Positions 1-64,000 of a DNA stretch of 64,000 nucleotides are shown one piece after another. The notes beneath the pieces were generated by a model. That model worked only from the letters and a program-made list of their open reading frames with translations. It was not told the DNA's origin and searched no databases. Origin of the DNA: Ruditapes philippinarum (taxonomy: Eukaryota); assembly GCF_026571515.1 (NCBI RefSeq), contig NW_026866837.1, positions 1 to 64,000 of the forward strand, read 5' to 3'. The position numbers and the translations under genes are program-made. How positions within the stretch are numbered: position 1 is the first letter of the stretch; each line of letters starts with the position of its first letter.

Positions 1-705
1 TGATTTTATAAACTTTTATTGCGCGAGAATTTTAAAATGACGGCCTAACCCCGCAGTGTCGCAATAAACAGAGAACCTTATCGGCCACAAATCGCTATTT
101 GAACGTAAAATCCACATGCCTTCATTTTGTCCACTGGTAATATTATCGAAGATTTTAGATAACCAACCCTGACCGTATTACACCCTACCTGGGACAAATA
201 AAAACATCGGTAAATAAATACTGGATGAAACATACAATAGTGAACTAAAGACACTAGTTTTTGTAGAGTGCGGTATTGTAAAAAATTAAAAATGAATCAT
301 AGAGGAGTTAACATGATATGTATAACCGTATTATTTCAGCTTAATGTTGATTGGGTCCGGTTTTTCTGACTTTTATCTATCAAAGTTGTTTTGTCCAACT
401 ATTGTTATAATACGATGTTTGTGTAGGCGTCCGTCTTTGGTCAATCCTTCGTCAAATATCACGCTTGCTTGTTATTGCTTTTAAACATCGATTAAATGAA
501 GATAAAAGAAAAGTAAAGAGGACACTAGAATGAAAAAAATGTTTGTTGTCCACCCTTAAACGTGGTCAGTGTGGAAAACTATCTTGATAAAGTAAAATGT
601 TTCACAAATGTATTATAGACTGATTTAGTACGGACTATTGTTTCATGCAAGACCATGCCGCCTCTAGCAGACCTGGCGCGTCACCTTTAGCAGGTGATAA
701 ATAGA

Positions 706-1100
706 TGAGGGATATTGCACTTTTTCATAATCCCTCATGTACAACCTCAATCAAACCGAGTCTGAAATTTTCATGTAATTTTGTTGATATGACTGCTCAC
801 GAGGGATCACCCTTTTTCCAGATATCTATACTTCACAACGGCAGATGTCAACTGCCGTGTGGTAGATGTAAAAGCTGCCCCGTACTTCACACTTCAGTGT
901 TGTTACATTTTCCTTTGGGATCATTGATTCCAGCGCATTTAGTGTTGAAAATGGAGTACCGCTCAAGCCGGTGCTAGGGTTGCGTGAGGGATGTTGCACT
1001 TTTTCATAATCCCTCATGTACAACCTCAATCAAACCGTGTCTGCAATTTTCATGTAATTTTGTTGATTTGTGCTTTCGGAAGATCACCATTTTTCCAGAT
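706..1100. repeat. Direct repeat (about 115 bp, 279-bp offset)
   Basis: GAGGGAT.TTGCACTTTTTCATAATCCCTCATGTACAACCTCAATCAAACCG... at about 706 and about 985. Confidence 0.85.
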
Positions 1101-2039
1101 TTTAATATTTTAATCGTTATGTTAAACGTACAGGTACGGCATGCATGTACCGTATATTTTAGAACTTGCTGTGCCCCCACAATTTATAATGACTAAGCAA
1201 TAAATGCTTTGATCAGTTGGAACAATGGTGATAAAGTATTCCGTATGGTAATAAACTGTGAGTATAATCACCTTGATAAACATGCAGTATTAAATATTCA
1301 TTAGCAATCAGAAAATTTTAGAGCTAATAAATTCATTTTATTGTTTGAAAACGCTAAACATGTTGCGGATACTAGATATTGGCAAAAATAAATACAACAA
1401 TGGTCGAACCATTTATGTTCAGCAAAGATTTTTTTATCGTTCCAGTAAATAAGCTAACCCTTTAAAAACGTTGTCAATCTGGGGACAATCGCAACTTTCC
1501 GGCCTTTTTTTTTATCCTTTTCCCTTTATTTGCCGGTATGCTTTCAAATCGCTGCTCATGATGCTAGCAGAAGGCAATGGTCAACATTATCAAGCATATT
1601 AGACACTATTAAAACAATCTGGATCAGTCAAAACATAACGTTCCATCGTTTTTAATACATTTATGATCGAGGACACATAGGTCTGAATTAGGCCGTTATA
1701 TGTTATTGCGCGAAAACTAAACCTTACAAAACTTTATTCATATGGAAAAAAATGCCGTTGCTTTTATGGTGTCGTCCGCTACTAAGGCCGGTTACCTAGA
1801 ACCAAAGGGAGATAAATGCAATATTTTTTGTGTTCCGTCATGTTGGATTTATCTTTCTTTCTTAATAACTGCCGCTATAGAATAATTATTTTTTAAACGT
1901 AATATCCCCAATGAATATAATATGCCATTATTTTACCGAGACCTTGACCTTTTGATTATTATAGATGCATGTATATAATGCATCAACGGTCAATTAAATC
2001 GAGAAAGAGGTCTCCCAAGCTTAAATGTTATGCACGTAC

Positions 2040-2093
2040 CTTCATTTTCGGTACTGTCGGGTCCTGGACCGGAGTCTTTAATAATGGTAACGT
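2040..2093 (-). CDS. Possible exon of an unidentified host gene (DVTIIKDSGPGPDSTENE)
   Basis: Acceptor ttttcttttccAG and donor AAG|GTACGT, phase 1-1, in frame with 3108-3192. Confidence 0.35.
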
Positions 2094-2570
2094 CTGGAAA
2101 AGAAAAATAAAGATAGAAAACCTTAAAACTATAGAGTAAATTTGTCCAATGTTCATTGAGAAATTTTATTACATTTTCTGCAAACCATTGTTTATGTTCT
2201 TGTAAACGCATGTACCGTGTTTGTCCCTACCTTAACACCCAATCTATTACATAGGAAAAATGTAAAGTGGAAGTGCATTGGGTTGAATTTGAACCGAACT
2301 GTTGTTATTTTAAATGGTTTGAATTATAAAATTGTTAAGATTGTGCATCCAATAGTATAGAGTTTGATGAGCACTGGTATGCAGGTTAGTCTGTCTCCTG
2401 TACTAAAGTGTGTTGGGGGAGGGGCATAGTCATGTCACTATCATCGTAGGCATTTGCTGAATTTCGCTCTGCTTGGCTGTTAAACCGTTGAATTTAAATA
2501 AAGGATTTCAATATCAAAATTTAAAATGAACTACCAACTGGTAAATGTTTGTCATTTTCGGTTGTGCAGA

Positions 2571-2921
2571 TTAAAGGCCCAATATGCCCTCACCCCCAAA
2601 TGCTTTTATTTTAATTTTCTCAAAAGGTTTTATATTTAGTGTTCAATGTTACTCATTGGCCAATTACCTGAATCAAATTTTGTTTCTTTTGCTTTCTGGA
2701 ACTGTAGTGCTTTATTATTTTGTATGGAAGTAAAAATAACTAATTTGTTTACAATTTGCTACATTTAAATTATAACAAATATTTTCACATTCAGTGCTTC
2801 TTTCATCAGGTGATAACCAAATATCATGGTCTAAACACTTTATTTAAGCGTAAAAAACTCAAGTATGCCGTTTCTATGGAATGAAAAATATATTCTACTC
2901 TGAGGCATAATGTGCCTTTAA
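2571..2921. mobile_element. TTAA-flanked MITE (Kolobok-like termini)
   Basis: TTAAAGGCCCAATATGCCCT ... GAGGCATAATGTGCCTTTAA form imperfect TIRs of about 20 bp. Confidence 0.55.
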
Positions 2922-2934
2922 AGGTTAAACGATT

Positions 2935-3081
2935 ATATGAGCCGCGTCACGACAAAACCAACGTAATGCTGTTCGCGCGAACGGCATGGATCCTGATCAG
3001 ACTGCGCGGAGGCGCAGGCTGGTCTGGATCCATGCTGGTCGCAAACGCATTACGTTGGTTTTGTCGTGACGCGGCTCATAT
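2935..3081. mobile_element. Palindromic MITE family A (internally deleted copy)
   Basis: ATATGAGCCGCGTCACGACAAAACCAAC ... GTTGGTTTTGTCGTGACGCGGCTCATAT. Confidence 0.85.
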
Positions 3082-3107
3082 GTAATAATGTAGATTATAA
3101 GCTTTAC

Positions 3108-3192
3108 CTTCGTTTACAAGATTTTGGTCTGGATCTTTCAGTGATGCAAACACTTCAGGACCATCTTCTTCTAATTTACAATCTAGCGGAAT
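3108..3192 (-). CDS. Possible exon of an unidentified host gene (IPLDCKLEEDGPEVFASLKDPDQNLVNE)
   Basis: Acceptor ttttatttctAG and donor AAG|GTAAAG, open frame. Phase-compatible with 2040-2093. No recognisable domain. Confidence 0.35.
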
Positions 3193-3846
3193 CTAGAAAT
3201 AAAACAACATTGTTCTTGTCAGAATAACACACAAGGCACGTGCTTAACAAATTATACCAAAGGAAGAATGCAACATTAAACATTTTTTGTCAGGCATTCC
3301 CATTTTTTCTAATTCTTTTTTTTAAACAGGCAAATGACATATCACCCATTTTCTTTAGCATTACACAATGCTATTACAAGAATTAAGTGAGGGACTGAGG
3401 GACAAAACATTTCGTTCGTTTATGCAGACATGTTACCTGTAATAGTTTTAAATCAGCAAAATTACTTCCTTTTTTTGCAATGATAATTTCAGTCGGATAG
3501 TTTTGTAATGCTTGAGTGGTACACATGTTTAATCTTAACTATCTAGGATGGGCAAGGACAAGTAACTGTAACCTATAAATTGTTTCGGTGAAATGTATGA
3601 TTAAGTTATTTGAATACAATGAAGAGGTAGACCAAAAATAAATTACATTGTTCCATTTTTTTCTGTCTGCCTTTTAAAGTGATAAAGAATATGAGCGATT
3701 TTCGTCAGCTGTTGCATAGATTACGTCTCAATTTTCTTACTTTTCACCAGTTTTTTTGTTCATAATTTAATAATTATTCGGCAACGCTTTCCTTAAGTAT
3801 CCTGATTAGTGGGTTATTGCGGAAGTACAGAGTGTACTGTTACGAC

Positions 3847-4076
3847 ATTTGAGCCGCGTCATGACAAAACCAACATAATGGGTTTGCGACCAGCATGGAT
3901 CCAGACCAGCCTGCACATCCGCGCAGTCTGATCAGGATCCGTGCTGTTCGCTTACCCAACTCTATTACAAAGCGAACAGCATGGATCCTGACCAGCCTGC
4001 GCGGATGCGCAGGCTGGTCTGGATCCATGCTGGTCGCAAACCCATTATGTTGGTTTTGTCGTGACGCGACTCATTT
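3847..4076. mobile_element. Palindromic MITE family A
   Basis: Near-perfect foldback with TIRs of about 100 bp, TGAGCCGCGTCATGACAAAACC...; five copies in the window. Confidence 0.9.
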
Positions 4077-4535
4077 AAGGTCTATAAATCTGATGTTAAT
4101 GTGGTAAAGATGTTAATGATGTATTGTAATCTATTCGTCTTAACACCACAAAATGCAAATAGTCTCGTACTTAAAAGTGCTTCGCTTAACATATAGTAGT
4201 CTTAAAGGCATATATGCACCGACAAACGCAAAACTGACTTTAAAAACAAAGTTACATGGTCGAATTAAAACAAGATTTATTCGTATTCCAAGAAAACCTA
4301 CTGGTAATAGCAGTTTGCATTTTAGGCATAACAAATGAAGGGGAGGAGGAACTCCTTTTTATTCATCTACTATTGTATATATTAATTCGATACATTATAT
4401 TACATTTAATTAAATTTTTCAATGGAAAATTGTTACAAAGACTTCTAAAGCTGAAATTGTTTCAGGAATTGAGTACAAAGGTTTTGCTCCAGGTTAAGAG
4501 TTATGACCCTTTGATTTTTAGAAGCGACGTTAGTA

Positions 4536-4736
4536 AGTAGTCAAGGGGGGGAGGATAGAACACTTTTTTTGAGTAAAAAAACAAAATCACTTAAGCGTAA
4601 CGACAGCGCGCCGCCATCTTGGAACATTGAGTCTTCGTCTCACGTTACTAACGTCCGCCATATTGCGCCGACGGATCTGGCGGATCATATTGGTATATCT
4701 AGCAGACGACAGTTTAACTTGTCCGCCAAAATTTGA
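4536..4736 (+). repeat. Left terminal inverted repeat (201 bp) of the Polinton
   Basis: Reverse complement of 13769-13969; no mismatch found by manual comparison. Confidence 0.95.
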
Positions 4737-5271
4737 TCTTTTTACAAAGTATTTGTTTTAAGCTGGATTTTAAACCTCTGTAGCAGACGTTCTTTTTCCA
4801 ATTAAAGGTATAGGGCGGTTTAAACCCTCAGTGAAGTAAAATAAGTATTTCATATTAGAGGAAAAATAATTTTACTCGGCCTTTTGAAATGCAACCATGC
4901 TGAAACTAAGCGTACACTCTACATACAAACGGCCTGTTTTGTTTAACGCTATTTTCTATGTAAAGTTGACGTAGAGATGTCTACATGCTTTAACCTACAG
5001 TCTATGGGGTAAATAAAACGAACATAAAAAGCAGAACCAGATTTTGTGACTTTAGACGTATTTTATTTACAGTTATTACAACATAGAATATGCAAGAAAC
5101 AAATGTAAAATACATAAATACAATGCATATACTTTCAAGTAAATACGCTACAATCACAGGAGTCTATAGAGGGGGGTGTTTTTTTTTTAAGATAGACTTT
5201 CTGTGGCTTATTGATAGAATTTCAGACTCCTGTGCTACAATAAACTTAATATTGTGATTTTCAATATATTA

Positions 5272-8200
5272 TTAATAACCGTAAGGGAACGAATTGTAGT
5301 TTTCAGAGATCACTCTCTTGTCAAACACAATTTTATAGTCTTTTATTTCTGTCTTTGTTATGATGTGACACATTTCTCTGTTTCTAACGATTTTATTTCT
5401 GTCCACAACTTTAACGCATTGATTTTGCATCTGTCCCGTTACCATATCTTTCAGTGTATCAAAATTAATGTCCAGTGAATTCTTAAAATTTAGCGTAATT
5501 CCCCTGACTTTACAAATTGAAGATTGACCTTTTTTGTTTGGCTTTTCTAAACAATATGCGTAGTTCTTAGGCCCCCCGGTGATGAATCTAGTTATTTGAT
5601 TGTTTGGAACTTCATCCGTTAAATCTCCCAGGAAGTCACCTAATGGAGGATCCCACTCACCCTGTACAGAGGTGAACACAACAGAATCGGTATCACAATA
5701 CAAAACTCTTTCACCTAATGGTTGTAAATAACTGTACAATTTCAAACGGGCTTGAGCGGTTGTGTATGCAGCCACAACAACATTGGTTCTACCTGATGTT
5801 TCTATGAAATCAGTATTATATGCCCAGTCTAACTGGACTGCTTCATCATTTATAAAACGTACGTTCTTGATTTCTTGTTGGTCAGATGTCATCATATCAA
5901 TGAATTGAGATGGATCATCAATAAAGGTTGTTTGCGTAAGGTTGGAACGTTGTCCAAATTTCCCCCAGAAAGAGTTAAGAATAATTTTAGCTAAAAGTCT
6001 CAGACCAGGATTTTCTTCAATCTTATCATAATCTAGTAAAATACCTTCTTTATCAAAATACTGCTTAATATACAATTGTTTGTCTTTTTCATTTTCACAC
6101 CAGTCTGGCCAACCACTGGCTTCCTGTTTGACTTTCAAGAAAGTATTCACATATTCTGTAAAAAGCCCACCTGTTTTGGTACACGGGTCGTATTGAGCTA
6201 TTTCAGTGAAATGCCAAACTTCGTAAATGGTAAGTAACTTATAACCTTGTGATAAAGCCATCTTAACTTCATCAGTGACCCAAGTGCCTGTAATGGCCCT
6301 TTCATCGTCACCGTGGGGACATTCTCCATTTTTATATGTTTCACTACAGGTGCGACAAAGAGTGAACATAAGCTTACCATTGCATTTGTTTGGCAGGACG
6401 GGAATATACAGTTTTCTTGGAGGTAGAATTTTGCATTTAATTAACCCTTCGTAATAGCTTATATTCTTAAAATTTTCAGTGATTATATTTGGATGGCCTA
6501 ATGGTATTTTCCCTGTTTTATTGATGAATGGATACAGAGATGTGACATCAAAGTACTTAATCTGAGTATCAGCCGTGGACTTTGCATACATTTTAAATGC
6601 TTCAGTGCGTCCACCATGGAAGGCATCTCTCGGTTCTAACGGGGACACAATTTCCAAAGATTCGATGTACTTTTTCATGATAGGATTGGACTCTAATTTC
6701 TTTTTGAAATCACATTCCCATATACTTTCATAAATATACCCTTCAGATTCAAGATACGTTTGCTTATCAAGGGTGTTTGTATATAATTCAGACATGGATA
6801 ATCCATTCACCCGATTAATTGTGTTTTTAGAAAAACATTTAGGGCAGCCATGCCAGAAATCGCCATGAAATTCTAGAACAACTTTTTGACCTTCTGCTGT
6901 TTCATAGTACCCATCAACTTTATATGGTCCTATTTGTTTCTCCCCCTTATTTCGGCCATGTTGGATATATATTTGCCTTTCAAATGCAAGGTAGGATAAC
7001 CATTGATAAGCCATGACTGACTGTTTGGCCTCGGGGCGGTAACCATGAGACGGGATGATACCAATAGTTTCATGATTCAAGAAAAGACTCCTAAAAACAA
7101 GATTACAAGCTGATGCTATTGTAATGCATTTCTCAAATGGGTCTATTCCATCATTGTCCGATGTTTGAGTGAGTTCTTTGAACAGTGTTCTGAATTTTAG
7201 ACAACATTTTCTAAGAATATCAACATCAGATTGACAGTAACGTAATAATTCTGTCTGCAGTGAGAAGGGTTTGTGGCTATTGATAGCATACCACTTTAAA
7301 AACTTCTGACGTGATTCTGGCCTCATGCTGTCGGGGTTGTAATACTTAATGTCAGGCAGATGATCAAGTTCTACCGAGTAATTTTCCGTCGTATTAAATA
7401 GATGAGGAAAGTACCCTTTTGCCAGTTCAGTTTCTCCAAAAGCTTTAGGCATGTCTGCAAGGGCCATTGGAATGAAATTCAGAGAGTCAATGAATCTTAT
7501 TTGAAAGATAGGTACTACAATGGACATGTATTTTGATCCCGTTGTTATCACCTCGGGCAGAATGGCGTTGTCATACAAAAATTTCATGATGGGATAACTA
7601 TCATACCCTTTGAAATTATGACAAAGAACTGTGGCACCCTTATTTTCAACCGTGAATAACCACTTACAGAATGACTCAATGGTATTTGAACCTGAAAACA
7701 CCCATTCATTTGGACCACATTGTGAACACTTTGAAGACGAGGTAACGTCAAGATGCAGACAAGTACTACAAACCCTGTGTGCTACACATAAATTTGCCCT
7801 ATGTTCCATAGATCCACACCAGGACTTCTTACAATTAACACATGTATTGTTAACACCAGGCAGGTAACCAGAAGCGCATTCAAGACGTTTATCCTGTGTA
7901 CATTCAAGATCAAAGAAAATATATTTTGTCTGTTTTTCTCTCTTCGTATCATTTTCAGCTAGAGCGTCATCATCTTTAACCGGTTGCATGTAGCATAAGT
8001 GATTCTCACTAACAAAGTCTTTGCATGTGTCGCAATACTTTTCACCACAAATATGGTCATTTTTATGTTTTGAACGGTTAATAAGTTGGCTGCAATGTTT
8101 GCATCTGTAATACGATTCGCAAGTTGATTTTCCCTTTTCCGTCTTCTTATTGTGCAGATCAAAACAAGTTTGATTTACAAATTTACAGTTGCAGGTTTCA

Positions 8201-9441
8201 CAAAATTGCCAGTCTTCAGACACATCTTCGTGAAGTTTATGGCAAAAGTAGCAAGGGTTATTACACTTATGACGTTCTTTGGTTTGGTATCCTTTCTTAC
8301 ACTTTTGGCAAAAAAAGCTTCTGTTCAAAAATCCTGTCATTGAAGTAATAACGTCATAATGATCATCATGGTTGTAGATGTATATAGGCACACCTCCCTC
8401 TGGTCCTTGATAAATGATGGCATTGAAGTGTGCTTTAGATACTACATGGATCTGATAGTTTACTAGGGCCGCCTGGAATTTCTTCACCTCTTCTATCCCG
8501 CATTTTCCGAGTGGCACGTCCGCTTTTTGATGAAGTTCTTTGGCCAGGTCTCGCTGTATTTGACGACCTTGGCGAATAATATCCCACTGCGGGTGCTTTT
8601 CCACACGAGCTATAGCTGTAGCTAGAGCTCTGCCACAACAAAGTTCATCCTTATTCTTTATTTGTATTACACTTTTCTTGTTCTGTAACATCTGAGTAAT
8701 GTCTACTGTTGGTTTCATTTTGTATCCTGAGCCTTTAACGTTTACGACATGAACCAGTTCTATACCAAATGTCTCGTCAACAACAAACTGCTCATAAGAC
8801 TGTAAAACTCGTTCAATCTCAGAGAGAAGTCTATCAACAGTAAGAGCTGATCTTGGCATAAATGTCAACACAATCGGATAGTCCAGTTCTGGGTTATCCA
8901 TGGACACCCTCACTAAATCATTGGCTGGAATATGTTCTGTAATTCTTGTAAGTATAGATTGAAATATTACTTTTAGTGTTTTTAAAATATTTGGTAAATC
9001 TCTCACTTCCAAGTCCTTGATTTTAATATTATAGTAAGAGGCCGTGGTGTTGAACTTTTCAATTCGTCTTTCGTTTATTTTCACAATGTTATAGTATTCG
9101 GAGGCATTATCCTTTGGTGTTAATTTTTGTCGTTTTCCCGAGCTATTATGTTCGTTATCACCATGAGTTCTTTTCATTCCACTGCCAGTTTGATTTTCAT
9201 GTTGTGAAAAATGTTCATCAAGCGCATCTTTCCTTGTAAAAACTTTAAGGCATTCCGGACAGTGGTGAGAATTTTCGTCTGCATGTTTCTTCATATGACG
9301 ATCTAAGTTCTGTTTTCTGTTAAATGTCTTCTTGCAGCTAGGGCATGTAAATTTTTGCCAATGATTCTCTATTCTTCTGTGCTGAAGCAGTTGACTTAGT
9401 TTAGTGAAACTAGCTCCACACTGTTCGCATGTATAAGCCAT
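5272..9441 (-). CDS. polB: Protein-primed family B DNA polymerase (pPolB, 1389 aa) with N-terminal C2H2 zinc fingers, OTU-like protease, 3'-5' exonuclease and inserted VSR-like nuclease
   Basis: Uninterrupted ORF. ExoI FFDLE, ExoII HNFKGYD, ExoIII YCQSDVDIL. Pol motifs YFDVTSLYP, KIILNSFWGKFGQ, YCDTDS, PKNY. Three C2H2 fingers at the N-terminus. OTU-like dyad NKDELCCGRAL...HYD. VSR-like motif VDGY...EFHGDFWHGC...WEC. Confidence 0.96.
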   Translation of the reverse strand: MAYTCEQCGASFTKLSQLLQHRRIENHWQKFTCPSCKKTFNRKQNLDRHMKKHADENSHHCPECLKVFTRKDALDEHFSQHENQTGSGMKRTHGDNEHNSSGKRQKLTPKDNASEYYNIVKINERRIEKFNTTASYYNIKIKDLEVRDLPNILKTLKVIFQSILTRITEHIPANDLVRVSMDNPELDYPIVLTFMPRSALTVDRLLSEIERVLQSYEQFVVDETFGIELVHVVNVKGSGYKMKPTVDITQMLQNKKSVIQIKNKDELCCGRALATAIARVEKHPQWDIIRQGRQIQRDLAKELHQKADVPLGKCGIEEVKKFQAALVNYQIHVVSKAHFNAIIYQGPEGGVPIYIYNHDDHYDVITSMTGFLNRSFFCQKCKKGYQTKERHKCNNPCYFCHKLHEDVSEDWQFCETCNCKFVNQTCFDLHNKKTEKGKSTCESYYRCKHCSQLINRSKHKNDHICGEKYCDTCKDFVSENHLCYMQPVKDDDALAENDTKREKQTKYIFFDLECTQDKRLECASGYLPGVNNTCVNCKKSWCGSMEHRANLCVAHRVCSTCLHLDVTSSSKCSQCGPNEWVFSGSNTIESFCKWLFTVENKGATVLCHNFKGYDSYPIMKFLYDNAILPEVITTGSKYMSIVVPIFQIRFIDSLNFIPMALADMPKAFGETELAKGYFPHLFNTTENYSVELDHLPDIKYYNPDSMRPESRQKFLKWYAINSHKPFSLQTELLRYCQSDVDILRKCCLKFRTLFKELTQTSDNDGIDPFEKCITIASACNLVFRSLFLNHETIGIIPSHGYRPEAKQSVMAYQWLSYLAFERQIYIQHGRNKGEKQIGPYKVDGYYETAEGQKVVLEFHGDFWHGCPKCFSKNTINRVNGLSMSELYTNTLDKQTYLESEGYIYESIWECDFKKKLESNPIMKKYIESLEIVSPLEPRDAFHGGRTEAFKMYAKSTADTQIKYFDVTSLYPFINKTGKIPLGHPNIITENFKNISYYEGLIKCKILPPRKLYIPVLPNKCNGKLMFTLCRTCSETYKNGECPHGDDERAITGTWVTDEVKMALSQGYKLLTIYEVWHFTEIAQYDPCTKTGGLFTEYVNTFLKVKQEASGWPDWCENEKDKQLYIKQYFDKEGILLDYDKIEENPGLRLLAKIILNSFWGKFGQRSNLTQTTFIDDPSQFIDMMTSDQQEIKNVRFINDEAVQLDWAYNTDFIETSGRTNVVVAAYTTAQARLKLYSYLQPLGERVLYCDTDSVVFTSVQGEWDPPLGDFLGDLTDEVPNNQITRFITGGPKNYAYCLEKPNKKGQSSICKVRGITLNFKNSLDINFDTLKDMVTGQMQNQCVKVVDRNKIVRNREMCHIITKTEIKDYKIVFDKRVISENYNSFPYGY

Positions 9442-9874
9442 GTTTATTGTTGCACGACTGAAACGATAATGAAAAAATAAATATTAGTGTCGAGTTAAGT
9501 AATAAACTTAGAAAAAAGATATATACACAAAAATTAGATTTTGTCTTAATTTTGGTACAAGAAGAAAAAAACTTTTTTAAGAGCCTATAGTTATTTCAAA
9601 TATAAAAAGCCAGGCGAGACTACAAAAAGCCAGGCGAGACTACAAATAGCCAGGCGAGACTACATATTTTACCTTATCGAATTATAAATTATCCTTTCTA
9701 ATATTCGGCACTGATCTTACAGGAAAGAGATTCTCTCTAGAAATGAAGACAAAATAAGGTTCAGTGATTTAAATATCTAACGTTGCGCATGCGCAGAACT
9801 GTTTATTGTACTCTATATAAGATGTGGGTTCGTTTAAAACGTGCCATTTGAGTGCTAGCCAAAGGAGAGTCACG
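9442..9874. promoter_or_regulatory. Putative bidirectional promoter between polB and the ATPase/integrase unit
   Basis: Divergent genes. Three tandem 20-bp repeats AAAWAGCCAGGCGAGACTAC (9604-9663), perfect palindrome TGCGCATGCGCA (9784-9795, NRF1/EWG consensus) and TATATAA (9814-9820). Confidence 0.65.
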
Positions 9875-10214
9875 ATGGAAAATATTACTTGCTCGGTGTG
9901 CAATGAACCGTTTTCTAGTAGATACAGTGTACGTAGACACATAACACGAAAACATTCAGATTTAATTGAAGGAGCTCAGGAGCCACAGGTTGGAGCACCG
10001 CAACACCTCTTTGGAGCATCGGAAAACCATTATGGTACTCCGGTGTACCGGTGCACCGGAGCACCAGGAGCGCATTTTGGAGCACCGGGGCACCATATTG
10101 GTGCACCGGTGCACCAGTGCACCACTCCTCCTCAAACACCTACACTACGATCAGAAGAAAACAATGAAATGGTGTTTCAACATCCCTTCACTATGATGAT
10201 TTCAGGTCCCACAG
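9875..10214 (+). CDS. Polinton packaging-type ATPase, exon 1 (C2H2 finger, GAP-x-H repeats, first half of Walker A)
   Basis: ATG at 9875 lies 55 bp downstream of TATATAA. Reads MENITCSVC...HITRKH...FQHPFTMMISGPT and ends at donor G|GTAAAT (10215), phase 1. Confidence 0.85.
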
Positions 10215-10415
10215 GTAAATACATTCTTACCTTTTTTCTGTAAATTTTATCACCATTTGAGACTATTTTGCCCAATTTTATTCCAGATTTTGATACATAT
10301 TTCTAGATATTTTTTCTACATTTTTTCTTTCAATTTTTCTTTCTTTAAAAAAAAATCATATATTTGCTTAGTTTGAAAAATTTCCAAAATACTAATTTTT
10401 TCTTGTTTTTTTCAG

Positions 10416-11722
10416 CCTGTGGAAAGACGACGATGGTGAAAGAGTTATTGCAGAATCACAAATTGAAAATACAGCCTGGTATTCAAAGGATCGTGTGGTT
10501 ATACAAACGATGGCAACCATTGTACACTGTTATTGAAAGAACTGTTTTTCCAAGAGTAGAGTTTGTTCAAGGTTTACCATCAGACTTAGATGACGACGAC
10601 TACTTTGATACTAAAGTCAACAATCTACTGATCATTGATGATTTGTTCTCTGAATCTGGCAAAGATAAACGCATTACAGATTTGTTTACGGAGGGATCTC
10701 ATCACAGGTCTCTCTCAGTCATTTCAATTAATCAGAATCTGTTTGGAAACAAAGATCCTACACAGAGAAGGAATTGTCACTACTTAATTCTCTTCCAAAA
10801 TACGATAGATAAGCAATCAGTGATGACATTAGCCCGACAGATGTACCCAGGGAATAGTGAAAAGTTGTTGAAACCATTTGAAAAAGCTACCAAGTATCCT
10901 TACGGGTATTTATTGGTGGATTTAAAACCGTTTACACCAGAAGATCAGAGGATAAAATGTTTGATGTCCAAAAACACCAAAATTAATCAATCTACAGAAC
11001 GCGTTCATCACGTGACTCCTCCCCAAGAACCTATAAAAGAAACTGTTTTTCCAAAAGTAAATTATTCTACAGCTGCAGTTCAAACAGATCACATCGAGGA
11101 TAAATCACAAGATAATTACGAAAATAATTCGGAAGACATAATGGAACCTAAAGGACAAGCTTGCGATGATTGTGGGCAATTATTTGACACTAATCACGAC
11201 GTGCAGAGACATGTTAAAAGCGGATGGTGTCCTGAACACAGGGAATCAAGGAAACGAAAACACGAGGAGTTGAGCGATAGCGAGCATGACGAAGATTCTG
11301 TAGAAGATAATGAGGCTTACGTTAATATATGGAAAAGAGCTAGAGAATCAAACGATCAAAAATTCGATAAAATATACAACACATTTATAGACAATGGGGA
11401 GGAACATGATGATGCTCAGGAAATGGCGGAAGAGCGCATACAACCTTATAACGAAAAAGACTTTTTCAGCAAGTATACAACTTTAATAGATAACTATATT
11501 CTTCCACTCAAAAACAGTAGATTACATACACAGATTATGGTCCAGATAGATAAACTGGTTTCAAAAGGTTTAAATCCGACATCAGCCGTGAAAAAAGTTA
11601 TCAGAAAGCATAAGAACTCATTTCAAGACTTGTTTGATATGGAATTTTCTGATGATGAAGAAGAGGAGGAAACAGATGATGACGTCAGCGGGGAGGAGGA
11701 AAGTGACCAAGAAAATATATAA
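10416..11722 (+). CDS. Polinton packaging-type (A32/FtsK-HerA superfamily) ATPase, exon 2, with C-terminal Zn-finger/helical/acidic extension; spliced protein about 548 aa
   Basis: Acceptor ttttttcAG (10414-15), branch-point-like ACTAAT at 10391. Splicing restores Walker A GPTACGKT. Walker B LLIIDD and the SHHRSLSVISINQN motif are typical of Polinton ATPases. Confidence 0.9.
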
Positions 11723-11778
11723 ATTAACATAACTTATCTTCTGTTGTTTATTTGTGTTGTGAATTTTAGACAGTAAAC

Positions 11779-12211
11779 ATGGCTCCTTGGGAGGACTATT
11801 TAAAAACTATTTATTATGATGCTAAACATCCCGGTGCGTTTGCCGGACCACAAAAACTGTATAAAGTTGTGAAATCTGAAGGAAAATTTAATATTGGTAT
11901 GTACAGAATACGTCAATTCTTACATGATCAGGAGTCCTATAGCCTGCATAAACCAGTAAGGAGACGATTTCAAAGAAATCATATTGTAAGTGCAGGAAAA
12001 GACGATTTATGGATGGCTGACTTGATCGATATGGTGAAATTTGCTGATTGGAACAAGGGTTTCAAATACATTTTATTGGTGATAGATACATTCTCCAAGT
12101 ACGTCTGGTTACAGCCGTTAAAATACAAAACTGGAGAAGAAGTAGCTCAAGCGTTTCAGAAAATCTTTACATCTTCAGACAGATCACCGGCCAAACTCAT
12201 TACTGACAAAG
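11779..12211 (+). CDS. Polinton DDE integrase, exon 1
   Basis: IYYD..HPGAF, WMADLID (first catalytic D), VIDTFSKY, LITDK (second D). Ends at canonical donor G|GTAAGT (12212), phase 1. Confidence 0.92.
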
Positions 12212-12396
12212 GTAAGTATTTATTTTTCTACAATTTATTTTTCAATTATAATTAGAGTTAAGCAAGACCTAATTATTTACAACAATACAACTACTGTAAA
12301 TCTGATATTCATATATCACTTAATTTTTATTTAATTATATAGGTATATATATATATATTATGTAAGGCAGATACTACACATTATTTATTTTTTCAG

Positions 12397-13067
12397 GTCA
12401 GGAGTTTAAAGCCAGGAAGGTCCAAGCTCTCATGAAGAAAGAAGAAATTCAATATTTTCCTACTCAAAATGAAACAAAGGCATCTACCTCGGAAAGAGCT
12501 ATTTTGACTATAAAGACCAGACTCATGCGCTATTTTTCGTATTTGGAGACTAGTACATTTCTACCTGTGTTACAAGACATTGCCGATAATTATAATCGCA
12601 CCTATCATAGAACAATTGGAATGAGACCTGCGGATGTCAAGGACACAAACCAGGAAGAAGTGCGTTTAGCTACATACTTTGCGCAAAATCCAAAATCAAA
12701 ACGTCCAGACGTTACACTTAAACCTTTCAAATTTAAAGTGGGTGACTTTGTGCGTATCAGTCATCTAAAAACTGTGTTTACCCGGGCGTATGACCAAACA
12801 TACTCTGGTGAAGTGTTTAAAGTACATAAACGCTTCCACCGAGGCACACTACCTATCTATAGACTTCATGATTTACAAGACGAAGATATTAAAGGAACCT
12901 TCTACGAGAGTGAACTTCAGAAAATTAACGTTGATCCTAATCAGACTTGGAAAGTAGAGAAAGTATTAAAAACCCGTGGCAAAGGGCGAAACAAACAATT
13001 ATTTGTAAAATGGAAATATTATCCGCGTAAATTTAACAGTTGGATAAATGCTAGTGATTTAAATTAA
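12397..13067 (+). CDS. Polinton DDE integrase, exon 2, with C-terminal chromodomain; spliced protein about 367 aa
   Basis: Acceptor ttttttcAG (12395-96); splicing restores TDKGQEF. Catalytic E in SERAILT; YNRTYHRTIGMRP; chromodomain WKVEKVL...VKWKYYP.KFNSW. AATAAA at 13173-13178. Confidence 0.92.
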
Positions 13068-13624
13068 TATTCTTTAGTTTACTTTGCCTTAGTTATGTTG
13101 ATAATTTTGTCAATATACGTTCTGTACTTAATAGTTATATGTTCAATGTTTAAACTGTATTTATCTCATGTAAATAAAATTGGTGAAGTACACTTAAACT
13201 TTGTTGTATTTTTCAATTCAAAACATTTGCCGATATTACAAGCGTGCATTTAAACCTGGGTGTAATAATGCGTTTAAGGTAGTAAACGTCGTCTGCTCTG
13301 ACACAAAAAGTGATCGTCTGCTACACATTTAATCGTTTAACGTTTAACGATATCTTTGACCGCTATACAACAACTAACCAAGTTGTACATATCAATAAAC
13401 TTGCTGATATCTGATTGGCTGTCTAATAAATTGAGCCAAAAAAAGTGGTGAAAAAACTTACCAAATATTGAGAGATTTTCTTTGCTGTGTGTAAATTCGA
13501 ATAATTTTATCTGTAAGCGATTGTGTTGATGTGAACCGTACGCTGTCAATAGCGGTAATGAAATAAAGTATCGGAAAATTGGTTTAAATACTGTACAGCA
13601 GATAAATAGTTTATGATGAAATAG

Positions 13625-13800
13625 AGCGTCTGCTACAGAAGTTTAAAATACTATCTTAAATCAAATATTGGGAAAAACTATTTTCAAACTTTGGCGGCCA
13701 ATTTAAACTGTCGTCTGCAACAGAGGTTTTAAATACATGTACTAGCTAAATATTGGTAAAAACTATTTTCAAATTTTGGCGGACAAGTTAAACTGTCGTC
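13625..13800. repeat. Subterminal imperfect tandem repeat (about 85 bp unit, 2+ copies) running into the right TIR
   Basis: CGTCTGC.ACAGA.GTTT.AAATAC...AAATATTGG.AAAAACTATTTTCAAA.TTTGGCGG.CAA.TTAAACTGT is repeated from about 13627 and about 13712. Confidence 0.8.
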
Positions 13801-13969
13801 TGCTAGATATACCAATATGATCCGCCAGATCCGTCGGCGCAATATGGCGGACGTTAGTAACGTGAGACGAAGACTCAATGTTCCAAGATGGCGGCGCGCT
13901 GTCGTTACGCTTAAGTGATTTTGTTTTTTTACTCAAAAAAAGTGTTCTATCCTCCCCCCCTTGACTACT
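13769..13969 (-). repeat. Right terminal inverted repeat (201 bp) of the Polinton
   Basis: Reverse complement of 4536-4736. Confidence 0.95.
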
Positions 13970-16900
13970 TTAGTAATCTAATACACGGATTCGAAGGATT
14001 GTGTCCCTTGATAACTCTTTCCGCTGCAGGTTAGATCTTCAGCATGCAATGCAATAAATAATAATGAGAAGACATCAAATTCTTGAATTGTACACAAAAT
14101 TATTTCACATGAACAATTATTGTGCAAGTATGTTAACAAGGAAAATTTCATGTCAGAAACTATAAAAAGATCTTTATTTATTTGAAAGTATAAGTTCAAT
14201 AATGTATATATATTTTTAATCTTTTCCCTACTTTTTTAAACTTCGTCCTTGCTACAGTAAGATTTGTCCTTACATTTTAGAATTAACATTTTCAGACCAT
14301 AATATTGTTGTTGGGTCGTAGACCGCTTGACCTTGCGCGTCTGTCTTTTTAGAAAATCTTTTTGAAAACATTTATTTTGCATACTTGCTTATCTCATTTT
14401 CATTTAGACCATGGTACACAGCGTTTGAATGGAACAACTTAAAGTGATATACTTAATTCCCGATTAAATTAAACTTGAACATAACCCTTTAGGTCTTTAA
14501 TAATCAAAATTACATTTTTAACCACAAAGATTTTAAACGTAATATCTTTTGACATCGTACATCCAGACAAATATTAACATTCTTTTTTTAGCTAAAGATG
14601 TATATCCGTTTTTATTACCAATTCATTCTTTTTTAATTCAGTTTTTATGTGTTGTAATGTACCTCTGTAATTGGTCTAAACCTTATCTGTCATGTCGCTA
14701 TGTATGAAGAATTTTTATATGAATGAAATGTCTGTCTTTTTTGTTGAAGATTTCACAGTTCTTTTCTTGAAGGAAATGATTACTTCACACGAATTTTTCA
14801 ATAAAACTAACCGCAAGTGGCGTGCGGATAATTAGAAAACTTGGGTTTAATTTTAAACCTGACATGTTATACGACATGCTAATTAAACTCTCGAGTATAA
14901 AGCGGGCACTGAATGTCCAGTGGTGTCATGTCAGGCCACGCAACCGGGCGCTACGAATTAGACTCATATCTTTATTTTCAATCAAACTAAGTTTAGCGTG
15001 CTTCATAGTTAACACAGTAAATTAATGGATCTAAAGCTAGAAATAGGTACAAAATAGGTATAGTCAAAATGTCACCTGTTATGACAATAGATGATAATAT
15101 CTAAAACAACATAGAAAGAAGAAGTTCGAGTCCCATTTGTAGTGGCCATTGCTAGCTTTAGATAGAAGGTGTGAATCTCAGTAGTGACTCGGGTTGACCC
15201 GAGTTAATCAGAAATACAACCGGCTTTCACATGCCATATTTTGAAAAGCTATTGTATTTTGCGCAATACAAACATAAACGAGGTCGTAATCGAAAGTCGA
15301 ATACATAATTTAATTTTTCCACTATTGACATTATGTAATTAGCAATAGAAAATTAGTTAATTTTACCACATAAAATAGATTAGGATTATCAGATTAACTT
15401 TTATATCTTTTAGTGGTTGTAAACGTTTGATATTTTACATGTATTTGTATACTATAATTGACAAATAAATCTGACTTCTTGACTGCCATCCAAGTAGACA
15501 ATTACAGTCTGGCATGCATGCATGCCTGCATTAACGTGATGTAAATGAAATTTTACCGGTGCTTCAACTGCCAAAATATCACATAATAAGACAACTTTTA
15601 TTTGTACCTGCACATAAAACAGCGCATTGTCAGCATATTAGCCAATTGGTATATATAAAGCAAATGTAACAAGACCGCAAGTGTCAACTATTTCAACGTC
15701 AACAAGTAACAAGTTGATGATGAACGCGGACATGTAGCTATTAAATGGTTTGTTATACAATAGAAAAAGCAAAAGAAGAAAAAAAACTCCAAAAAAAAAA
15801 AACGTAAAACAAAAATAAAACAAACAAATAAAAAAAGGAGATAAAAATCGCAAAGCGGTGAGCGGCAGATATGTCTTATTTTTCAGTTCATTGCCATGCT
15901 ACAGTCACAGTAATATATTGCATTCAACGACAGGCAGATGTAAAAAAAAAAAGATGTTTCAGTTATTTCCTCAACACTGTACCAAGACGATACCGGTATA
16001 AACCGGGAGATTTCGGTATGTATACGTATATAAACCTGAAGGAATTCTTGTAACGGGTTTCTTATGAATGGTACTTTAGCAACACTTCATATTGTATAGC
16101 TGTCAATAAAATTCTGTAATAAATAATATCTTATTGTTTATTGTTGATTACAGGAACGTCAATGTAATTTGCAATTACAGCTCTGTAAGTATAGAAATGA
16201 TTCCACCCAATTTTAACCACAGGTCCTGATTTCAATCGTTTTGTAAAGGAAGAACAGAACGTAATTATCCAGAAGTTTAAAATGTCTTTATCAACTCCCG
16301 GACTGATTGTCATTGGGTAGGACCCAAATTAAGCACTAGACATGGTACAATAGGTAATCGGCATCTAAGTAAGTCCTGAGTCTGAGCCCCTGTTGGTTTG
16401 ATTGGTATGGCTCTAGGTTACCACTGGTCACATGTAATACATGGCAGGTAGGTTTTCAAGCTGGTGATTTGTAAGTTATTTGATTCTGAATGAAGCGCGT
16501 TAGTGTTAACGTCAAAATGCAGAACACATGTGAAATTGATGAAATGTTATAGACAGCGGGTTTTTGACATGCTTACTAAGCCTTTAAAGTTAAGATAAAC
16601 ATTCGGGTGATATGTTTTCAAGTTACAACATACCTCTGTTGACAGCCTGTCCCTGGGTTTGTTAATGCTTGAATTACTCGAATTCCTCTGCCCTCTTTCT
16701 GCTCCCTTACTCGAATCTTTATCCTGTACCCCAGGATCCACATTATCCGTGGAACTTGCAGACACAAGCGCAAAATACATGGTAAAATCCTCACAGGAAT
16801 CAAACTGATACACTATAATCACTTTTCCATATCTCACCACCACACCTCAGGTAAGTTAAATATGCACAGTTAGACATTCTTTAAAGGTATATTCCATTCA

Positions 16901-18699
16901 CTTACAATATGTCGCGGTTTCATACCCTATCTTGTCGCTTATTTATTTCCCTCTTAAATAAGAACTCCGTTTTAATGGTTGTAAAAGGTAACAAATATGC
17001 CCAAGTCATGTAATCTTATTTAAGGATTTTCTATTTAAAATGAAAACATAGTCATAACCGTAGCCAATTTACCGGTATTAAACGATATCAAAACATACAC
17101 TTTACACTCAAATACATTTACTATAACGAAAGAATTTGACAAGTCTTATGTTATATTGTAAGAAATCCGACCTATAACCTACATCATTAAAACCAAAGTA
17201 ATCAGAAGAGATTTTCCACCAATCTATTGCTCATTAAATATTTACTTAAATGAAATTGATACAAATATCCATGTCCGTTAAGCTATCAATTTAATCATTC
17301 AAATAAATGCTTAAAGTAAACGCGACTCTTCTATCGTAATCACGAGAGCGTTTGAAGTGTAACTTCGGCTCGTGCTTAAAAGTGCACTATGTATATTATA
17401 ATGTATATTTATACTTCTAACGTAATAAAGGTATGCGCGTATTTATCATATGCTATCTTTAAACACATACAAGCGAATTTGTTCTAAATATATCTAAATA
17501 TAATAAAACTTCATTCATATGTCACTTTCTGTTCTATTTTCAGCTTTTTTGAGACATTAAGAACAATTAATTTTTCCATTTGAGATACTATCTTAACGCT
17601 TAACACCTTTTTTCTGAATAGAAAGTACACGTCAATGTACATTATACATGTACATGCATTGTAAAATCTTAAAAGGACAAGGAATATTTATCTATAGTTT
17701 TATCATTTTGTTCTACATTGTTTTATTTTGTTAGTCCTGTTTTTGCTTGTTTACAAGACTTTTTATTGTTTTTGTTCAGTTGTTTTCTTTCGACGCGTTC
17801 ATAAAATATTAGCAGACGACACACGAAATTTCGTTTGAAACAAAAACGAATTCACTATACATGTATATAATCTATAACTTTTACTCAGACGTTCGTCTGG
17901 TATACTGAACAATACATGATCCTTTTGATAAGAAAATGTTAATTGTTTTAACAAATTAAATAAAACAATCCAAGTTAACGCCCTAACATATAGAATGGCT
18001 GAAAAGTGGCGTTAACTAAAGAGATAATAAAGATTTCATAAAAAGGTAGAATAAACTAGTAATAATACAACTCTTGAAACTGATATACTGTGAAAGTGTC
18101 ATTCAATATATAGATTCGTCAAATTACTTGTTCGCAGACGATAATTAACGGTCATTGAGAAACAGTAAAAGAGATATTTTTTTATTTTTTTTAATAAATA
18201 CTCTTCTGCCATTTCAATATTATGGCTTCAAAATCACACACTGGCACAGTGTGGAAACACAAGTGGAAAGAACCACAACTGTGTAGCCTACTTTGGTGGT
18301 AAAGAACGACAACTCTAGTTTAACGCATTAAAATTCTCAATAATTTTGTTGTTACTTGGTCTGTAGACGATAAAAAAAAACATTTAAAAGCTGTCTGGAA
18401 TATGTTTTTAAATCAATTAAACTATTTATTTGCTTGATGTTTATTATCAAAAATTACTATTTAAATGCTTGCTTTAAATTGTATCAAGGGTTGTAACGAG
18501 TGCAATGCATGTCAAAGTCAGTCCTGGTGCTAATATATGGTTTAATTAGAATACACTTGCAAATAGGAGAGGGGGCGGAAGGAGCGGTACCGGCGGAATC
18601 CCCACATGTAAAAGATTATTAAGCATTCATTATTTTTCATGTGTGGTGTTTTGTCCACTGTATACAATTTTGGGGCGTGGGGTTTTGGTTTATACAAAA

Positions 18700-18891
18700 T
18701 TATTTTAGTTCGATTGTGTTGGAAGCTATAAGCTTATTGAAACATTCTCGAATCAGTTCCTGGAACCAACCAGTACTAAGCAATGAATGTAAAGTTTCTT
18801 GCTCAAGGAAACAACGGCTTGCCCCTGACAGGGTTTGAACCCACGCGGTCAGCAATCCTTAGATTACTAGTCCGACGCGTTAACCACTCGG
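18700..18891 (-). mobile_element. tRNA-derived SINE (CORE-like central domain)
   Basis: Minus strand: CCGAGTGGTTAA (A box), GGTTCAAACCC (B box), CCTTGAGCAAGAAACTTTA core-like segment, then GTACTGGTTGGTTCCAGGAA. Confidence 0.7.
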
Positions 18892-19307
18892 TGTGGGTTT
18901 TTGACATGAGGGGTTTTGTCCTACATTCTTCAATAGAATATCCAGTATTTCTCTTTCCTCATTTTTAAACCTTTCCTTTCACTTTATTTATACTTATTAT
19001 TCCCTAATCGCATTTTACACTTTATCAATATTTTTGATCTTGAGTAAACAAAAATTTTATCAGTGTCATTTTTGTCAACTGTAACATATCAAGAAAAACC
19101 TTTCGCTTTTATAATGACACTGACTAACATGTCTATAACCCCTTGCTAAACCGGGCATGGTTGAGCTGTGTAATTTTTGCGGCTTAGCTTCTCTACAACA
19201 TAGATTTAGTTACAATGTATTCGTATATCTTTTTCAAAATGTTTTCATTATTTACGGCAGTGTATGGCGACTAAAAGTTTAGATTCTTTGTCGTGTAGTG
19301 ACCTGAT

Positions 19308-19529
19308 NNNNNNNNNNNNNNNNNNNNNNNNNNNNNNNNNNNNNNNNNNNNNNNNNNNNNNNNNNNNNNNNNNNNNNNNNNNNNNNNNNNNNNNNNNNNN
19401 NNNNNNNNNNNNNNNNNNNNNNNNNNNNNNNNNNNNNNNNNNNNNNNNNNNNNNNNNNNNNNNNNNNNNNNNNNNNNNNNNNNNNNNNNNNNNNNNNNNN
19501 NNNNNNNNNNNNNNNNNNNNNNNNNNNNN
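19308..19529. other. Assembly gap (222 N)
   Basis: Run of n. Confidence 1.
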
Positions 19530-20496
19530 TATGACAAGGATGAAAACCAGAAATCAACAGGTCAATACTTGCGAATATTGGCAAATAATTTGGAAATTTT
19601 ATTCAAAACTACCAAATTTTAAGCAAGAGGCGATGAAAAAATGGCCTCACAATAACTCCTGACAAGTTATCATAAGAGCTCCATTCCTCGGATACAATCT
19701 GATTAAAATCAGCTCCTAAATAACGCTACGCATTAAGAAATAAGTATATCTGATCTTATTAAGAACTAAGTACATGTACACCTGAACTAATTAAGAAATA
19801 AGTACATCTGAACTTTAGTCAGATTGACTCAGCATATTTCTTCTTGCTTTTTAATATTGCACTCTGCTAAATACTGTAAAACTTCTGAATTATTACATAT
19901 TACGTTAAGTGCAAAGAAAATAGATTACATTGTTGCCGTCTGGAATAAGAAGTATTGAACAGATTACTGCTAAATATAACAAAACATATTTCGTTAATTT
20001 CGTTATTATTTCTGATTAGTAATTGTAAAAAAAGATACAGTCAAGTAACAATACAGATATAGTAGTAAGCTTATTCCAAAGTTAGGGTAAGTCAGCTATT
20101 TCGAGTGTTAACATTACCACAAAGATGGTTTCATTGTTGTTGTTTTATGTTTGATAATATTATACGAGATATAGTAACAAAATCGCCTATGATTTCAACG
20201 GATTATGAGTGTCACGTGACCTATTATGAGTTTGCGGCCCGGGGCAAAGTGCTTAAGTATGTTGACTTCAAATTATTTGTCAATCAATGTCACATCCTCA
20301 TCTACTGATGGAGACAGTCAAAACGCAAAATATCTGTTTCATGTCCAGAACTACTAGTGCCGTTTTGGTTTTATAAAAAATCATGATATTCACTCGTTAA
20401 ATGAAAAATCCTGGTTCGATATCATTGCTTCGCCCCGCACTCTGCTAAAGTTGGCCTGGCTAATAAAGACTGATATATAACAGTGAGTAAATAAAA

Positions 20497-20780
20497 AAAA
20501 ACAATTTTGCATGAATTCAATAGAAACTAAGAGAAGTTTCCATTCATTTTCTCCATATCAGCTTTAATATGACTGAGGTCTGGATAAATAAATTGAAAGA
20601 AAGAGTGGTTTATGAGGCGAGAATCAGACTTATAAAAAACAATTTTGCAAGTATATTTTGTTTTACAAGAAACTATGAGAACTTTCCATTCTTTTTCTCG
20701 AAATCAACTTTAATGTGACTGAGGTCTGGATTAAATAAATTGAAAGAAAGAGTGGTTTATTGGGCAAGGATCGGACTTAT
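20497..20780. repeat. Tandem duplication (about 140 bp x2)
   Basis: AACAATTTTGCA...TGACTGAGGTCTGGAT.AATAAATTGAAAGAAAGAGTGGTTTAT is repeated. Confidence 0.85.
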
Positions 20781-21301
20781 GTTAAGAGTCTCGCTGCAAC
20801 AATCAACATGGTGCAAATGCCAAGATACCAGCGACTTTTAAAAAGTACACATATTTGCCCATAAAGGAGTTGTTATCAATGGAAAACATCATTAAACAAC
20901 TTTCCGTGTTGAATGTGAGTGGTTTGAGAAGGCAGAAAATGTTGAAATTAATTGATTCAATGAAAACCTATTAAATATGTTCGAATTTTATTTACAATGT
21001 AAATCTGGCACACAACTTTAGATAGTTAAGCTTTAAGTCATATGCCATATGCTGCTATGTTGAGATTAACCAGAAAAGTTTTTTTTAAGACTGTTGATTT
21101 TTGAAATATTTCTTATTTCTTGATTCACAAGTTTTATTTGTTAAAAATGGACGTTGGTACGTGTAAAAAGTGTGTAGTGGTAAAATAGGTCTGCCTAATA
21201 AGCGGAACTGAATACATTCCACAAAGATGCCAAAATTACAGTGAACTGATCCATTAATAGAAGGTCTGTAATACTACAAATAATCATGTTGATAATTTTA
21301 A

Positions 21302-22345
21302 GACAGACAGACAGACATTTTATTTCAATCAAAAAGGCTTATAAGCCCATGATGACATAATACAGCATATTTACAAGATAACGAACAGTGCATATGTTAA
21401 AATAAAAACATTATCACAATATAATTATGACTTTACAGGAGAAGGTCATAATAACAACTTATTCGTTAGAACGTAGAACAATGCAAATATTAATTTATGT
21501 TTGTCTTACACTCACGTACTTCTTATCTGTTAAAATGATTGCATGAATTAAATGTTCTGTTCTAGAAATGTTTAGCTACCCAAAAATAATATAATTTACC
21601 ATGATATTAATCTATGAAGTAGTGTCACAACAAACATAATTAATGTTCACTACATTACATAAATCATTAAACTAAATTAGTTTATCTACATATCTTACCT
21701 CACTATTGAGCCAAGATACATAGATTATATTATATATAGATTCCTATTATGCTAATAATCCCATATTTAATCAGTCTTACCGAAACGAAACTGTAAGACC
21801 GATAGTATGGCATGCAAATATACATACATGTAATTATATAACATATGTTAGACATGTGTTTGAGATATATACTTATGCGAATATCAATACATTTCTTATT
21901 AAGATGCTTATTACAATACAATATAATATTATATTACATATATATTTTACTTATGACTATACACATAAAATATCAATATCTATATTATGATTTATTTGAA
22001 AACTTTTAATTGGTTTATAGAACAGAATTTCGAATATTAAAGGCATTATAGATATATATTCCAAGGTTTCGAAGAGTGTTCTTATTTTCTGAATTTACAA
22101 GGTCAACCAATTTTCGCATACTAGGTCTTATCCAAAAGTGTCTATCAGTATACTTTTTTCTTATATCAATAAATAACAAACATTCTAATATAAAATGATA
22201 TTCGTCTTCGATTTTACCACATCTTACACAAATTCTTTCATTCAAAGGGGTCCTATGTGGCCTAGACCATCTACCAGCTTCTATCTGTAATCTATGAGAA
22301 GAGACACGTAAACGGGAAAACGCTTGACAAAATTTTAAACATTAA
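21302..22345 (-). mobile_element. 5'-truncated non-LTR retrotransposon (CR1/L2-group-like) 3' end
   Basis: Minus frame FSRLRVSSHRLQIEAGRW...ERICVRCGKIEDEYHFILEC (C-terminal CCHC of ORF2), followed by 3' UTR, AATAAA and a (TGTC)n tail at 21302-21325. Confidence 0.8.
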
Positions 22346-24796
22346 AACATTCCAAATCTGAATGCTGAAATCTAAAAGATGATATTGTATTATAAAATAT
22401 TTAAGTATCATATTTGATAATAAACGTCGAAATGATTATATTTGGATGTTCTTGGTAAGTGTAAGATACATGATCCGATATTATATATCTTTATATAACA
22501 GATACCGGACAGTAGTAAATTGTTCTCGAATAAAATATTATTATTCATCATATAAATGACCATACTAAACTACTAAGAACTTTATCAACATTTTTTAAAA
22601 GAAATATCTTATAAGAATATCTAAATAGCGAAGAGAGATAATTTGGAAGAATTTAAAATACTACCGGAAAGTTTGCCTCCCTTGAAACGCCTAAAATAAA
22701 AATTCACATGGGGGCAGCTTACGCAAATCAAAGCACAGAAGGCGCTGAATTTGTTTGGGTCTCGGTGAAGGTTGTGAGATTATAAACCAATTTGTTTTTG
22801 TATAGTGCCACCAGTGCTTTCCAGCGTTTTAATTGTAGTTAATTGGCTTTAAGACTAATTGCAACACTGATATTTAATTCAATGTTTATTTGACTTAAAC
22901 AATTTGAAAAAAAAGAGTTGCCTTCCTGGATTTGAACTCCAGACCCCTCGGCCACGGTGAAGTTATATGTAAAAGGCCTGAAGAAAACCATATTATTCTA
23001 AATTAGGGTTTGTAACCCTTATTATTTCGACGCTAACTGTTGTTTAACACAGATGTTAATAATCATGGAGCTTATTATAAGCATGTATATCTATAAAGGA
23101 TAAAACAATATTAGAAATCTTCGACCATTCGGGAATTATTTTGCTTGAAAATTAATGCGCCTGTCATTTGACCATCTTTACGCAGTGATCTCCCCTGAAT
23201 TTTTTCGGCGTTAGTGTACATATAAAGGGAAGTAACCGCTTCAAAAAAGCGGCCTACTTTCGGCATTTGCAATTAACAGCATCATACTCTGAAATTTCGC
23301 TACCATTATTTGTTTGGTCTGACGACCCAAACAAATAAAAACTATTACAATAAGCTATGAAAAAATGCCATATTGTTTCCAATTTAACGTGTCGTCTGCT
23401 AGAGAGATGTCATACCTTTTAAAAATGGAATAGTACATGTACATGTCGGAGGGAAAATACAATGTCGCCGTACGTAATAAAAAACACATAAATTGTATCT
23501 AAAATGAGTTATGTAATACTTTTATTGTCTGTATACAACATATTAAAATTAGTTAGTATTAAATACTATATTATATCTGTGTTTAAAAATAGTCTAGCTC
23601 CGTGAATGAATTATATTTTAGAAATTTAAAAAAAAATACCTAGAATGAATCTCGCTGTTACAGTAAGCAGACATTATTCCAAAAGGATCCGTCAATGATT
23701 CTTTCATATCCCGTTGTTTGCTTGTCGTCTGCAATTATTTTGATCGTCTGCTACTGCTGGCATATAGGTTGTCGCGTGCTCGTCTTTGAGAACCGTGAAA
23801 ATTCACCAACTGCTTGATGGTTTCTCGTTTGTAGTGAGCAAATGTTTTTGCTTAGGTTTTAAGTATCCAAAAGAGATACGTCTGTCTATGCTGAAAGCGT
23901 AAACTTGATCGCGTACTTGTTATACAAAGGTTTAATGTGGAATAATGCCAAATGAATCTTTCAATGTCAACAGACAGTATACCGGAAGTAAACGGTATCC
24001 ATAACAATTGTCGTCTGCTGATTTTTTTTTGTATTTCTCCATGATGGAAACTTTTCTGCAGGTAAGTTAACATTATTGTTTGAACATTTGACAGGCACGC
24101 AAATATAAAATTTATAGATTAAGTCTATCCAGTGCATGAAAGGGTGTATTCCTTTAAATGGCAGAGACAATGTTGGCGTTCGTGAATGCACGTGCATAGT
24201 GGCTCTTGAATATCTTACATGCAGATGTCTCTCTTTTATGATCATTGACATGTCTTTTGTAACTATACGTCACAACTCGGGCTTAAATTTGACACATTCA
24301 AATGGTTTCGGATCTGGACATGTCAATGCATTGCTAGCAGTTGAAATATGGCGAAAATTGTCGTTTGCTTTTTTGGCGTAGCATATCATCATGTGCTAAA
24401 GATATTGTTTGAATATATTCTTGCAGGTGACTTCTGCTGGAAACATGTAAGCCATATCCAATAATGGCACGTTTCCGGCTTTTACATTTAATAGTTGCTG
24501 GTCTAACACCAAAAACTGTAAAACCCCTCGCGTTGCACACCATCTCCCCTTTCGGAATATTTGATGTAGACTTTCGGTTTTTCTACATGTCTAAGGAAAG
24601 CGTCTACACTGTTGCAAAACTCGTAATATGAACGGGTTCGTTTCACCGCATGCTTTCTAGCTTTTTAATTAACTTAACAAGTTATCTACCTTACGTGCCA
24701 TGTTTCCTTCATCGACTCTTACGGATTTCTTTACAATTAATTTCCCTTTCCTCTTCGGCCCGACGCTCCAGCTTTCTGTTTTTCTAGAACGCTGAT

Positions 24797-25056
24797 GGGG
24801 CGTCCGTGGCCGAGTGGTTAAGGTCGTTGACTTCAAACCACTTGCCCCTCACCGCTGTGGGTTCGAATCCCGACAGGGACTTTGGATTCTTTCATGTGAG
24901 GAAGCTATCCAGCTAGCTTACGGAACGTCGGTGGTTCTACTCAGGTGCCCGTTCGTGCCTGAAATAATGCACGGAAGGGCACCTGAGGTCTTCCTCCACC
25001 AGTAAAGCTGGAACGTCGCGATATGACCTATACTGTGTCGATGTGACATAAAACCA
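24797..25056 (+). mobile_element. tRNA-derived SINE, full length
   Basis: A box TGGCCGAGTGG, B box GGTTCGAATCC, followed by about 180 bp of non-tRNA body; a diverged inverted copy lies at about 57680-57955. Confidence 0.85.
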
Positions 25057-25365
25057 TAGGAACATCACTTCCGGAACATCACCCACCTCCTGAAAAAAAA
25101 TGTGATAAAATTGATAGAAAGTTGTAAAACTGTATAAAAATATGTCCAAACATCCAAATATAATTAGTTAACCTGATTTACAATAGTGCAATAAATTTTC
25201 CTATTTTCAAAATATTTTTAAAAATGACCTTGGAGTTCTGTAACAAAAATTTAGCTGTGCATACCACAGGTTAGTCTTGTGAATAAAGGTCAAATTATCA
25301 TAAAATAATCTCCCTTTGATCAACAAGAACAAAATTACTATCCAGCATTCATTATACTATATATA

Positions 25366-25966
25366 CACCTGGAAATAAGTTAAGCACACCCGGCATTTTG
25401 CCTCAATTTGGACAAGATGACAATTGAAATTTTAAATTTTATTTGGGCGATGGTGGTTTGTAGTCAACCTGCACCATCTAGAACAAGCTCTGCACCAAGA
25501 ATGGCAAAATTTACCTCAATATCGCATTAGACGCCTTTCTGGTAGTATGAGGAGAAGGATTGAGGCTATCATCCAGGAACATGGCGGTTACACACGTTAT
25601 TAAAAATTTGGCTACATAATGTCATTTTAAGTTATATAATCAACAAAATTTACCAAAAATATCCACCAGTAAATGTTTTGTTAATGCTCTAACATCATGC
25701 TCATAAACACTTACATTTTCGGTAAAAAGAACCAACACATTTGCTTATGCTTCAATAATTTAGTTAAGAATAAACTAAACTCATAAACTTACTGGTTTAT
25801 GATTACTATAACTCATAAATTTACTGGTTTATGATTACTAAATTGGTATCACTAGTTATCAAATTACTGTTTCCTAGCTCAATCAAGTCATCATCTCATG
25901 ACAGTGCTTTCAATCACATTTAAAATTTCCGGGTAGTGCTTATTTATTATAACTTATTTCCAGGTG
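25366..25966 (+). mobile_element. Non-autonomous Tc1/mariner deletion derivative
   Basis: TA|CACCTGGAAATAAGTT ... AACTTATTTCCAGGTG|TA. Internal 25469-25603 encodes a transposase C-terminus LEQALHQEWQNLPQ..IRRLSGSMRRRIEAIIQEHGGYTRY*. Confidence 0.88.
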
Positions 25967-27895
25967 TATATAATATACATGTATACACATGAATTTTCCT
26001 TTCAATTTTGAATGCCTTAGATTTATGAACCCCAGTCAACAATATCAATAAACCTTTGAAACTTTCTTTAAACTGATGTAAATCAGTGAACATAAAGTGT
26101 TAAGAGATAAATGCATTAATTTATTTTCACAAAAAAACCCCAGAAAAATACAAACATGTTGAACATTTTCCTGATTTTGCCCTCAAATTCTGAATAGTGT
26201 TGTAATATTTCCCATTATACATGTAAATGTATCAATTAAGAAATACTGATATTATGAGAGAATAATTATAGTCTGCATATATGCTGCCAGTCACTTCAAA
26301 TTCTGTCAGTTATTCTTATTAACTGATTGATATTGATATGTCACAGCCTGACAGGGGCTCAAACACCTAGCCAACCCTTGGAACACTGTTCTTCAAAAGG
26401 AGGCCGGTATTTTACCCCTATCAATTAGGAGAAAGTCACAAACTCTTATTATTAAACCAGGGTTTGAGCCTTAAGTGCAGACAATATTAACTTGATGTTC
26501 AGGAATACAAGGGAAAATACAACATTGTTTTACATTTTATAACCTTTAATTTCATTTGCAATAGTAGTGCCATTTAAGCTCTTAAATTGTTTATTTAGAT
26601 ATAATTTTGGTAAAGATCCCAGTAGTACCTATAGTATTAAAAGTCATGACAGGTCTTTAAAGTAACATGCATTTCCTATTCCCTTCTGACATTAAACTGA
26701 AGATATCATCAAAACTCTATTTATTGCAATGTTTCACCATCATATATCTATCTATCTATCTATCACTTAAAACAGGTGTTTATGGGGACCCAGTTTGTTT
26801 ACTTTAGTCCTTTTTTTTACTTTTTGACACCTGTTTATTTCATATAATTTGTAAGTTGTATCTCTAGTAAAGTCCATAGAAGAGCCAAATTAATCTATAG
26901 ATATTCCCTATAAATTAAATCAATAAGGATCATGTTTTTACTTAAATAACCAAATTCATTAAGATTCTCCTAAAAATAGAAAATATTTAGTGAAATAACC
27001 CTAATTTAATAAGATTAGGCTTAATAAATCCCAAAAATAACCAAAACAGTTATAAAAATCCATACAATTGTATGATGATTATTAACAAACATATTTAAGG
27101 GTCCAAACCAAACAATCCCTATGAAATTCTATGAACTTGTATAAAAGTTATATAATGATTATCCTATATAGCCTAACAATTTCAATCCAACAATAAATGA
27201 GGTAATTTTACCCTAATTTAACTTCTCCTACAAGAAAAGGTCTATAGTTTATTAATTTGATATAATAATATCTATTAACAACAATATTTAACTGACTTGG
27301 AGAAGAAAACCCCATCAAATTCTATCGGAAACTAAATAAGTTATGACATAATCAATTATAATGGCCATTTATAGTCCAAGGGAGAGAACTATGAAAATGG
27401 ACCTCGCACTGATTTTTCAGCATGCAAATAAAATTAACTGAATAAGTAGTTCTATACACACAAGATATATCCAATATAATTGAATACAACTTATAAGAGT
27501 TTAAAAGAGTTAATCTAACCAATTACAACATAAGATTCTTTAATAATATAGGAAAAAAAGAAACTTTTATAGCCAATAAATGAAAATACCACTAAATAGC
27601 AGGAGTTATCTGCTCTCCCCTTTATAACAAATACATATATGACTTATATGGCACTATGATATGTTTTAAACTTAGTTAGTGTAAATATAATCATATGAAA
27701 AGTGCTGTGATAGGTCTACAATGTTAATAAATTCTAGGAAATTTGTCCTTAAACTACTTTATTTAATGATTATTCACTCCTTAAATGACACTTATAACAT
27801 GTCAGAAGAGAAATAAAACATAAAATGATAAATGTTGAACCCTAATATAAATTATTTGTTTACCTGGGTGCCAGACCATACTTTAAACCTTAAAT

Positions 27896-28051
27896 ATTTG
27901 AGCCGCGTCATGACAAAACCAACATAGAGTGTTTGCAACCAGCATGGATCCAGACAAGCCTGCGCATCCGTGCAGTCCGATCAGGATCAATGCTGTTCGC
28001 CATCAGTATCTCTACTTGTTATAGGGTTTGTAAGGGAACAGCATGGATCTT
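27896..28051. mobile_element. MITE family A, truncated copy
   Basis: Left arm and centre only. Confidence 0.8.
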
Positions 28052-31000
28052 GAATATACACAATTTAGAAATTTATTATCATTCTTTCAACAATATAGCA
28101 CCAGTATAAATTACAAAATATTATGCATCAATATGCATTTTAAAAAAATCCACGTCGAACTGAAGCTGATGAAAATGTTACTTATTAATCAGACTTGTTT
28201 ATTCCAAATACATGATTTACTTTTAAAAGCATTTTAGGTCAATAAAAATACGGATGTTCCATACTTATCTATTGACACATTGTTGCTCGGATTCACTTAA
28301 CAGTATAAATTTATTCCGCTAAGTGGAAACGAATATTAAATCATAGTAACATATCTGCTATGAACAAAATTATGAAAAACCATGAACACGTAGATAGATA
28401 TTCATAAAGTTTTTTAAACAACTGACCAATAAATAATATGTCTGAACCAGTACTTTTAATATTAGATAGAACACACAAAATCTTTTCCAGTTTTTTTTTA
28501 GGTTTTATTGTTTTCTGACTGTAGCTTCAAATAGTCAAATAACATTGTGACTTTAACAAGAATATTTAAATAAAGACACCCATCTATTAGAATATGTAAC
28601 AGCTAGATTAATGTGAGTGTTTCATAGTGTGAATTGACATTCTGTATTTCGTTTGTCTTTTTGGTTCATTCTGCGCAAAGTTGGTCTGACAACCCAAACA
28701 AAAATGATAGACTCTCTATGTCTGTATAAAATGTGTAACAATTGTCCATAAAAGATATAACACTGTATCAGGGAGGATGTAAAGGTATTTCTGTATTGAA
28801 AATGCCAGGTATTGTAGACCTAATTAACAAACGAAATATTCTCTCTAACATATTAACATACTCCTGGCATAAAAATGCTGAATACATTTAATATATGCAC
28901 ATTATTTTGGTGAAAAAAAAATACGGAATTCCACAAATTTGATTGGCCTATTGTGCGCGAAGTTGGATGGGACACTAAAATTGCTGTGCCACAGCTTTTC
29001 AAAACCTTATTCAGATTGAAGATTAGAAAGAAAAGAAAACCTTAAATATGTAAGGATGATATACAATAAGCAACACCACTGATCAGAACTGGTTAACTAG
29101 AACTTGTCTAAAACGTATATTTTAAGACTATCTTTTATGGACAATGTCACAAACTAAGTATTGTGATGTCAATACTCCCATTTAGTATATACTCTTATAA
29201 ATACTATAAAGTTAGATTAACTGTAAGGCATAAATTTGATACTTAAGCCCTTGTTTTGCTGCTGGAATCGACTGTGATTACCCTTTGGCACGTTGACACC
29301 AGTATAAAGCCAGGCCAGCCTGCACATTCATGCAACGGTTCTGGGGAAAAGTCCTGCAGCTTGATTTGACCTCTACAATCACTTGTGAGTGAGATCAAAA
29401 TCAAAATATGTTTGCAAACCCTGCTGAAGATCAGTTTTATTGGGGTACAAACATTATATCCAAAACATGGCAACGTCACTTTCCATGTATAGGCCACTGA
29501 AGCTTTCAAAAGTTATAGTATCAAAATAACTCCTTTTTATATCACTTATGCCAGAGACATAGATCTAGATCTCCACTTATGTTAAAGAAATGATGTTTAT
29601 CTTTAAGTTTAGCCGTGCATTTTCACATTTCTTCATATACTTTATGAATATTCTGAATCGAAAGAATTTTATCTTGCAATCTATAGAAAGTAAAACTCAT
29701 TAAAAGACAAGATAATACAGTAGACTATATTTTTATTGACAGAATACATGTATAGTTTATTGACAATATAATAATGCAAACATAAACAAGCCAGACAAAG
29801 AACATGAACTTTAACATGTAAAGAACAAATATATAAGATAAACAAACAGAAGATTTCATTAAGCGCCATTACTTTGTAATCCTACATTATTTTCTAACAT
29901 CTCAAAGCTAGCACAGGTATGCAGTACTTCAAAAAATCACTTATGTAAGTTACAAAAGTCAACATTTCAATGATTATAGATTTGATTTAAGTTTTTGCAA
30001 CAACAAAAAAAAAAAAAGACACAAAAAGCTTTGGGGCATTCATGGAAGTTGCTAGTATACATAACATGTAAAGGGCAATAATCTAAAACGACTTAATGAT
30101 ATTAATCCTCTAAGAGTTGCCCCCCTTATAACAAGACAAATACCAAGATTGCAGGCTTGACTGAATAATTTACAAAATATTGAAATAACTGCAAGCTATC
30201 TGTCTGAATCAATTATAAAACAAAAGAAGGCTTACTGGTACATTTGTTTACTTTCAATGACCCTCTAATGATGAAATCATAAATATACATATATTTAATG
30301 AACATATCTTTACTTAATTTCAAAACACTTCCAACAGTAATTTAAGGGTTCATGATAAAAAGTAATAAAATCAAGTAAATAAAGTAAAAAAAAGTCTGTT
30401 CAGACTGTAAGGATCAGCAGGCTGACAGGACTCTTATACTGGTTGCAGACAAGTCAATATAATTGATATCATTAACAGAGTTCATAAAAATATGTTATGT
30501 TTTCAGTTGAATACCTTATTAAAAATATAACATCATTATCTTAACCGGGCAGAAGGAAGATAAATGATGACAAAAGTTACTATATTTAACTCAAGTTTAT
30601 CAAAATATTGTCCATATATCTATATAAAAGTTTGTATTATTAAATAATTGTTAATTGTTTTCACAATGTAATATTGTGATACATACATGTGAGTCAGTGA
30701 ATTTAAACAATTGTACAGGTACATTGCAAACTTGTACAACATAGTGTCGTACGAAGAAAATTTTTGTTGAATTTTTTGTAGCATTTGTTTTATAAGTTTA
30801 CAACATCTATAGTAATTTACATAAATGTAAGTTTACATTGTCAATATAACAGTATACTGCGTAAAATATGATAACATATTATTATTATTATTATATCATT
30901 ATTAAAATATTTCAGCTGATAAGATATAAAATATTCAGCTTATTAAGTATGATTAATAAACAAAGAATTTCAATTAAACTTGTAACTAAAATTAGTAGTG

Positions 31001-33202
31001 CATCTAATCACAAGTCAAATTCTTTTCATTATCGCTTACATTACATTTCATAAAATGCCTAATGTACTTGTACCATGCTTGGACTTTGGAAACATGGTTT
31101 AAAATTCAAAATCACCCTAGAGTTATGCACTTACCAGCAATATGTATCAAGGAGAAACCATGGTCAAATGTTATGCCATTGACTTAGATTCAAGTGTGCA
31201 TTTGACATGTTTTTTTTTGCATTTTTATGAGCTCGGATTATGCAACAAACCAATAATTAAATTCCACTGCCTTGTATTCGGATAATTCCATTTTCATTTT
31301 TTTTATAAATAAAACCTTATATTCAGAAAACGGTAATTTAATATAAAATATCACAAGAATATCACCACCAGACCAAAAGCAACACAAAAGCATTACTTAT
31401 GTAGAGACTATACAATTATATTGACGGTTGACAGTAAAACTACAGTAACTTATATGAAATAAGGAAGGACTAACAAAAGTTTTGTGATCAACCCTTGATA
31501 TTTTATTTTCTTCACTTACAAGATTACCATCTTAGTTAAAAGGTAGATACAAATTGTATACTGTAAGCACTTGTGGCTGACAGGTGATCTGGCTGATTGA
31601 CAATAAACAGGAGTGAATCAATGTGGTAATTAAATTAATGAAGATATGCCAAAAAATCCTGCCTGATTTAATGCATTGATACTTGATTACTATATGCTTT
31701 TATTTTCCACAAAAATACATGTACTTACATTTCTATAACTATATTATTGTTAACTCTTATTTTTCACAAAAAAAACAAGATTTTTCAATTAATAATATAA
31801 ATCATGTACATTTTTACTTTGGCATGATAAACACATCTGTATCAATTCAAGTCATATTATTTTGATTGAAAGGTGACCAGGCCGAACAATACTCTGATAC
31901 ACTGTATACAAAAATGGTTGAAACAATAAACAATGGTAAACATTTACAGTGGATTATATATAATTTATAAACAAAGATAATTGTAAAATCCTGATCTACA
32001 AACATATTGTTTACAGTATGTATGACAAATTCTGTCAGTTAAACATAAACATGTCTGTCAAAGATTAATTTGTAACCTAAGATATTATCATTCTTTTACC
32101 TGTCTTTACTTAATATACCTTTCAAGAAAATAAGAGCCTGGTTAATGGATATTAAGCAGACTATTTCAACATGATCTGAAGACGTGACTTTTTAACGGTT
32201 TTTATTTCAACTAAAATTGAAACAAAAATATACTTCTTTGTCAATATTTTAATATTTAGATCTCTGCATAAATTGAAGTGAACAGGCACAGAGATTGGGT
32301 CTTAAGACATTTATGGAATGTGTCTACTTCAAGGAAAAACAACATTTTATGCCAGTGTTTCTAATACTGCTTGATATATAATTCTCACATTTATAAGTAC
32401 ATAAATTCAACAAGTTAAAATTTCACTTTTCAAAAAGTCAAATTAATGATTACATATTCAAAACATATTTACTTTAAAGGGTGAAACTTCTGTTTTTTCA
32501 TAATCACATAACTAAATAAACATCATTTACAGACCAAGAAATGTTCCTCATAACTGACAAAAAATTATTTTGCAGACCAAGAAAGCTGTTTTGATTCTGC
32601 AACTGGTTATAAGTATAAACAACACAAAACTGTTGATACTCTGTTAACATAGAGAACCAGTTACTTCAGTGTTGTTTTAAATCCTTAAGCAACACTCTGG
32701 TAAAGATATTTAAAGCCGAAATATATCCAAGTACCAAAATATATACTCTTTTACTTAGCAGATTTTTACAAAATCGTTAGCATGTACACATACCTAAATC
32801 TCTCACAATTATGTGTACATGTACATGTATTTCCAGGGTTGTTTACAAAACTGCAGTAACTTATATGAAATAAAGAAGGATTCACAACAATTTTGCATCC
32901 AGCCCTCGATTTGGTTTACGTTTCTCTGATACTATATACATTTGAACAAGCAATACATATATTCATAAATCTGATGAAACATGCATTTCAAACTTGTAAA
33001 CAGATGTTGTTATCCATCTTTTCATTGTTTACACAGTCAGTGGCTTTTGTCTACAACACCAGGAAATTTTATTCATTCAGTATACTTCATGTATATACTT
33101 AATTAAATAAACAAGGCAGTAAAATCATTATTTTTCATTAGATATACAAAACTACAACAGCTTTCACTAATATAAACAATTTTTTATATACTTGAAAAAA
33201 AA

Positions 33203-35199
33203 ACTAGAACTATCACTAAATGTGATTAATACCCCCACAAGTCTGCTTCGGAAATGAGGATGTTACTAGTAACAGAATACCTTGTAATAGAATTGAAACA
33301 TAGAGTTATGGTTGTGGGCAATTAAAGATAATTGTGGTTCATGTATGTTGCATTTCCTTTCAATGTGGTTGGCCATTGATGAAGTTTAATTGAATTACTC
33401 TGTAATAAGTCCAGAAAGACAAAGAAAAAGAACAAAGGGCAATAACTCTATAAATACTGAAGATAGAGTTATAGTTCTTGTGCACTGCACTTCCTTTTAT
33501 TTTTCTTGACCATTGTATGAAGTTGTTTTGAATTTCAACCAGTATGTTTTAAGTTATGCTCCAGACAAGGAAAAGTATCAAAGGCAGTAACTCTGTATTT
33601 TGTCAAAATGGAGTTATGGCTCTTGTGCACTGCACTTCCTTTTAATGTCCTTGACAACTGTATGAAGTTGTACTGAATTCCAAACAGTAGTTTTCAAGTT
33701 ATGCTCTCGACAAGGAAAAGTAACAAAGGGCAGTAACTCTGTAATTAGTCAAGATGGAGTTATGGTTCTTGTGCACTGCACTTCCCCTTATTGTGCTTGA
33801 CCATTGTATGAAGTTGTTTTGAATTTCAACCGGTAGTTTTCAAGTCATGCTCTGGACAAGGAAAAGTAACAAAGGGCAGTAACTCTGTAATTAGTCAAGA
33901 TGGAGTTATGGTTCTTATGCACTGCACTTCCTCTCAATGTGCTTGACCATTGTATGAAGTTATAATGAATTCCAATAATAAGTCTTCAAGTTATGGTCCG
34001 GACAAAAGAAAGCAATGGAAAAGTAACAAAGGGCAATAACTCTGTAATTAGTCAAGATGGAGTTATGGTTCTTTTGCACTGCACTTCCCCTTATTGTGCT
34101 TTGCCATTGTATGAAGTTGTTTTGAATTCCAACCAGTAGTTTTAAAGTCATGCTCTGGACAAGGAAAAGAAACAAAGGGCAGTAATTCTGTAATAAGTCA
34201 AAATGGAGTTATGGTTCTTGTGCACTGCACTTCCTCTCAATGTGCTGGACCATTGTATGAAGTTATAATGAATTGCAACAATTAGTCTTCAAGTTATGGT
34301 CCGGACAAAAGAAAGCAATGGAAAAGTAATAAAGGGCAATAACTCTGTAATTACTTTAGATAGAGTTATGGTTCTTATGCACTGCACTTCCTCTTAATGT
34401 GCTTGACCATTGTATGTAGTTATATTGAATTCCAACCATTAGTCTTCAAGTTATGGTCCGGACAAAAAAAGAAGGCAATGGAAAAGCAACAAAGGGCAAT
34501 AACTCTGTAATTACTTTAGATAGAGTTATGGTTCTTGTGCACTGCACTTCCCCTTATTGTGCTTGACAATTGTATGAAGTTGTTTTGAATTCCAACCAGT
34601 AGTTTTCAAGTTATGCCATGGACAAGGAAAAGTAACAAAGGGCAATAACTCTGTAATTAGTCAAGATAGAGTTGTGTTTCTTACGCACTGCACTTCCTCT
34701 CAATGTGCTTGACCATTGTATGTAGTTATATTGAATTCCAACCATTAGTCTTCAAGTTATGCTCCGGACAAGGAAAATGCAACGGACAAAAAAAAAGCAA
34801 TGGAAAAGCAACAAAGGGCAATAACTCTGTAATTACTTTAGATAGAGTTATGGTTCTTGTGCACTGCACTTCCCCTTATTGTGTTTGACAATTGTATGAA
34901 GTTGTTTTGAATTCCAACCAGTAGTTTTCAAGTTATGCCCCGGACAAGTAAAAGTAACAAAGGGCAATAACTCTGTAATTACTTTAGATAGAATTATGGT
35001 TCTTATGCACTGCACTTCCTCTCAATGTGCTTGACCATTGTATGTAGTTATTTTGAATTCCAACCATTAGTTTTCAAGTTATGCTCCGGACAAAGAAAAT
35101 GCAAGGACGTCTGGACCGACCGACTGACCAACCAACCGACCGACCACTGGGTGACTCCTATATACCCCCCCCCCCCCAAACTTTGTTTTTGGGGGTATA
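33203..35199. mobile_element. HINE/DINE-like (Helentron-associated) element with internal tandem array (146/158-bp units, about 11 copies)
   Basis: Starts AAACTAGA. Array anchored by AAAGGGCAATAACTCT...GTTCTTGTGCACTGCACTTCC, then a (GACC)n microsatellite and terminal hairpin TATACCCCC...GGGGGTATA. Confidence 0.8.
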
Positions 35200-36745
35200 A
35201 ATAGAAAAAGGAAAAAAAAAAAACTTAATTCTTAAAACTACCCCCACCTTCTCACTGTTACTGTTCATTTCATATATTAACTGTAGATTACAATTTTGGA
35301 TACTACCCTGTGTAACATACTTTGAATACCTATAACACTGTTATATTCTTTACTTTGCCTCACTAGAGCTACCTTGAATTTAATAATGTATGTACCTCAT
35401 ATAACATACATTAAAGCTGTAACATTAATGTATCATAAATAGATAGCAGAATAACCCTGCAGACACTTTATTCACTATCATTAATTTCTCACATTGAACA
35501 CAATGAAATGAGCAAACTATTTTTCTTTTAACATTTACCCTACTATATTAGTTAGAATGGACTTGGGTCTGACGTTACAAAAAATACTATAAGCTAAAAC
35601 TCAGAACACAAATCACTGATTGGTCAGAAACTGTGACAAAATGTACATTGACCAATGAAAATCCTGAGATTTGAAAGAGAATTCAGAAACAAGTTTTATA
35701 AACTCAAGGCTTCATCTGGTTGCTGTCAAATCCATTGCTAATATAAGGGATTTCATGATTTGGATGTCAAAACTAGGTAGCCAATGGTCAAGAGTATAAG
35801 AAAAGAACAGAACAGAACACGAATGTGCTTGATGGTCTTCCTCTATACTAGAAGTAAAGACAAGTTGACCGTTCAATTTTCATTAACACTAAAGATAATA
35901 TCGCGAATGAACATAATTTCATATCACAAAAAAAAAAGAAAAAAAAAAAAGAGCAAAATACAAAAACAGGATACTTTATAAAGTAAATAGCGAGACTAAA
36001 AACATACATGTAGCAGCAGTGTATATGGTTATATACATGTACAGAATTTTTGCATAATACAACTCAATAAATAAATATTGCAATAATAGACACTGCATCA
36101 ATGATACATTATGGCAAGAGTTTACAAGTATAATTTTGTCAATTAGTTAATTAATACATGTACACTCATTTAATATCATTAATTAATTTCTGTTTGGAAA
36201 AAAATTCATTTTATTTCAGTTTCTAAACACACATTATAAATTCATAACTTCAGCTTACTTAGTATGATATTTATATATATGACTGCTATCATTATAAAGA
36301 TTTGGGTCAACATTTTATAAAAATATATCCAGAAAATTGATAACAATTAATTGACCTTGAACTTTGTAACATATTATTATCACCTTAGTGCAGTAACAGG
36401 TTAACTCTTATCCGATTTAATAGGAGTTAACCTGTTACTGCACTAAGATGATATCATGCTAAATTCTCTATCATTGCAGGGACTCCCCTTGATATCATAA
36501 TTTTATGATAATTCAGAAATAACAGTACAGTATTGTAAGAAAGTAGTAATCATTTTATATATTATTATGGTATATATGTACGTCAACATTACTTTTATTA
36601 TGCCAAGTATCTCACATATAATTATAATTAGCACATAGCCACTATAAAATAGTCAGTACATATATTTACATATTTGGTGTTTATTATTTGGTGTATCAAA
36701 GCATAAAACTGTTGACTCTGTGAAAAATTACGACCTTGCCATATA

Positions 36746-36987
36746 ATATGAGCCTTGTCATGACAAAACTAACGTAAGGGTTTGCGACCAGCATGGACCC
36801 AGACAAGCCTGCACATCCCTGCAGTCTGATCAGGATCCATGCTGTTCGCTATCAGTTTCGCTACATGTAATGGAGTTTGAAAGCGAACAGCATGGATCTT
36901 GATCAGACTGCGCGGATGCGCAGACTGGTCTGGATCCATGCTGGTCGCAAACACATTACGTTGGTTTTGTCGTGACGCGGCTCAAAT
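36746..36987. mobile_element. Palindromic MITE family A
   Basis: Same termini and core as 3847-4076. Confidence 0.9.
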
Positions 36988-37480
36988 ATAATCAATCCCA
37001 TCCTTGCTGAATTTTTCATATGGACATGATCAGCTTCCATTTTTTTTTAAATTTTATAATCAACTTTGGATATACGAGTATCAAGAATTTTTTTTAAAGT
37101 AATCCAGCCAACAGTATAGAGCCTATAGTTTGACTGTATTGATGTAAAGGTTGGCGTGGCTCTATACTGGTGGCAAAGGCTGATCACTTTTGGTTTTCAG
37201 GAAGGCTGGCTATATAATATTCAAGTTATAAAATAAAACATTCGTAATAGAAACACTCTGGAAATAGATAGTAATAGAAACAAAAATTAATCAGAACAAA
37301 TTAATAATACAAATTCATTTTTATATGATATTGGCGTCCAAATTATATTTCTCTTACTAGAAAAAGTTTCTTACAACTCAAACAAATAATTTTAACAAAA
37401 AAAATATCAATAATGACTATCATAATTATGAGCATGCATATCCCAAGGATTTTTCTAGTTTGCTTGAAACATTGAGAGAA

Positions 37481-39347
37481 ACAAGAGGGCCATGATGGCC
37501 CTGAGGTTGCTCACCTGTATAAAGGCACCCGGAGCGGGGCCAGTTTAAACCCAAGGGCTTTTATTTGAACAAACTTGGAAGACACCCATTAGAAGATGTT
37601 TCACAATGTTAAGTTTTTACTACACACATATAATAAAAAAAAGATCTACCCCTCCCCCACCCCCCCCCCCGGCCAATTTTAACCCAAGGGCTTTCATTTG
37701 AACAAACTTGGTAGACACCCATAAGAAGATGTTTCATGCTAAACATCTAAGCTCTAGCTCATTGGGTTTTTTTAAAGAAGATTTTTTTAATTTTTCACTA
37801 GACACTTGTAGTTAAAACCAATGACACCCCTGGGGCGGGGCCAATTTTGACCCCAGGGCTTTTATTTGAACAAACTTTGTAGACAATTACTAGAAGATGT
37901 TTCATGCTTAATATCTAAACTCTAGCTATTTGGGTTTTTTCAAAGAAGATTTTTAAGTTTTTGCTATACAAATATAAGGAAAATCAATAACACCCGGGGC
38001 GGGGCCAATTTTAACTCCAGGGCTTTTATTTGAACAAACTTTGTAGACACTCACTAGAAGATGTTTCATGCTTAATATCTAAACTCCAGCTATTTGGGTT
38101 TTTTCAAAGAAGATTTTTTAAGTTTTTGCTATATACATATAAGGAAAATCAATGACCCCCGGGGCGGGGCCAATTTTGACCCCAGGGCTTTTATTTGAAC
38201 AAACTTGGTAGACACCAATTAGAACATGTTTCATGCTAAATATCTTAGCTCTAGCTCTTTGAGTTCTTTAAAAGAAGATTTTTTAAGTTTTTACTATATG
38301 CATATAGGGAAAATCAATGACCCCCTGGGGCGGGGCCAATTTTGACCCCAGGGCTTTTATTTGAACAAACTTGGTAGACACTTATTAGAATATGTTTCAT
38401 GCTAAATATCTTAGCTCTAGCTCTTTGGGTTCTTTAAAAGAAGATTTTTTAAGTTTTTACTATATGCATATAGGGAAAATCAAAGACCCCCTGGGGGGGC
38501 CAATTTTGACCCAAGGGCTTTTATTTGAACAAACTTGGTAGACACTCACTAGAAGATGTTTCATGCTTAATATCTAAACTCTAGCTTTTTGGGTTTTTTC
38601 AAAGAAGTTTTTTAAGTTTTTGCTATACACATAGAAGGAAAATCAATGCCCCCCTGGGCGGGGCCAATTTTGACCCCAGGGCTTTAATTTGAACAAACTT
38701 GGTAGACACCCATTAGAACATGTTTCATGCTAAAGATCTTAGCTCAAGCTCTTTGAGTTCTTTAAAAGAAGATTTTTTAAGTTTTTACTATATGCATATA
38801 GGGAAATCAATGACACCCTGGGGCGGGGCCAATTTTGACCCCAGGGCTTTTATTTGAACAAACTTGGTAGACACTCATTAGAAGATGTTTCATGCCAAAT
38901 ATCTTAGCTCTAGCTCTTTGGGTTCTTTAAAAGAAGATATTTTAAGTTTTTACTATATGCATATAGGGAAAATCAAAGACCCCCTGGGGCGGGGCCAATT
39001 TTGACCCCAGGGCTTTTATTTGAACAAACTTGGTAGACACTAATAAGAAGATGTTTCATGCCAAATATCTAAGCTCTACCTCTTTGGTTTTTTTAAAAGC
39101 AGATATTTAAAGTTTTTTCTTTCGGTTGCCATGGCAACCAGAGTTCTGCATGGAATTAAATTCTTCGAACAATTTTTAAAGGTGACCACCAAAGGAACAT
39201 TCCTGCGAAGTTTGGATGAAATTGGCTTAGCGGTTTATGAGGAGATGTCATTTAAAGTAAAAGTTTACAGACGGACGGACGCCAGACGGACGCCGCACGA
39301 AAAGCGATCACAAAAGCTCACCCTGTCACTTTGTGACAGGTGAGCTA
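37481..39347. mobile_element. HINE/DINE-like element with about 165-bp tandem array (about 9-10 units)
   Basis: ACAAGAGGGCCATGATGGCCCT hairpin, subterminal GCTCACCTG/CAGGTGAGC inverted repeat, (GACG)n microsatellite, terminal hairpin AGCTCACCCTGTCAC-TTT-GTGACAGGTGAGCT. Confidence 0.85.
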
Positions 39348-40729
39348 AAAATCATAAAGATATTTATATACATTCTGTTTTGAAGTAACTTTCTATGAAT
39401 TATGCCGAACATGAGTATTTATAGCACACAGGATATTTAAATGTGCCCTTCACAAATAAGCGAGCGATCATATCAAGTTACACATACATGGGATATGCAG
39501 GGACATGCTCTTAGATAAATGACTTCTAATGACCATCTACACGACCTTGAAATAACCTTTACATGTACAAATCTATACATTTGTAAATTTACAATCTAAT
39601 TTCTATGTCTATGTATACATTAAAAGTAGGACTACATTGCACTCATTTTATTTAAACTAAATGTATGTAAGCTACATTATATTTACAATAGTTCACATAT
39701 ATACATATATAAATTATCTCATATAAAGTACTGCACAATACAATTTTCTATTTTTTTGTTGATGTCGCCAATTAAGTTCCAATTAAGAATAAGCGTCAAA
39801 CTTTTGGATGAGAAAAAAATATACTTAATACAAGTGCTTTGAATAATCCAGAAAAAAGTTCTGCAAATTGCAGAAAAAAAAAAGAAGAAAAAATTTGCTC
39901 CATAAACGATAATTATCATAGCTTTGTGAATATACATATATTCATGTATATCAATATTAATGATAGGCCATTTAGCAGAGGAAGTACATACTTCAAACAG
40001 CATATTCTTGGTTACAGCTTTAGTGTGAATATTTCATAATTATACACTTTTGAAAAAATACATAATTCCAACAGTGTTGAGAAAACTCACAGAAAAATTC
40101 TGCTGATGAAGTTACATTACAAAAGCCAACTTTATATCAAATTTTGAAGTAGAAATCCATGTAAACAATTTATTTTTAACATACACAGCCTTAGCTAACC
40201 AACTCAAATTAACAAAAGCACCTCTTTAAGCCACAAAAAAGCATTAAATCATTATCTTTGGACATAAAGATGTATATATATATATATAAAAATAAAAAAC
40301 CAACACTTTTTGTTTCTCCATTTCAAACTTAATACAACTATACCTCTATCTGACATAGACTAGCTATCTTATTATTTCAAACAGGATGTTGTCCCCCCAA
40401 CGCCTTTCAAACACCCCCAACCTAAAAAAAAACAAACCAAAAACAAAAACAACCTTTGCTAGATAAATAAGATACTAAGTGTCAGATATTTAAGCCATTT
40501 AGCATACTGAGATTGCACAGTCATCTGCACCAACAAACTACACAATACATGTACATACAAAAATGAAGTCCATACACATATCTACACTTTACTGTATATC
40601 ACTAATTGTATTGATTTAATGAAAACAACTTGTAACTCCCTGTTTTGAAAGCATTTAGTGTGTCATCACAGAAACCATGGTTTGTAGACATCACTTTTAA
40701 TTTGTTATTTCTAATATAAAAACAATCTA

Positions 40730-41431
40730 TCAATCGGCGAAGCCATTTTTCTTTGATGGCGGTACCAGGTGTTCTGGAAGTTCATTTGGTAAATCATGTC
40801 CTTCTAATTTTATTTGAATCAGATGATTGGCTAACGCCCATTCATCAGTGTCTAACTGTCCATCTCTATCCACGTCAGCTAACTTCCAAATCTTACCAAG
40901 AACAGAATTTGGCAGTTTGGATTTTACCATTTCAGCTTTTGCTGCAGCGCCTGTTATTTTGCCATTTATTGGGTTTAGTTTAGTAAACACGTCATCATAT
41001 TTGTACTTATCCTGTCCAACGATCCATTCATGTTCGCCCTTTCCAGCGTCTGTCCCTTCCCCTCGTCCAAACCCAAATGGACTCTCATTGTAAGCCTCAA
41101 AAGCACCTCCTTCTACATTTGGTCTCTCATTCTGCATGTTTTGGTCTTCTAGTGGAATCATTTCCATCAACCTTGCAATATCTGTTGCCAACATTTTATC
41201 AACAGTTTCAATCAATTTCGGCCGTAGTTGATGAAATTTGGTGAAATCTTCGGACTGCAGTTGCTCTTGCATACGCTTCAGATTTGGGAAATCTCCTCTC
41301 GAGATTCCGTGCTCTTTTTCAAGCATAGTGTATGTTTCGCCCAGTTGCTTGATCAATTCTTTCTTCTTTGAATCTTTTCCAAACATGGAAGGCATGTCTT
41401 TCTTCAGAGCACTGATGATATAGGCATGAAC
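40730..41431 (-). CDS. EHD1: EH domain-containing protein, coding exon 2 (helical region + EH domain); spliced protein 538 aa
   Basis: Acceptor tactttcAG|GTTCAT gives VHAYIISALKKDMPSMFGK; EH domain KLPNSVLGKIWKLADVDRDGQLD; C-terminal LPEHLVPPSK. Confidence 0.95.
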   Translation of the reverse strand, partial: VHAYIISALKKDMPSMFGKDSKKKELIKQLGETYTMLEKEHGISRGDFPNLKRMQEQLQSEDFTKFHQLRPKLIETVDKMLATDIARLMEMIPLEDQNMQNERPNVEGGAFEAYNESPFGFGRGEGTDAGKGEHEWIVGQDKYKYDDVFTKLNPINGKITGAAAKAEMVKSKLPNSVLGKIWKLADVDRDGQLDTDEWALANHLIQIKLEGHDLPNELPEHLVPPSKKNGFAD

Positions 41432-44400
41432 CTGAAAGTAAATATAACATATGTATGAATTTTACCACAGTTAAATCGTCGTTATAAACATCTTACCTGT
41501 TGTATTTTAAGCAACACAAGTGCAATTATACTGTCACAAAGCATTGTTGTATCTTAGCATTTGATATACAAATTATATACAGTAATTTATTATAATACAA
41601 GTTATTTATTATTATATATTATTTCTCTCTCATTTCTATTTTACATATGTTCTGAAAATGTTTATTTTCTACTTAAAGATTGAAGGGCAACATTTTGCAT
41701 CATAATTAGTTTTAATTTTATTCAGAGCCATTATGCACGATTTTAAGTAATGTCAGGCTCCAAATATAATCGATAATAATTTACATGTACATAACTAAAT
41801 ATATATAGGTACATGTAGATATCTTTATTCACTTGATTATAATAAAATACTCATGGGAAATTAAGAATCCTCTTAATAAAAATGAACAAAGCCAGGCCAG
41901 CTTGTACATACATGTGTAAAATTAATGTATACAAAGACTGTATGACCAAACCTTACATCTGACCAGTACAATTGGGTTACTCTGAGAAAAATGCAAGAAA
42001 ATTCTTTAAAAGTTCATAAATAACAAAATTACAGGCTGATTCTGGTAATTTTACCACCAATTCTGATAAGTGGAGTGACTTAGTAGCAGTGTACATTGAT
42101 TAAAACCCTTACCACACAAAATATCTTTATAAATTGACTTATCCATCATAAAATCTAGACAAAACCATAATAATTTTCAGTGAAATCTTTCAAAATATGT
42201 ACTGACTACATGTATAGTGAACACTATTGACTCTCAATAATCAGAGGGTATGGACACAACAGCTGATCTTGGTCTGCACTGCTACTGGTCTGACACTTGG
42301 TTAGAATCAGCTGCCGCCACCAGGCTTAAGTTTAATTTCCTTAAATCAACCAAAACCAAAACAGGGCAAAAGTCAATTACACAAAGTTCATATGGTAACA
42401 GTTCAGCTCATTATGTAATCATAATATTGCATGCTGGCATACTTCAAGGTGAGTTGACCCTTTGTACTTTGAAAGATAGACAATTTTGTAATCAAATAAG
42501 TGAACTTTTATAGCAACAAAACCACAATCTTCTTCTTGTTACAACTTTTTTGCCAATAAAACTCAAATACATGAAAAGTAACTACATTTTGTAACCTTTG
42601 TATCAGAACAGTTGTTGCATTTCAAGCTATTAAAATATCAAACTTAAATATTTGATATTTAGGATGGGTAAATTCTAGAAAATCAGGAGTATTTATTTGA
42701 TGAACATTGAGTATAATACAATGGAATAAATGACCTTGACCTATGTCATCCCACAAACCCCTTTGCTAACAATTATTGATATATTTGTACTTTTAATTAT
42801 TATCTTTCATCTTTTCCAAATTATAAAGCTTGATGCAAATCCTGAAAACTACACTGATCAGTACTTTAATCAAATTAGGAAAACTGATCAATTTATTCAA
42901 CAATTAATCGTTTAAAATCAAATGTCATTAAACATCCACCTATTGTAAACAGACTGGCAGTTAATAATAGGGAGAGGTAAGATTACTTGTGTCCTACAAT
43001 GTCAAACTTGTAATTAGTGATAATAGGGCGTTGTTATCAGATAAGATTGTTGCCACGACACACAACGAAAAACAACATTACAATTTACTGCATGATAATG
43101 AATCACATTTAGAATCGTATGACCTGATCAATAATATTGTTCTGAAAACATCTTTCCTGTATTCATGTAGGGTATATAAATATATATACATAGCTTTTAC
43201 ACCCAATCAATATAGTTATAAAGTGCTTTATACTAGTATATGTAGCAGTAGTTGTAGTTGTCCTAAAAAATTAATCTAGAATTTGATTTATTCCATGTAA
43301 ATTTCAGTAAGGACCATAATTTATTGGCTTTTTCAAATCTGAACAGGGTAACAAAAAAAACCAACACTTTTTTCTCTGCATATTCTCCTTCAAGGACAGT
43401 TTTACATGTATGATTTAATTATTAATGTTTGTATGTATAATATGCAACTAGGGTTCATTTTAAACTTGGCAGTCCTGATGATAAGGGTATATTACCTTAA
43501 TATATTAACTTGATTTAGATTTTATTTACATTTTAATACCTTGTGTTTTGTACTTGCTCACCAGTTATTTGAATAATGTATTGTCCAGAGTTATTGTAAG
43601 CGCTTCTTAAATGAAAATAATAAAATTAAGTGGCCAACAAAATAAAGAACCTTCAGACTTATACAGGTTCGACTGACTATATTGGTGCCTACATAAAGCC
43701 TATCATTGCATTATCTTGGCCAAACAAAATCAAGTCTTTGTATAAATTGTCTAAAACTTTTATAAGCTTATTTCAATATTCCATTGGACTAAATGGTTTA
43801 TATTCATAAGCTTTTGAGGATGCTGCAAAATATCCTAAAGATACAACTCTGCTATTTCTGATGGATTATTTCTGTCATGTAGGCAAGTGTTCCTTGTACC
43901 ATACTGTATTAAACCTTCTATTATTTATGATATTACACCTGTTGCAGGCTGTCCAGCAATTACACACCTACCATAACTCTTAGTGCCATGACTATGTACA
44001 TGTATATATATCACTTTGATAAGGCAATACAATAGATTACAAAATAATTTAATTGAATTATATTATCTCAGACACAAATGAAGCACCTAAACACTTACAG
44101 TACCATAATGCATAATGCTTAAACAGGAAAACACTATCTGTCCTAATATCAAGTTTGAAATCAAATTAAAAAGTTAAACTCCTATATGGTCAAATAACCT
44201 AATGGGTAATGGTTTTAGAAAAAATAATTATTGCAAATCATGCCTGCATTGGTTTTTAAAGTGTTTTTTTTTTACATAAAGTTGAAAATGAAGAAAGCTT
44301 TTAGCTTGTGAGTCCACTTTCATGATGAACTAATATGGTCTCAGTTACACTCAAAGTCAAACTCTGAGAGACAGTCATCTTGACCATAAGACCAATATTC

Positions 44401-45337
44401 CCATGTATTGACTTAAAGTTTACATGTAGAAGCTTGACTGTAAGAGGTATAATAAATTTACTCCGCAAATATCTAATTCAGTTATTATAATGAAAAAAAA
44501 ACCCAACTTGTTTTACAAATAGTTACAACTGGAATGTTGAGGTTGACAAACATGGGATGCTTCACTGCTTGTGTTACTTAAGTTAAAGGATACCAAAACA
44601 AAATATGTTTAATATCTATTTTATGTTATTTTAAATGTTGAAATGCATATTAACATCATTTTACCGGTACAGAAAACTATTTTCGTTTCACTTACTTTCA
44701 AAGTACAGAAATTGAATGTCTATGAAAATGAAACCTACATATAATTTGTACAATCATTTTATCAAAATATAGGTAGTAACTACAGGCTTGCACCCAAGAG
44801 GTCAGGATCCTCAACTATAACATTAGATTGATTGGCACACACAAGCATGCCTGGGCTTATTTCAAATCTGATCAATAGTACTGTACTACAATATATTTTA
44901 AATGATAAATCATATTATATTTCCCAGTGTTTTTGTTATTACACCCAACAGGTTCAAAGTTGGTTTATATACAATATACATATTTGAAGCCACAGTGGAA
45001 AGTCAGTTATATGGCAGACCCCCCAATGCTAGGGAAAATAGATATGTATATTAAACTTTAAATGGAAAAGTCACTTGTACTACATTACTGTATGAATATC
45101 ATATAATACTATATAGATATTTGTTTACAAAGTACAGAATTTGATACAGGAATTCAAAATATTTATAGCTGTTTTTGGCAATGACAAGATATTTGCTGTT
45201 TACTTACTTTACTTACTAAACTATAAATAAAGCTGGTATCTTTAAGGTGTGGTAAGCGTATGTAAGAACTTATGAAATACTTTTGATGACAAATTAAGAT
45301 AAATACATGTAAGAACCATGAGGACATGGTGACTAAC

Positions 45338-45569
45338 AAATAAGCCGCGTCACGACAAAACCAACATAATGGGTTTGCGACCAGCATGGATCCAGACCAG
45401 CATGCAGTCTGATCAGGATCCATGCTGTTGGCTTACAAACCCTATAACACGTAGAGAAACTGATAGCGAACAGCATGGATCCTGATAAGACTGCGCGAAT
45501 GCGCAGGCTCGTCTGGATCCATGCTGGTCGCAAACCATAGTGTTGGTTTTGTCATGACGCGGCTCAAAT
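45338..45569. mobile_element. Palindromic MITE family A (in EHD intron)
   Basis: Same termini and core as 3847-4076. Confidence 0.9.
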
Positions 45570-47286
45570 AACTATATTATGAATTATGTCTTTAGATAAT
45601 ATTGTTATACTATGTGGACAAACTATATTAAAATTCAGGAGTCAAATTACCATAATACACATTATAGTGACAAAACAGTTTTTAATAGGTCAGGAAAACA
45701 GTTTAACATATATAATTTTTTTAGTCCAAAGATGGAGCTTCATTAGAAGTTAACTTAATTTAAGTAAACTTTTAGTCATCTCCTTTTTTCAATTAAAAAA
45801 ATGGCCTAGAGGTTTCATAAAAATTTCATAATTATCTTCATATTACAATCAGCTTTCCAGATAAATAAAAAAAATTGGATAAAACTAAAAGAAATAATAT
45901 AACTGTGAATTTTATTTTTACGACAACATTCTTTAAACCTTTCATCAGCTGGAACCAAAATTGATTAGCCATTGCCACCCATACAAGGCAAGGCCAACCT
46001 GGACACAAGTGCAGCAGTGCAGCATAATCTAGTTATTTACAGTTGGTAGCTTAATTTTTATATTTTTGATATTGAAATTCCAGAAACGTTGAATGGACTG
46101 TTCCAAACCAAAAACTGGGTAAATCCATTGCATAAAAATTCAGCAGGTTTTGATATAATGCGACAAGATCAATTCTGATAATCAATTACAAAATCACATG
46201 AATCTTCTTATGTTGCAAAAACTGTGTAATCAGGAAGTACAAAATGTCAAGATTTCTTCTTAACAATCGCTTGATGGAGGTCAAAACAATTATCCATTAT
46301 TATAACATCTATAGGTCTTATTTTAAGTGGTAAAATGATCTTAAGATGCACACACCTTCAAGGTTTAAAGGTTCTTCATGTTCTTGAAAAAACTTTTTGC
46401 TGAAGAAATATTGAATGTATGTAAAAATTGGTCTTTATTTCAATAAATATTTTAGTTTTTTGTCACATCCTTAAAGTGCTTGTTATTTTAAAATATCACA
46501 TTGTTAATAATATTTTGCCAACAAGGAAGAATAATATGATATATGACATTGATTTAACATGCCCTGAGAATTTATTAACCTATCGTTTGTGACATTTATC
46601 ATGATTTATGTCTGTATATTTTTGTCATGATTTACAGCCATATCCTATCTATTCCAACAATAATCTTACTAAAAAAATGAAAAATTCTTTTTAAATAAGA
46701 AGTATAAATACTAAAGTTTGAACATTCTTTTAGGCTGATTTAGATCACCCTATTCAAAATCTTACAGGGCTTTTTTCCTTCTCTAGCCCAGGCTGTTTAA
46801 AGTAATTATACATGTATGTAAATGTAGGCCTGTTTCCCTCTGGAAACTTCTTTAAAATCACACAGTTTTCCCCTTAAACTCAGTTAATTCAAGTTTTTTT
46901 CCCCTTTTGCATTACTTCCAAGCCATTTTCCCCAAAATTTAAGGGAAGGTCCCCTTATGGTCTGCCTTATTCAAGTTACTGTTTTGAAGTAATTTGCAAT
47001 GTAATTCATCATATATATTTAAACTGAAGGAAGTTATCTTGAGGGTAACAGGCCACCAAGAATTAACAGTGAATGCTTTACAACTAAAATAAAATAAAAA
47101 TTTATTGAATTTCAGTTTGCATGTCATAATTATATACATGCATCTAATTAAACAGACCAAGTTTATATTAATATATATTCGAATACAATGTACTACTACT
47201 AGTTCTACTACATTAACTGTGAATATAAAGAATTAGAAATAGAAATTAGAAAGTAATTCTAGCCTGGTTACATCTACTATTTATAC

Positions 47287-48201
47287 CTTTGCAAGTCTTG
47301 CCCTCTTAATCAAGTCATTCAGTTTCCGCAATGCCGCATTTCTTGGAAGACTTTGAAGATCACTGAACAAATCTTTTTCTTCCAGCTCAAAGAGTTTTCT
47401 ATTCATATCATGCTGTAAGGGATGGTCCCAGAATGAGCCTATGTAGACCCGTGCAACCTCTGGAGTATTTAAAACTTTGCCTAGTGACCACATTAAGGCA
47501 CCATAAACTCTCATCAACTGTTGATGGTCAACACCATCAGCTTTATTTAAGACTATCCTTATCTTATCATCATATCCTTTAATAGCATCAATAGCACGAT
47601 GGAATTCATCAGATATATCTAACTTGTGTGCATCAAACAAGAGAATAATTCTATCAACTCTTTCCGCAAACCATTCCAAGACACCAGGAAAGTCATATCC
47701 ACGATCGACCCTTTGTTTTTCACCGGACAAAATGCCTGGAGTGTCTACAATAGTGATACTGTCCAATACTTGGTTATGCACTGTAGAACACTGGAACCGG
47801 TTAAGAAACGCATTCCCAAATTTAGTTAATGGTCGGAATTGTTTAGATGGATCTACAACTGCGGCGTTACCTGGAATAACACCGTCCTGATCTCCTCCCA
47901 TTACAGCAATGAACCGGTCAGTTGTTGGTTCTGGACCTATACGTATACCTGGAAAGTCTTGCTCCAAAAGATACCTAATAAAAGTTGTTTTACCAGTGGA
48001 ATACTGACCAATAAGTAAAATCATTGGTTTAGCATCAAAATCGGGATCATCAAGCTTTGGTGAATGGAAATCATGAAATCTGTAAGTTTCTTCTAGTGGA
48101 AGCAACTTTTGTCTATAAATTTTCTTCAAACCTTCAGCCACAGTGTCAAAAACCTCCGGCTCCTTACGACGCTTGTCGTCCCCAGATAACCACCGCAACA
48201 T
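47287..48201 (-). CDS. EHD1: EH domain-containing protein (EHD1/EHD3/PAST1 family), coding exon 1 (dynamin-like G domain)
   Basis: GQYSTGKT P-loop, [24 protein letters not shown]. Ends RARLAK|GTATAA, a phase-0 donor. Paralog assignment is uncertain; likely the single invertebrate EHD ortholog. Confidence 0.95.
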
Positions 48202-48494
48202 CTTGTCTCAAATTAATTCCAACTTTGATAAAAAAAAATAGTATTTGACAGTTTTGTGTAGTTGGGAGTGTACACGACTCACTCACAACCGGAAATCATT
48301 CGACATTAAATGCGCAGATGCAGTAACCTTTTATTTGACCTTTTCTAAATATAGAAACGTGTCACTGACGTAAAGTAATGTTTTGATTGCAGATCTGCAC
48401 AGCTGAGCAACCAGAAATATCTTTAAATTTACTAAAATAAATCGTTTTCTTCGGGTTTTTGCTGGAAATCAGATTGACAGACAGCAGTATAAAG
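48202..48494. promoter_or_regulatory. Putative shared bidirectional promoter of EHD and YPEL5, including probable YPEL5 non-coding first exon
   Basis: Locally CpG-enriched. ACCGGAAA (ETS-like, 48288), TGCGCA (48311), TGACGTAA (CRE-like, 48366), candidate donor AAG|GTTTGT at 48495. The YPEL5 ATG exon is preceded by an acceptor, so an upstream exon is required. Confidence 0.5.
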
Positions 48495-49744
48495 GTTTGT
48501 TTTACGTAAATGCGAATTTCTATTTAACACGTATTGAAATGTTGGGCGGATTTCTTCGTGTTTTCCGTGGTTGGAAAGTGTTGTTGCCTGTTGGTGAAAT
48601 GACATCATAACCTACTTTCTTTGTATGGTGTCACATGTGTTGTTTTTGATTGTATTCACACCTTTATTGTGTGAGTCATGTTCAGAACATCTACTTTATC
48701 AATTCAAATCATTATTAATCTTGTTGAAACTGGATAAGTGAAATGACAATAAAAAACTAATTCAACTTCAAGGTAAAGGTCAAATCTGGTGTTTGTAAAT
48801 AGTACATGAACATGTACATGAATTAATTATAAGCAGCTGAAGATACTATGTGCTTAAGTCAAGCCTTAATCACAGAATGATATTTTTGAATGTTATTTCA
48901 TTGTTTGACTTCAAATAATGCATCCTCAGGTCATACATTGTACATGTACTGTATAATTAGGCTGTTCGCTATAGCCTATACTAGCGTTTGTGTTAGCATA
49001 ATTAATTTAATTAAAGTATAAATTCTTACACCTCAGTGCATGTCCAATAGCACTCAACAGTAAAGAAATAGTTTCAATTCTTATTGTCTAGCCTGTCAGA
49101 TGCCAGTATGATATGCCTACACATATATATGCAGATGGCAGTCATCGAATTTAGCATGTGGCCAGTGAGAATTATTTCGGGCCAGTGAAAATTTAGAGAA
49201 AATTTAGTTAAATATGTAGTAGAATAAATTCAAAACTGGAATTCGGGCTAGTAAAATCAAAATTCATTGACTGAGATGGGTACCCCTTAGCGGTAAGTTA
49301 GCCAGATCGATATTCTACTGTGCAACCTGAATAATTAAATTATTTCAATTCTGAAGTTATGCACTGGCCAATCAGTTTCAACCTAGCCACCTTACAGCTG
49401 TGGATAAGTGGAGACTTTGATTAAGAATTATCAAACCGTTTATAAGAACTCTACTGTGAGGACAGTTAGATACCTAGTCCTGTGGAGAGAGGTAGTAAAA
49501 GTTCCCACAAAATGTCCTTACACTGCTAGTTAGAAATATCTCTGGCTATTTTGGCGCTAAATGAAAGCCTGCATATTGATCATAGATGGAATGAAAAAAA
49601 TTGGCTCAATTCACTTATTCTTCACATCGCCTATTGGGGGGCAATTATTTTTACATTGTTCTTTTTGAGCTCCAAAGCCTCTTGTAACTTGTATGCTTTC
49701 CACTTCCCAGGGATGCTATGGAAAAAAATGCTTTATTCAATAAA

Positions 49745-52700
49745 TAAATGCATCAAACACTCACTCACTACAAAACTAAATAAAACCCTCACTCACTTAA
49801 TATGTACAACAAATCTGGGATCACTCACTATATAACTGCATCAAACACTCACCAACTATATAACTGCATCAAGCACTTACAATAATACTGAATCAAACAC
49901 TCACTAACTCACTATATAACTGCACCAAACACTCACTCACTATATAACTGCATCAAACACTCGCTCACTATATAATTGCATCAAACACTCACTAACTATA
50001 TAACTGCATCAAGTACCCACTCACTATATAATGCATCAAACACTTTAATATTCACAATATAACTGCATCAAACACTCACACACTATATAACTGCATCAAA
50101 CACTCACTCAATATATAACTGCATCAAACACTCACTCACTTTATAAATGCACCAAACACTCACTCACTATATAACTGCATCAAGCACTCACTCATTATAT
50201 AACTGCATCAAACACTCACTCACTATATAATTGCATCAAACACTCACACACTATATAACTGCATCAAACACTCACTCACTATATAATTGCATCAAACACT
50301 CACACACTATATAACTGCATCAAACACTCGCTCACTATATAATTGCATCAAACACTCACACACTATATAACTGCATCAAACACTCACTCACTATATAACT
50401 GCATCAAACACTCACTCTCTATATAACTGCATCAAACACTCACTCGTTATATAACTGCATCAAACACTCACTCACTATATAATTGCATCCAACACTCACA
50501 CACTATATAACTGCATCAAACACTCACTCATTATATAACTGCATCAAACACTCACTCATTATATAACTGCATCAAACACTCACTCACTATATAACTGCAT
50601 CAAACACTCACTCACTATATAATTGCACCAAACACTCACACACTATATAATTGCATCAAACACTCACTCACTTTATAACTGCATCAAACACTCACTCACT
50701 ATATAACTGCATCAAACACTCACCAACTATATAACTGCATCAAACACTTACAATAATACTTAATCAAAAACTCAATCACTATATAACTGCACCAAACACT
50801 CACTCACTATATAACTGCATCAAACACTCACTCACTATATATCTGCATCAAACACTCACTATATAACTGCATCAAGCGTTACTCACTATATAACTGCATC
50901 AAACACTCACTCACTTTATAACTGCACAAAGCACTCATTCACTATATATCTGCATCAAACACTCACTCACTATATAACTGCATCAAACACAGTTAGACTG
51001 AATCAAATACTCACTCACTATATAACTGCATCAAACACTCACTTACTATATAACTGCATCAAACATTCACTCACTAGAATCAATTAAACACTCACTCACA
51101 ATATAGCTGAATTTAATCAAACACTCACTCACTATATAATTGCATCCAACACTCACACACTATATAACTGCATCAAACACTCACTCATTATATAACTGCA
51201 TCAAACACTTATTTACAATATAACTGCATCAAACACTCACTATATAACTGCATCAAACACTTATTTACAATATAACTGCATCAAACACTCACTATATAAC
51301 TGCATCAAACACTTATTCACAATATAACTGCATCAAACACTCACTCACGATATAAATGCATCAAACACTCACTGTATATATAACTGCATCAAACACTCAC
51401 TCACTATATAACTGCATCAAACAGTTATTCACAATATAACTGCATCAAACACTCACTCACTATATAAATGCATCAAACACTCACTGAATATATAGCTGCA
51501 TCAAACACTCACTCACTATATAACTGCATCAAACACTCACTCACTATATAACTGCATCAAACACTCACTCACTATATAACTGCATCAAACACTCACACAC
51601 TATATAACTGCATCAAACACTCACACACTATATAATTGCATCAAACACTCACTCACTATATAACTGCATCAAACACTCACTCACTATATAACTGCATCAA
51701 ACACTCACTCACTATATATCTGCATCAAACACTCACTATATAACTGCATCAAGCGTTACTCACTATATAACTGCATCAAACACTCACTCACTTTATAACT
51801 GCACAAAGCACTCATTCACTATATATCTGCATCAAACACTCACTCACTATATAACTGCATCAAACACAGTTAGACTGAATCAAATACTCACTCACTATAT
51901 AACTGCATCAAACACTCACTTACTATATAACTGCATCAAACATTCACTCACTAGAATCAATTAAACACTCACTCACAATATAGCTGAATTTAATTAAACA
52001 CTCGCTTAATAATTGAAACAAACACTCAATCACTATATAACTGAATCGATCACTCACTCACTATATAACTGAATTAACCACCCACTATTCAATCACCCAC
52101 TCGCTATTTAACTGAAGCAAACACTCACAAACAAACACTTACTTGGTATATAACTGAAACAAACACTCACTCACTATATAATTGAAACAAACACTTGTAT
52201 GAAACTGAAACAAACACTCACTCGCTCTATAACTGAATCAATTACCCACTCACTTTATAATTGAAACAAACACTCAATCACTATATAACTGAATCGATCA
52301 CTCTCTCACTATATAACTGAATTAACCACCCACTATTCAATCACCCACTCGCTATTTAACTGAAGCAAACACTCACAAACAAACACTTACTTGGTATATA
52401 ACTGAAACAAACACTCACTCACTATATAATTGAAACAAACACTTACTTGTATGAAACTGAAACAAACACTCACTCGCTCTATAACTGAATCAATTACCCA
52501 CTCACTTTATAACTGAAACAAACACCCACGGGCTATATAACTGAATTAAACACCCACGGGCTATATAACTGAAACAGACACTCACAGGCTATATAACTGC
52601 AACAAACACTCACTTGTTATATAACTGTAACAAAAACTCACTTGCAGTTCCTATATAACTGAAACAAACACTCACTCGCTATATAACTGAAATAAACACT
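49745..52700. repeat. 28-bp minisatellite array (about 3 kb) upstream of the YPEL5 ATG exon
   Basis: Unit CACTATATAACTGCATCAAACACTCACT; about 100 copies, diverging at the right end. Confidence 0.97.
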
Positions 52701-52915
52701 TGCTATATATTTAGATTTAACACTCTTGTATATTCTTAGTCTTATTATTCATCATAATAATTTAAGACTTCCTCCAACCAATGTGAAGTAGGGGGAAATA
52801 TGTCACAAATACTGATAATATAAATTGGAATTTTGTTTTGGTAGTTTTACATGGTTACTACCTTATGACTTGTTAAATGTACATGTTATATGATTATGAT
52901 CCTTTTATTTACAGG

Positions 52916-53024
52916 ATGGGTCGAATATTCTTGGCACATATTGGTGGAACAAGACTGTTTTCATGTTCCAACTGTGACACACCTCTTACAAACAGGGCTG
53001 AACTTATATCTACAAGATTTACAG
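52916..53024 (+). CDS. YPEL5: Yippee-like 5, first coding exon
   Basis: Acceptor ttacAG|GATG; reads [36 protein letters not shown]; donor G|GTTAGT, phase 1. Confidence 0.95.
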
Positions 53025-53029
53025 GTTAG

Positions 53030-53810
53030 TAACAAGAATTACTGGTTATTAATAAAGTTAACAAGCTAGATTAAAACATAAGTTAACTGGTAATTTACAA
53101 AAATAACAATCTAGATTAAAGCATTTTCTGGTAATGCACAAAGGTTAAAAGCTAAATGTTAATTTACATAAATAACAAAGTATATTAAAAGGTTTTCTTG
53201 TATTTCACAAAGTTAACAAACAAGATTAAAACATTTTCTGTTAACTCACATAAATAAAAAGCTAAAATTAAAGGTTAACTGGTAATTAACATAGTTAACA
53301 AGCCAGGTTAAAAAGGCTTACTGGTAATTCACAAAGTTAACAAGCTAGATTAAAACATTTCTGTTAATTCACATAAATGAAAAGCTAAATTTAAACTGGT
53401 TATTAACATAGTTAACAAGCTAGATTAAAAGGTTAACTGGTAATTCACAAAGTTAACAAGCTGAATTGAAAGGTTAACTAGCTATTCAAAGAGTTAACAA
53501 GCTGGATTAAAAAGTTAACAAGTTATTCATAAAGTAAACAAGCTAGATTAAAAGGTTAACTGGTAATTCACAAAGTTAGCAAGCTAGATTAAAAGGTTTT
53601 CTGGTAATTCACATAAATAGCAAGCTAGATTAAAAGGTTTTCTGGTAGTTCACAAAGTTAACAAGCTATAGTAAAATGAGTATTGGTAATTCACAAAGTT
53701 AAGCTAGATTTTAAGGTTAACTGGTAATTCACATAAATAACAAGCTTAATTAAAAGGTTTACTGGTAATTCACAAAGTTAACAAGCTAGGTTTAAAAGTT
53801 TTCAGTTAAC
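53030..53810. repeat. About 39-40-bp minisatellite in YPEL5 intron
   Basis: Unit approximately CTGGTAATTCACAAAGTTAACAAGCTAGATTAAAAGGTTAA. Confidence 0.92.
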
Positions 53811-54941
53811 AAATCAGTCCCAAGGTTAACAGGTTAGTTTCAAAGTTAACATATTAGTAGGTTATTCACAAGATTAAATGGTTAATTTAATTTAAAAAAA
53901 GAACAAGGTTATTTACAAAATGTATTCATAGTAAAGGTCTGTTAATACATTATTAAGAGGTCTTCACATTGTTTCACATTCTTAGGGTCTACATTGTATT
54001 ACATATGTGTTACCATCACATACACACCCAAGTATCTAAACTGTAAAATATGGGTCATTGGGCTATATTTAATACTATAACAATAACTTAATTTGGACAC
54101 CTGTTTTCATGGTATTAATGCTATTTAAGATTTTAATGCAATGTACATGAAGCATTTGCATTACTTTTTATGTCTCATTGTAAGGAATTTATTGTATATA
54201 AAATGAATGTCAAGTGGTAAAAAAACATAATGTACATGTATGTCATGCTCAGATCATAGTTCAATGTCACACACATTGTTCTGTTTTAACAAATGCTGTT
54301 TTTAGGGAAATATATCAAATTTATTATGCATTGAGTCATGTGTTCATATAAGTCTTCATGTCTTAAGCTCTCAGGGAAGTAAAAGTAATGTATCACCATG
54401 CAAAATGAGAATACAAACTTCAGAAATCCAGGAAGTTAAGCCACATTTAAAAGTTTCCGAATTTACTTAAAATACCATACAAAAATTATTAGATTTTTTT
54501 TTATTATCTTGGCTCACATTTCTATTAATAACTCGTATTCTTTCTGTCAGCAACTGATTCAACCAAAAGGACGAGTGCAGACCAAGATCAGCTGACACAT
54601 CTGTACCTTCCTATCATGGTCTGCACTGTTTGCTTTTCAGACAGTATATGTATTTTTCCTACCCATATATCATTCTGCTAATTGGTTTATCCATATTGAA
54701 AGGTGGAAGTCAGTTTAATGGTATTTAGCAGGTAAATGGGTAAAGAATTCACCTTGACTTGACTAATTCAATTTTGCTTCTTTTCTACAACTTTGTATTT
54801 TCCATGAATGAAAATTGTTCACAAGTGACAGAAATCAATAAATGAAATTGAGATGAACTATGGTGACTGGAATAAATAAACATCCAAACCATTTCAAACC
54901 TATATCTTTCAGTAAAACATTTTATTTTGTAACTTTTTCAG

Positions 54942-55195
54942 GTGCTACAGGAAGAGCATTCCTATTTAACAAAGTTGTTAACCTGACCTACAGTGAAGTC
55001 CAAGACAGAGTTATGCTCACAGGACGGCATATGGTCCGCGATGTAATGTGCAAAAACTGTGATCAGAAACTCGGCTGGATTTACGAATTTGCCAATGAGG
55101 AGAACCAGCGTTATAAAGAGGGGCGTGTCATTCTAGAACGTGCCTTGGTCACTGAAAGTGAGGGTTTTGAGGAACATGTAGGGACTGATAGTTAG
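54942..55195 (+). CDS. YPEL5: Yippee-like 5, last coding exon; spliced protein 120 aa
   Basis: Acceptor ctttttcAG; reads [15 protein letters not shown]...[39 protein letters not shown]. Confidence 0.95.
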
Positions 55196-55644
55196 GAAAA
55201 GCTAACCATTTGACGGCGTTTTGTACATTGTTTTTTCATTTGGTTTAAAAACGGGGAAAAGCATTCTTATCAACCTGTTGTATTCATAGTAACTTTGTGA
55301 CAAAATCATATTTAAAGGAAAATAATATCTTTGATAAAAAGTTGAAAAATAATGCAAAATTATTAAAACAAGAGTAAGAATTGTGGCACACAATTATTTA
55401 TATGAAAGGAAAAGTATCTTTTATATGAATTTAGATGTGAATTCTTTCTCAAAGACTTATTAATATTTCATTTTTGCAGAATTCCCTTAACAACATGGTT
55501 TAATGTTTTTCTCCACAAATAACCAAATAAAATCATGTGCAATGTAGTGACACTCCAGATGATATCAAGTTGAATATCGGCACCCTATACATAATTGAAC
55601 TTTCAGTATCTAATTTGAATATTCAATAGTTTTGTATGGGAAAA

Positions 55645-55872
55645 AAGATTTTTCCTAGTTTGGATTAGTCTTTGTATGCTTGTACTGGCCAAGCATTCTG
55701 GAACCAATTTTTCACCTAGCTTGGATGTATCTTTTGATGCTTGTGCTGGCCAAGAGTTGAAACAACAACTTTTCACCTTGCTTGGGTGGATCTTTGCTTG
55801 TACTGGCCAAGAGTTGGAAACCAATTTTTCATGTTTACTGGATAAATCTTTAAATTCTTGCACTGGCAAGGC
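55645..55872. repeat. About 60-bp degenerate tandem repeat (about 4 copies) in probable YPEL5 3' UTR
   Basis: TTTTCACCT.GCTTGG.TG.ATCTTT...GCTTGTACTGGCCAAG is repeated. Confidence 0.75.
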
Positions 55873-56885
55873 TTAAGGAAACTAGATACAAGAATTCTCC
55901 TTGTCTGGTTCCATTGAGAATTGGTTTTAATTTTTTTGTACCAGTCAGACTTTCGGGTGAAAATTTTTTCCTGGGTTTTTAAATGCTAGACAAGAGGGCT
56001 AGGGTAAAAGGTTTTATGCATGCATGTTAAACATGTCAGGAGTTCAATAGATAATATTTCATTTATTGTTCAAAAATAGGATTTTTTTAAATTTTGTATT
56101 TTTGTTTTTATTTGAATCTTTGATAAAAATTTCTTGAAGTTCATTAAATTTTTGCTTTCAAGTTAATAAAATGTTGATAAAAAAATGCTTAATGATTTTG
56201 AACCTGACAAATCTTGAATGATTCTGTAATTTAAGTAAAGATTAACAATCCTCTGAATTTCACAAGTTTTGAAATCACCAAGACTTGGTTCCAGCATTTG
56301 AAGAATTTATATTTCATTTATCTTTGGTGAAATAACAATATATTTTTTGGTCTACAGAATTAAAGAGTTCCTTTTTTGTTGAATTATTTACAAAATAGAT
56401 CAGTCAGCTTGTATTGATCCTGTATTGGTATTGCATAATTTATGTAAATAACATGAGCTGATCTATACAGATGTGAATATTTGCCATGTCAATTACATGT
56501 ATCTACCTATAGATTTAGTGGTTTGGTTTCATATTATACACCTCAGATAGGAATGTTAATCTGTTTAGAATGGAAAGTTACATGTGTGTGTGTGTTTTTT
56601 TGGGAGGTTTTCCTGTTTCTGCACATAGTTGATTTTTCACTTTGGGCTATTTTCTTTCCAGGTTAATTATTTTCACGTTTATCTAATTTTTCAGCCTGTT
56701 ATCTTGTCACAAATAAAGAAATCTGTCTGATAGTGACTATTATTAATGAATTAATTGAGTTAATTTAAAGAAAAATGAAATCTTTGGTAAAGTCACCCTT
56801 TTCAAAAAAGACCTAGATTTAGAAAGTCAGCAATTAATTGTACCTTTTGATCAATAACATTACAATCTACCCAGTAGATTTAAGA

Positions 56886-57064
56886 GGAGCGGTGGCCTAG
56901 TGGTTAAGGTGTCTGCCTCTCAACCCAGAGATCATGGGTTCGAGTCCTACTCGGGTCACGACCATGTTTCTTCATATGACACCTGTACTGGTTGGTTCCA
57001 GGAAGCAGACTCGAATGTGATTAATATAAGTTGCAAGAAATTGTTTTGCATTAGAGCTTAAATC
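56886..57064 (+). mobile_element. tRNA-derived SINE
   Basis: A box TGGCCTAGTGG, B box GGTTCGAGTCC, then a body sharing GTACTGGTTGGTTCCAGGAA with the 18.7-kb SINE. Confidence 0.75.
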
Positions 57065-57679
57065 ATTCTGTTTAAACCAATTTACCCAGTTTTGATTCTG
57101 GTAAATCACCTTTTGCCTTTTTAAGAGAGTGGTTACATAGCAACTGTTTATCAATTAATATAAATTCTCTGTCCATTTTAATGTTTCTCCTAATTTTGTC
57201 GAAGAAAAGTTGCTATTCATTTGTTTATTATTTTGTTTGTTTATTTTGATAAGTTACAGATTTCTTGACAATGCATATATTGAATCAATGCATTTTAATG
57301 AGGACTTTTTTTACCAAAAAATGCAGAAAAATACTTTTTCTGTAAATTTTTTGCATTTATCTTTTCATAAAAATGCAACTTTAATTTGAATATTTAATTT
57401 TTCTTTTTCTCTTTGTACATGATTAAATATTCATATCTAAAGAAAATATTTTACAGAAGATAATTTATTGTCAATTATTTTTTGTTGGTACAAATGTGCT
57501 ATTACAATTTTTTTTGTTAAAATGTTATATGATAGCCTGAAATAAAAAAAATCACCTATACTTGCAGTGTGTATTCTTTTCCTTTAGGAATATAATCTTT
57601 AGTATGCCTGTAAGACTAGCAAGGTAAGGAACACATAAGGCCTTATGGCCCAGTTTTACGAGATTTCTGTGTGTGTGTT

Positions 57680-57957
57680 GGATTTTATGTTCACATAATC
57701 ACACTATAGGTCAAATGGCAACTTTCTAGCTTACTTGGTGGAGGAAGACCTTGCCTGCCCTTCTATGCATTATTTCAGCCATGAATGGGCACCAGAGTAG
57801 AACCACTGACATTGTCTGCTAATTGGATAGTTCCTCACATAAAAGGATCCAAAGTCTCTGTCCGGATTCCAACCCACAGTGGTGATAAAAAACCTTTTTA
57901 TGAGATAAAATTCAGTGTATTGCTCACTGACATGAACACTTGGTCAACATGGCCCCG
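57680..57957 (-). mobile_element. Diverged inverted copy of the 24797-25056 SINE
   Basis: GGTGGAGGAAGACC, GCATTATTTCAG, GGGCACC.GAGTAGAACCAC.GAC and GGATAG.TTCCTCACAT are reverse complements of that SINE body. Confidence 0.75.
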
Positions 57958-58309
57958 ACGCACAAAAACTGAAGCCGTCTGCTTGAATATGCTTCAAACA
58001 CAAATAAACACTAACTGGAAATCAAACTTGACAAAAACAATAAATATCCTATTATATTAGTTTTTACTTTTTGTCCTCTTATTGTGATACAGAAAGAGAT
58101 ATGCATAAATAACTATCATATTCGGCTCTTCATATTTTTTGCTAAATGATGTTGAATTTACAGATTCAGCCGTCATAATAAATGACAAGCTTGTATTTTA
58201 ACTTACTAATGAAAGCTGCTTCCCTTCCCAGCATTATACTGCAGTATTGGATTATTGTGATAGAGCACTGACCTTGTAAATGAAAGTTGGGTTAACTCCA
58301 TAATGGGCC

Positions 58310-58579
58310 CACAGACGCTTGGGGGTCAGATCCTGCCCCCTAATGATACGCCCCTGTAAACACTCTATCAAAACTATTTTAATATTTTAACACGAATGGA
58401 ACTTTAATGAGACTTGATGGTATACGGTATTTTTTTCATATATGTTAAAATTGTTTGAAAACCATTTTTATCGTTGTAATAGATGTCCCATTCGTGTTTA
58501 AATTTTAAAATAGTTTTGATAGAGTGTTTACAGGAGCGTATCACATTGGGGGGCAGGATCTGACCCCCAAGCATCTGTG
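58310..58579. mobile_element. Foldback MITE with about 90-bp TIRs
   Basis: CACAGACGCTTGGGGGTCAGATCCTGCCCCC...GTAAACACTCTATCAAAACTATTTTAA is inverted at 58490-58579. Confidence 0.8.
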
Positions 58580-60296
58580 TAATAGGCCATATAAAGGTCA
58601 GTATTAAATAGTCGATATTTTAATGAAGTTGAACTATCAAGATGGGCATTATGATCAGTGTAAACCTCTAGTTCATAGGTCAAAGAGAAATAAGCACTAC
58701 ATAATACATTCTTTAGTTTATAATATATAACATAAAACATACACAAAATTATTTAAAGCTCTTTTACTGTCAAATCAGATCATCAGTACAAAATACATAT
58801 TCAATAAGGTTGTGTTTTATGTATCATAAGTTTTAAGTGATACCAGCACATTGGTAATAAATAATAGTAATCTTCAAGCATTTACTGGTAGAGGCATCAA
58901 GATGGTTCCCTATATATTATTTAAAACACAGACAGGTACCTTGGTAGAATCACAGACCTTCAACAAGTTATCTGGATAGCCAATATCAGAAGTGAACATT
59001 CCTCTCAACAATTATGTAGGGACAAGTGCTTAAGTTATAGCAATTTCAGTCATTGTTTCAAAAGACTAAATAAGAAACATGTCTATAGATAATGAATGTT
59101 GCCACATTCCACAGAATGTCCCCATATTCCATTTTTTCAGTCTATGGACAGACAGTGTGACAGCGAAGTGGCAGTACAAGGGCAAAGTAGTATGAGAGTG
59201 AACTACATGTAATATAAAATATTTTTTACATTTGAATGATTAGCTTATGAAATTAAATTGTCATTTTTTTTTCAAAAAAACAATTTAGAAAGTTTAAGTC
59301 TTATTTCATCTCATTTCGATGATGAGGACTGGCTGGTGTTGTCCTTTATTATATTTGATGTGCTACAATTACTATATAGCCTTATGTCACATCAAAGGGT
59401 AACAAACTATTATATCACATGGTAACATCACTTTTTTGGCCGGCTGACATTACCAAATGTGCCTAACACGTAAACCATTTTGTTCTTTACCAGCTACCCC
59501 ACCTGCTCAGACTTTTCAGCACTTTTATCTAAAACTATTTGTTCAGCATTACAAAATAAATATCACATGCCAGAGAGGGGATAGAACGGAATGTCCACCT
59601 TTGACAAGAAGCCAACCTCAGCTAACCTATCAGTTACTAGTTACAACACTCGGGGTGAATCTTCCATTCTATCACTCAGTCGGATAAGATTTATACTGGT
59701 ACCTCTTACAAACCAGACCAACTTTTTCAAACCAAAAATCACACTGTACAATCTTCACTGAAGACGTAAAAATAAATATATTCTAGAAAACTTGTTAACT
59801 AAAATGTTCTGTATATATTTTTCTGTTTCCATAAATGCCAAGCCAGTTTTTGGTTTCTAATGTGTAGTCTTGTATCAAACACATTAAAATCTGCCAACTG
59901 TAGATCCTTCAAATATTTATCACAGATATACTGAAATGAAAAAAAACACAAACAAATTATCTCTAATGTTTAATGTCATTTTTAAAGATTTTGTCATGAT
60001 TTTATGAAGATGCTGGGGTAGAGGGTAGTCCTAAAATACATGCTGAAAATATCTAAATGATATAAGAAAATTTTGAAGATATCACATAACAATGGTACAA
60101 ACTTGCTTGTAGTCTGAAAGCATTGAATTTGGCCAATCGGTTTCTGACAAAATTGCTACATTACAAAATTTTCACAGTTCAAATGCTGTACCATAAAATA
60201 TTGTGTGCACAATAAATAAAGTACTTTATTTCATATCACACAATGAAACAAGTGGAAGATGAATGACAATCAATGAATAGCATTCACTATTTTTAT

Positions 60297-61850
60297 ACAA
60301 GAGGGCCATGATGGCCCTGAGGTCGCTCACCTGTATATAGCCCCCCCCCCCCGGGCCAATTTTAACCCAAGGGCTTTTATTTGTTTATTTGAACAGACTT
60401 GGTAGACACCCATAAGAAGATGTTTCATGCTAAACATCTAAGTTCTAGCTCATTGGGTTTTTTAAAAGAAGATTTTTTAAGTTTTTACTATACACATATA
60501 GTTAAAAACAATGACCCCCGGGCTTTTATTTGAACAAACTTTGTAGAAATTTACTAAAAGATGTTTCATGCTTAATATCTAAACTCTAGCTATATGGGTT
60601 TTTTCAAAGAAGATTTTTAAGTTTTTGCTATACACAAAAAAGGAAAATCAATGACCCCGGGGCAGGGCCAATTTGACCCCCGGGCTTTCATTTGAACAAA
60701 CTTTGTAGACACTGATTAGAAGATGTTTCATGCTTAATATCTAAACTCTAGCTATATGGGTTTTTTCAAAAAAGATTTTTAAGTTTTTTGCCATACACAT
60801 ATGAGGAAAATCAATGACCCCCGGGGCGGGGCCAATTTTGACCCCAGGGCTTTTATTTGAACAAATTTGGTAGACACCCATTAGAACATGCTTCATGCTA
60901 AATATCTTAGCTCTAGCTCTTTGGTTCTTTAAAAGAAGTTTTTTTAAAGTTTTTACTATATGCATATAGGGAAAATCAATGACCCCCTGGGGCGGGGCCA
61001 ATTTTGACCCAAGGGCTTTTATTTGAACAAACTTGGTAGACACTCACTAGAAGATGTTTAATGCCAAATATCTTAGCTCTAGCTCTTTGGGTTCTTTAAG
61101 AGAAGATTTTTTTAAGTTTTTCTATATGCATATAGGGAAAATCAAATGACCCCCTGGGGCGGGGCCAATTTTGACCCCCAGGGCTTTTATTTGAACAAAC
61201 TCGGTAGACACTCACTAGAAGATGTTTTAATGCCAAATATCTTAGCTCTAGCTCTTTAGGTTCTTTAAAAGAAGATTTTTTAAGTTTTTACTATATGCAT
61301 ATAGGGAAAATCTATGACCCCCTGGGGCGGGGCCAATTTTGACCCCAGGGCTTTTATTTGAACAAACTTGGTAGACACTCACTAGAAGATGTTTCATGCC
61401 AAATATCTTAGCTCTAGCTCTTTGGGTTCTTTAGAAGAAGTTTTTTTAGTTTTTACTATATGCATATAGGGAAAATCAATGACCCCCTGGGGCGGGGCCA
61501 ATTTTGACCACAGGGCTTTTATTTGAACAAACTTGGTAGACACTCACTAGAAGATGTTTCATGCCAAATATCTAAGCGCTAGCTCTTAGGGTTGTTTAAA
61601 AGAAGATATTTAAAGATTTTTCTTTCGGTTGCCATGGCAACCAGAGTTCTGCATGGAATTAAATTCTTTGAACAATTTTTAAAGGTGACCACCAAAGGAA
61701 CATTCCTGTGAAGTTTGGATGAAATTGGCTCAGTGGTTTATGAGAAGATGTCATTTAAAGCAAAAGTTTACGGACGGACGACGGACGGACGGACGCCGGA
61801 CGAAAAGCGATCACAAAAGCTCACCCTGTCACTTTGTGACAGGTGAGCTA
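60297..61850. mobile_element. Second copy of the 165-bp-array HINE-like element (about 7-8 units)
   Basis: Same termini, microsatellite and repeat unit as 37481-39347. Confidence 0.85.
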
Positions 61851-62826
61851 ACAAGAGCTGTCCGTAAGACAGCGCGCTCGACTTTTTTATTGCTTGCCAA
61901 TAAAAAAAGTTTTTGCAGTAAAAGGCAATACAAGAATCTCTGTATTTTTAAAGTGAACTAGTTGTTTGATACCCTTGAATATTACAGCAATGTTTATATG
62001 ACATAATTTATGGTAAAGTGAACAAGTGGATAGGAATGAATTTTTTTAGATTTTTTAAGTTTTTTAGTGCTTGCCTATAATACAAAACATTGACAGTTAA
62101 GGGCCATAATTCAAATAAAATCTTTGACAGAATTACCTTCTCCTGGACATGTTTGGGAATCATGATTGTAAACAAGTATTCCAACTTTCAAATTAATATC
62201 TCAAACAGTTCAGTCAAAAAGTGGACTGGTACTAAAAACTTAACCAAGATTCTAAGACGATAAAAGGCCTTAATTTTTAAAACAAATCCTTGACAGAGTT
62301 ACCTTCTCTTGCGTACAGATGGGGGTAATGATGTGAAATAGCATTAAAAGTTTCAAAGCAATATCTCAAAGGGTTAAGGCAATAAGTGGATTTTACCCAT
62401 ATTCAATGTATTTTCTAAGTCAAAAAGGGGCATAATTCTGTCAAAAACCTTGACAGAGTTATGTCCTCTTGTCTGTTGATGAAGGTCGTGATGGTAAACA
62501 AGTATGGTCAGTTTCAAAGCAATACCTCCAATGGTTTTGAAATAAAGTGAGGTGGTACAAAAAACTTAACCAAGCTCAATACACTTTCTAAGTCAAAAAA
62601 GGGCCATAATTCTGTCAAAAACCTTGACAGAGTTATGTACTCTTGTCTGTAGATGGAGGTTATGATGGTGAACAAGTATGGTAAGTTTCAAAGCCATACT
62701 TGTAATACTTCTGAAATAAAGTGGGGTGGTACGAAAAACTTAACCAAGGTGTGACGCCAACGCTAACGCCGACGCCGACGCCGGGGCGAGTAGGATAGCT
62801 CCCCTTTTCATAGAAAAGTCGAGCTA
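61851..62826. mobile_element. Third HINE-like family, directly abutting the previous element
   Basis: Starts ACAAGAGCTGTC...GACAGC hairpin and GCTCGACT. Internal repeats of about 170 bp (AAGGGCCATAATTC...TTGACAGAGTTA), (GACGCC)n; ends AGTCGAGCTAAAAA. Confidence 0.75.
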
Positions 62827-63624
62827 AAAATGACATATTTGATTCTTAAAAATATCCATTTTCATTGCTTTTGAAATAAATAAAATCTTCTGAAATTTGC
62901 TTATTGTTACTCATATTTTCAAAAGTAAGTCAAACCAAAATCGGCAAGATAATATACGCCATACTTACAAAGGGGTTAAAGAAATAAAGAAAGTAATTTT
63001 TCTAACGTTAACTTACTGTGTTGAGTAATATAGGGTACGCTCCTTTTGGCACATCTTTTAGAGCTCGAGCCTAAATATGATAAAGAAAGATTTTTCTGTA
63101 TCTATAATGGTTCAGTGTTGACTACAAAAATTTTATATACAAATGATGCAATAAATAAATGATGCAAAAAAATAAATAAGATAAAAGGCAAAAGTTTGTT
63201 TTGAGGTACACCTTTTTTGGACTGTCATTATAAGTATTTCTTCAAACAGGCAAATTTAGACACTTGGAGTTAAAAGATATAAATATTGGTATTTGACAAA
63301 TGACTGTATAGTGAATTTAAATATACATGTAATGTAAAAGATTTGTTTCATAATTAAGATCTTTGAAGTTGGTGATAACATTTTTACTACTGCTTCCAAC
63401 ATTATGCGGTCATGCCAACACTGCAAAAGTCATATGCTTATTTTCCGGTTTTACTGGTGGAGGAAACATCAAGTCTAATGGACACTTGAAATGAACCAAT
63501 TAGTTGTATAACTGCATATATAAAAGAAATTCCAAGTCAGTATCCTTAAACACTGATGGTTGGTTGCTTTACACAAGCTAATAGGCTGATATTCATTTCT
63601 CAATCAATTGCCAGCAGGGGGCAT

Positions 63625-63778
63625 CTGGGCCCCAGGTTATAAAGAAAATTGTTGATCTTTAACTCAGATCTCATGTTTTCGATTGGCCAGAAACCAGCGA
63701 AGGATTTAAAGTGACCAGTGAAAATCTTGAGATATGAGACAGGCCTCTGAAAATTGTTTTATAACCTTAGGGCCTGGG
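63625..63778. mobile_element. Short MITE remnant
   Basis: GGCCCCAGGTTATAAAG.AAATT ... AATTGTTTTATAACCTTAGGGCC form imperfect TIRs. Confidence 0.45.
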
Positions 63779-64000
63779 CAGCCTTTTACTAACGTACTTA
63801 CGTTAGCGTAACTAGAGTTTGAACATGACTTTTGTGTAAGCAGAACTTGGGTATTTATTTGCGTTTCACGAATCTTTCTTAGCTTTGCATTTGCGTAGGT
63901 TTTAAACATAAAGTTACGCTTTTTTATTGCTGGCGTAAATTGTATGTTCTGTTTAGTGAAACACAACTAACATAATTTTATGTTTTGCATAAGTCCAAAT

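Follow-up and report, generated by a model that had tools for sequence, protein, structure and literature searches.

The Polintons/Mavericks of animals have AGT-ended terminal inverted repeats (TIRs) and a 6-bp target-site duplication (TSD), and encode a protein-primed DNA polymerase (pPolB) with vOTU-like motifs, an rve-chromodomain integrase and an A32-type ATPase, together with a major capsid protein (MCP), a penton protein, a protease and accessory genes. Transpovirons travel in helper virions. Part of PMC11161782 presents them, with cytoplasmic linear plasmids, as capsid-less derivatives of polinton-like replicons that have pPolB-derived enzymes. “Capsid-less Polintons” are named as a concept in a passage of PMC4405056; the main example, the Trichomonas Mavericks, was later found to have an MCP, which in the pertinent passage of Bellas et al. 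2023 (PMC10120064) points to every Maverick-Polinton being an endogenous virus. Table S1 of PMC4028283 (2014) lists two entries scored as having an ATPase and as lacking MCP, penton and protease, namely P_Pd1.1 from Platynereis dumerilii (10,777 bp) and P_Gi1.2 from Glomus intraradices (11,019 bp); the same source covers the non-autonomous Polinton-1N1_DR and Polinton-2N1_DR and further entries without all four morphogenesis genes.

Here, we describe an element of Ruditapes philippinarum that occupies 9,434 bp at positions 4536-13969 of a 64-kb window (the whole stretch of DNA analysed), and that is confirmed as real and as a member of the Polintons/Mavericks, not as a virion-forming polintovirus. 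It has both the AGT-type TIR ends and the 6-bp TSD, and it encodes a protein-primed PolB, a retrovirus-like integrase and an FtsK-HerA/A32 ATPase. Unlike the animal Polintons/Mavericks, it is without MCP, penton, protease and accessory genes and measures only 9.4 kb, its ATPase and integrase genes have spliceosomal introns, and zinc fingers are fused to both its pPolB and its ATPase. The gene set has precedent, since P_Pd1.1 and P_Gi1.2, known as single entries of the 2014 table (PMC4028283), show the same pattern of presence and absence at similar size. The non-autonomous entries and those without morphogenesis genes are capsid-less like the element, but going by that table they lack the ATPase too, whereas the element keeps intact polymerase, integrase and ATPase; from transpovirons and linear plasmids it differs in its own integrase, its nuclear introns and its packaging-class ATPase. 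A literature search, with subscription papers and Repbase outside its scope, found no study of such a capsid-less bivalve Polinton lineage.

The outline of the element agrees with the original prediction, which had claimed perfect 201-bp TIRs, an intact 6-bp TSD and spacers of about 535, 430, 56 and 700 bp: the TIR arms are complementary at 201/201 bases, TTAGTA flanks both ends, and the spacers measure 535, 433, 56 and 701 bp (Table 1). The sole N run of the window (19308-19529) falls outside the element. pPolB lies on the minus strand, and the ATPase and integrase follow on the plus strand, divergent from it. The stretch between pPolB and the ATPase is a putative promoter region, and the tandem repeats within it are candidate binding sites for the element's own zinc fingers; alignments of related copies extend as far as 9661-9676, and the 20-bp motif is present in the C8201 copy too, despite a pPolB only 48-53% identical. 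AATAAA signals lie on the pPolB strand at 5062 and downstream of the integrase at 13173 and 13394.

Table 1. Features of the element in the window, followed by the related TIR/TSD-bounded elements found elsewhere in the host genome.
Feature	Positions or size	Strand	Basis or remark
Left TSD, TTAGTA	4530..4535	.	single copy at empty site, run X12
Left TIR, 201 bp, starts AGTAGT	4536..4736	+	sequence
pPolB, 1389 aa, one ORF	5272..9441	-	PF03175 E=2e-47
Divergent intergenic region, 433 bp, TATA-like TATATAA near 9814	9442..9874	.	sequence
20-bp repeat in three tandem copies, upstream of pPolB	9604..9664	+	sequence
ATPase exon 1: C2H2 finger, Pro/Gly-rich stretch, Walker A start	9875..10214	+	sequence, domain search
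GT-AG intron, 201 nt, splits Walker A	10215..10415	+	sequence; splicing inferred
ATPase exon 2: A32/FtsK-HerA domain, disordered linker, C2H2-like finger, all-helical domain, acidic tail	10416..11722	+	model, folds
Integrase exon 1, rve core	11779..12211	+	PF00665 E=2.6e-5, under curated cut-off on half domain; intact homologues
GT-AG intron, 185 nt, directly after second catalytic Asp	12212..12396	+	sequence; spliced joint, run X3
Integrase exon 2: catalytic Glu region and chromodomain	12397..13067	+	domain search
Right TIR, 201 bp, ends ACTACT	13769..13969	-	sequence
Right TSD, TTAGTA	13970..13975	.	sequence
C4116 element	9,117 bp		TSD GCTTGT; every frame open
C7025 element	10,677 bp		TSD TATATA; left end duplicated
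C897 element	7,493 bp		TSD CCAAGT; deletion in pPolB
C7920 element	7,329 bp		TSD TCTTGA
C10050 element	8,261 bp		TSD TTCGAC; decayed

Three undisrupted genes had been predicted; this holds for pPolB, a single ORF, but the ATPase and the integrase are open only after splicing, which would yield proteins of 548 and 367 aa. pPolB has three C2H2-like fingers at its N-terminus, vOTU-like motifs (Cys near 269 and His near 361), and motifs that we take to be those of the exonuclease and of the catalytic site of the polymerase. By analogy with the layout described in part of PMC11161782, a terminal-protein domain may lie N-terminal to the vOTU. The predicted set of pPolB, ATPase and integrase is likewise present, with the qualification that the “ATPase” is a long fusion of zinc finger, ATPase, zinc finger and helical domain, unlike the short ATPase of the capsid-bearing Polintons in the same genome. 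In the predicted structure of its exon 2, a P-loop domain leads through a disordered linker to a zinc finger and helices, and the fold matches A32, IVa2 and the STIV2 packaging NTPase B204 (for B204, Z 10.9, rmsd 3.3, 164 aligned). The ATPase has retained Walker A and Walker B as well as the motifs seen in capsid-linked relatives, and a Walker B-type motif occurs in 67/74 rows. An atlas search with the tail returned only generic zinc-finger and unnamed clusters (0.90-0.91). The long fusion is spread over bivalves (Ruditapes, Pecten, Mytilus, Pinctada and Solemya), at 37-75% along most of its length.

The integrase gives rve and Chromo matches and is 40-42% identical to integrases of capsid-bearing Polintons. 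Its intron recurs at the matching position, with 87-164 nt, in eight of nine homologues checked, the intron of the C4116 element being in frame at 87 nt; in ten capsid-bearing Polintons of the host genome the integrase is contiguous at this point. The intron that splits Walker A is found at the identical position in 5/11 homologous loci checked and is missing from the other six. In run X3, which is RNA only by guess, a single contig has the integrase intron precisely removed, its short side being 26 letters. Raw RNA reads cover the element at a depth of 1-16 on both strands, introns included, and no splice joint occurs among the 15 listed out of 363. Expression of the element is weakly supported. 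Intact vertebrate Mavericks are intronless according to a passage of the literature, and the lineage-specific introns fit prolonged nuclear residence. Splicing of ATPase exon 1 to the integrase is also conceivable, an idea based on an AG that sits 5 or 2 bases before the integrase ATG in 19/20 members of the integrase clade described below; against it, the donor is missing from two clade members and the ATPase stop is overlapped by a TATA-like box.

The prediction had further held that the element contains no capsid debris, which our searches bore out. Pfam PF21738 gave no match in the genome, its control being silent too, so an MCP profile of our own was built instead from 61 MCPs of the Polinton type of the host genome, with 12 positive controls. 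The seed of this profile, a 429-aa ORF of the host genome, has the predicted fold of a double jelly-roll MCP (pLDDT 88, TM 0.6-0.67 to viral MCPs); a sequence search of the MCP alignment against the PDB gave no matches. The profile matches 12/176 sequences overall. At E<=10, neither the window nor 41 of the 42 other stretches listed, these 41 having reduced or fold-back elements, gave a match; the one positive stretch is the capsid-bearing L171. In the five non-coding segments tested, the longest stop-free stretches are 56, 51, 53, 40 and 101 aa, and alternative frames across the genes are stop-free for at most 87 aa. There is likewise no coding room for a penton or a protease. In place of a validated penton profile, 14 ORFs of co-resident large Polintons were compared with the element and gave nothing below E 0.03; for an adenain-like protease, the element gave no match to a co-resident Peptidase_C5 ORF at E<=1. 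The larger Polintons of the host genome have genes for integrase, adenain protease, a short A32 ATPase, PC4, BIR and TBP, and the genome holds 99 MCP matches at about 58 places. ATPase, pPolB and integrase queries returned no loci from IMG/VR viral contigs, a result with no bearing on virions.

A stable reduced lineage, and not a random deletion, had been proposed, and the copies in the host genome speak for the same. A TIR search gave 42 matches, and six elements, the one in the window included, are bounded by TIRs and TSDs, share the layout pPolB(-)/ATPase(+)/integrase(+) and have six different TSDs (Table 1), as several insertions independent of one another. Further copies, whose ends are not both resolved, include C11099, C10725, C13115, C14991, C1829, C8201, C11152, C2666 and C4390. 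The majority of related copies are damaged by stops, frameshifts or deletions. Among the nearer ones, DNA identity is 85-91% in pPolB and 73-83% in ATPase and integrase, a gap that hints that recombination took place at the divergent promoter. The search for a capsid-encoding parent of near-identical sequence found none. In the pPolB search of the genome, in which the best 109 of 211 candidates were scored and 67 core matches tabulated from those, an MCP match lay at most 15 kb away for 0/25 core matches at 55% identity or more, and for 17/42 below 55%.

The trees extend this pattern beyond the host genome, for which gene context comes from short contigs and accession adjacency, not from whole elements. 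Matches covering fewer than 146 residues (ATPase) or 186 residues (integrase) were left out. In the integrase tree (39 rows), a 20-row clade at 100/100 includes the window, copies from its own genome, three proteins of Mya and ATPase-integrase loci from metagenomes; all 12 rows with MCP context fall outside it, and its sister is a group of three intronless ATPase-integrase loci. A quick tree of the ATPase, which includes two long-branch rows from broken copies, groups the window, own-genome copies, Mya and Mercenaria in 32 rows at SH-aLRT 100, with no capsid context. The Mytilus proteins are not in this group, and neither are rows L086, L114 and L106, which have the reduced layout, so this layout may have more than one origin. 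At the metagenome locus L086 the complete layout is present, at 38-59% identity, its right end lying beyond the contig. The closest named homologues are from clams (Ruditapes at 75-91%, Mya and Mercenaria). Mya arenaria, which is represented in the capsid-free integrase clade, has four zinc-finger pPolB genes 1, 1, 2 and 3 accession numbers away from ATPase-integrase gene models, with no partner listed for the remaining proteins looked up; in Mytilus, pPolB adjoins the long ATPase (VDI13173/13174). Judged from these sequence comparisons, it is supported that the element belongs to an old bivalve Polinton lineage without capsid or protease genes.

The family has moved recently and its insertion is polymorphic, as shown by an empty site in run X12 and new flanks in runs X12 and X3. 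One X12 contig joins 4529 to 13970 and skips 9440 bases, which correspond to the element plus one TSD copy, and is the empty allele; five contigs (three X12 and two X3) carry other flanks at the element ends. All three genes are shown to be under purifying selection. In pairs that all include the window copy and are not independent, dN/dS is 0.07-0.11 for the ATPase domain (7/11 pairs, those with unsaturated dS), 0.07-0.36 for the finger/helical part of the fusion and 0.44-1.14 for the ATPase linker. The integrase gives 0.05-0.23, and purifying selection acts on the ATPase as it does on the integrase, at a dN/dS of about 0.09.

The long form of the ATPase also occurs in capsid-bearing elements elsewhere, directly after MCP and protease at locus L171 and near an MCP at locus L112, and is therefore likely an inheritance from an ancestor that encoded capsids and formed virions. 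Metagenome contig L102 carries both a long and a short ATPase, which implies that packaging can do without the long form. On balance, we lean towards reading the element as a recent insertion of an old capsid-less bivalve Polinton lineage that is an autonomous, self-synthesizing intracellular transposon with a repurposed ATPase. Drawing on Polinton biology as set out in part of PMC11161782, an excised copy would be replicated from its TIRs by the protein-primed polymerase, vOTU would likely release the terminal protein, and insertion of the replicated product would fall to the integrase. The zinc-finger ATPase would likely have been retained for an intracellular job in which it binds its own DNA and acts as a DNA motor or regulator, not for filling capsids, a role that we favour because no related helper was found among the capsid families inspected, nor an end signal shared with the one family compared, and the lineage gained introns. 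A passage of a coral study (PMC11131425) counts against the transposon reading, in stating that a strictly endogenous lifestyle would likely lead to the loss of such genes.

Slightly more probable is a broader statement, which leaves the role of the motor as an alternative: these minimal Polintons would form an ancient clade that spans the bivalves and is mobile to this day, and that has shed all capsid genes, gained spliceosomal introns in two catalytic motifs and kept a packaging ATPase that bears zinc fingers and is strongly selected for the handling of the element's genome. The clade would be either the first satellite of an endogenous polintovirus in animals or the first instance in which a packaging motor of viral origin was turned to transposition. 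The lineage, being multi-copy, insertion-polymorphic, selected and without room for a hidden capsid, likely contradicts the view that every Polinton is a virus, and the transposon-or-virus question can be tested within a single host in which both kinds reside. The kept ATPase points either to satellites that parasitise helpers among the Polintons of animals or to a packaging motor with an unrecognised function inside the cell.

The satellite alternative, under which the element replicates and integrates by itself and its ATPase, with the zinc fingers selecting the element's genome, loads that genome into capsids of co-resident capsid-encoding Polintons, is possible, although we consider it unlikely. 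It explains the conserved motor more simply. An intact, selected packaging-class ATPase with Walker motifs is what a satellite would keep; the long ATPase sits within an MCP-protease-ATPase block in L171, the host genome holds potential helpers in plenty, and the conserved 20-bp repeats could serve as a packaging signal. However, the capsid families inspected there (C14730/C1727/C4304, C1829 and 10 further MCP loci) carry only short, distant ATPases, 27-41% identical to that of the element, or none in the stretch read, and comparison of the TIR with the end of one family, the main capsid family, gave a best match of 10 bp (E 0.22).

Adenovirus IVa2, a structural neighbour of the ATPase, has a transcriptional role. 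The two C2H2 fingers, the Pro-rich stretch and the acidic tail of the fusion also resemble a transcription factor, and it could be kept solely for gene regulation by its zinc-finger and acidic domains, with motor activity incidental. We regard this as improbable, given that the ATPase domain is constrained as much as the finger/helical part or more and that its catalytic motifs are retained. Least probable, and largely refuted, is that a full-length capsid-encoding Polinton recently lost its interior or that the element has a capsid gene that escaped recognition: derivatives with deletions do exist in the family (C897, C7920 and C8259), the polymerase search scored only part of its candidates, and Trichomonas Mavericks seemed capsid-less before a divergent MCP was found (a passage of PMC10120064), but the identical layout recurs at 47-93% protein identity with synonymous sites saturated, no close polymerase has an MCP beside it, coding room is absent, the ATPase tail is all helix, and pPolB residues 117-1389 align unbroken to the pPolB of capsid-bearing relatives. 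Surveys that demand an MCP and at least 10 kb, as described in part of PMC11131425, would miss the element.

A rearranged fragment in the host's own genome (L042, C10910:1-3683), in which the pPolB end is joined to ATPase sequence, shows 99.5-99.8% identity to the window element, and is either another very young copy of that element or an assembly artefact. The same genome also holds several fold-back elements with pPolB sequence only, located in their inverted arms, which resemble integrated snap-back products of strand-displacement replication. The one on C6095 has 1.8-kb inverted arms, the TIR AGTAGTGGAGGA and the TSD AATGCG; on C1197, two pPolB frames, both open, are arranged tail to tail.

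At three loci, an integrase without intron precedes the long ATPase (the zinc-finger fusion form), i.e., in reverse order, with neither pPolB nor MCP present within the stretches read. Their integrases form a clade of their own in the integrase tree, and on C15819 the integrase-ATPase unit lies in tandem repeats. Integrase ORFs of 339-345 aa constitute a numerous family on many host contigs (e.g., C3259, C1784 and C9566); in a search of this genome, their match was confined to residues 53-143 (42-47%), and they possibly represent another transposon family bearing an integrase.

Genes for PC4, BIR (apoptosis inhibitor) and TATA-binding protein are carried by a capsid-encoding Polinton family. 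Polinton genes were also found in symbiont MAGs labeled Sedimenticola, Thiodiazotropha and Thiodubiliella (stretches L171, L173 and L175; proteins P0056, P0097 and P0267), and probably come from host DNA that ended up in the symbiont bins. Within the window, a high-copy palindromic MITE-like repeat occurs at 5 places, and RNA runs are very rich in it; the tandem arrays have unit sizes of 146/157, 165, 28 and 41 bp.

Locations of repeats in the window and of related loci (C contigs: host genome, G000)
Feature	Stretch	Location
Palindromic MITE-like repeat	window	2938-3088, 3840-4081, 27894-28053, 36745-36992, 45336-45575
Tandem arrays	window	33413-35109, 37538-39239, 49682-52444, 53030-53849, 60362-61742
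Intronless integrase, then long ATPase	L157	C2378:202746-205570
Intronless integrase, then long ATPase	L158	C15819
Intronless integrase, then long ATPase	L091	
Fold-back element, pPolB only	L164	C6095:161501-169400
Fold-back element, pPolB only	L162	C11155
Fold-back element, pPolB only	L166	C3993
Fold-back element, pPolB only	L061/L062	C1197
Capsid-encoding Polinton, PC4/BIR/TATA-binding-protein genes	L051, L054, L057	C14730, C1727, C4304

Follow-up and report, generated by a model that had tools for sequence, protein, structure and literature searches.

Vertebrate Mavericks (PMC8097293) and nematode Mavericks (bioRxiv 10.1101/2022.07.12.499685) share AG-ended terminal repeats, a 6-bp target site duplication, a protein-primed polymerase, an rve integrase and an A32/FtsK-like ATPase, and the passages of these two papers that bear on gene structure describe the core genes as intronless, the introns of the nematode elements belonging to cargo genes. 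The first-pass annotation of the DNA studied here had likewise held Polinton genes to be generally intronless, a view that these accounts bear out for the core genes. The Polinton described here, from the clam Ruditapes philippinarum, has all of the above features but differs from its vertebrate and nematode counterparts in carrying introns in two of three core genes and in lacking capsid, penton and protease.

Tc1-like elements with spliceosomal introns have reportedly been found in mollusc genomes; like the clam Polinton they are mollusc DNA transposons with introns, but they belong to another superfamily. Two capsid-less elements that keep the ATPase, P_Pd1.1 of Platynereis (10,777 bp) and P_Gi1.2 (11,019 bp), resemble the clam element by description, being about 10 kb long and lacking capsid, penton and protease (PMC4028283, Table S1); unlike for the clam element, no introns are listed for them in that paper. 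Spliceosomal introns inside Polinton-like elements are reported for the Maverick-Polinton-like viruses of dinoflagellates, but the introners involved, as characterized in the relevant passages of that preprint (bioRxiv 10.1101/2025.03.18.643946), are young, transposon-derived and mostly acquired after integration, whereas the clam introns are old, conserved in position and mutually dissimilar. Finally, intron 3 of the Drosophila P element, as treated in the corresponding part of PMC7776569, makes the enzyme of a DNA transposon dependent on host splicing, and its retention leaves an N-terminal DNA-binding piece, as would be the case here; the P element and its enzyme are unrelated to the clam Polinton, and the regulation demonstrated for the former would be hypothetical for the latter.

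A literature search that covered sources other than Repbase and the founding paper of Kapitonov and Jurka (2006) returned nothing on position-conserved introns in animal Polinton core genes, and such introns are not mentioned in the parts bearing on gene structure of PMC4856440, PMC8502044, PMC11161782, PMC6839031, PMC12220804 and bioRxiv 10.1101/2023.08.22.554363 (main texts). This locus contributes the comparative test, the exact losses and the four Walker A intron sites in one genome. Since Polinton surveys, according to the gene-calling passages of bioRxiv 10.1101/2025.04.19.649669, rely on ORF callers that ignore introns, and since large interruptions are treated as decay in the corresponding passages of PMC8097293, intron-bearing elements are scored as broken or as ATPase-less; the public model of the copy analyzed here is an example.

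Anatomy of the element

The window, a 64,000-nt stretch of R. philippinarum DNA (assembly GCF_026571515.1, contig NW_026866837.1, positions 1 to 64,000), contains a Polinton of 9,434 bp at 4536-13969. In keeping with this origin, a RefSeq protein of R. philippinarum maps at 99% to a contig of the genome. Its ends are of the Polinton/Maverick type: the AG-terminal inverted repeats of 201 nt (4536-4736 on the plus strand and 13769-13969 on the minus strand) have identical arms that start with AGTAGT, and the 6-bp target site duplication TTAGTA is intact on both flanks (4530-4535 and 13970-13975). The identity of the repeats and the intact duplication point to a recent insertion with both introns aboard.

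The gene set comprises a protein-primed family B polymerase on the minus strand (5272-9441; PF03175, E 2e-47, 162 bits against a cut-off of 25.8) together with two plus-strand genes, one for the ATPase and one for an rve integrase that carries a chromodomain. A TATA-like motif, presumably functional, lies at 9814-9820 (plus strand), 61 nt 5' of the ATPase start codon. Exon 1 of the ATPase (9875-10214) encodes a C2H2 finger, a low-complexity linker and the first part of Walker A, and exon 2 (10416-11722) encodes the GKT residues, Walker B, the remaining A32-like domain, a second C2H2-like motif and an acidic tail. Integrase exon 1 (11779-12211) covers the rve core up to the second catalytic Asp (PF00665, E 1.8e-6, the piece scoring under the curated cut-off); it is followed by a 185-nt GT-AG intron of phase 1 (12212-12396), which interrupts a Gly codon two codons past the catalytic Asp, and by exon 2 (12397-13067) with the C-terminal chromodomain (PF00385, above cut-off). 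A tblastn search of the window with three capsid-like ORFs and one protease of the same genome, penton having no separate query, gave no match to capsid or protease, and between the terminal repeats there is no unexplained ORF longer than 101 aa. The compact capsid-less element is a family and not a one-off deletion, because the three-gene layout is repeated in sister copies, several of which are bounded by repeats at 7.5-10.7 kb, and one of which (L033) has its own 6-bp duplication.

Several further signals were observed around these genes. Three tandem copies of a 20-nt motif at 9602-9663, between the divergent polymerase and ATPase genes, form a candidate site for the zinc fingers of the element. 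A conserved TTTCAGTCG-like motif is found 16 nt 5' of the polymerase ATG (9458, minus strand), and a CAG directly precedes the integrase ATG (11771-11778); both could be splice acceptors or transcription initiators, which they presumably resemble. In some copies, a GT donor-like site directly follows the ATPase stop, about 45-50 nt 5' of the CAG that precedes the integrase. The acceptor-like motif 16 nt before the polymerase ATG is common to seven copies and marks a candidate 5'-UTR intron, for which a conserved donor is absent. Fusion of ATPase and integrase via splicing was not accepted: five Mya models fuse both genes, their junctions differ, and four of them skip integrase exon 1.

An intron inside the Walker A motif

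The first-pass annotation had proposed that a spliceosomal intron splits the Walker A motif at 10215-10415, and the interval proved exact: a GT-AG intron of 201 nt in phase 1 interrupts codon 4 of Walker A on the plus strand, and the same site recurs in other copies (see below). Exon 1 ends with the ISGPT codons plus one base and exon 2 contributes two bases before the CGKTT codons, so that both junction sequences agree with those read earlier. The sequence signals of a U2-type spliceosomal intron are present, namely a GT donor (CAG|GTAAAT), a branch-point-like CTAAT at 10392, a pyrimidine tract and an AG acceptor that ends at 10415 after the T-rich tract. The intron has 21% GC and 51% T, the flanking exon sequence having 48% and 37% GC; the probability of finding GT and AG at both ends by chance, calculated from the base composition of the intron itself, is 6e-4.

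If retained, the intron introduces three stops in the frame of exon 1; the unspliced frame ends after nine codons and yields a 122-residue product with the C2H2 finger. Because of these stops, an intact ATPase would require host splicing, as had been argued before. Stop-to-stop ORF calling splits the gene into separate frames at 9821-10243 and 10349-11722, neither of which matches an ATPase family in Pfam at E<=0.05, which bears out the earlier remark that ORF callers show two ORFs and no P-loop. The public NCBI protein of this copy (P0127, 429 aa) starts at the first Met of exon 2, is identical to the exon from there on and so has no Walker A.

Identity of the ATPase

The affiliation of the ATPase was examined via its relatives. 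P0018, which is 75% identical to exon 2, scores 30.7 bits against a cut-off of 22.8 for PF04665; P0001 stays below that cut-off (19.3 bits), and exon 2 alone is without a match. These profile scores support a grouping of the predicted window protein with Pox_A32-type (A32/FtsK-like) ATPases. A PDB sequence search with P0018 found nothing below E 0.2. The motif that follows QN is PTQRRN in the window group and R-x-I-x-L-N in 8 of the 11 other-type ATPases shown; of 264 database proteins, 177 have the RRN form of this motif, 37 have the R-x-x-x-L-N form, 12 have another form and 38 are unmatched.

The annotation had spoken of a viral-type packaging ATPase. The viral affiliation stands through the relatives, and the role in genome packaging is doubtful, because the element has neither capsid nor protease and because the motif behind the catalytic core differs from that of most capsid-type ATPases of the genome. 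The protein may package in trans into the capsids of full Polintons of this genome, or serve replication or integration. A search of the genome with the capsid family PF21738 gave no match in the target and none in the controls either.

Conservation of the intron among copies

Scoring of 150 of 315 candidates gave 151 ATPase matches in the genome. Introns were sought in 83 loci (74 of this genome and 9 metagenome contigs) as gaps of at least 40 nt rated by a custom splice-site score. A well-scoring GT-AG gap at the site of the window intron, 10 nt from the first Walker A base, is present in 14 of the 83 loci (nine of this genome and five metagenome contigs), and conservation of the intron position in homologous elements, which had been suggested as a check, is thereby established. 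Five further loci (L032, L037, L042, L045 and L138) are gapped at this position and did not pass the score; L042 was later found to have GT-AG ends.

Comparison of 13 copies of the intron revealed lengths of 87-313 nt, distributed over the three length classes modulo 3 as 8, 3 and 2 copies, with 2-10 stops in every copy upon retention. A branch-like motif falls within the final 45 nt in 11 of the 13. Identity to the window intron is 0.25-0.58, as against 0.27-0.54 for shuffled sequences. For the 6 of 12 sister copies without a frameshift, dN/dS was calculated over 15 codons at the end of exon 1 and 150 codons at the start of exon 2; it is 0.055-0.15 on both sides of the intron (9 of 12 comparisons computable), and both exons are under purifying selection. 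With dN/dS low on both sides and the interior at the level of shuffles, it follows that both halves of a motif that depends on the join are conserved, and that the intervening sequence drifts, its ends apart. Position and phase fixed across diverged copies with a drifting interior are characteristic of U2-type introns; introners are recognized as similar intron copies at unrelated sites, and the introns compared here, all from the homologous site, are no more alike than shuffles.

The exons of one sister copy (L033) are joined exactly at the site of the window intron in a RefSeq gene model (XP_060588538.1), which is a prediction. Walker A is unbroken in 142 of the 264 database proteins. Another 15 are ORF calls with their start in an acceptor-like tract, which precedes CGKT in 13 of them and GKT in 2, and the other 107 are truncated in other ways. 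When the proteins with unbroken Walker A were considered as possible spliced transcripts, solely the RefSeq model P0001 matched an intron-bearing copy at 92% or more. Relatives with names come from Mya, Mercenaria, Mytilus, Pecten, Pinctada and Solemya, where they are known as gene models; no relative was found among viral contigs.

The integrase intron behaves like that of the ATPase, with one fixed site that is common to 24 of 61 matching rows, or 15 distinct loci. The integrase intron of L033 and L040 is 87 nt long and stop-free, and ORF callers read through it to give an integrase with 29 additional residues. The first-pass annotation mentioned neither the integrase intron nor the other three Walker A intron sites described below.

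Gain and loss

A careful tree, built from 29 rows, places the intron-bearing ATPases in one clade with support of 98/92; an earlier quick tree had been built without L079, L134 and L147, which were too short. The basal branch of this clade (L052) has neither intron. Three copies nested inside it with moderate support (L035, L038 and L057; bootstrap 81-84) are without any trace of the ATPase intron and retain the integrase interruption. An approximately unbiased (AU) test rejected a single clade of the 19 intron-bearing rows at p 0.0056, for a group defined by intron state and chosen after the quick tree was known. The simplest reading is one gain followed by at least one exact loss; the AU result would also fit repeated gain at one site. 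Exact intron loss is usually attributed to recombination with spliced cDNA, and the exact losses would for that reason be indirect evidence for splicing in the germline. Intron gain into originally intronless genes is seldom caught; the case at hand involves several sites and allows dating on a tree.

A cluster of intron sites at Walker A

Three other Polinton families of this genome also have introns in the ATPase, and together with the site of the window intron (+10) the four sites lie within 20 nt of Walker A. The -3 site (L073, L074 and L112) is in phase 0; the +1 site (L069 and L110, read by eye from the sequence) is in phase 1 in the first Gly; and the +16 site (L041, L043, L044 and L147) is in phase 1 in the Gly of GKT. 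Downstream of Walker A, 13,880 surveyed codons contain no scoring gap and four non-scoring ones (L058, L124, L127 and L143). If sites were distributed uniformly, the probability of four independent ones inside 20 of 630 nt would be 1e-4, and weighting by proto-splice likeness gives 1e-4 to 3e-4 given independent gains; these values apply to a query that began at Walker A, with 18 upstream codons surveyed and about half of the 151 matches examined, and do not hold if a single intron slid. When the 642 positions of 11 uninterrupted genes are ranked by proto-splice likeness, the +1, +10 and +16 sites come at ranks 1, 12 and 23, and the -3 site at rank 518. Latent splice likeness accounts for part of the cluster, and proto-splice bias alone is not enough to explain four sites in a 20-nt stretch. 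The cluster is a testable oddity under any explanation.

The +1 family adjoins a polymerase, a protease, an integrase and an ORF of 425 aa. As a lead, this ORF may encode a double jelly-roll capsid-like protein: it falls with capsid clusters of a protein atlas (score 0.98), and a Pfam family is recognized, under threshold, on 22-30% of the members. Interruption of capsid-like sequence was also observed elsewhere: such a gene on the contig of L074 has a GT-AG interruption, and at L150:6139-8239 (G000:C1945) a capsid-like gene is in three pieces, the first gap being GT-AG at a Gly codon and the second having an acceptor-like end only.

RNA reads

No joint for either intron was found in 4 of the 24 listed runs, none of these four having informative RNA depth on the ATPase. 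Run X24, with about 6% of it sampled, yielded nine reads that match the element, all of them outside the ATPase. In X22 and X23, which are filed as RNA, about 60% of the matched reads continue into unlike sequence, with many loose ends at GATC, and coverage is even over the two strands and over introns, repeats and flanks; the two runs look like mislabelled DNA libraries of the ligation type. The contigs of X1 also look like DNA; they lie on non-coding parts and run unspliced through the donor.

Origin and role of the introns

The host spliceosome probably removes the intron as a matter of routine when the gene is transcribed, presumably with no regulation attached. The TATA-like motif at 9814 would direct transcription of the ATPase by RNA polymerase II, the spliceosome would excise the 201 nt, and the P-loop, judging from its conservation, would be restored in one zinc-finger ATPase of about 548 residues. 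Within a clade of compact bivalve Polintons that lack a capsid, the intron appears to have kept a single site. The introns of ATPase and integrase were likely gained after the lineage became a nucleus-resident transposon, and both would have been carried along because the element copies itself as DNA. The gains likely fell on latent splice-like sites of the Gly-rich motif; an inexact change would destroy the P-loop, and conservation would for this reason be limited to the intron ends; exact losses seem to have happened more than once, likely by way of spliced cDNA. Position-conserved introns would imply RNA polymerase II transcription and nuclear splicing, which bears on the place of Polintons between virus and transposon.

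A regulated gate as in the Drosophila P element, with retention in most cells and splicing in the germline or on lifted silencing, seems to us unlikely; it corresponds to the tissue- or germline-specific switch suggested in the first-pass annotation. The product of retention would be the 122-residue zinc-finger peptide, which has no ATPase and might act as a repressor of the element; alternatively, the transcript would undergo nonsense-mediated decay. Retention does meet a stop in 13 of 13 copies, the window product of 122 aa keeping its C2H2 finger, and there is a precedent in the P element, whose intron 3, when retained, gives rise to a DNA-binding repressor (PMC7776569, in the part on this intron). 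Yet the shuffle-level interior leaves no conserved intronic control element visible, the tail added by retention is anywhere from 4 to 39 codons long, and just 3 of 10 sister copies, several of the 10 being broken, have the C2H2 finger in frame. A gate would also suit the location of both introns in or beside catalytic motifs and the crowding of four sites, one per family, within 20 nt of Walker A as against none in 13,880 downstream codons, and it is compatible with the absence of junctions in the runs examined. However, the introns at -3 or +1, if retained, would leave about 17-35 residues, and viable-looking intron-less relatives occur inside the clade. We advance only tentatively, as an improbable extension, that Polintons of animal genomes repeatedly and independently gain introns in the catalytic core because selection favours an all-or-none splice gate that ties the enzymes to the splicing state of the host cell, the zinc-finger ATPase of the capsid-less lineage having been reused for a step other than packaging; if true, a virus-derived transposon would have come convergently under a control like that of the P element.

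The improbable coincidence of sites would disappear if one old intron near Walker A had been inherited by several families, had shifted by 4, 9 and 6 nt and had often been lost, which would make the cluster a single event rather than a hot spot. The +10 and +16 families would fit this well, being about 60% identical, both of the long zinc-finger form with the RRN motif and offset in frame. The -3 and +1 families, however, are only 31-34% identical to the window ATPase, intron-less genomic genes intervene (L047, L050, L066-68, L070-72, L075, L077 and L111), and slides that change the phase of an intron are generally regarded as rare; we consider common descent of the four sites quite improbable.

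Very unlikely, in our estimate, is a benefit from an early intron of any position that helps the RNA of the element pass as a host message, through export or escape from the silencing of intronless RNA. That ATPase and integrase genes and one capsid gene, from separate families, all have introns suggests a general gain, and intronless mobile elements are reported to be silenced by HUSH in mammals (PMC8770142); but the polymerase, the largest gene, has no coding intron, and the most numerous ATPase family is uninterrupted in 11 of 12 loci (L019-L030), the twelfth being frameshifted. It is hardly conceivable that the copy is dead and was disabled by insertion of the 201 bases: uninterrupted Walker A homologs do exist, even at 74-77% identity in the same genome, and the runs examined hold no spliced read, but GT-AG ends at the same base in 14 loci, unrelated interiors, purifying selection on both exons and the identical terminal repeats of the window element all speak against it.

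Other Polintons and features of the window

The numerous family just mentioned (L047/L050 and L019-L030) has an uninterrupted ATPase of about 46% identity, accompanied by a 191-aa ORF and a protease-like ORF. The three lie between inverted repeats of more than 1.5 kb, and no polymerase or integrase was found in 20 kb around two copies. A Polinton of the full type carries an ORF similar to the TATA-binding protein beside its integrase (L068:906-1448; PF00352, E 7e-28). A second type of polymerase, which has an endonuclease VII-like domain (PF02945), is encoded near or within other Polintons in L041, L061 and L074, and L041 has two elements side by side.

Host exons in the window encode an EH-domain (EHD) protein and a Yippee/Mis18-type domain, at 40730-41461 and 47281-48207 on the minus strand and 54857-55195 on the plus strand. 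Tandem arrays, the units of which measure 28, about 165, about 150 and 41 nt, occupy 49.7-52.4, 37.5-39.2, 60.4-61.7, 33.4-35.1 and 53.0-53.8 kb, and the array with units of about 165 nt is present twice, 22 kb apart.

Follow-up and report, generated by a model that had tools for sequence, protein, structure and literature searches.

Polintons, also known as Mavericks, are self-synthesizing transposons characterized by a pPolB, an rve integrase with a chromodomain, an A32/FtsK-type ATPase, TIRs and a 6-bp TSD, and known elements span 15–20 kb (PMC8097293, PMC4028283 and bioRxiv 10.1101/2022.07.12.499685, in the portions available). Their core genes are described as uninterrupted. Intact vertebrate Mavericks have no introns according to the available text of PMC8097293, in agreement with Kapitonov and Jurka 2006, and in a C. 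plicata element the core genes are intronless and introns are found in cargo genes only (bioRxiv 10.1101/2022.07.12.499685, available portion). Nine Polintons that lack the MCP also lack the ATPase and the protease, as far as the accessible part of PMC4028283 reports.

Introns in comparable genes have been described in other kinds of elements. Ginger1 elements are TIR-bound DNA elements of 2.6–7.1 kb with a single transposase, a Gypsy-like DDE integrase carrying one to four mostly GT-AG introns (PMC2836005, available text). In bivalves, the DDE transposase of the Tc1-like TLEWI elements, of a kind that normally has no introns, has acquired spliceosomal ones; these elements lack TIRs, are low-copy and look domesticated (bioRxiv 10.1101/656579, available text). 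In dinoflagellates, spliceosomal-type introns sit inside maverick-polinton-like proviruses; these introners are intron transposons present in many copies, most of which entered capsid-bearing proviruses after these had integrated (PMC11957031, in the part accessible). Insertion at the most conserved, catalytic positions is known from inteins and group I introns, a preference that spliceosomal introns do not share (PMC2814812, accessible part). Our literature search found no account of spliceosomal introns in Polinton core genes, and none is given in the available portions of PMC8502044, PMC10748475, PMC12220804, PMC11296320, PMC10294476, PMC5803895 and 10.64898/2026.10.13.758929; Repbase, the founding papers, subscription journals and supplements lay outside this search and could record them. 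Judged from sequence, introns in the core genes of a Polinton thus appear to be new, those in Ginger elements, Tc1-like transposases and dinoflagellate Polinton introners being known.

The locus described here lies in a window of 64,000 nt (the whole stretch of Ruditapes philippinarum DNA that was analysed) and is a three-gene Polinton/Maverick of 9,434 bp (4536–13969). Two identical TIRs of 201 nt with an AGTAGT end (4536–4736 and 13769–13969) bound the element, flanked by both copies of the 6-bp TSD TTAGTA (4530–4535 and 13970–13975). Between them are encoded a protein-primed pPolB (5272–9441, minus strand; 1,389 aa in one coding exon, N-terminal C2H2 fingers, Pfam DNA_pol_B_2 at E 2.3e-47) and, on the plus strand, an A32/FtsK-type ATPase and an rve integrase. 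The only other ORF of at least 100 aa inside the element measures 101 aa, which leaves neither a capsid gene nor a protease gene. The element is therefore a Polinton transposon, yet not of the capsid-encoding kind. At 9.4 kb and three genes it is smaller than known Polintons, it differs from them in having introns in core genes, and it keeps the ATPase that the MCP-less Polintons described in the available text of PMC4028283 have lost. The nearest named proteins come from the clams Mya, Mercenaria and Ruditapes, and no relatives were found in viral and prokaryote genome collections. A Ginger identity was rejected because pPolB and the ATPase are encoded between the TIRs; moreover, in a tree that contained no Ginger sequence, the integrase clusters with those of capsid-bearing Polintons. 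Unlike TLEWI, the clam element is bounded by identical TIRs and a TSD, and dozens of loci are related to it. Elsewhere in the window, minus-strand stretches at 40730–41461, 47281–48207 and 54857–55195 are presumably host exons, resembling an EH-domain (EHD) gene and a Yippee-like gene, and satellite-like arrays, whose units measure 28, 165, about 150 and 41 nt, occupy 49680–52450, 37540–39240, 60360–61740, 33410–35110 and 53030–53850.

The ATPase gene consists of exon 1 (9875–10214, with a C2H2 finger and the first half of Walker A) and exon 2 (10416–11722, with the A32/FtsK-type core, a C2H2 finger and an acidic tail), which join into 548 codons. The predicted intron between them (10215–10415, 201 nt, GT-AG, phase 1) splits Walker A as GPT|ACGKT, and the equivalent of its joint, 10214^10416, is used by the automated RefSeq model of a sister copy (L023). 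Assignment of the ATPase rests on homologs, which have PF04665 (Pox_A32), and on its alignment with ATPases of gene-rich Polintons; the exon alone gave no Pfam A32 match and a PDB sequence search returned nothing. The pPolB had been called intronless in the original prediction, and this holds for the coding region, where no recurrent insertion or intron was seen across copies. Upstream of its ATG, however, an intron of 215 nt is predicted in the 5'-UTR (9458–9672, minus strand), whose donor, branch-like CTAAT and acceptor are kept in most of 18 sequences, including diverged families, and the contrast drawn with an intronless polB is weaker accordingly. A 20-nt unit repeated three times inside this predicted intron (9604–9664) is conserved even among families that cannot otherwise be aligned, and the zinc fingers of the element may bind there.

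Capsid-bearing Polintons are also present in this genome. A protein search revealed many intronless Polinton integrases, and those examined sit in gene-rich elements, two of them with an adenovirus-type protease match and several with a short A32 ATPase. Four gene-rich elements have in common an ORF of about 430 aa; its fold model is of low confidence (pLDDT 43.7), and the structural matches listed for it are all double-jelly-roll major capsid proteins (best E 6.7e-7), which suggests a candidate capsid protein. This ORF had no match in any of the three-gene loci, and a PDB sequence search with two capsid candidates returned nothing. In the capsid-bearing elements L058 and L074 the integrase has PC4-like and TBP-like genes as neighbours, and a further locus (L089) has PC4 and a BIR-domain ORF.

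The integrase gene is interrupted at 12212–12396 (plus strand) by 185 nt of phase 1 that fall in the Gly codon of TDK|GQEF and adjoin the predicted second catalytic Asp, D143. Exon 1 (11779–12211, 433 nt from the ATG at 11779, ending in phase 1) supplies codons 1–144 with the predicted catalytic D81 and D143, and exon 2 (12397–13067, 671 nt including the stop) the predicted catalytic E177 and the C-terminal chromodomain; these three residues are assigned as catalytic by analogy with the rve family. Joined, the exons form an integrase-chromodomain protein of 367 codons. Pfam rve matches exon 1 alone at E 2.7e-5, under the curated cut-off, and Chromo matches exon 2 at E 3.7e-6, while full-length homologs have both domains and read TDKGQEF unbroken across the joint (e.g. 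Mya proteins of 367–368 aa with 78–80% identity to exon 2). The original prediction had described a GTAAGT donor, a ttttttcAG acceptor and a length of 185 bp, with which the bases agree (GTAAGT from 12212, TTTCAG through 12396), and its proposal that removal restores D-x-G-x-E-F and joins two fragments into a 367-aa integrase-chromodomain is borne out by the reading frame and by these homologs. Both right-arm genes do carry phase-1 introns at catalytic motifs, that of the ATPase being predicted.

GT donor, polypyrimidine tract and AG acceptor are the spliceosomal features found in this intron (intron 1). Its GC content is 19%, and consensus-like branch-point sites were located only 65–127 nt upstream of the acceptor. 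Group I and group II identities were rejected on this GC content and on the outcome of an Rfam search at gathering score over 4500–14000, which gave no match; in contrast to inteins and group I introns, the clam introns are short, AT-rich and GT-AG, with no ORF. Searched against the genome (a search that skips simple repeats), the intron sequence matched only itself and one sister copy. An introner identity was rejected since the intron is not multi-copy and its cores are unrelated between families; unlike introners, it was inherited within the lineage. Intron 1 is almost certainly a real GT-AG intron.

A spacer of 56 nt (11723–11778) separates the ATPase gene from the integrase gene and contains no AATAAA, the first such signal after 11700 being at 13173–13178 (plus strand), and a single contig of run X5 covers both genes. 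A motif, TCATTT...GGACA...CAGTAAAC, precedes the integrase ATG and is kept in many families. A 3' splice site directly before this ATG (AG at 11768–69) was considered and rejected, not being conserved in L037, L038, L040, L041 and L043. In the automated Mya models P0128, P0139, P0012 and P0037 the ATPase is fused to integrase exon 2 by way of the intron 1 acceptor, which may reflect either alternative splicing or a fault of the annotation.

Eight runs were compared with the element, among them X5 and X9, which are presumed to be RNA (not so recorded; two studies); an RNA status is recorded for none of the listed data sets carrying the sequence. Contigs of these two runs contain a joint that omits exactly the 185 nt from GT to AG, i.e. 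12211^12397, the X9 contig (645 nt) showing two differences from the window, one on each side of the joint. The single-copy flank 14737–15730 has zero cover in four runs, X5 and X9 among them, which fits an RNA origin of the contigs. In X6 a contig enters intron 1 unspliced, X1 has no contig over the integrase, and among the pieces listed for X7 intron 1 is unbridged. The sole true RNA raw-read run, X24, placed just three reads on the element. Although labelled RNA-seq, X22 and X23 were rejected as evidence of expression: 57–59% of their reads continue into unlike sequence with loose ends at GATC, as in Hi-C-like DNA, and the joined form is absent from both. The ATPase intron is retained in contigs of four runs (X1, X5, X7, X9) and its joint is not among the joints listed, beyond which there are at least 22 more; the pPolB 5'-UTR intron is unspliced in one run (X5 contig, 8547–9650). 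A lack of splicing in transcripts, which the original prediction named as the result that would speak against it, is thus not what the X5 and X9 contigs show, both runs being presumed RNA. Retention of intron 1 in the window copy leads to a stop after 14 intron codons, an active integrase is predicted to depend on splicing it out, and host splicing likely decides whether the element makes a working one.

A genome search yielded 66 matches, from which 36 stretches were analysed, introns being called through protein anchors and the N-terminal ATPase exon being left out as too variable. At the site of intron 1, 26 of the 27 copies with both anchors are interrupted by 75–1,376 nt and the remaining one has the donor followed by a deletion, so that there is no clean empty site (0/27); a pattern search of the assembly for an intron-less junction also had no match. 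Base by base, GT and AG are exactly placed in 16 of 18 copies, the exceptions being L024 (acceptor changed) and L035 (donor lost). Between families the intron cores (75–188 nt) are unrelated (z about 0 against shuffles), whereas the splice ends are kept and the exons are 54–97% alike. Of 14 other callable loci, 13 have the ATPase intron; it is absent in L037 and also in L087. A second integrase intron, absent from the window copy, occurs in 6 of 28 loci (L034, L035, L038, L040, L041, L042; 135–213 nt, GT-AG, phase 2) in Arg codon 178, directly after the predicted catalytic E177, and insertions of 190–199 nt without a canonical donor occupy this site in L047 and L050. A distant family (L064 at 5870–7687, and L085 in two tandem copies) has an intronless integrase and its own phase-1 Walker A intron, two codons downstream of the position in the window ATPase (GPTSS|G|KT); its layout is an integrase, a long ATPase with a poly-Gln N-terminus and a convergent 1,300-aa ORF with no Pfam polymerase match. 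In the families with an 87-nt intron 1 (L023–L026, P0007) the intron is in frame and stop-free, and retention would add 29 residues inside the active site. A rearranged and internally deleted copy of the window family (L092, C10910:1-10000) has 97–100% protein identity.

One of these relatives, L023, is an element of 9,117 bp with TIRs and a 6-bp TSD, matched at 99.8–100% by a RefSeq protein of the Manila clam. Compared with the window, dN/dS is 0.05–0.07 for the integrase, 0.12 for pPolB and 0.15 for the ATPase, and all three genes are under purifying selection between intron-bearing families. The corresponding dS values are unequal (pPolB 0.30, ATPase 0.98, integrase 1.3–1.5), which suggests module swapping between families. 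The original prediction had taken the introns as a sign of long-term, DNA-only propagation in the nucleus; this fits with purifying selection on three genes and no ORF for a capsid or protease, but adenoviruses splice heavily, and the introns alone are therefore no proof of capsid-free life.

Relatives in metagenome DNA (n=18) are informative on the direction of change. Eleven have intron 1 at the same site (95–258 nt), six have an empty site and one is uncallable. The close relatives L105, L106, L107 and L110 are intronless, and the empty site in intronless relatives reads AAAG|G or AAGG|G. L110, with 72% and 64% identity over the two exons, has the ATPase-then-integrase layout with both introns absent, as does L107, and the introns are therefore likely later than the layout. 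In an integrase tree of 47 sequences (excluding L112, an identical match to L111, as well as L113, L103 and genome copies that were degraded or nearly duplicates), the 20 DNA-verified intron-1 sequences all fell into one clade (UFBoot 59, the sequences being mosaic), nested within 100-supported groups of intronless or contiguous-ORF sequences. Nesting of this weakly supported clade makes intron 1 likely a gain, and a single gain is the simplest reading of the sequences. The presence/absence phylogeny called for in the original prediction thus gives one nested clade, the base of which is uncertain because a tree of exon 2 alone did not separate the intron-marked sequences from seven contiguous-ORF relatives.

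The introns are found at strongly conserved places. Conservation windows over 45 contiguous integrases place the two intron sites in the top 0.3–3.3% (the rank of intron 2 was computed one codon off, codon 178 still being among the top 20 windows), and the Walker A sites rank in the top 5–10% among 61 close homologs and the top 0.2–9% among 11 divergent ones. On worst-case ranks Fisher's p is about 0.002, a post hoc value for three or four sites only. The integrase exons hold 45 other AG|R sites, none as conserved as the two used and three in the top 5%, and pPolB offers 47 AG|G sites. Two copies (L028, L029) combine L025-like flanks with an L040-like core, switching at codons 80–84 (D81) and at E177-R178; L034 has the first switch in common with them and carries intron 2. 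Recombination between families hence takes place at these motifs and is the likely route by which an intron reached a different backbone. Intron 2, where homology ends, may itself impose the 3' switch, and as crossovers favour conserved stretches anyway, the coincidence of crossover and intron is no proof of cause.

Taken together, the explanation that we favour, with reasonable though not full confidence, is that of a spliced GT-AG intron in the integrase of a capsid-less Polinton whose motifs likely attracted and kept introns through protosplice sites and recombination. A bivalve-associated lineage with only pPolB, ATPase and integrase would copy as DNA in the nucleus, and introns once gained would not be erased by reverse transcription. 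One gain at the Lys-Gly codons after D143 would have spread through the clade, followed by gains at Glu-Arg (E177) and in Walker A. Invariant motif codons would supply the protosplice sites AAAG|G, GAAAG|G and ACAG|C, and the same motifs would serve as identity stretches for recombination between diverged families, carrying introns to other backbones. Splicing would then act as an on-off step for transposition. Quite another account would make the 185 nt an assembly artefact or an insertion that inactivates the gene, with the joined contigs derived from an intron-less DNA allele. This we consider very improbable: the RNA nature of X5 and X9 is presumed and intronless relatives do occur in metagenome DNA, but the exact GT and AG around unrelated cores, the absence of the intron-less junction from the assembly and of the joint from the X22 and X23 DNA reads, and the uncovered flank largely refute it.

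The remaining readings concern the reason why the introns are there. They might be selected splice switches, much as retention of the third intron of the P element keeps transposition off, or shields from a HUSH-like host surveillance that targets intron-free RNA. Such a role is possible but on balance doubtful. Contigs show spliced and unspliced forms, each of the three genes contains an intron, be it real or predicted, splice ends are maintained between families with dS above 1, and the in-frame 87-nt intron, if retained, would give a full-length protein with a split active site. However, the unspliced contigs could be DNA carry-over, close relatives (L105, L106, L107, L110) do without introns, L037 and L087 lack the ATPase intron, and placement at motifs would be unneeded, because any intron before the last catalytic residue switches the gene off. 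We hold it unlikely that the gains were nearly neutral events at protosplice sites, put at motifs by chance and because the codons for Lys-Gly, Glu-Arg and Thr-Ala contain AG|G or AG|C. That empty sites in intronless relatives already are protosplice sites, that the sites are few and were noticed after the fact, and that a fifth, predicted intron lies in a UTR would all be expected under such neutrality. Against it stand the lower conservation of the other AG|R sites in the integrase and the 47 AG|G sites of pPolB, which has no recurrent coding intron, and spliceosomal introns have no preference for conserved sites (PMC2814812, accessible part). The original prediction had also seen a possible adaptation to host expression; conserved protosplice sites together with recombination explain the motif placement at least as well, and this is the reading that we prefer. 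A bolder version of it, for which we see at best a slim case, would be that three or four introns were gained, each at a catalytic motif (the two halves of the integrase active site and, on two occasions, Walker A) because co-resident families recombine there, and spread like an endonuclease-free homing, putting every transposition step under host splicing.

Searches for intact elements that require uninterrupted ORFs (PMC8097293 and PMC10748475, in their available text) would class this lineage as broken. What they would pass over is an element of viral descent that lives as a minimal DNA transposon of three genes and keeps a packaging-type ATPase under selection although it has no capsid. 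It is also a rare system in which recent polarised intron gains, empty-site relatives, presence/absence differences within one genome and visible recombination tracts occur together, and in which two questions, spliceosomal intron gain and splicing as a control of transposons, become testable together.
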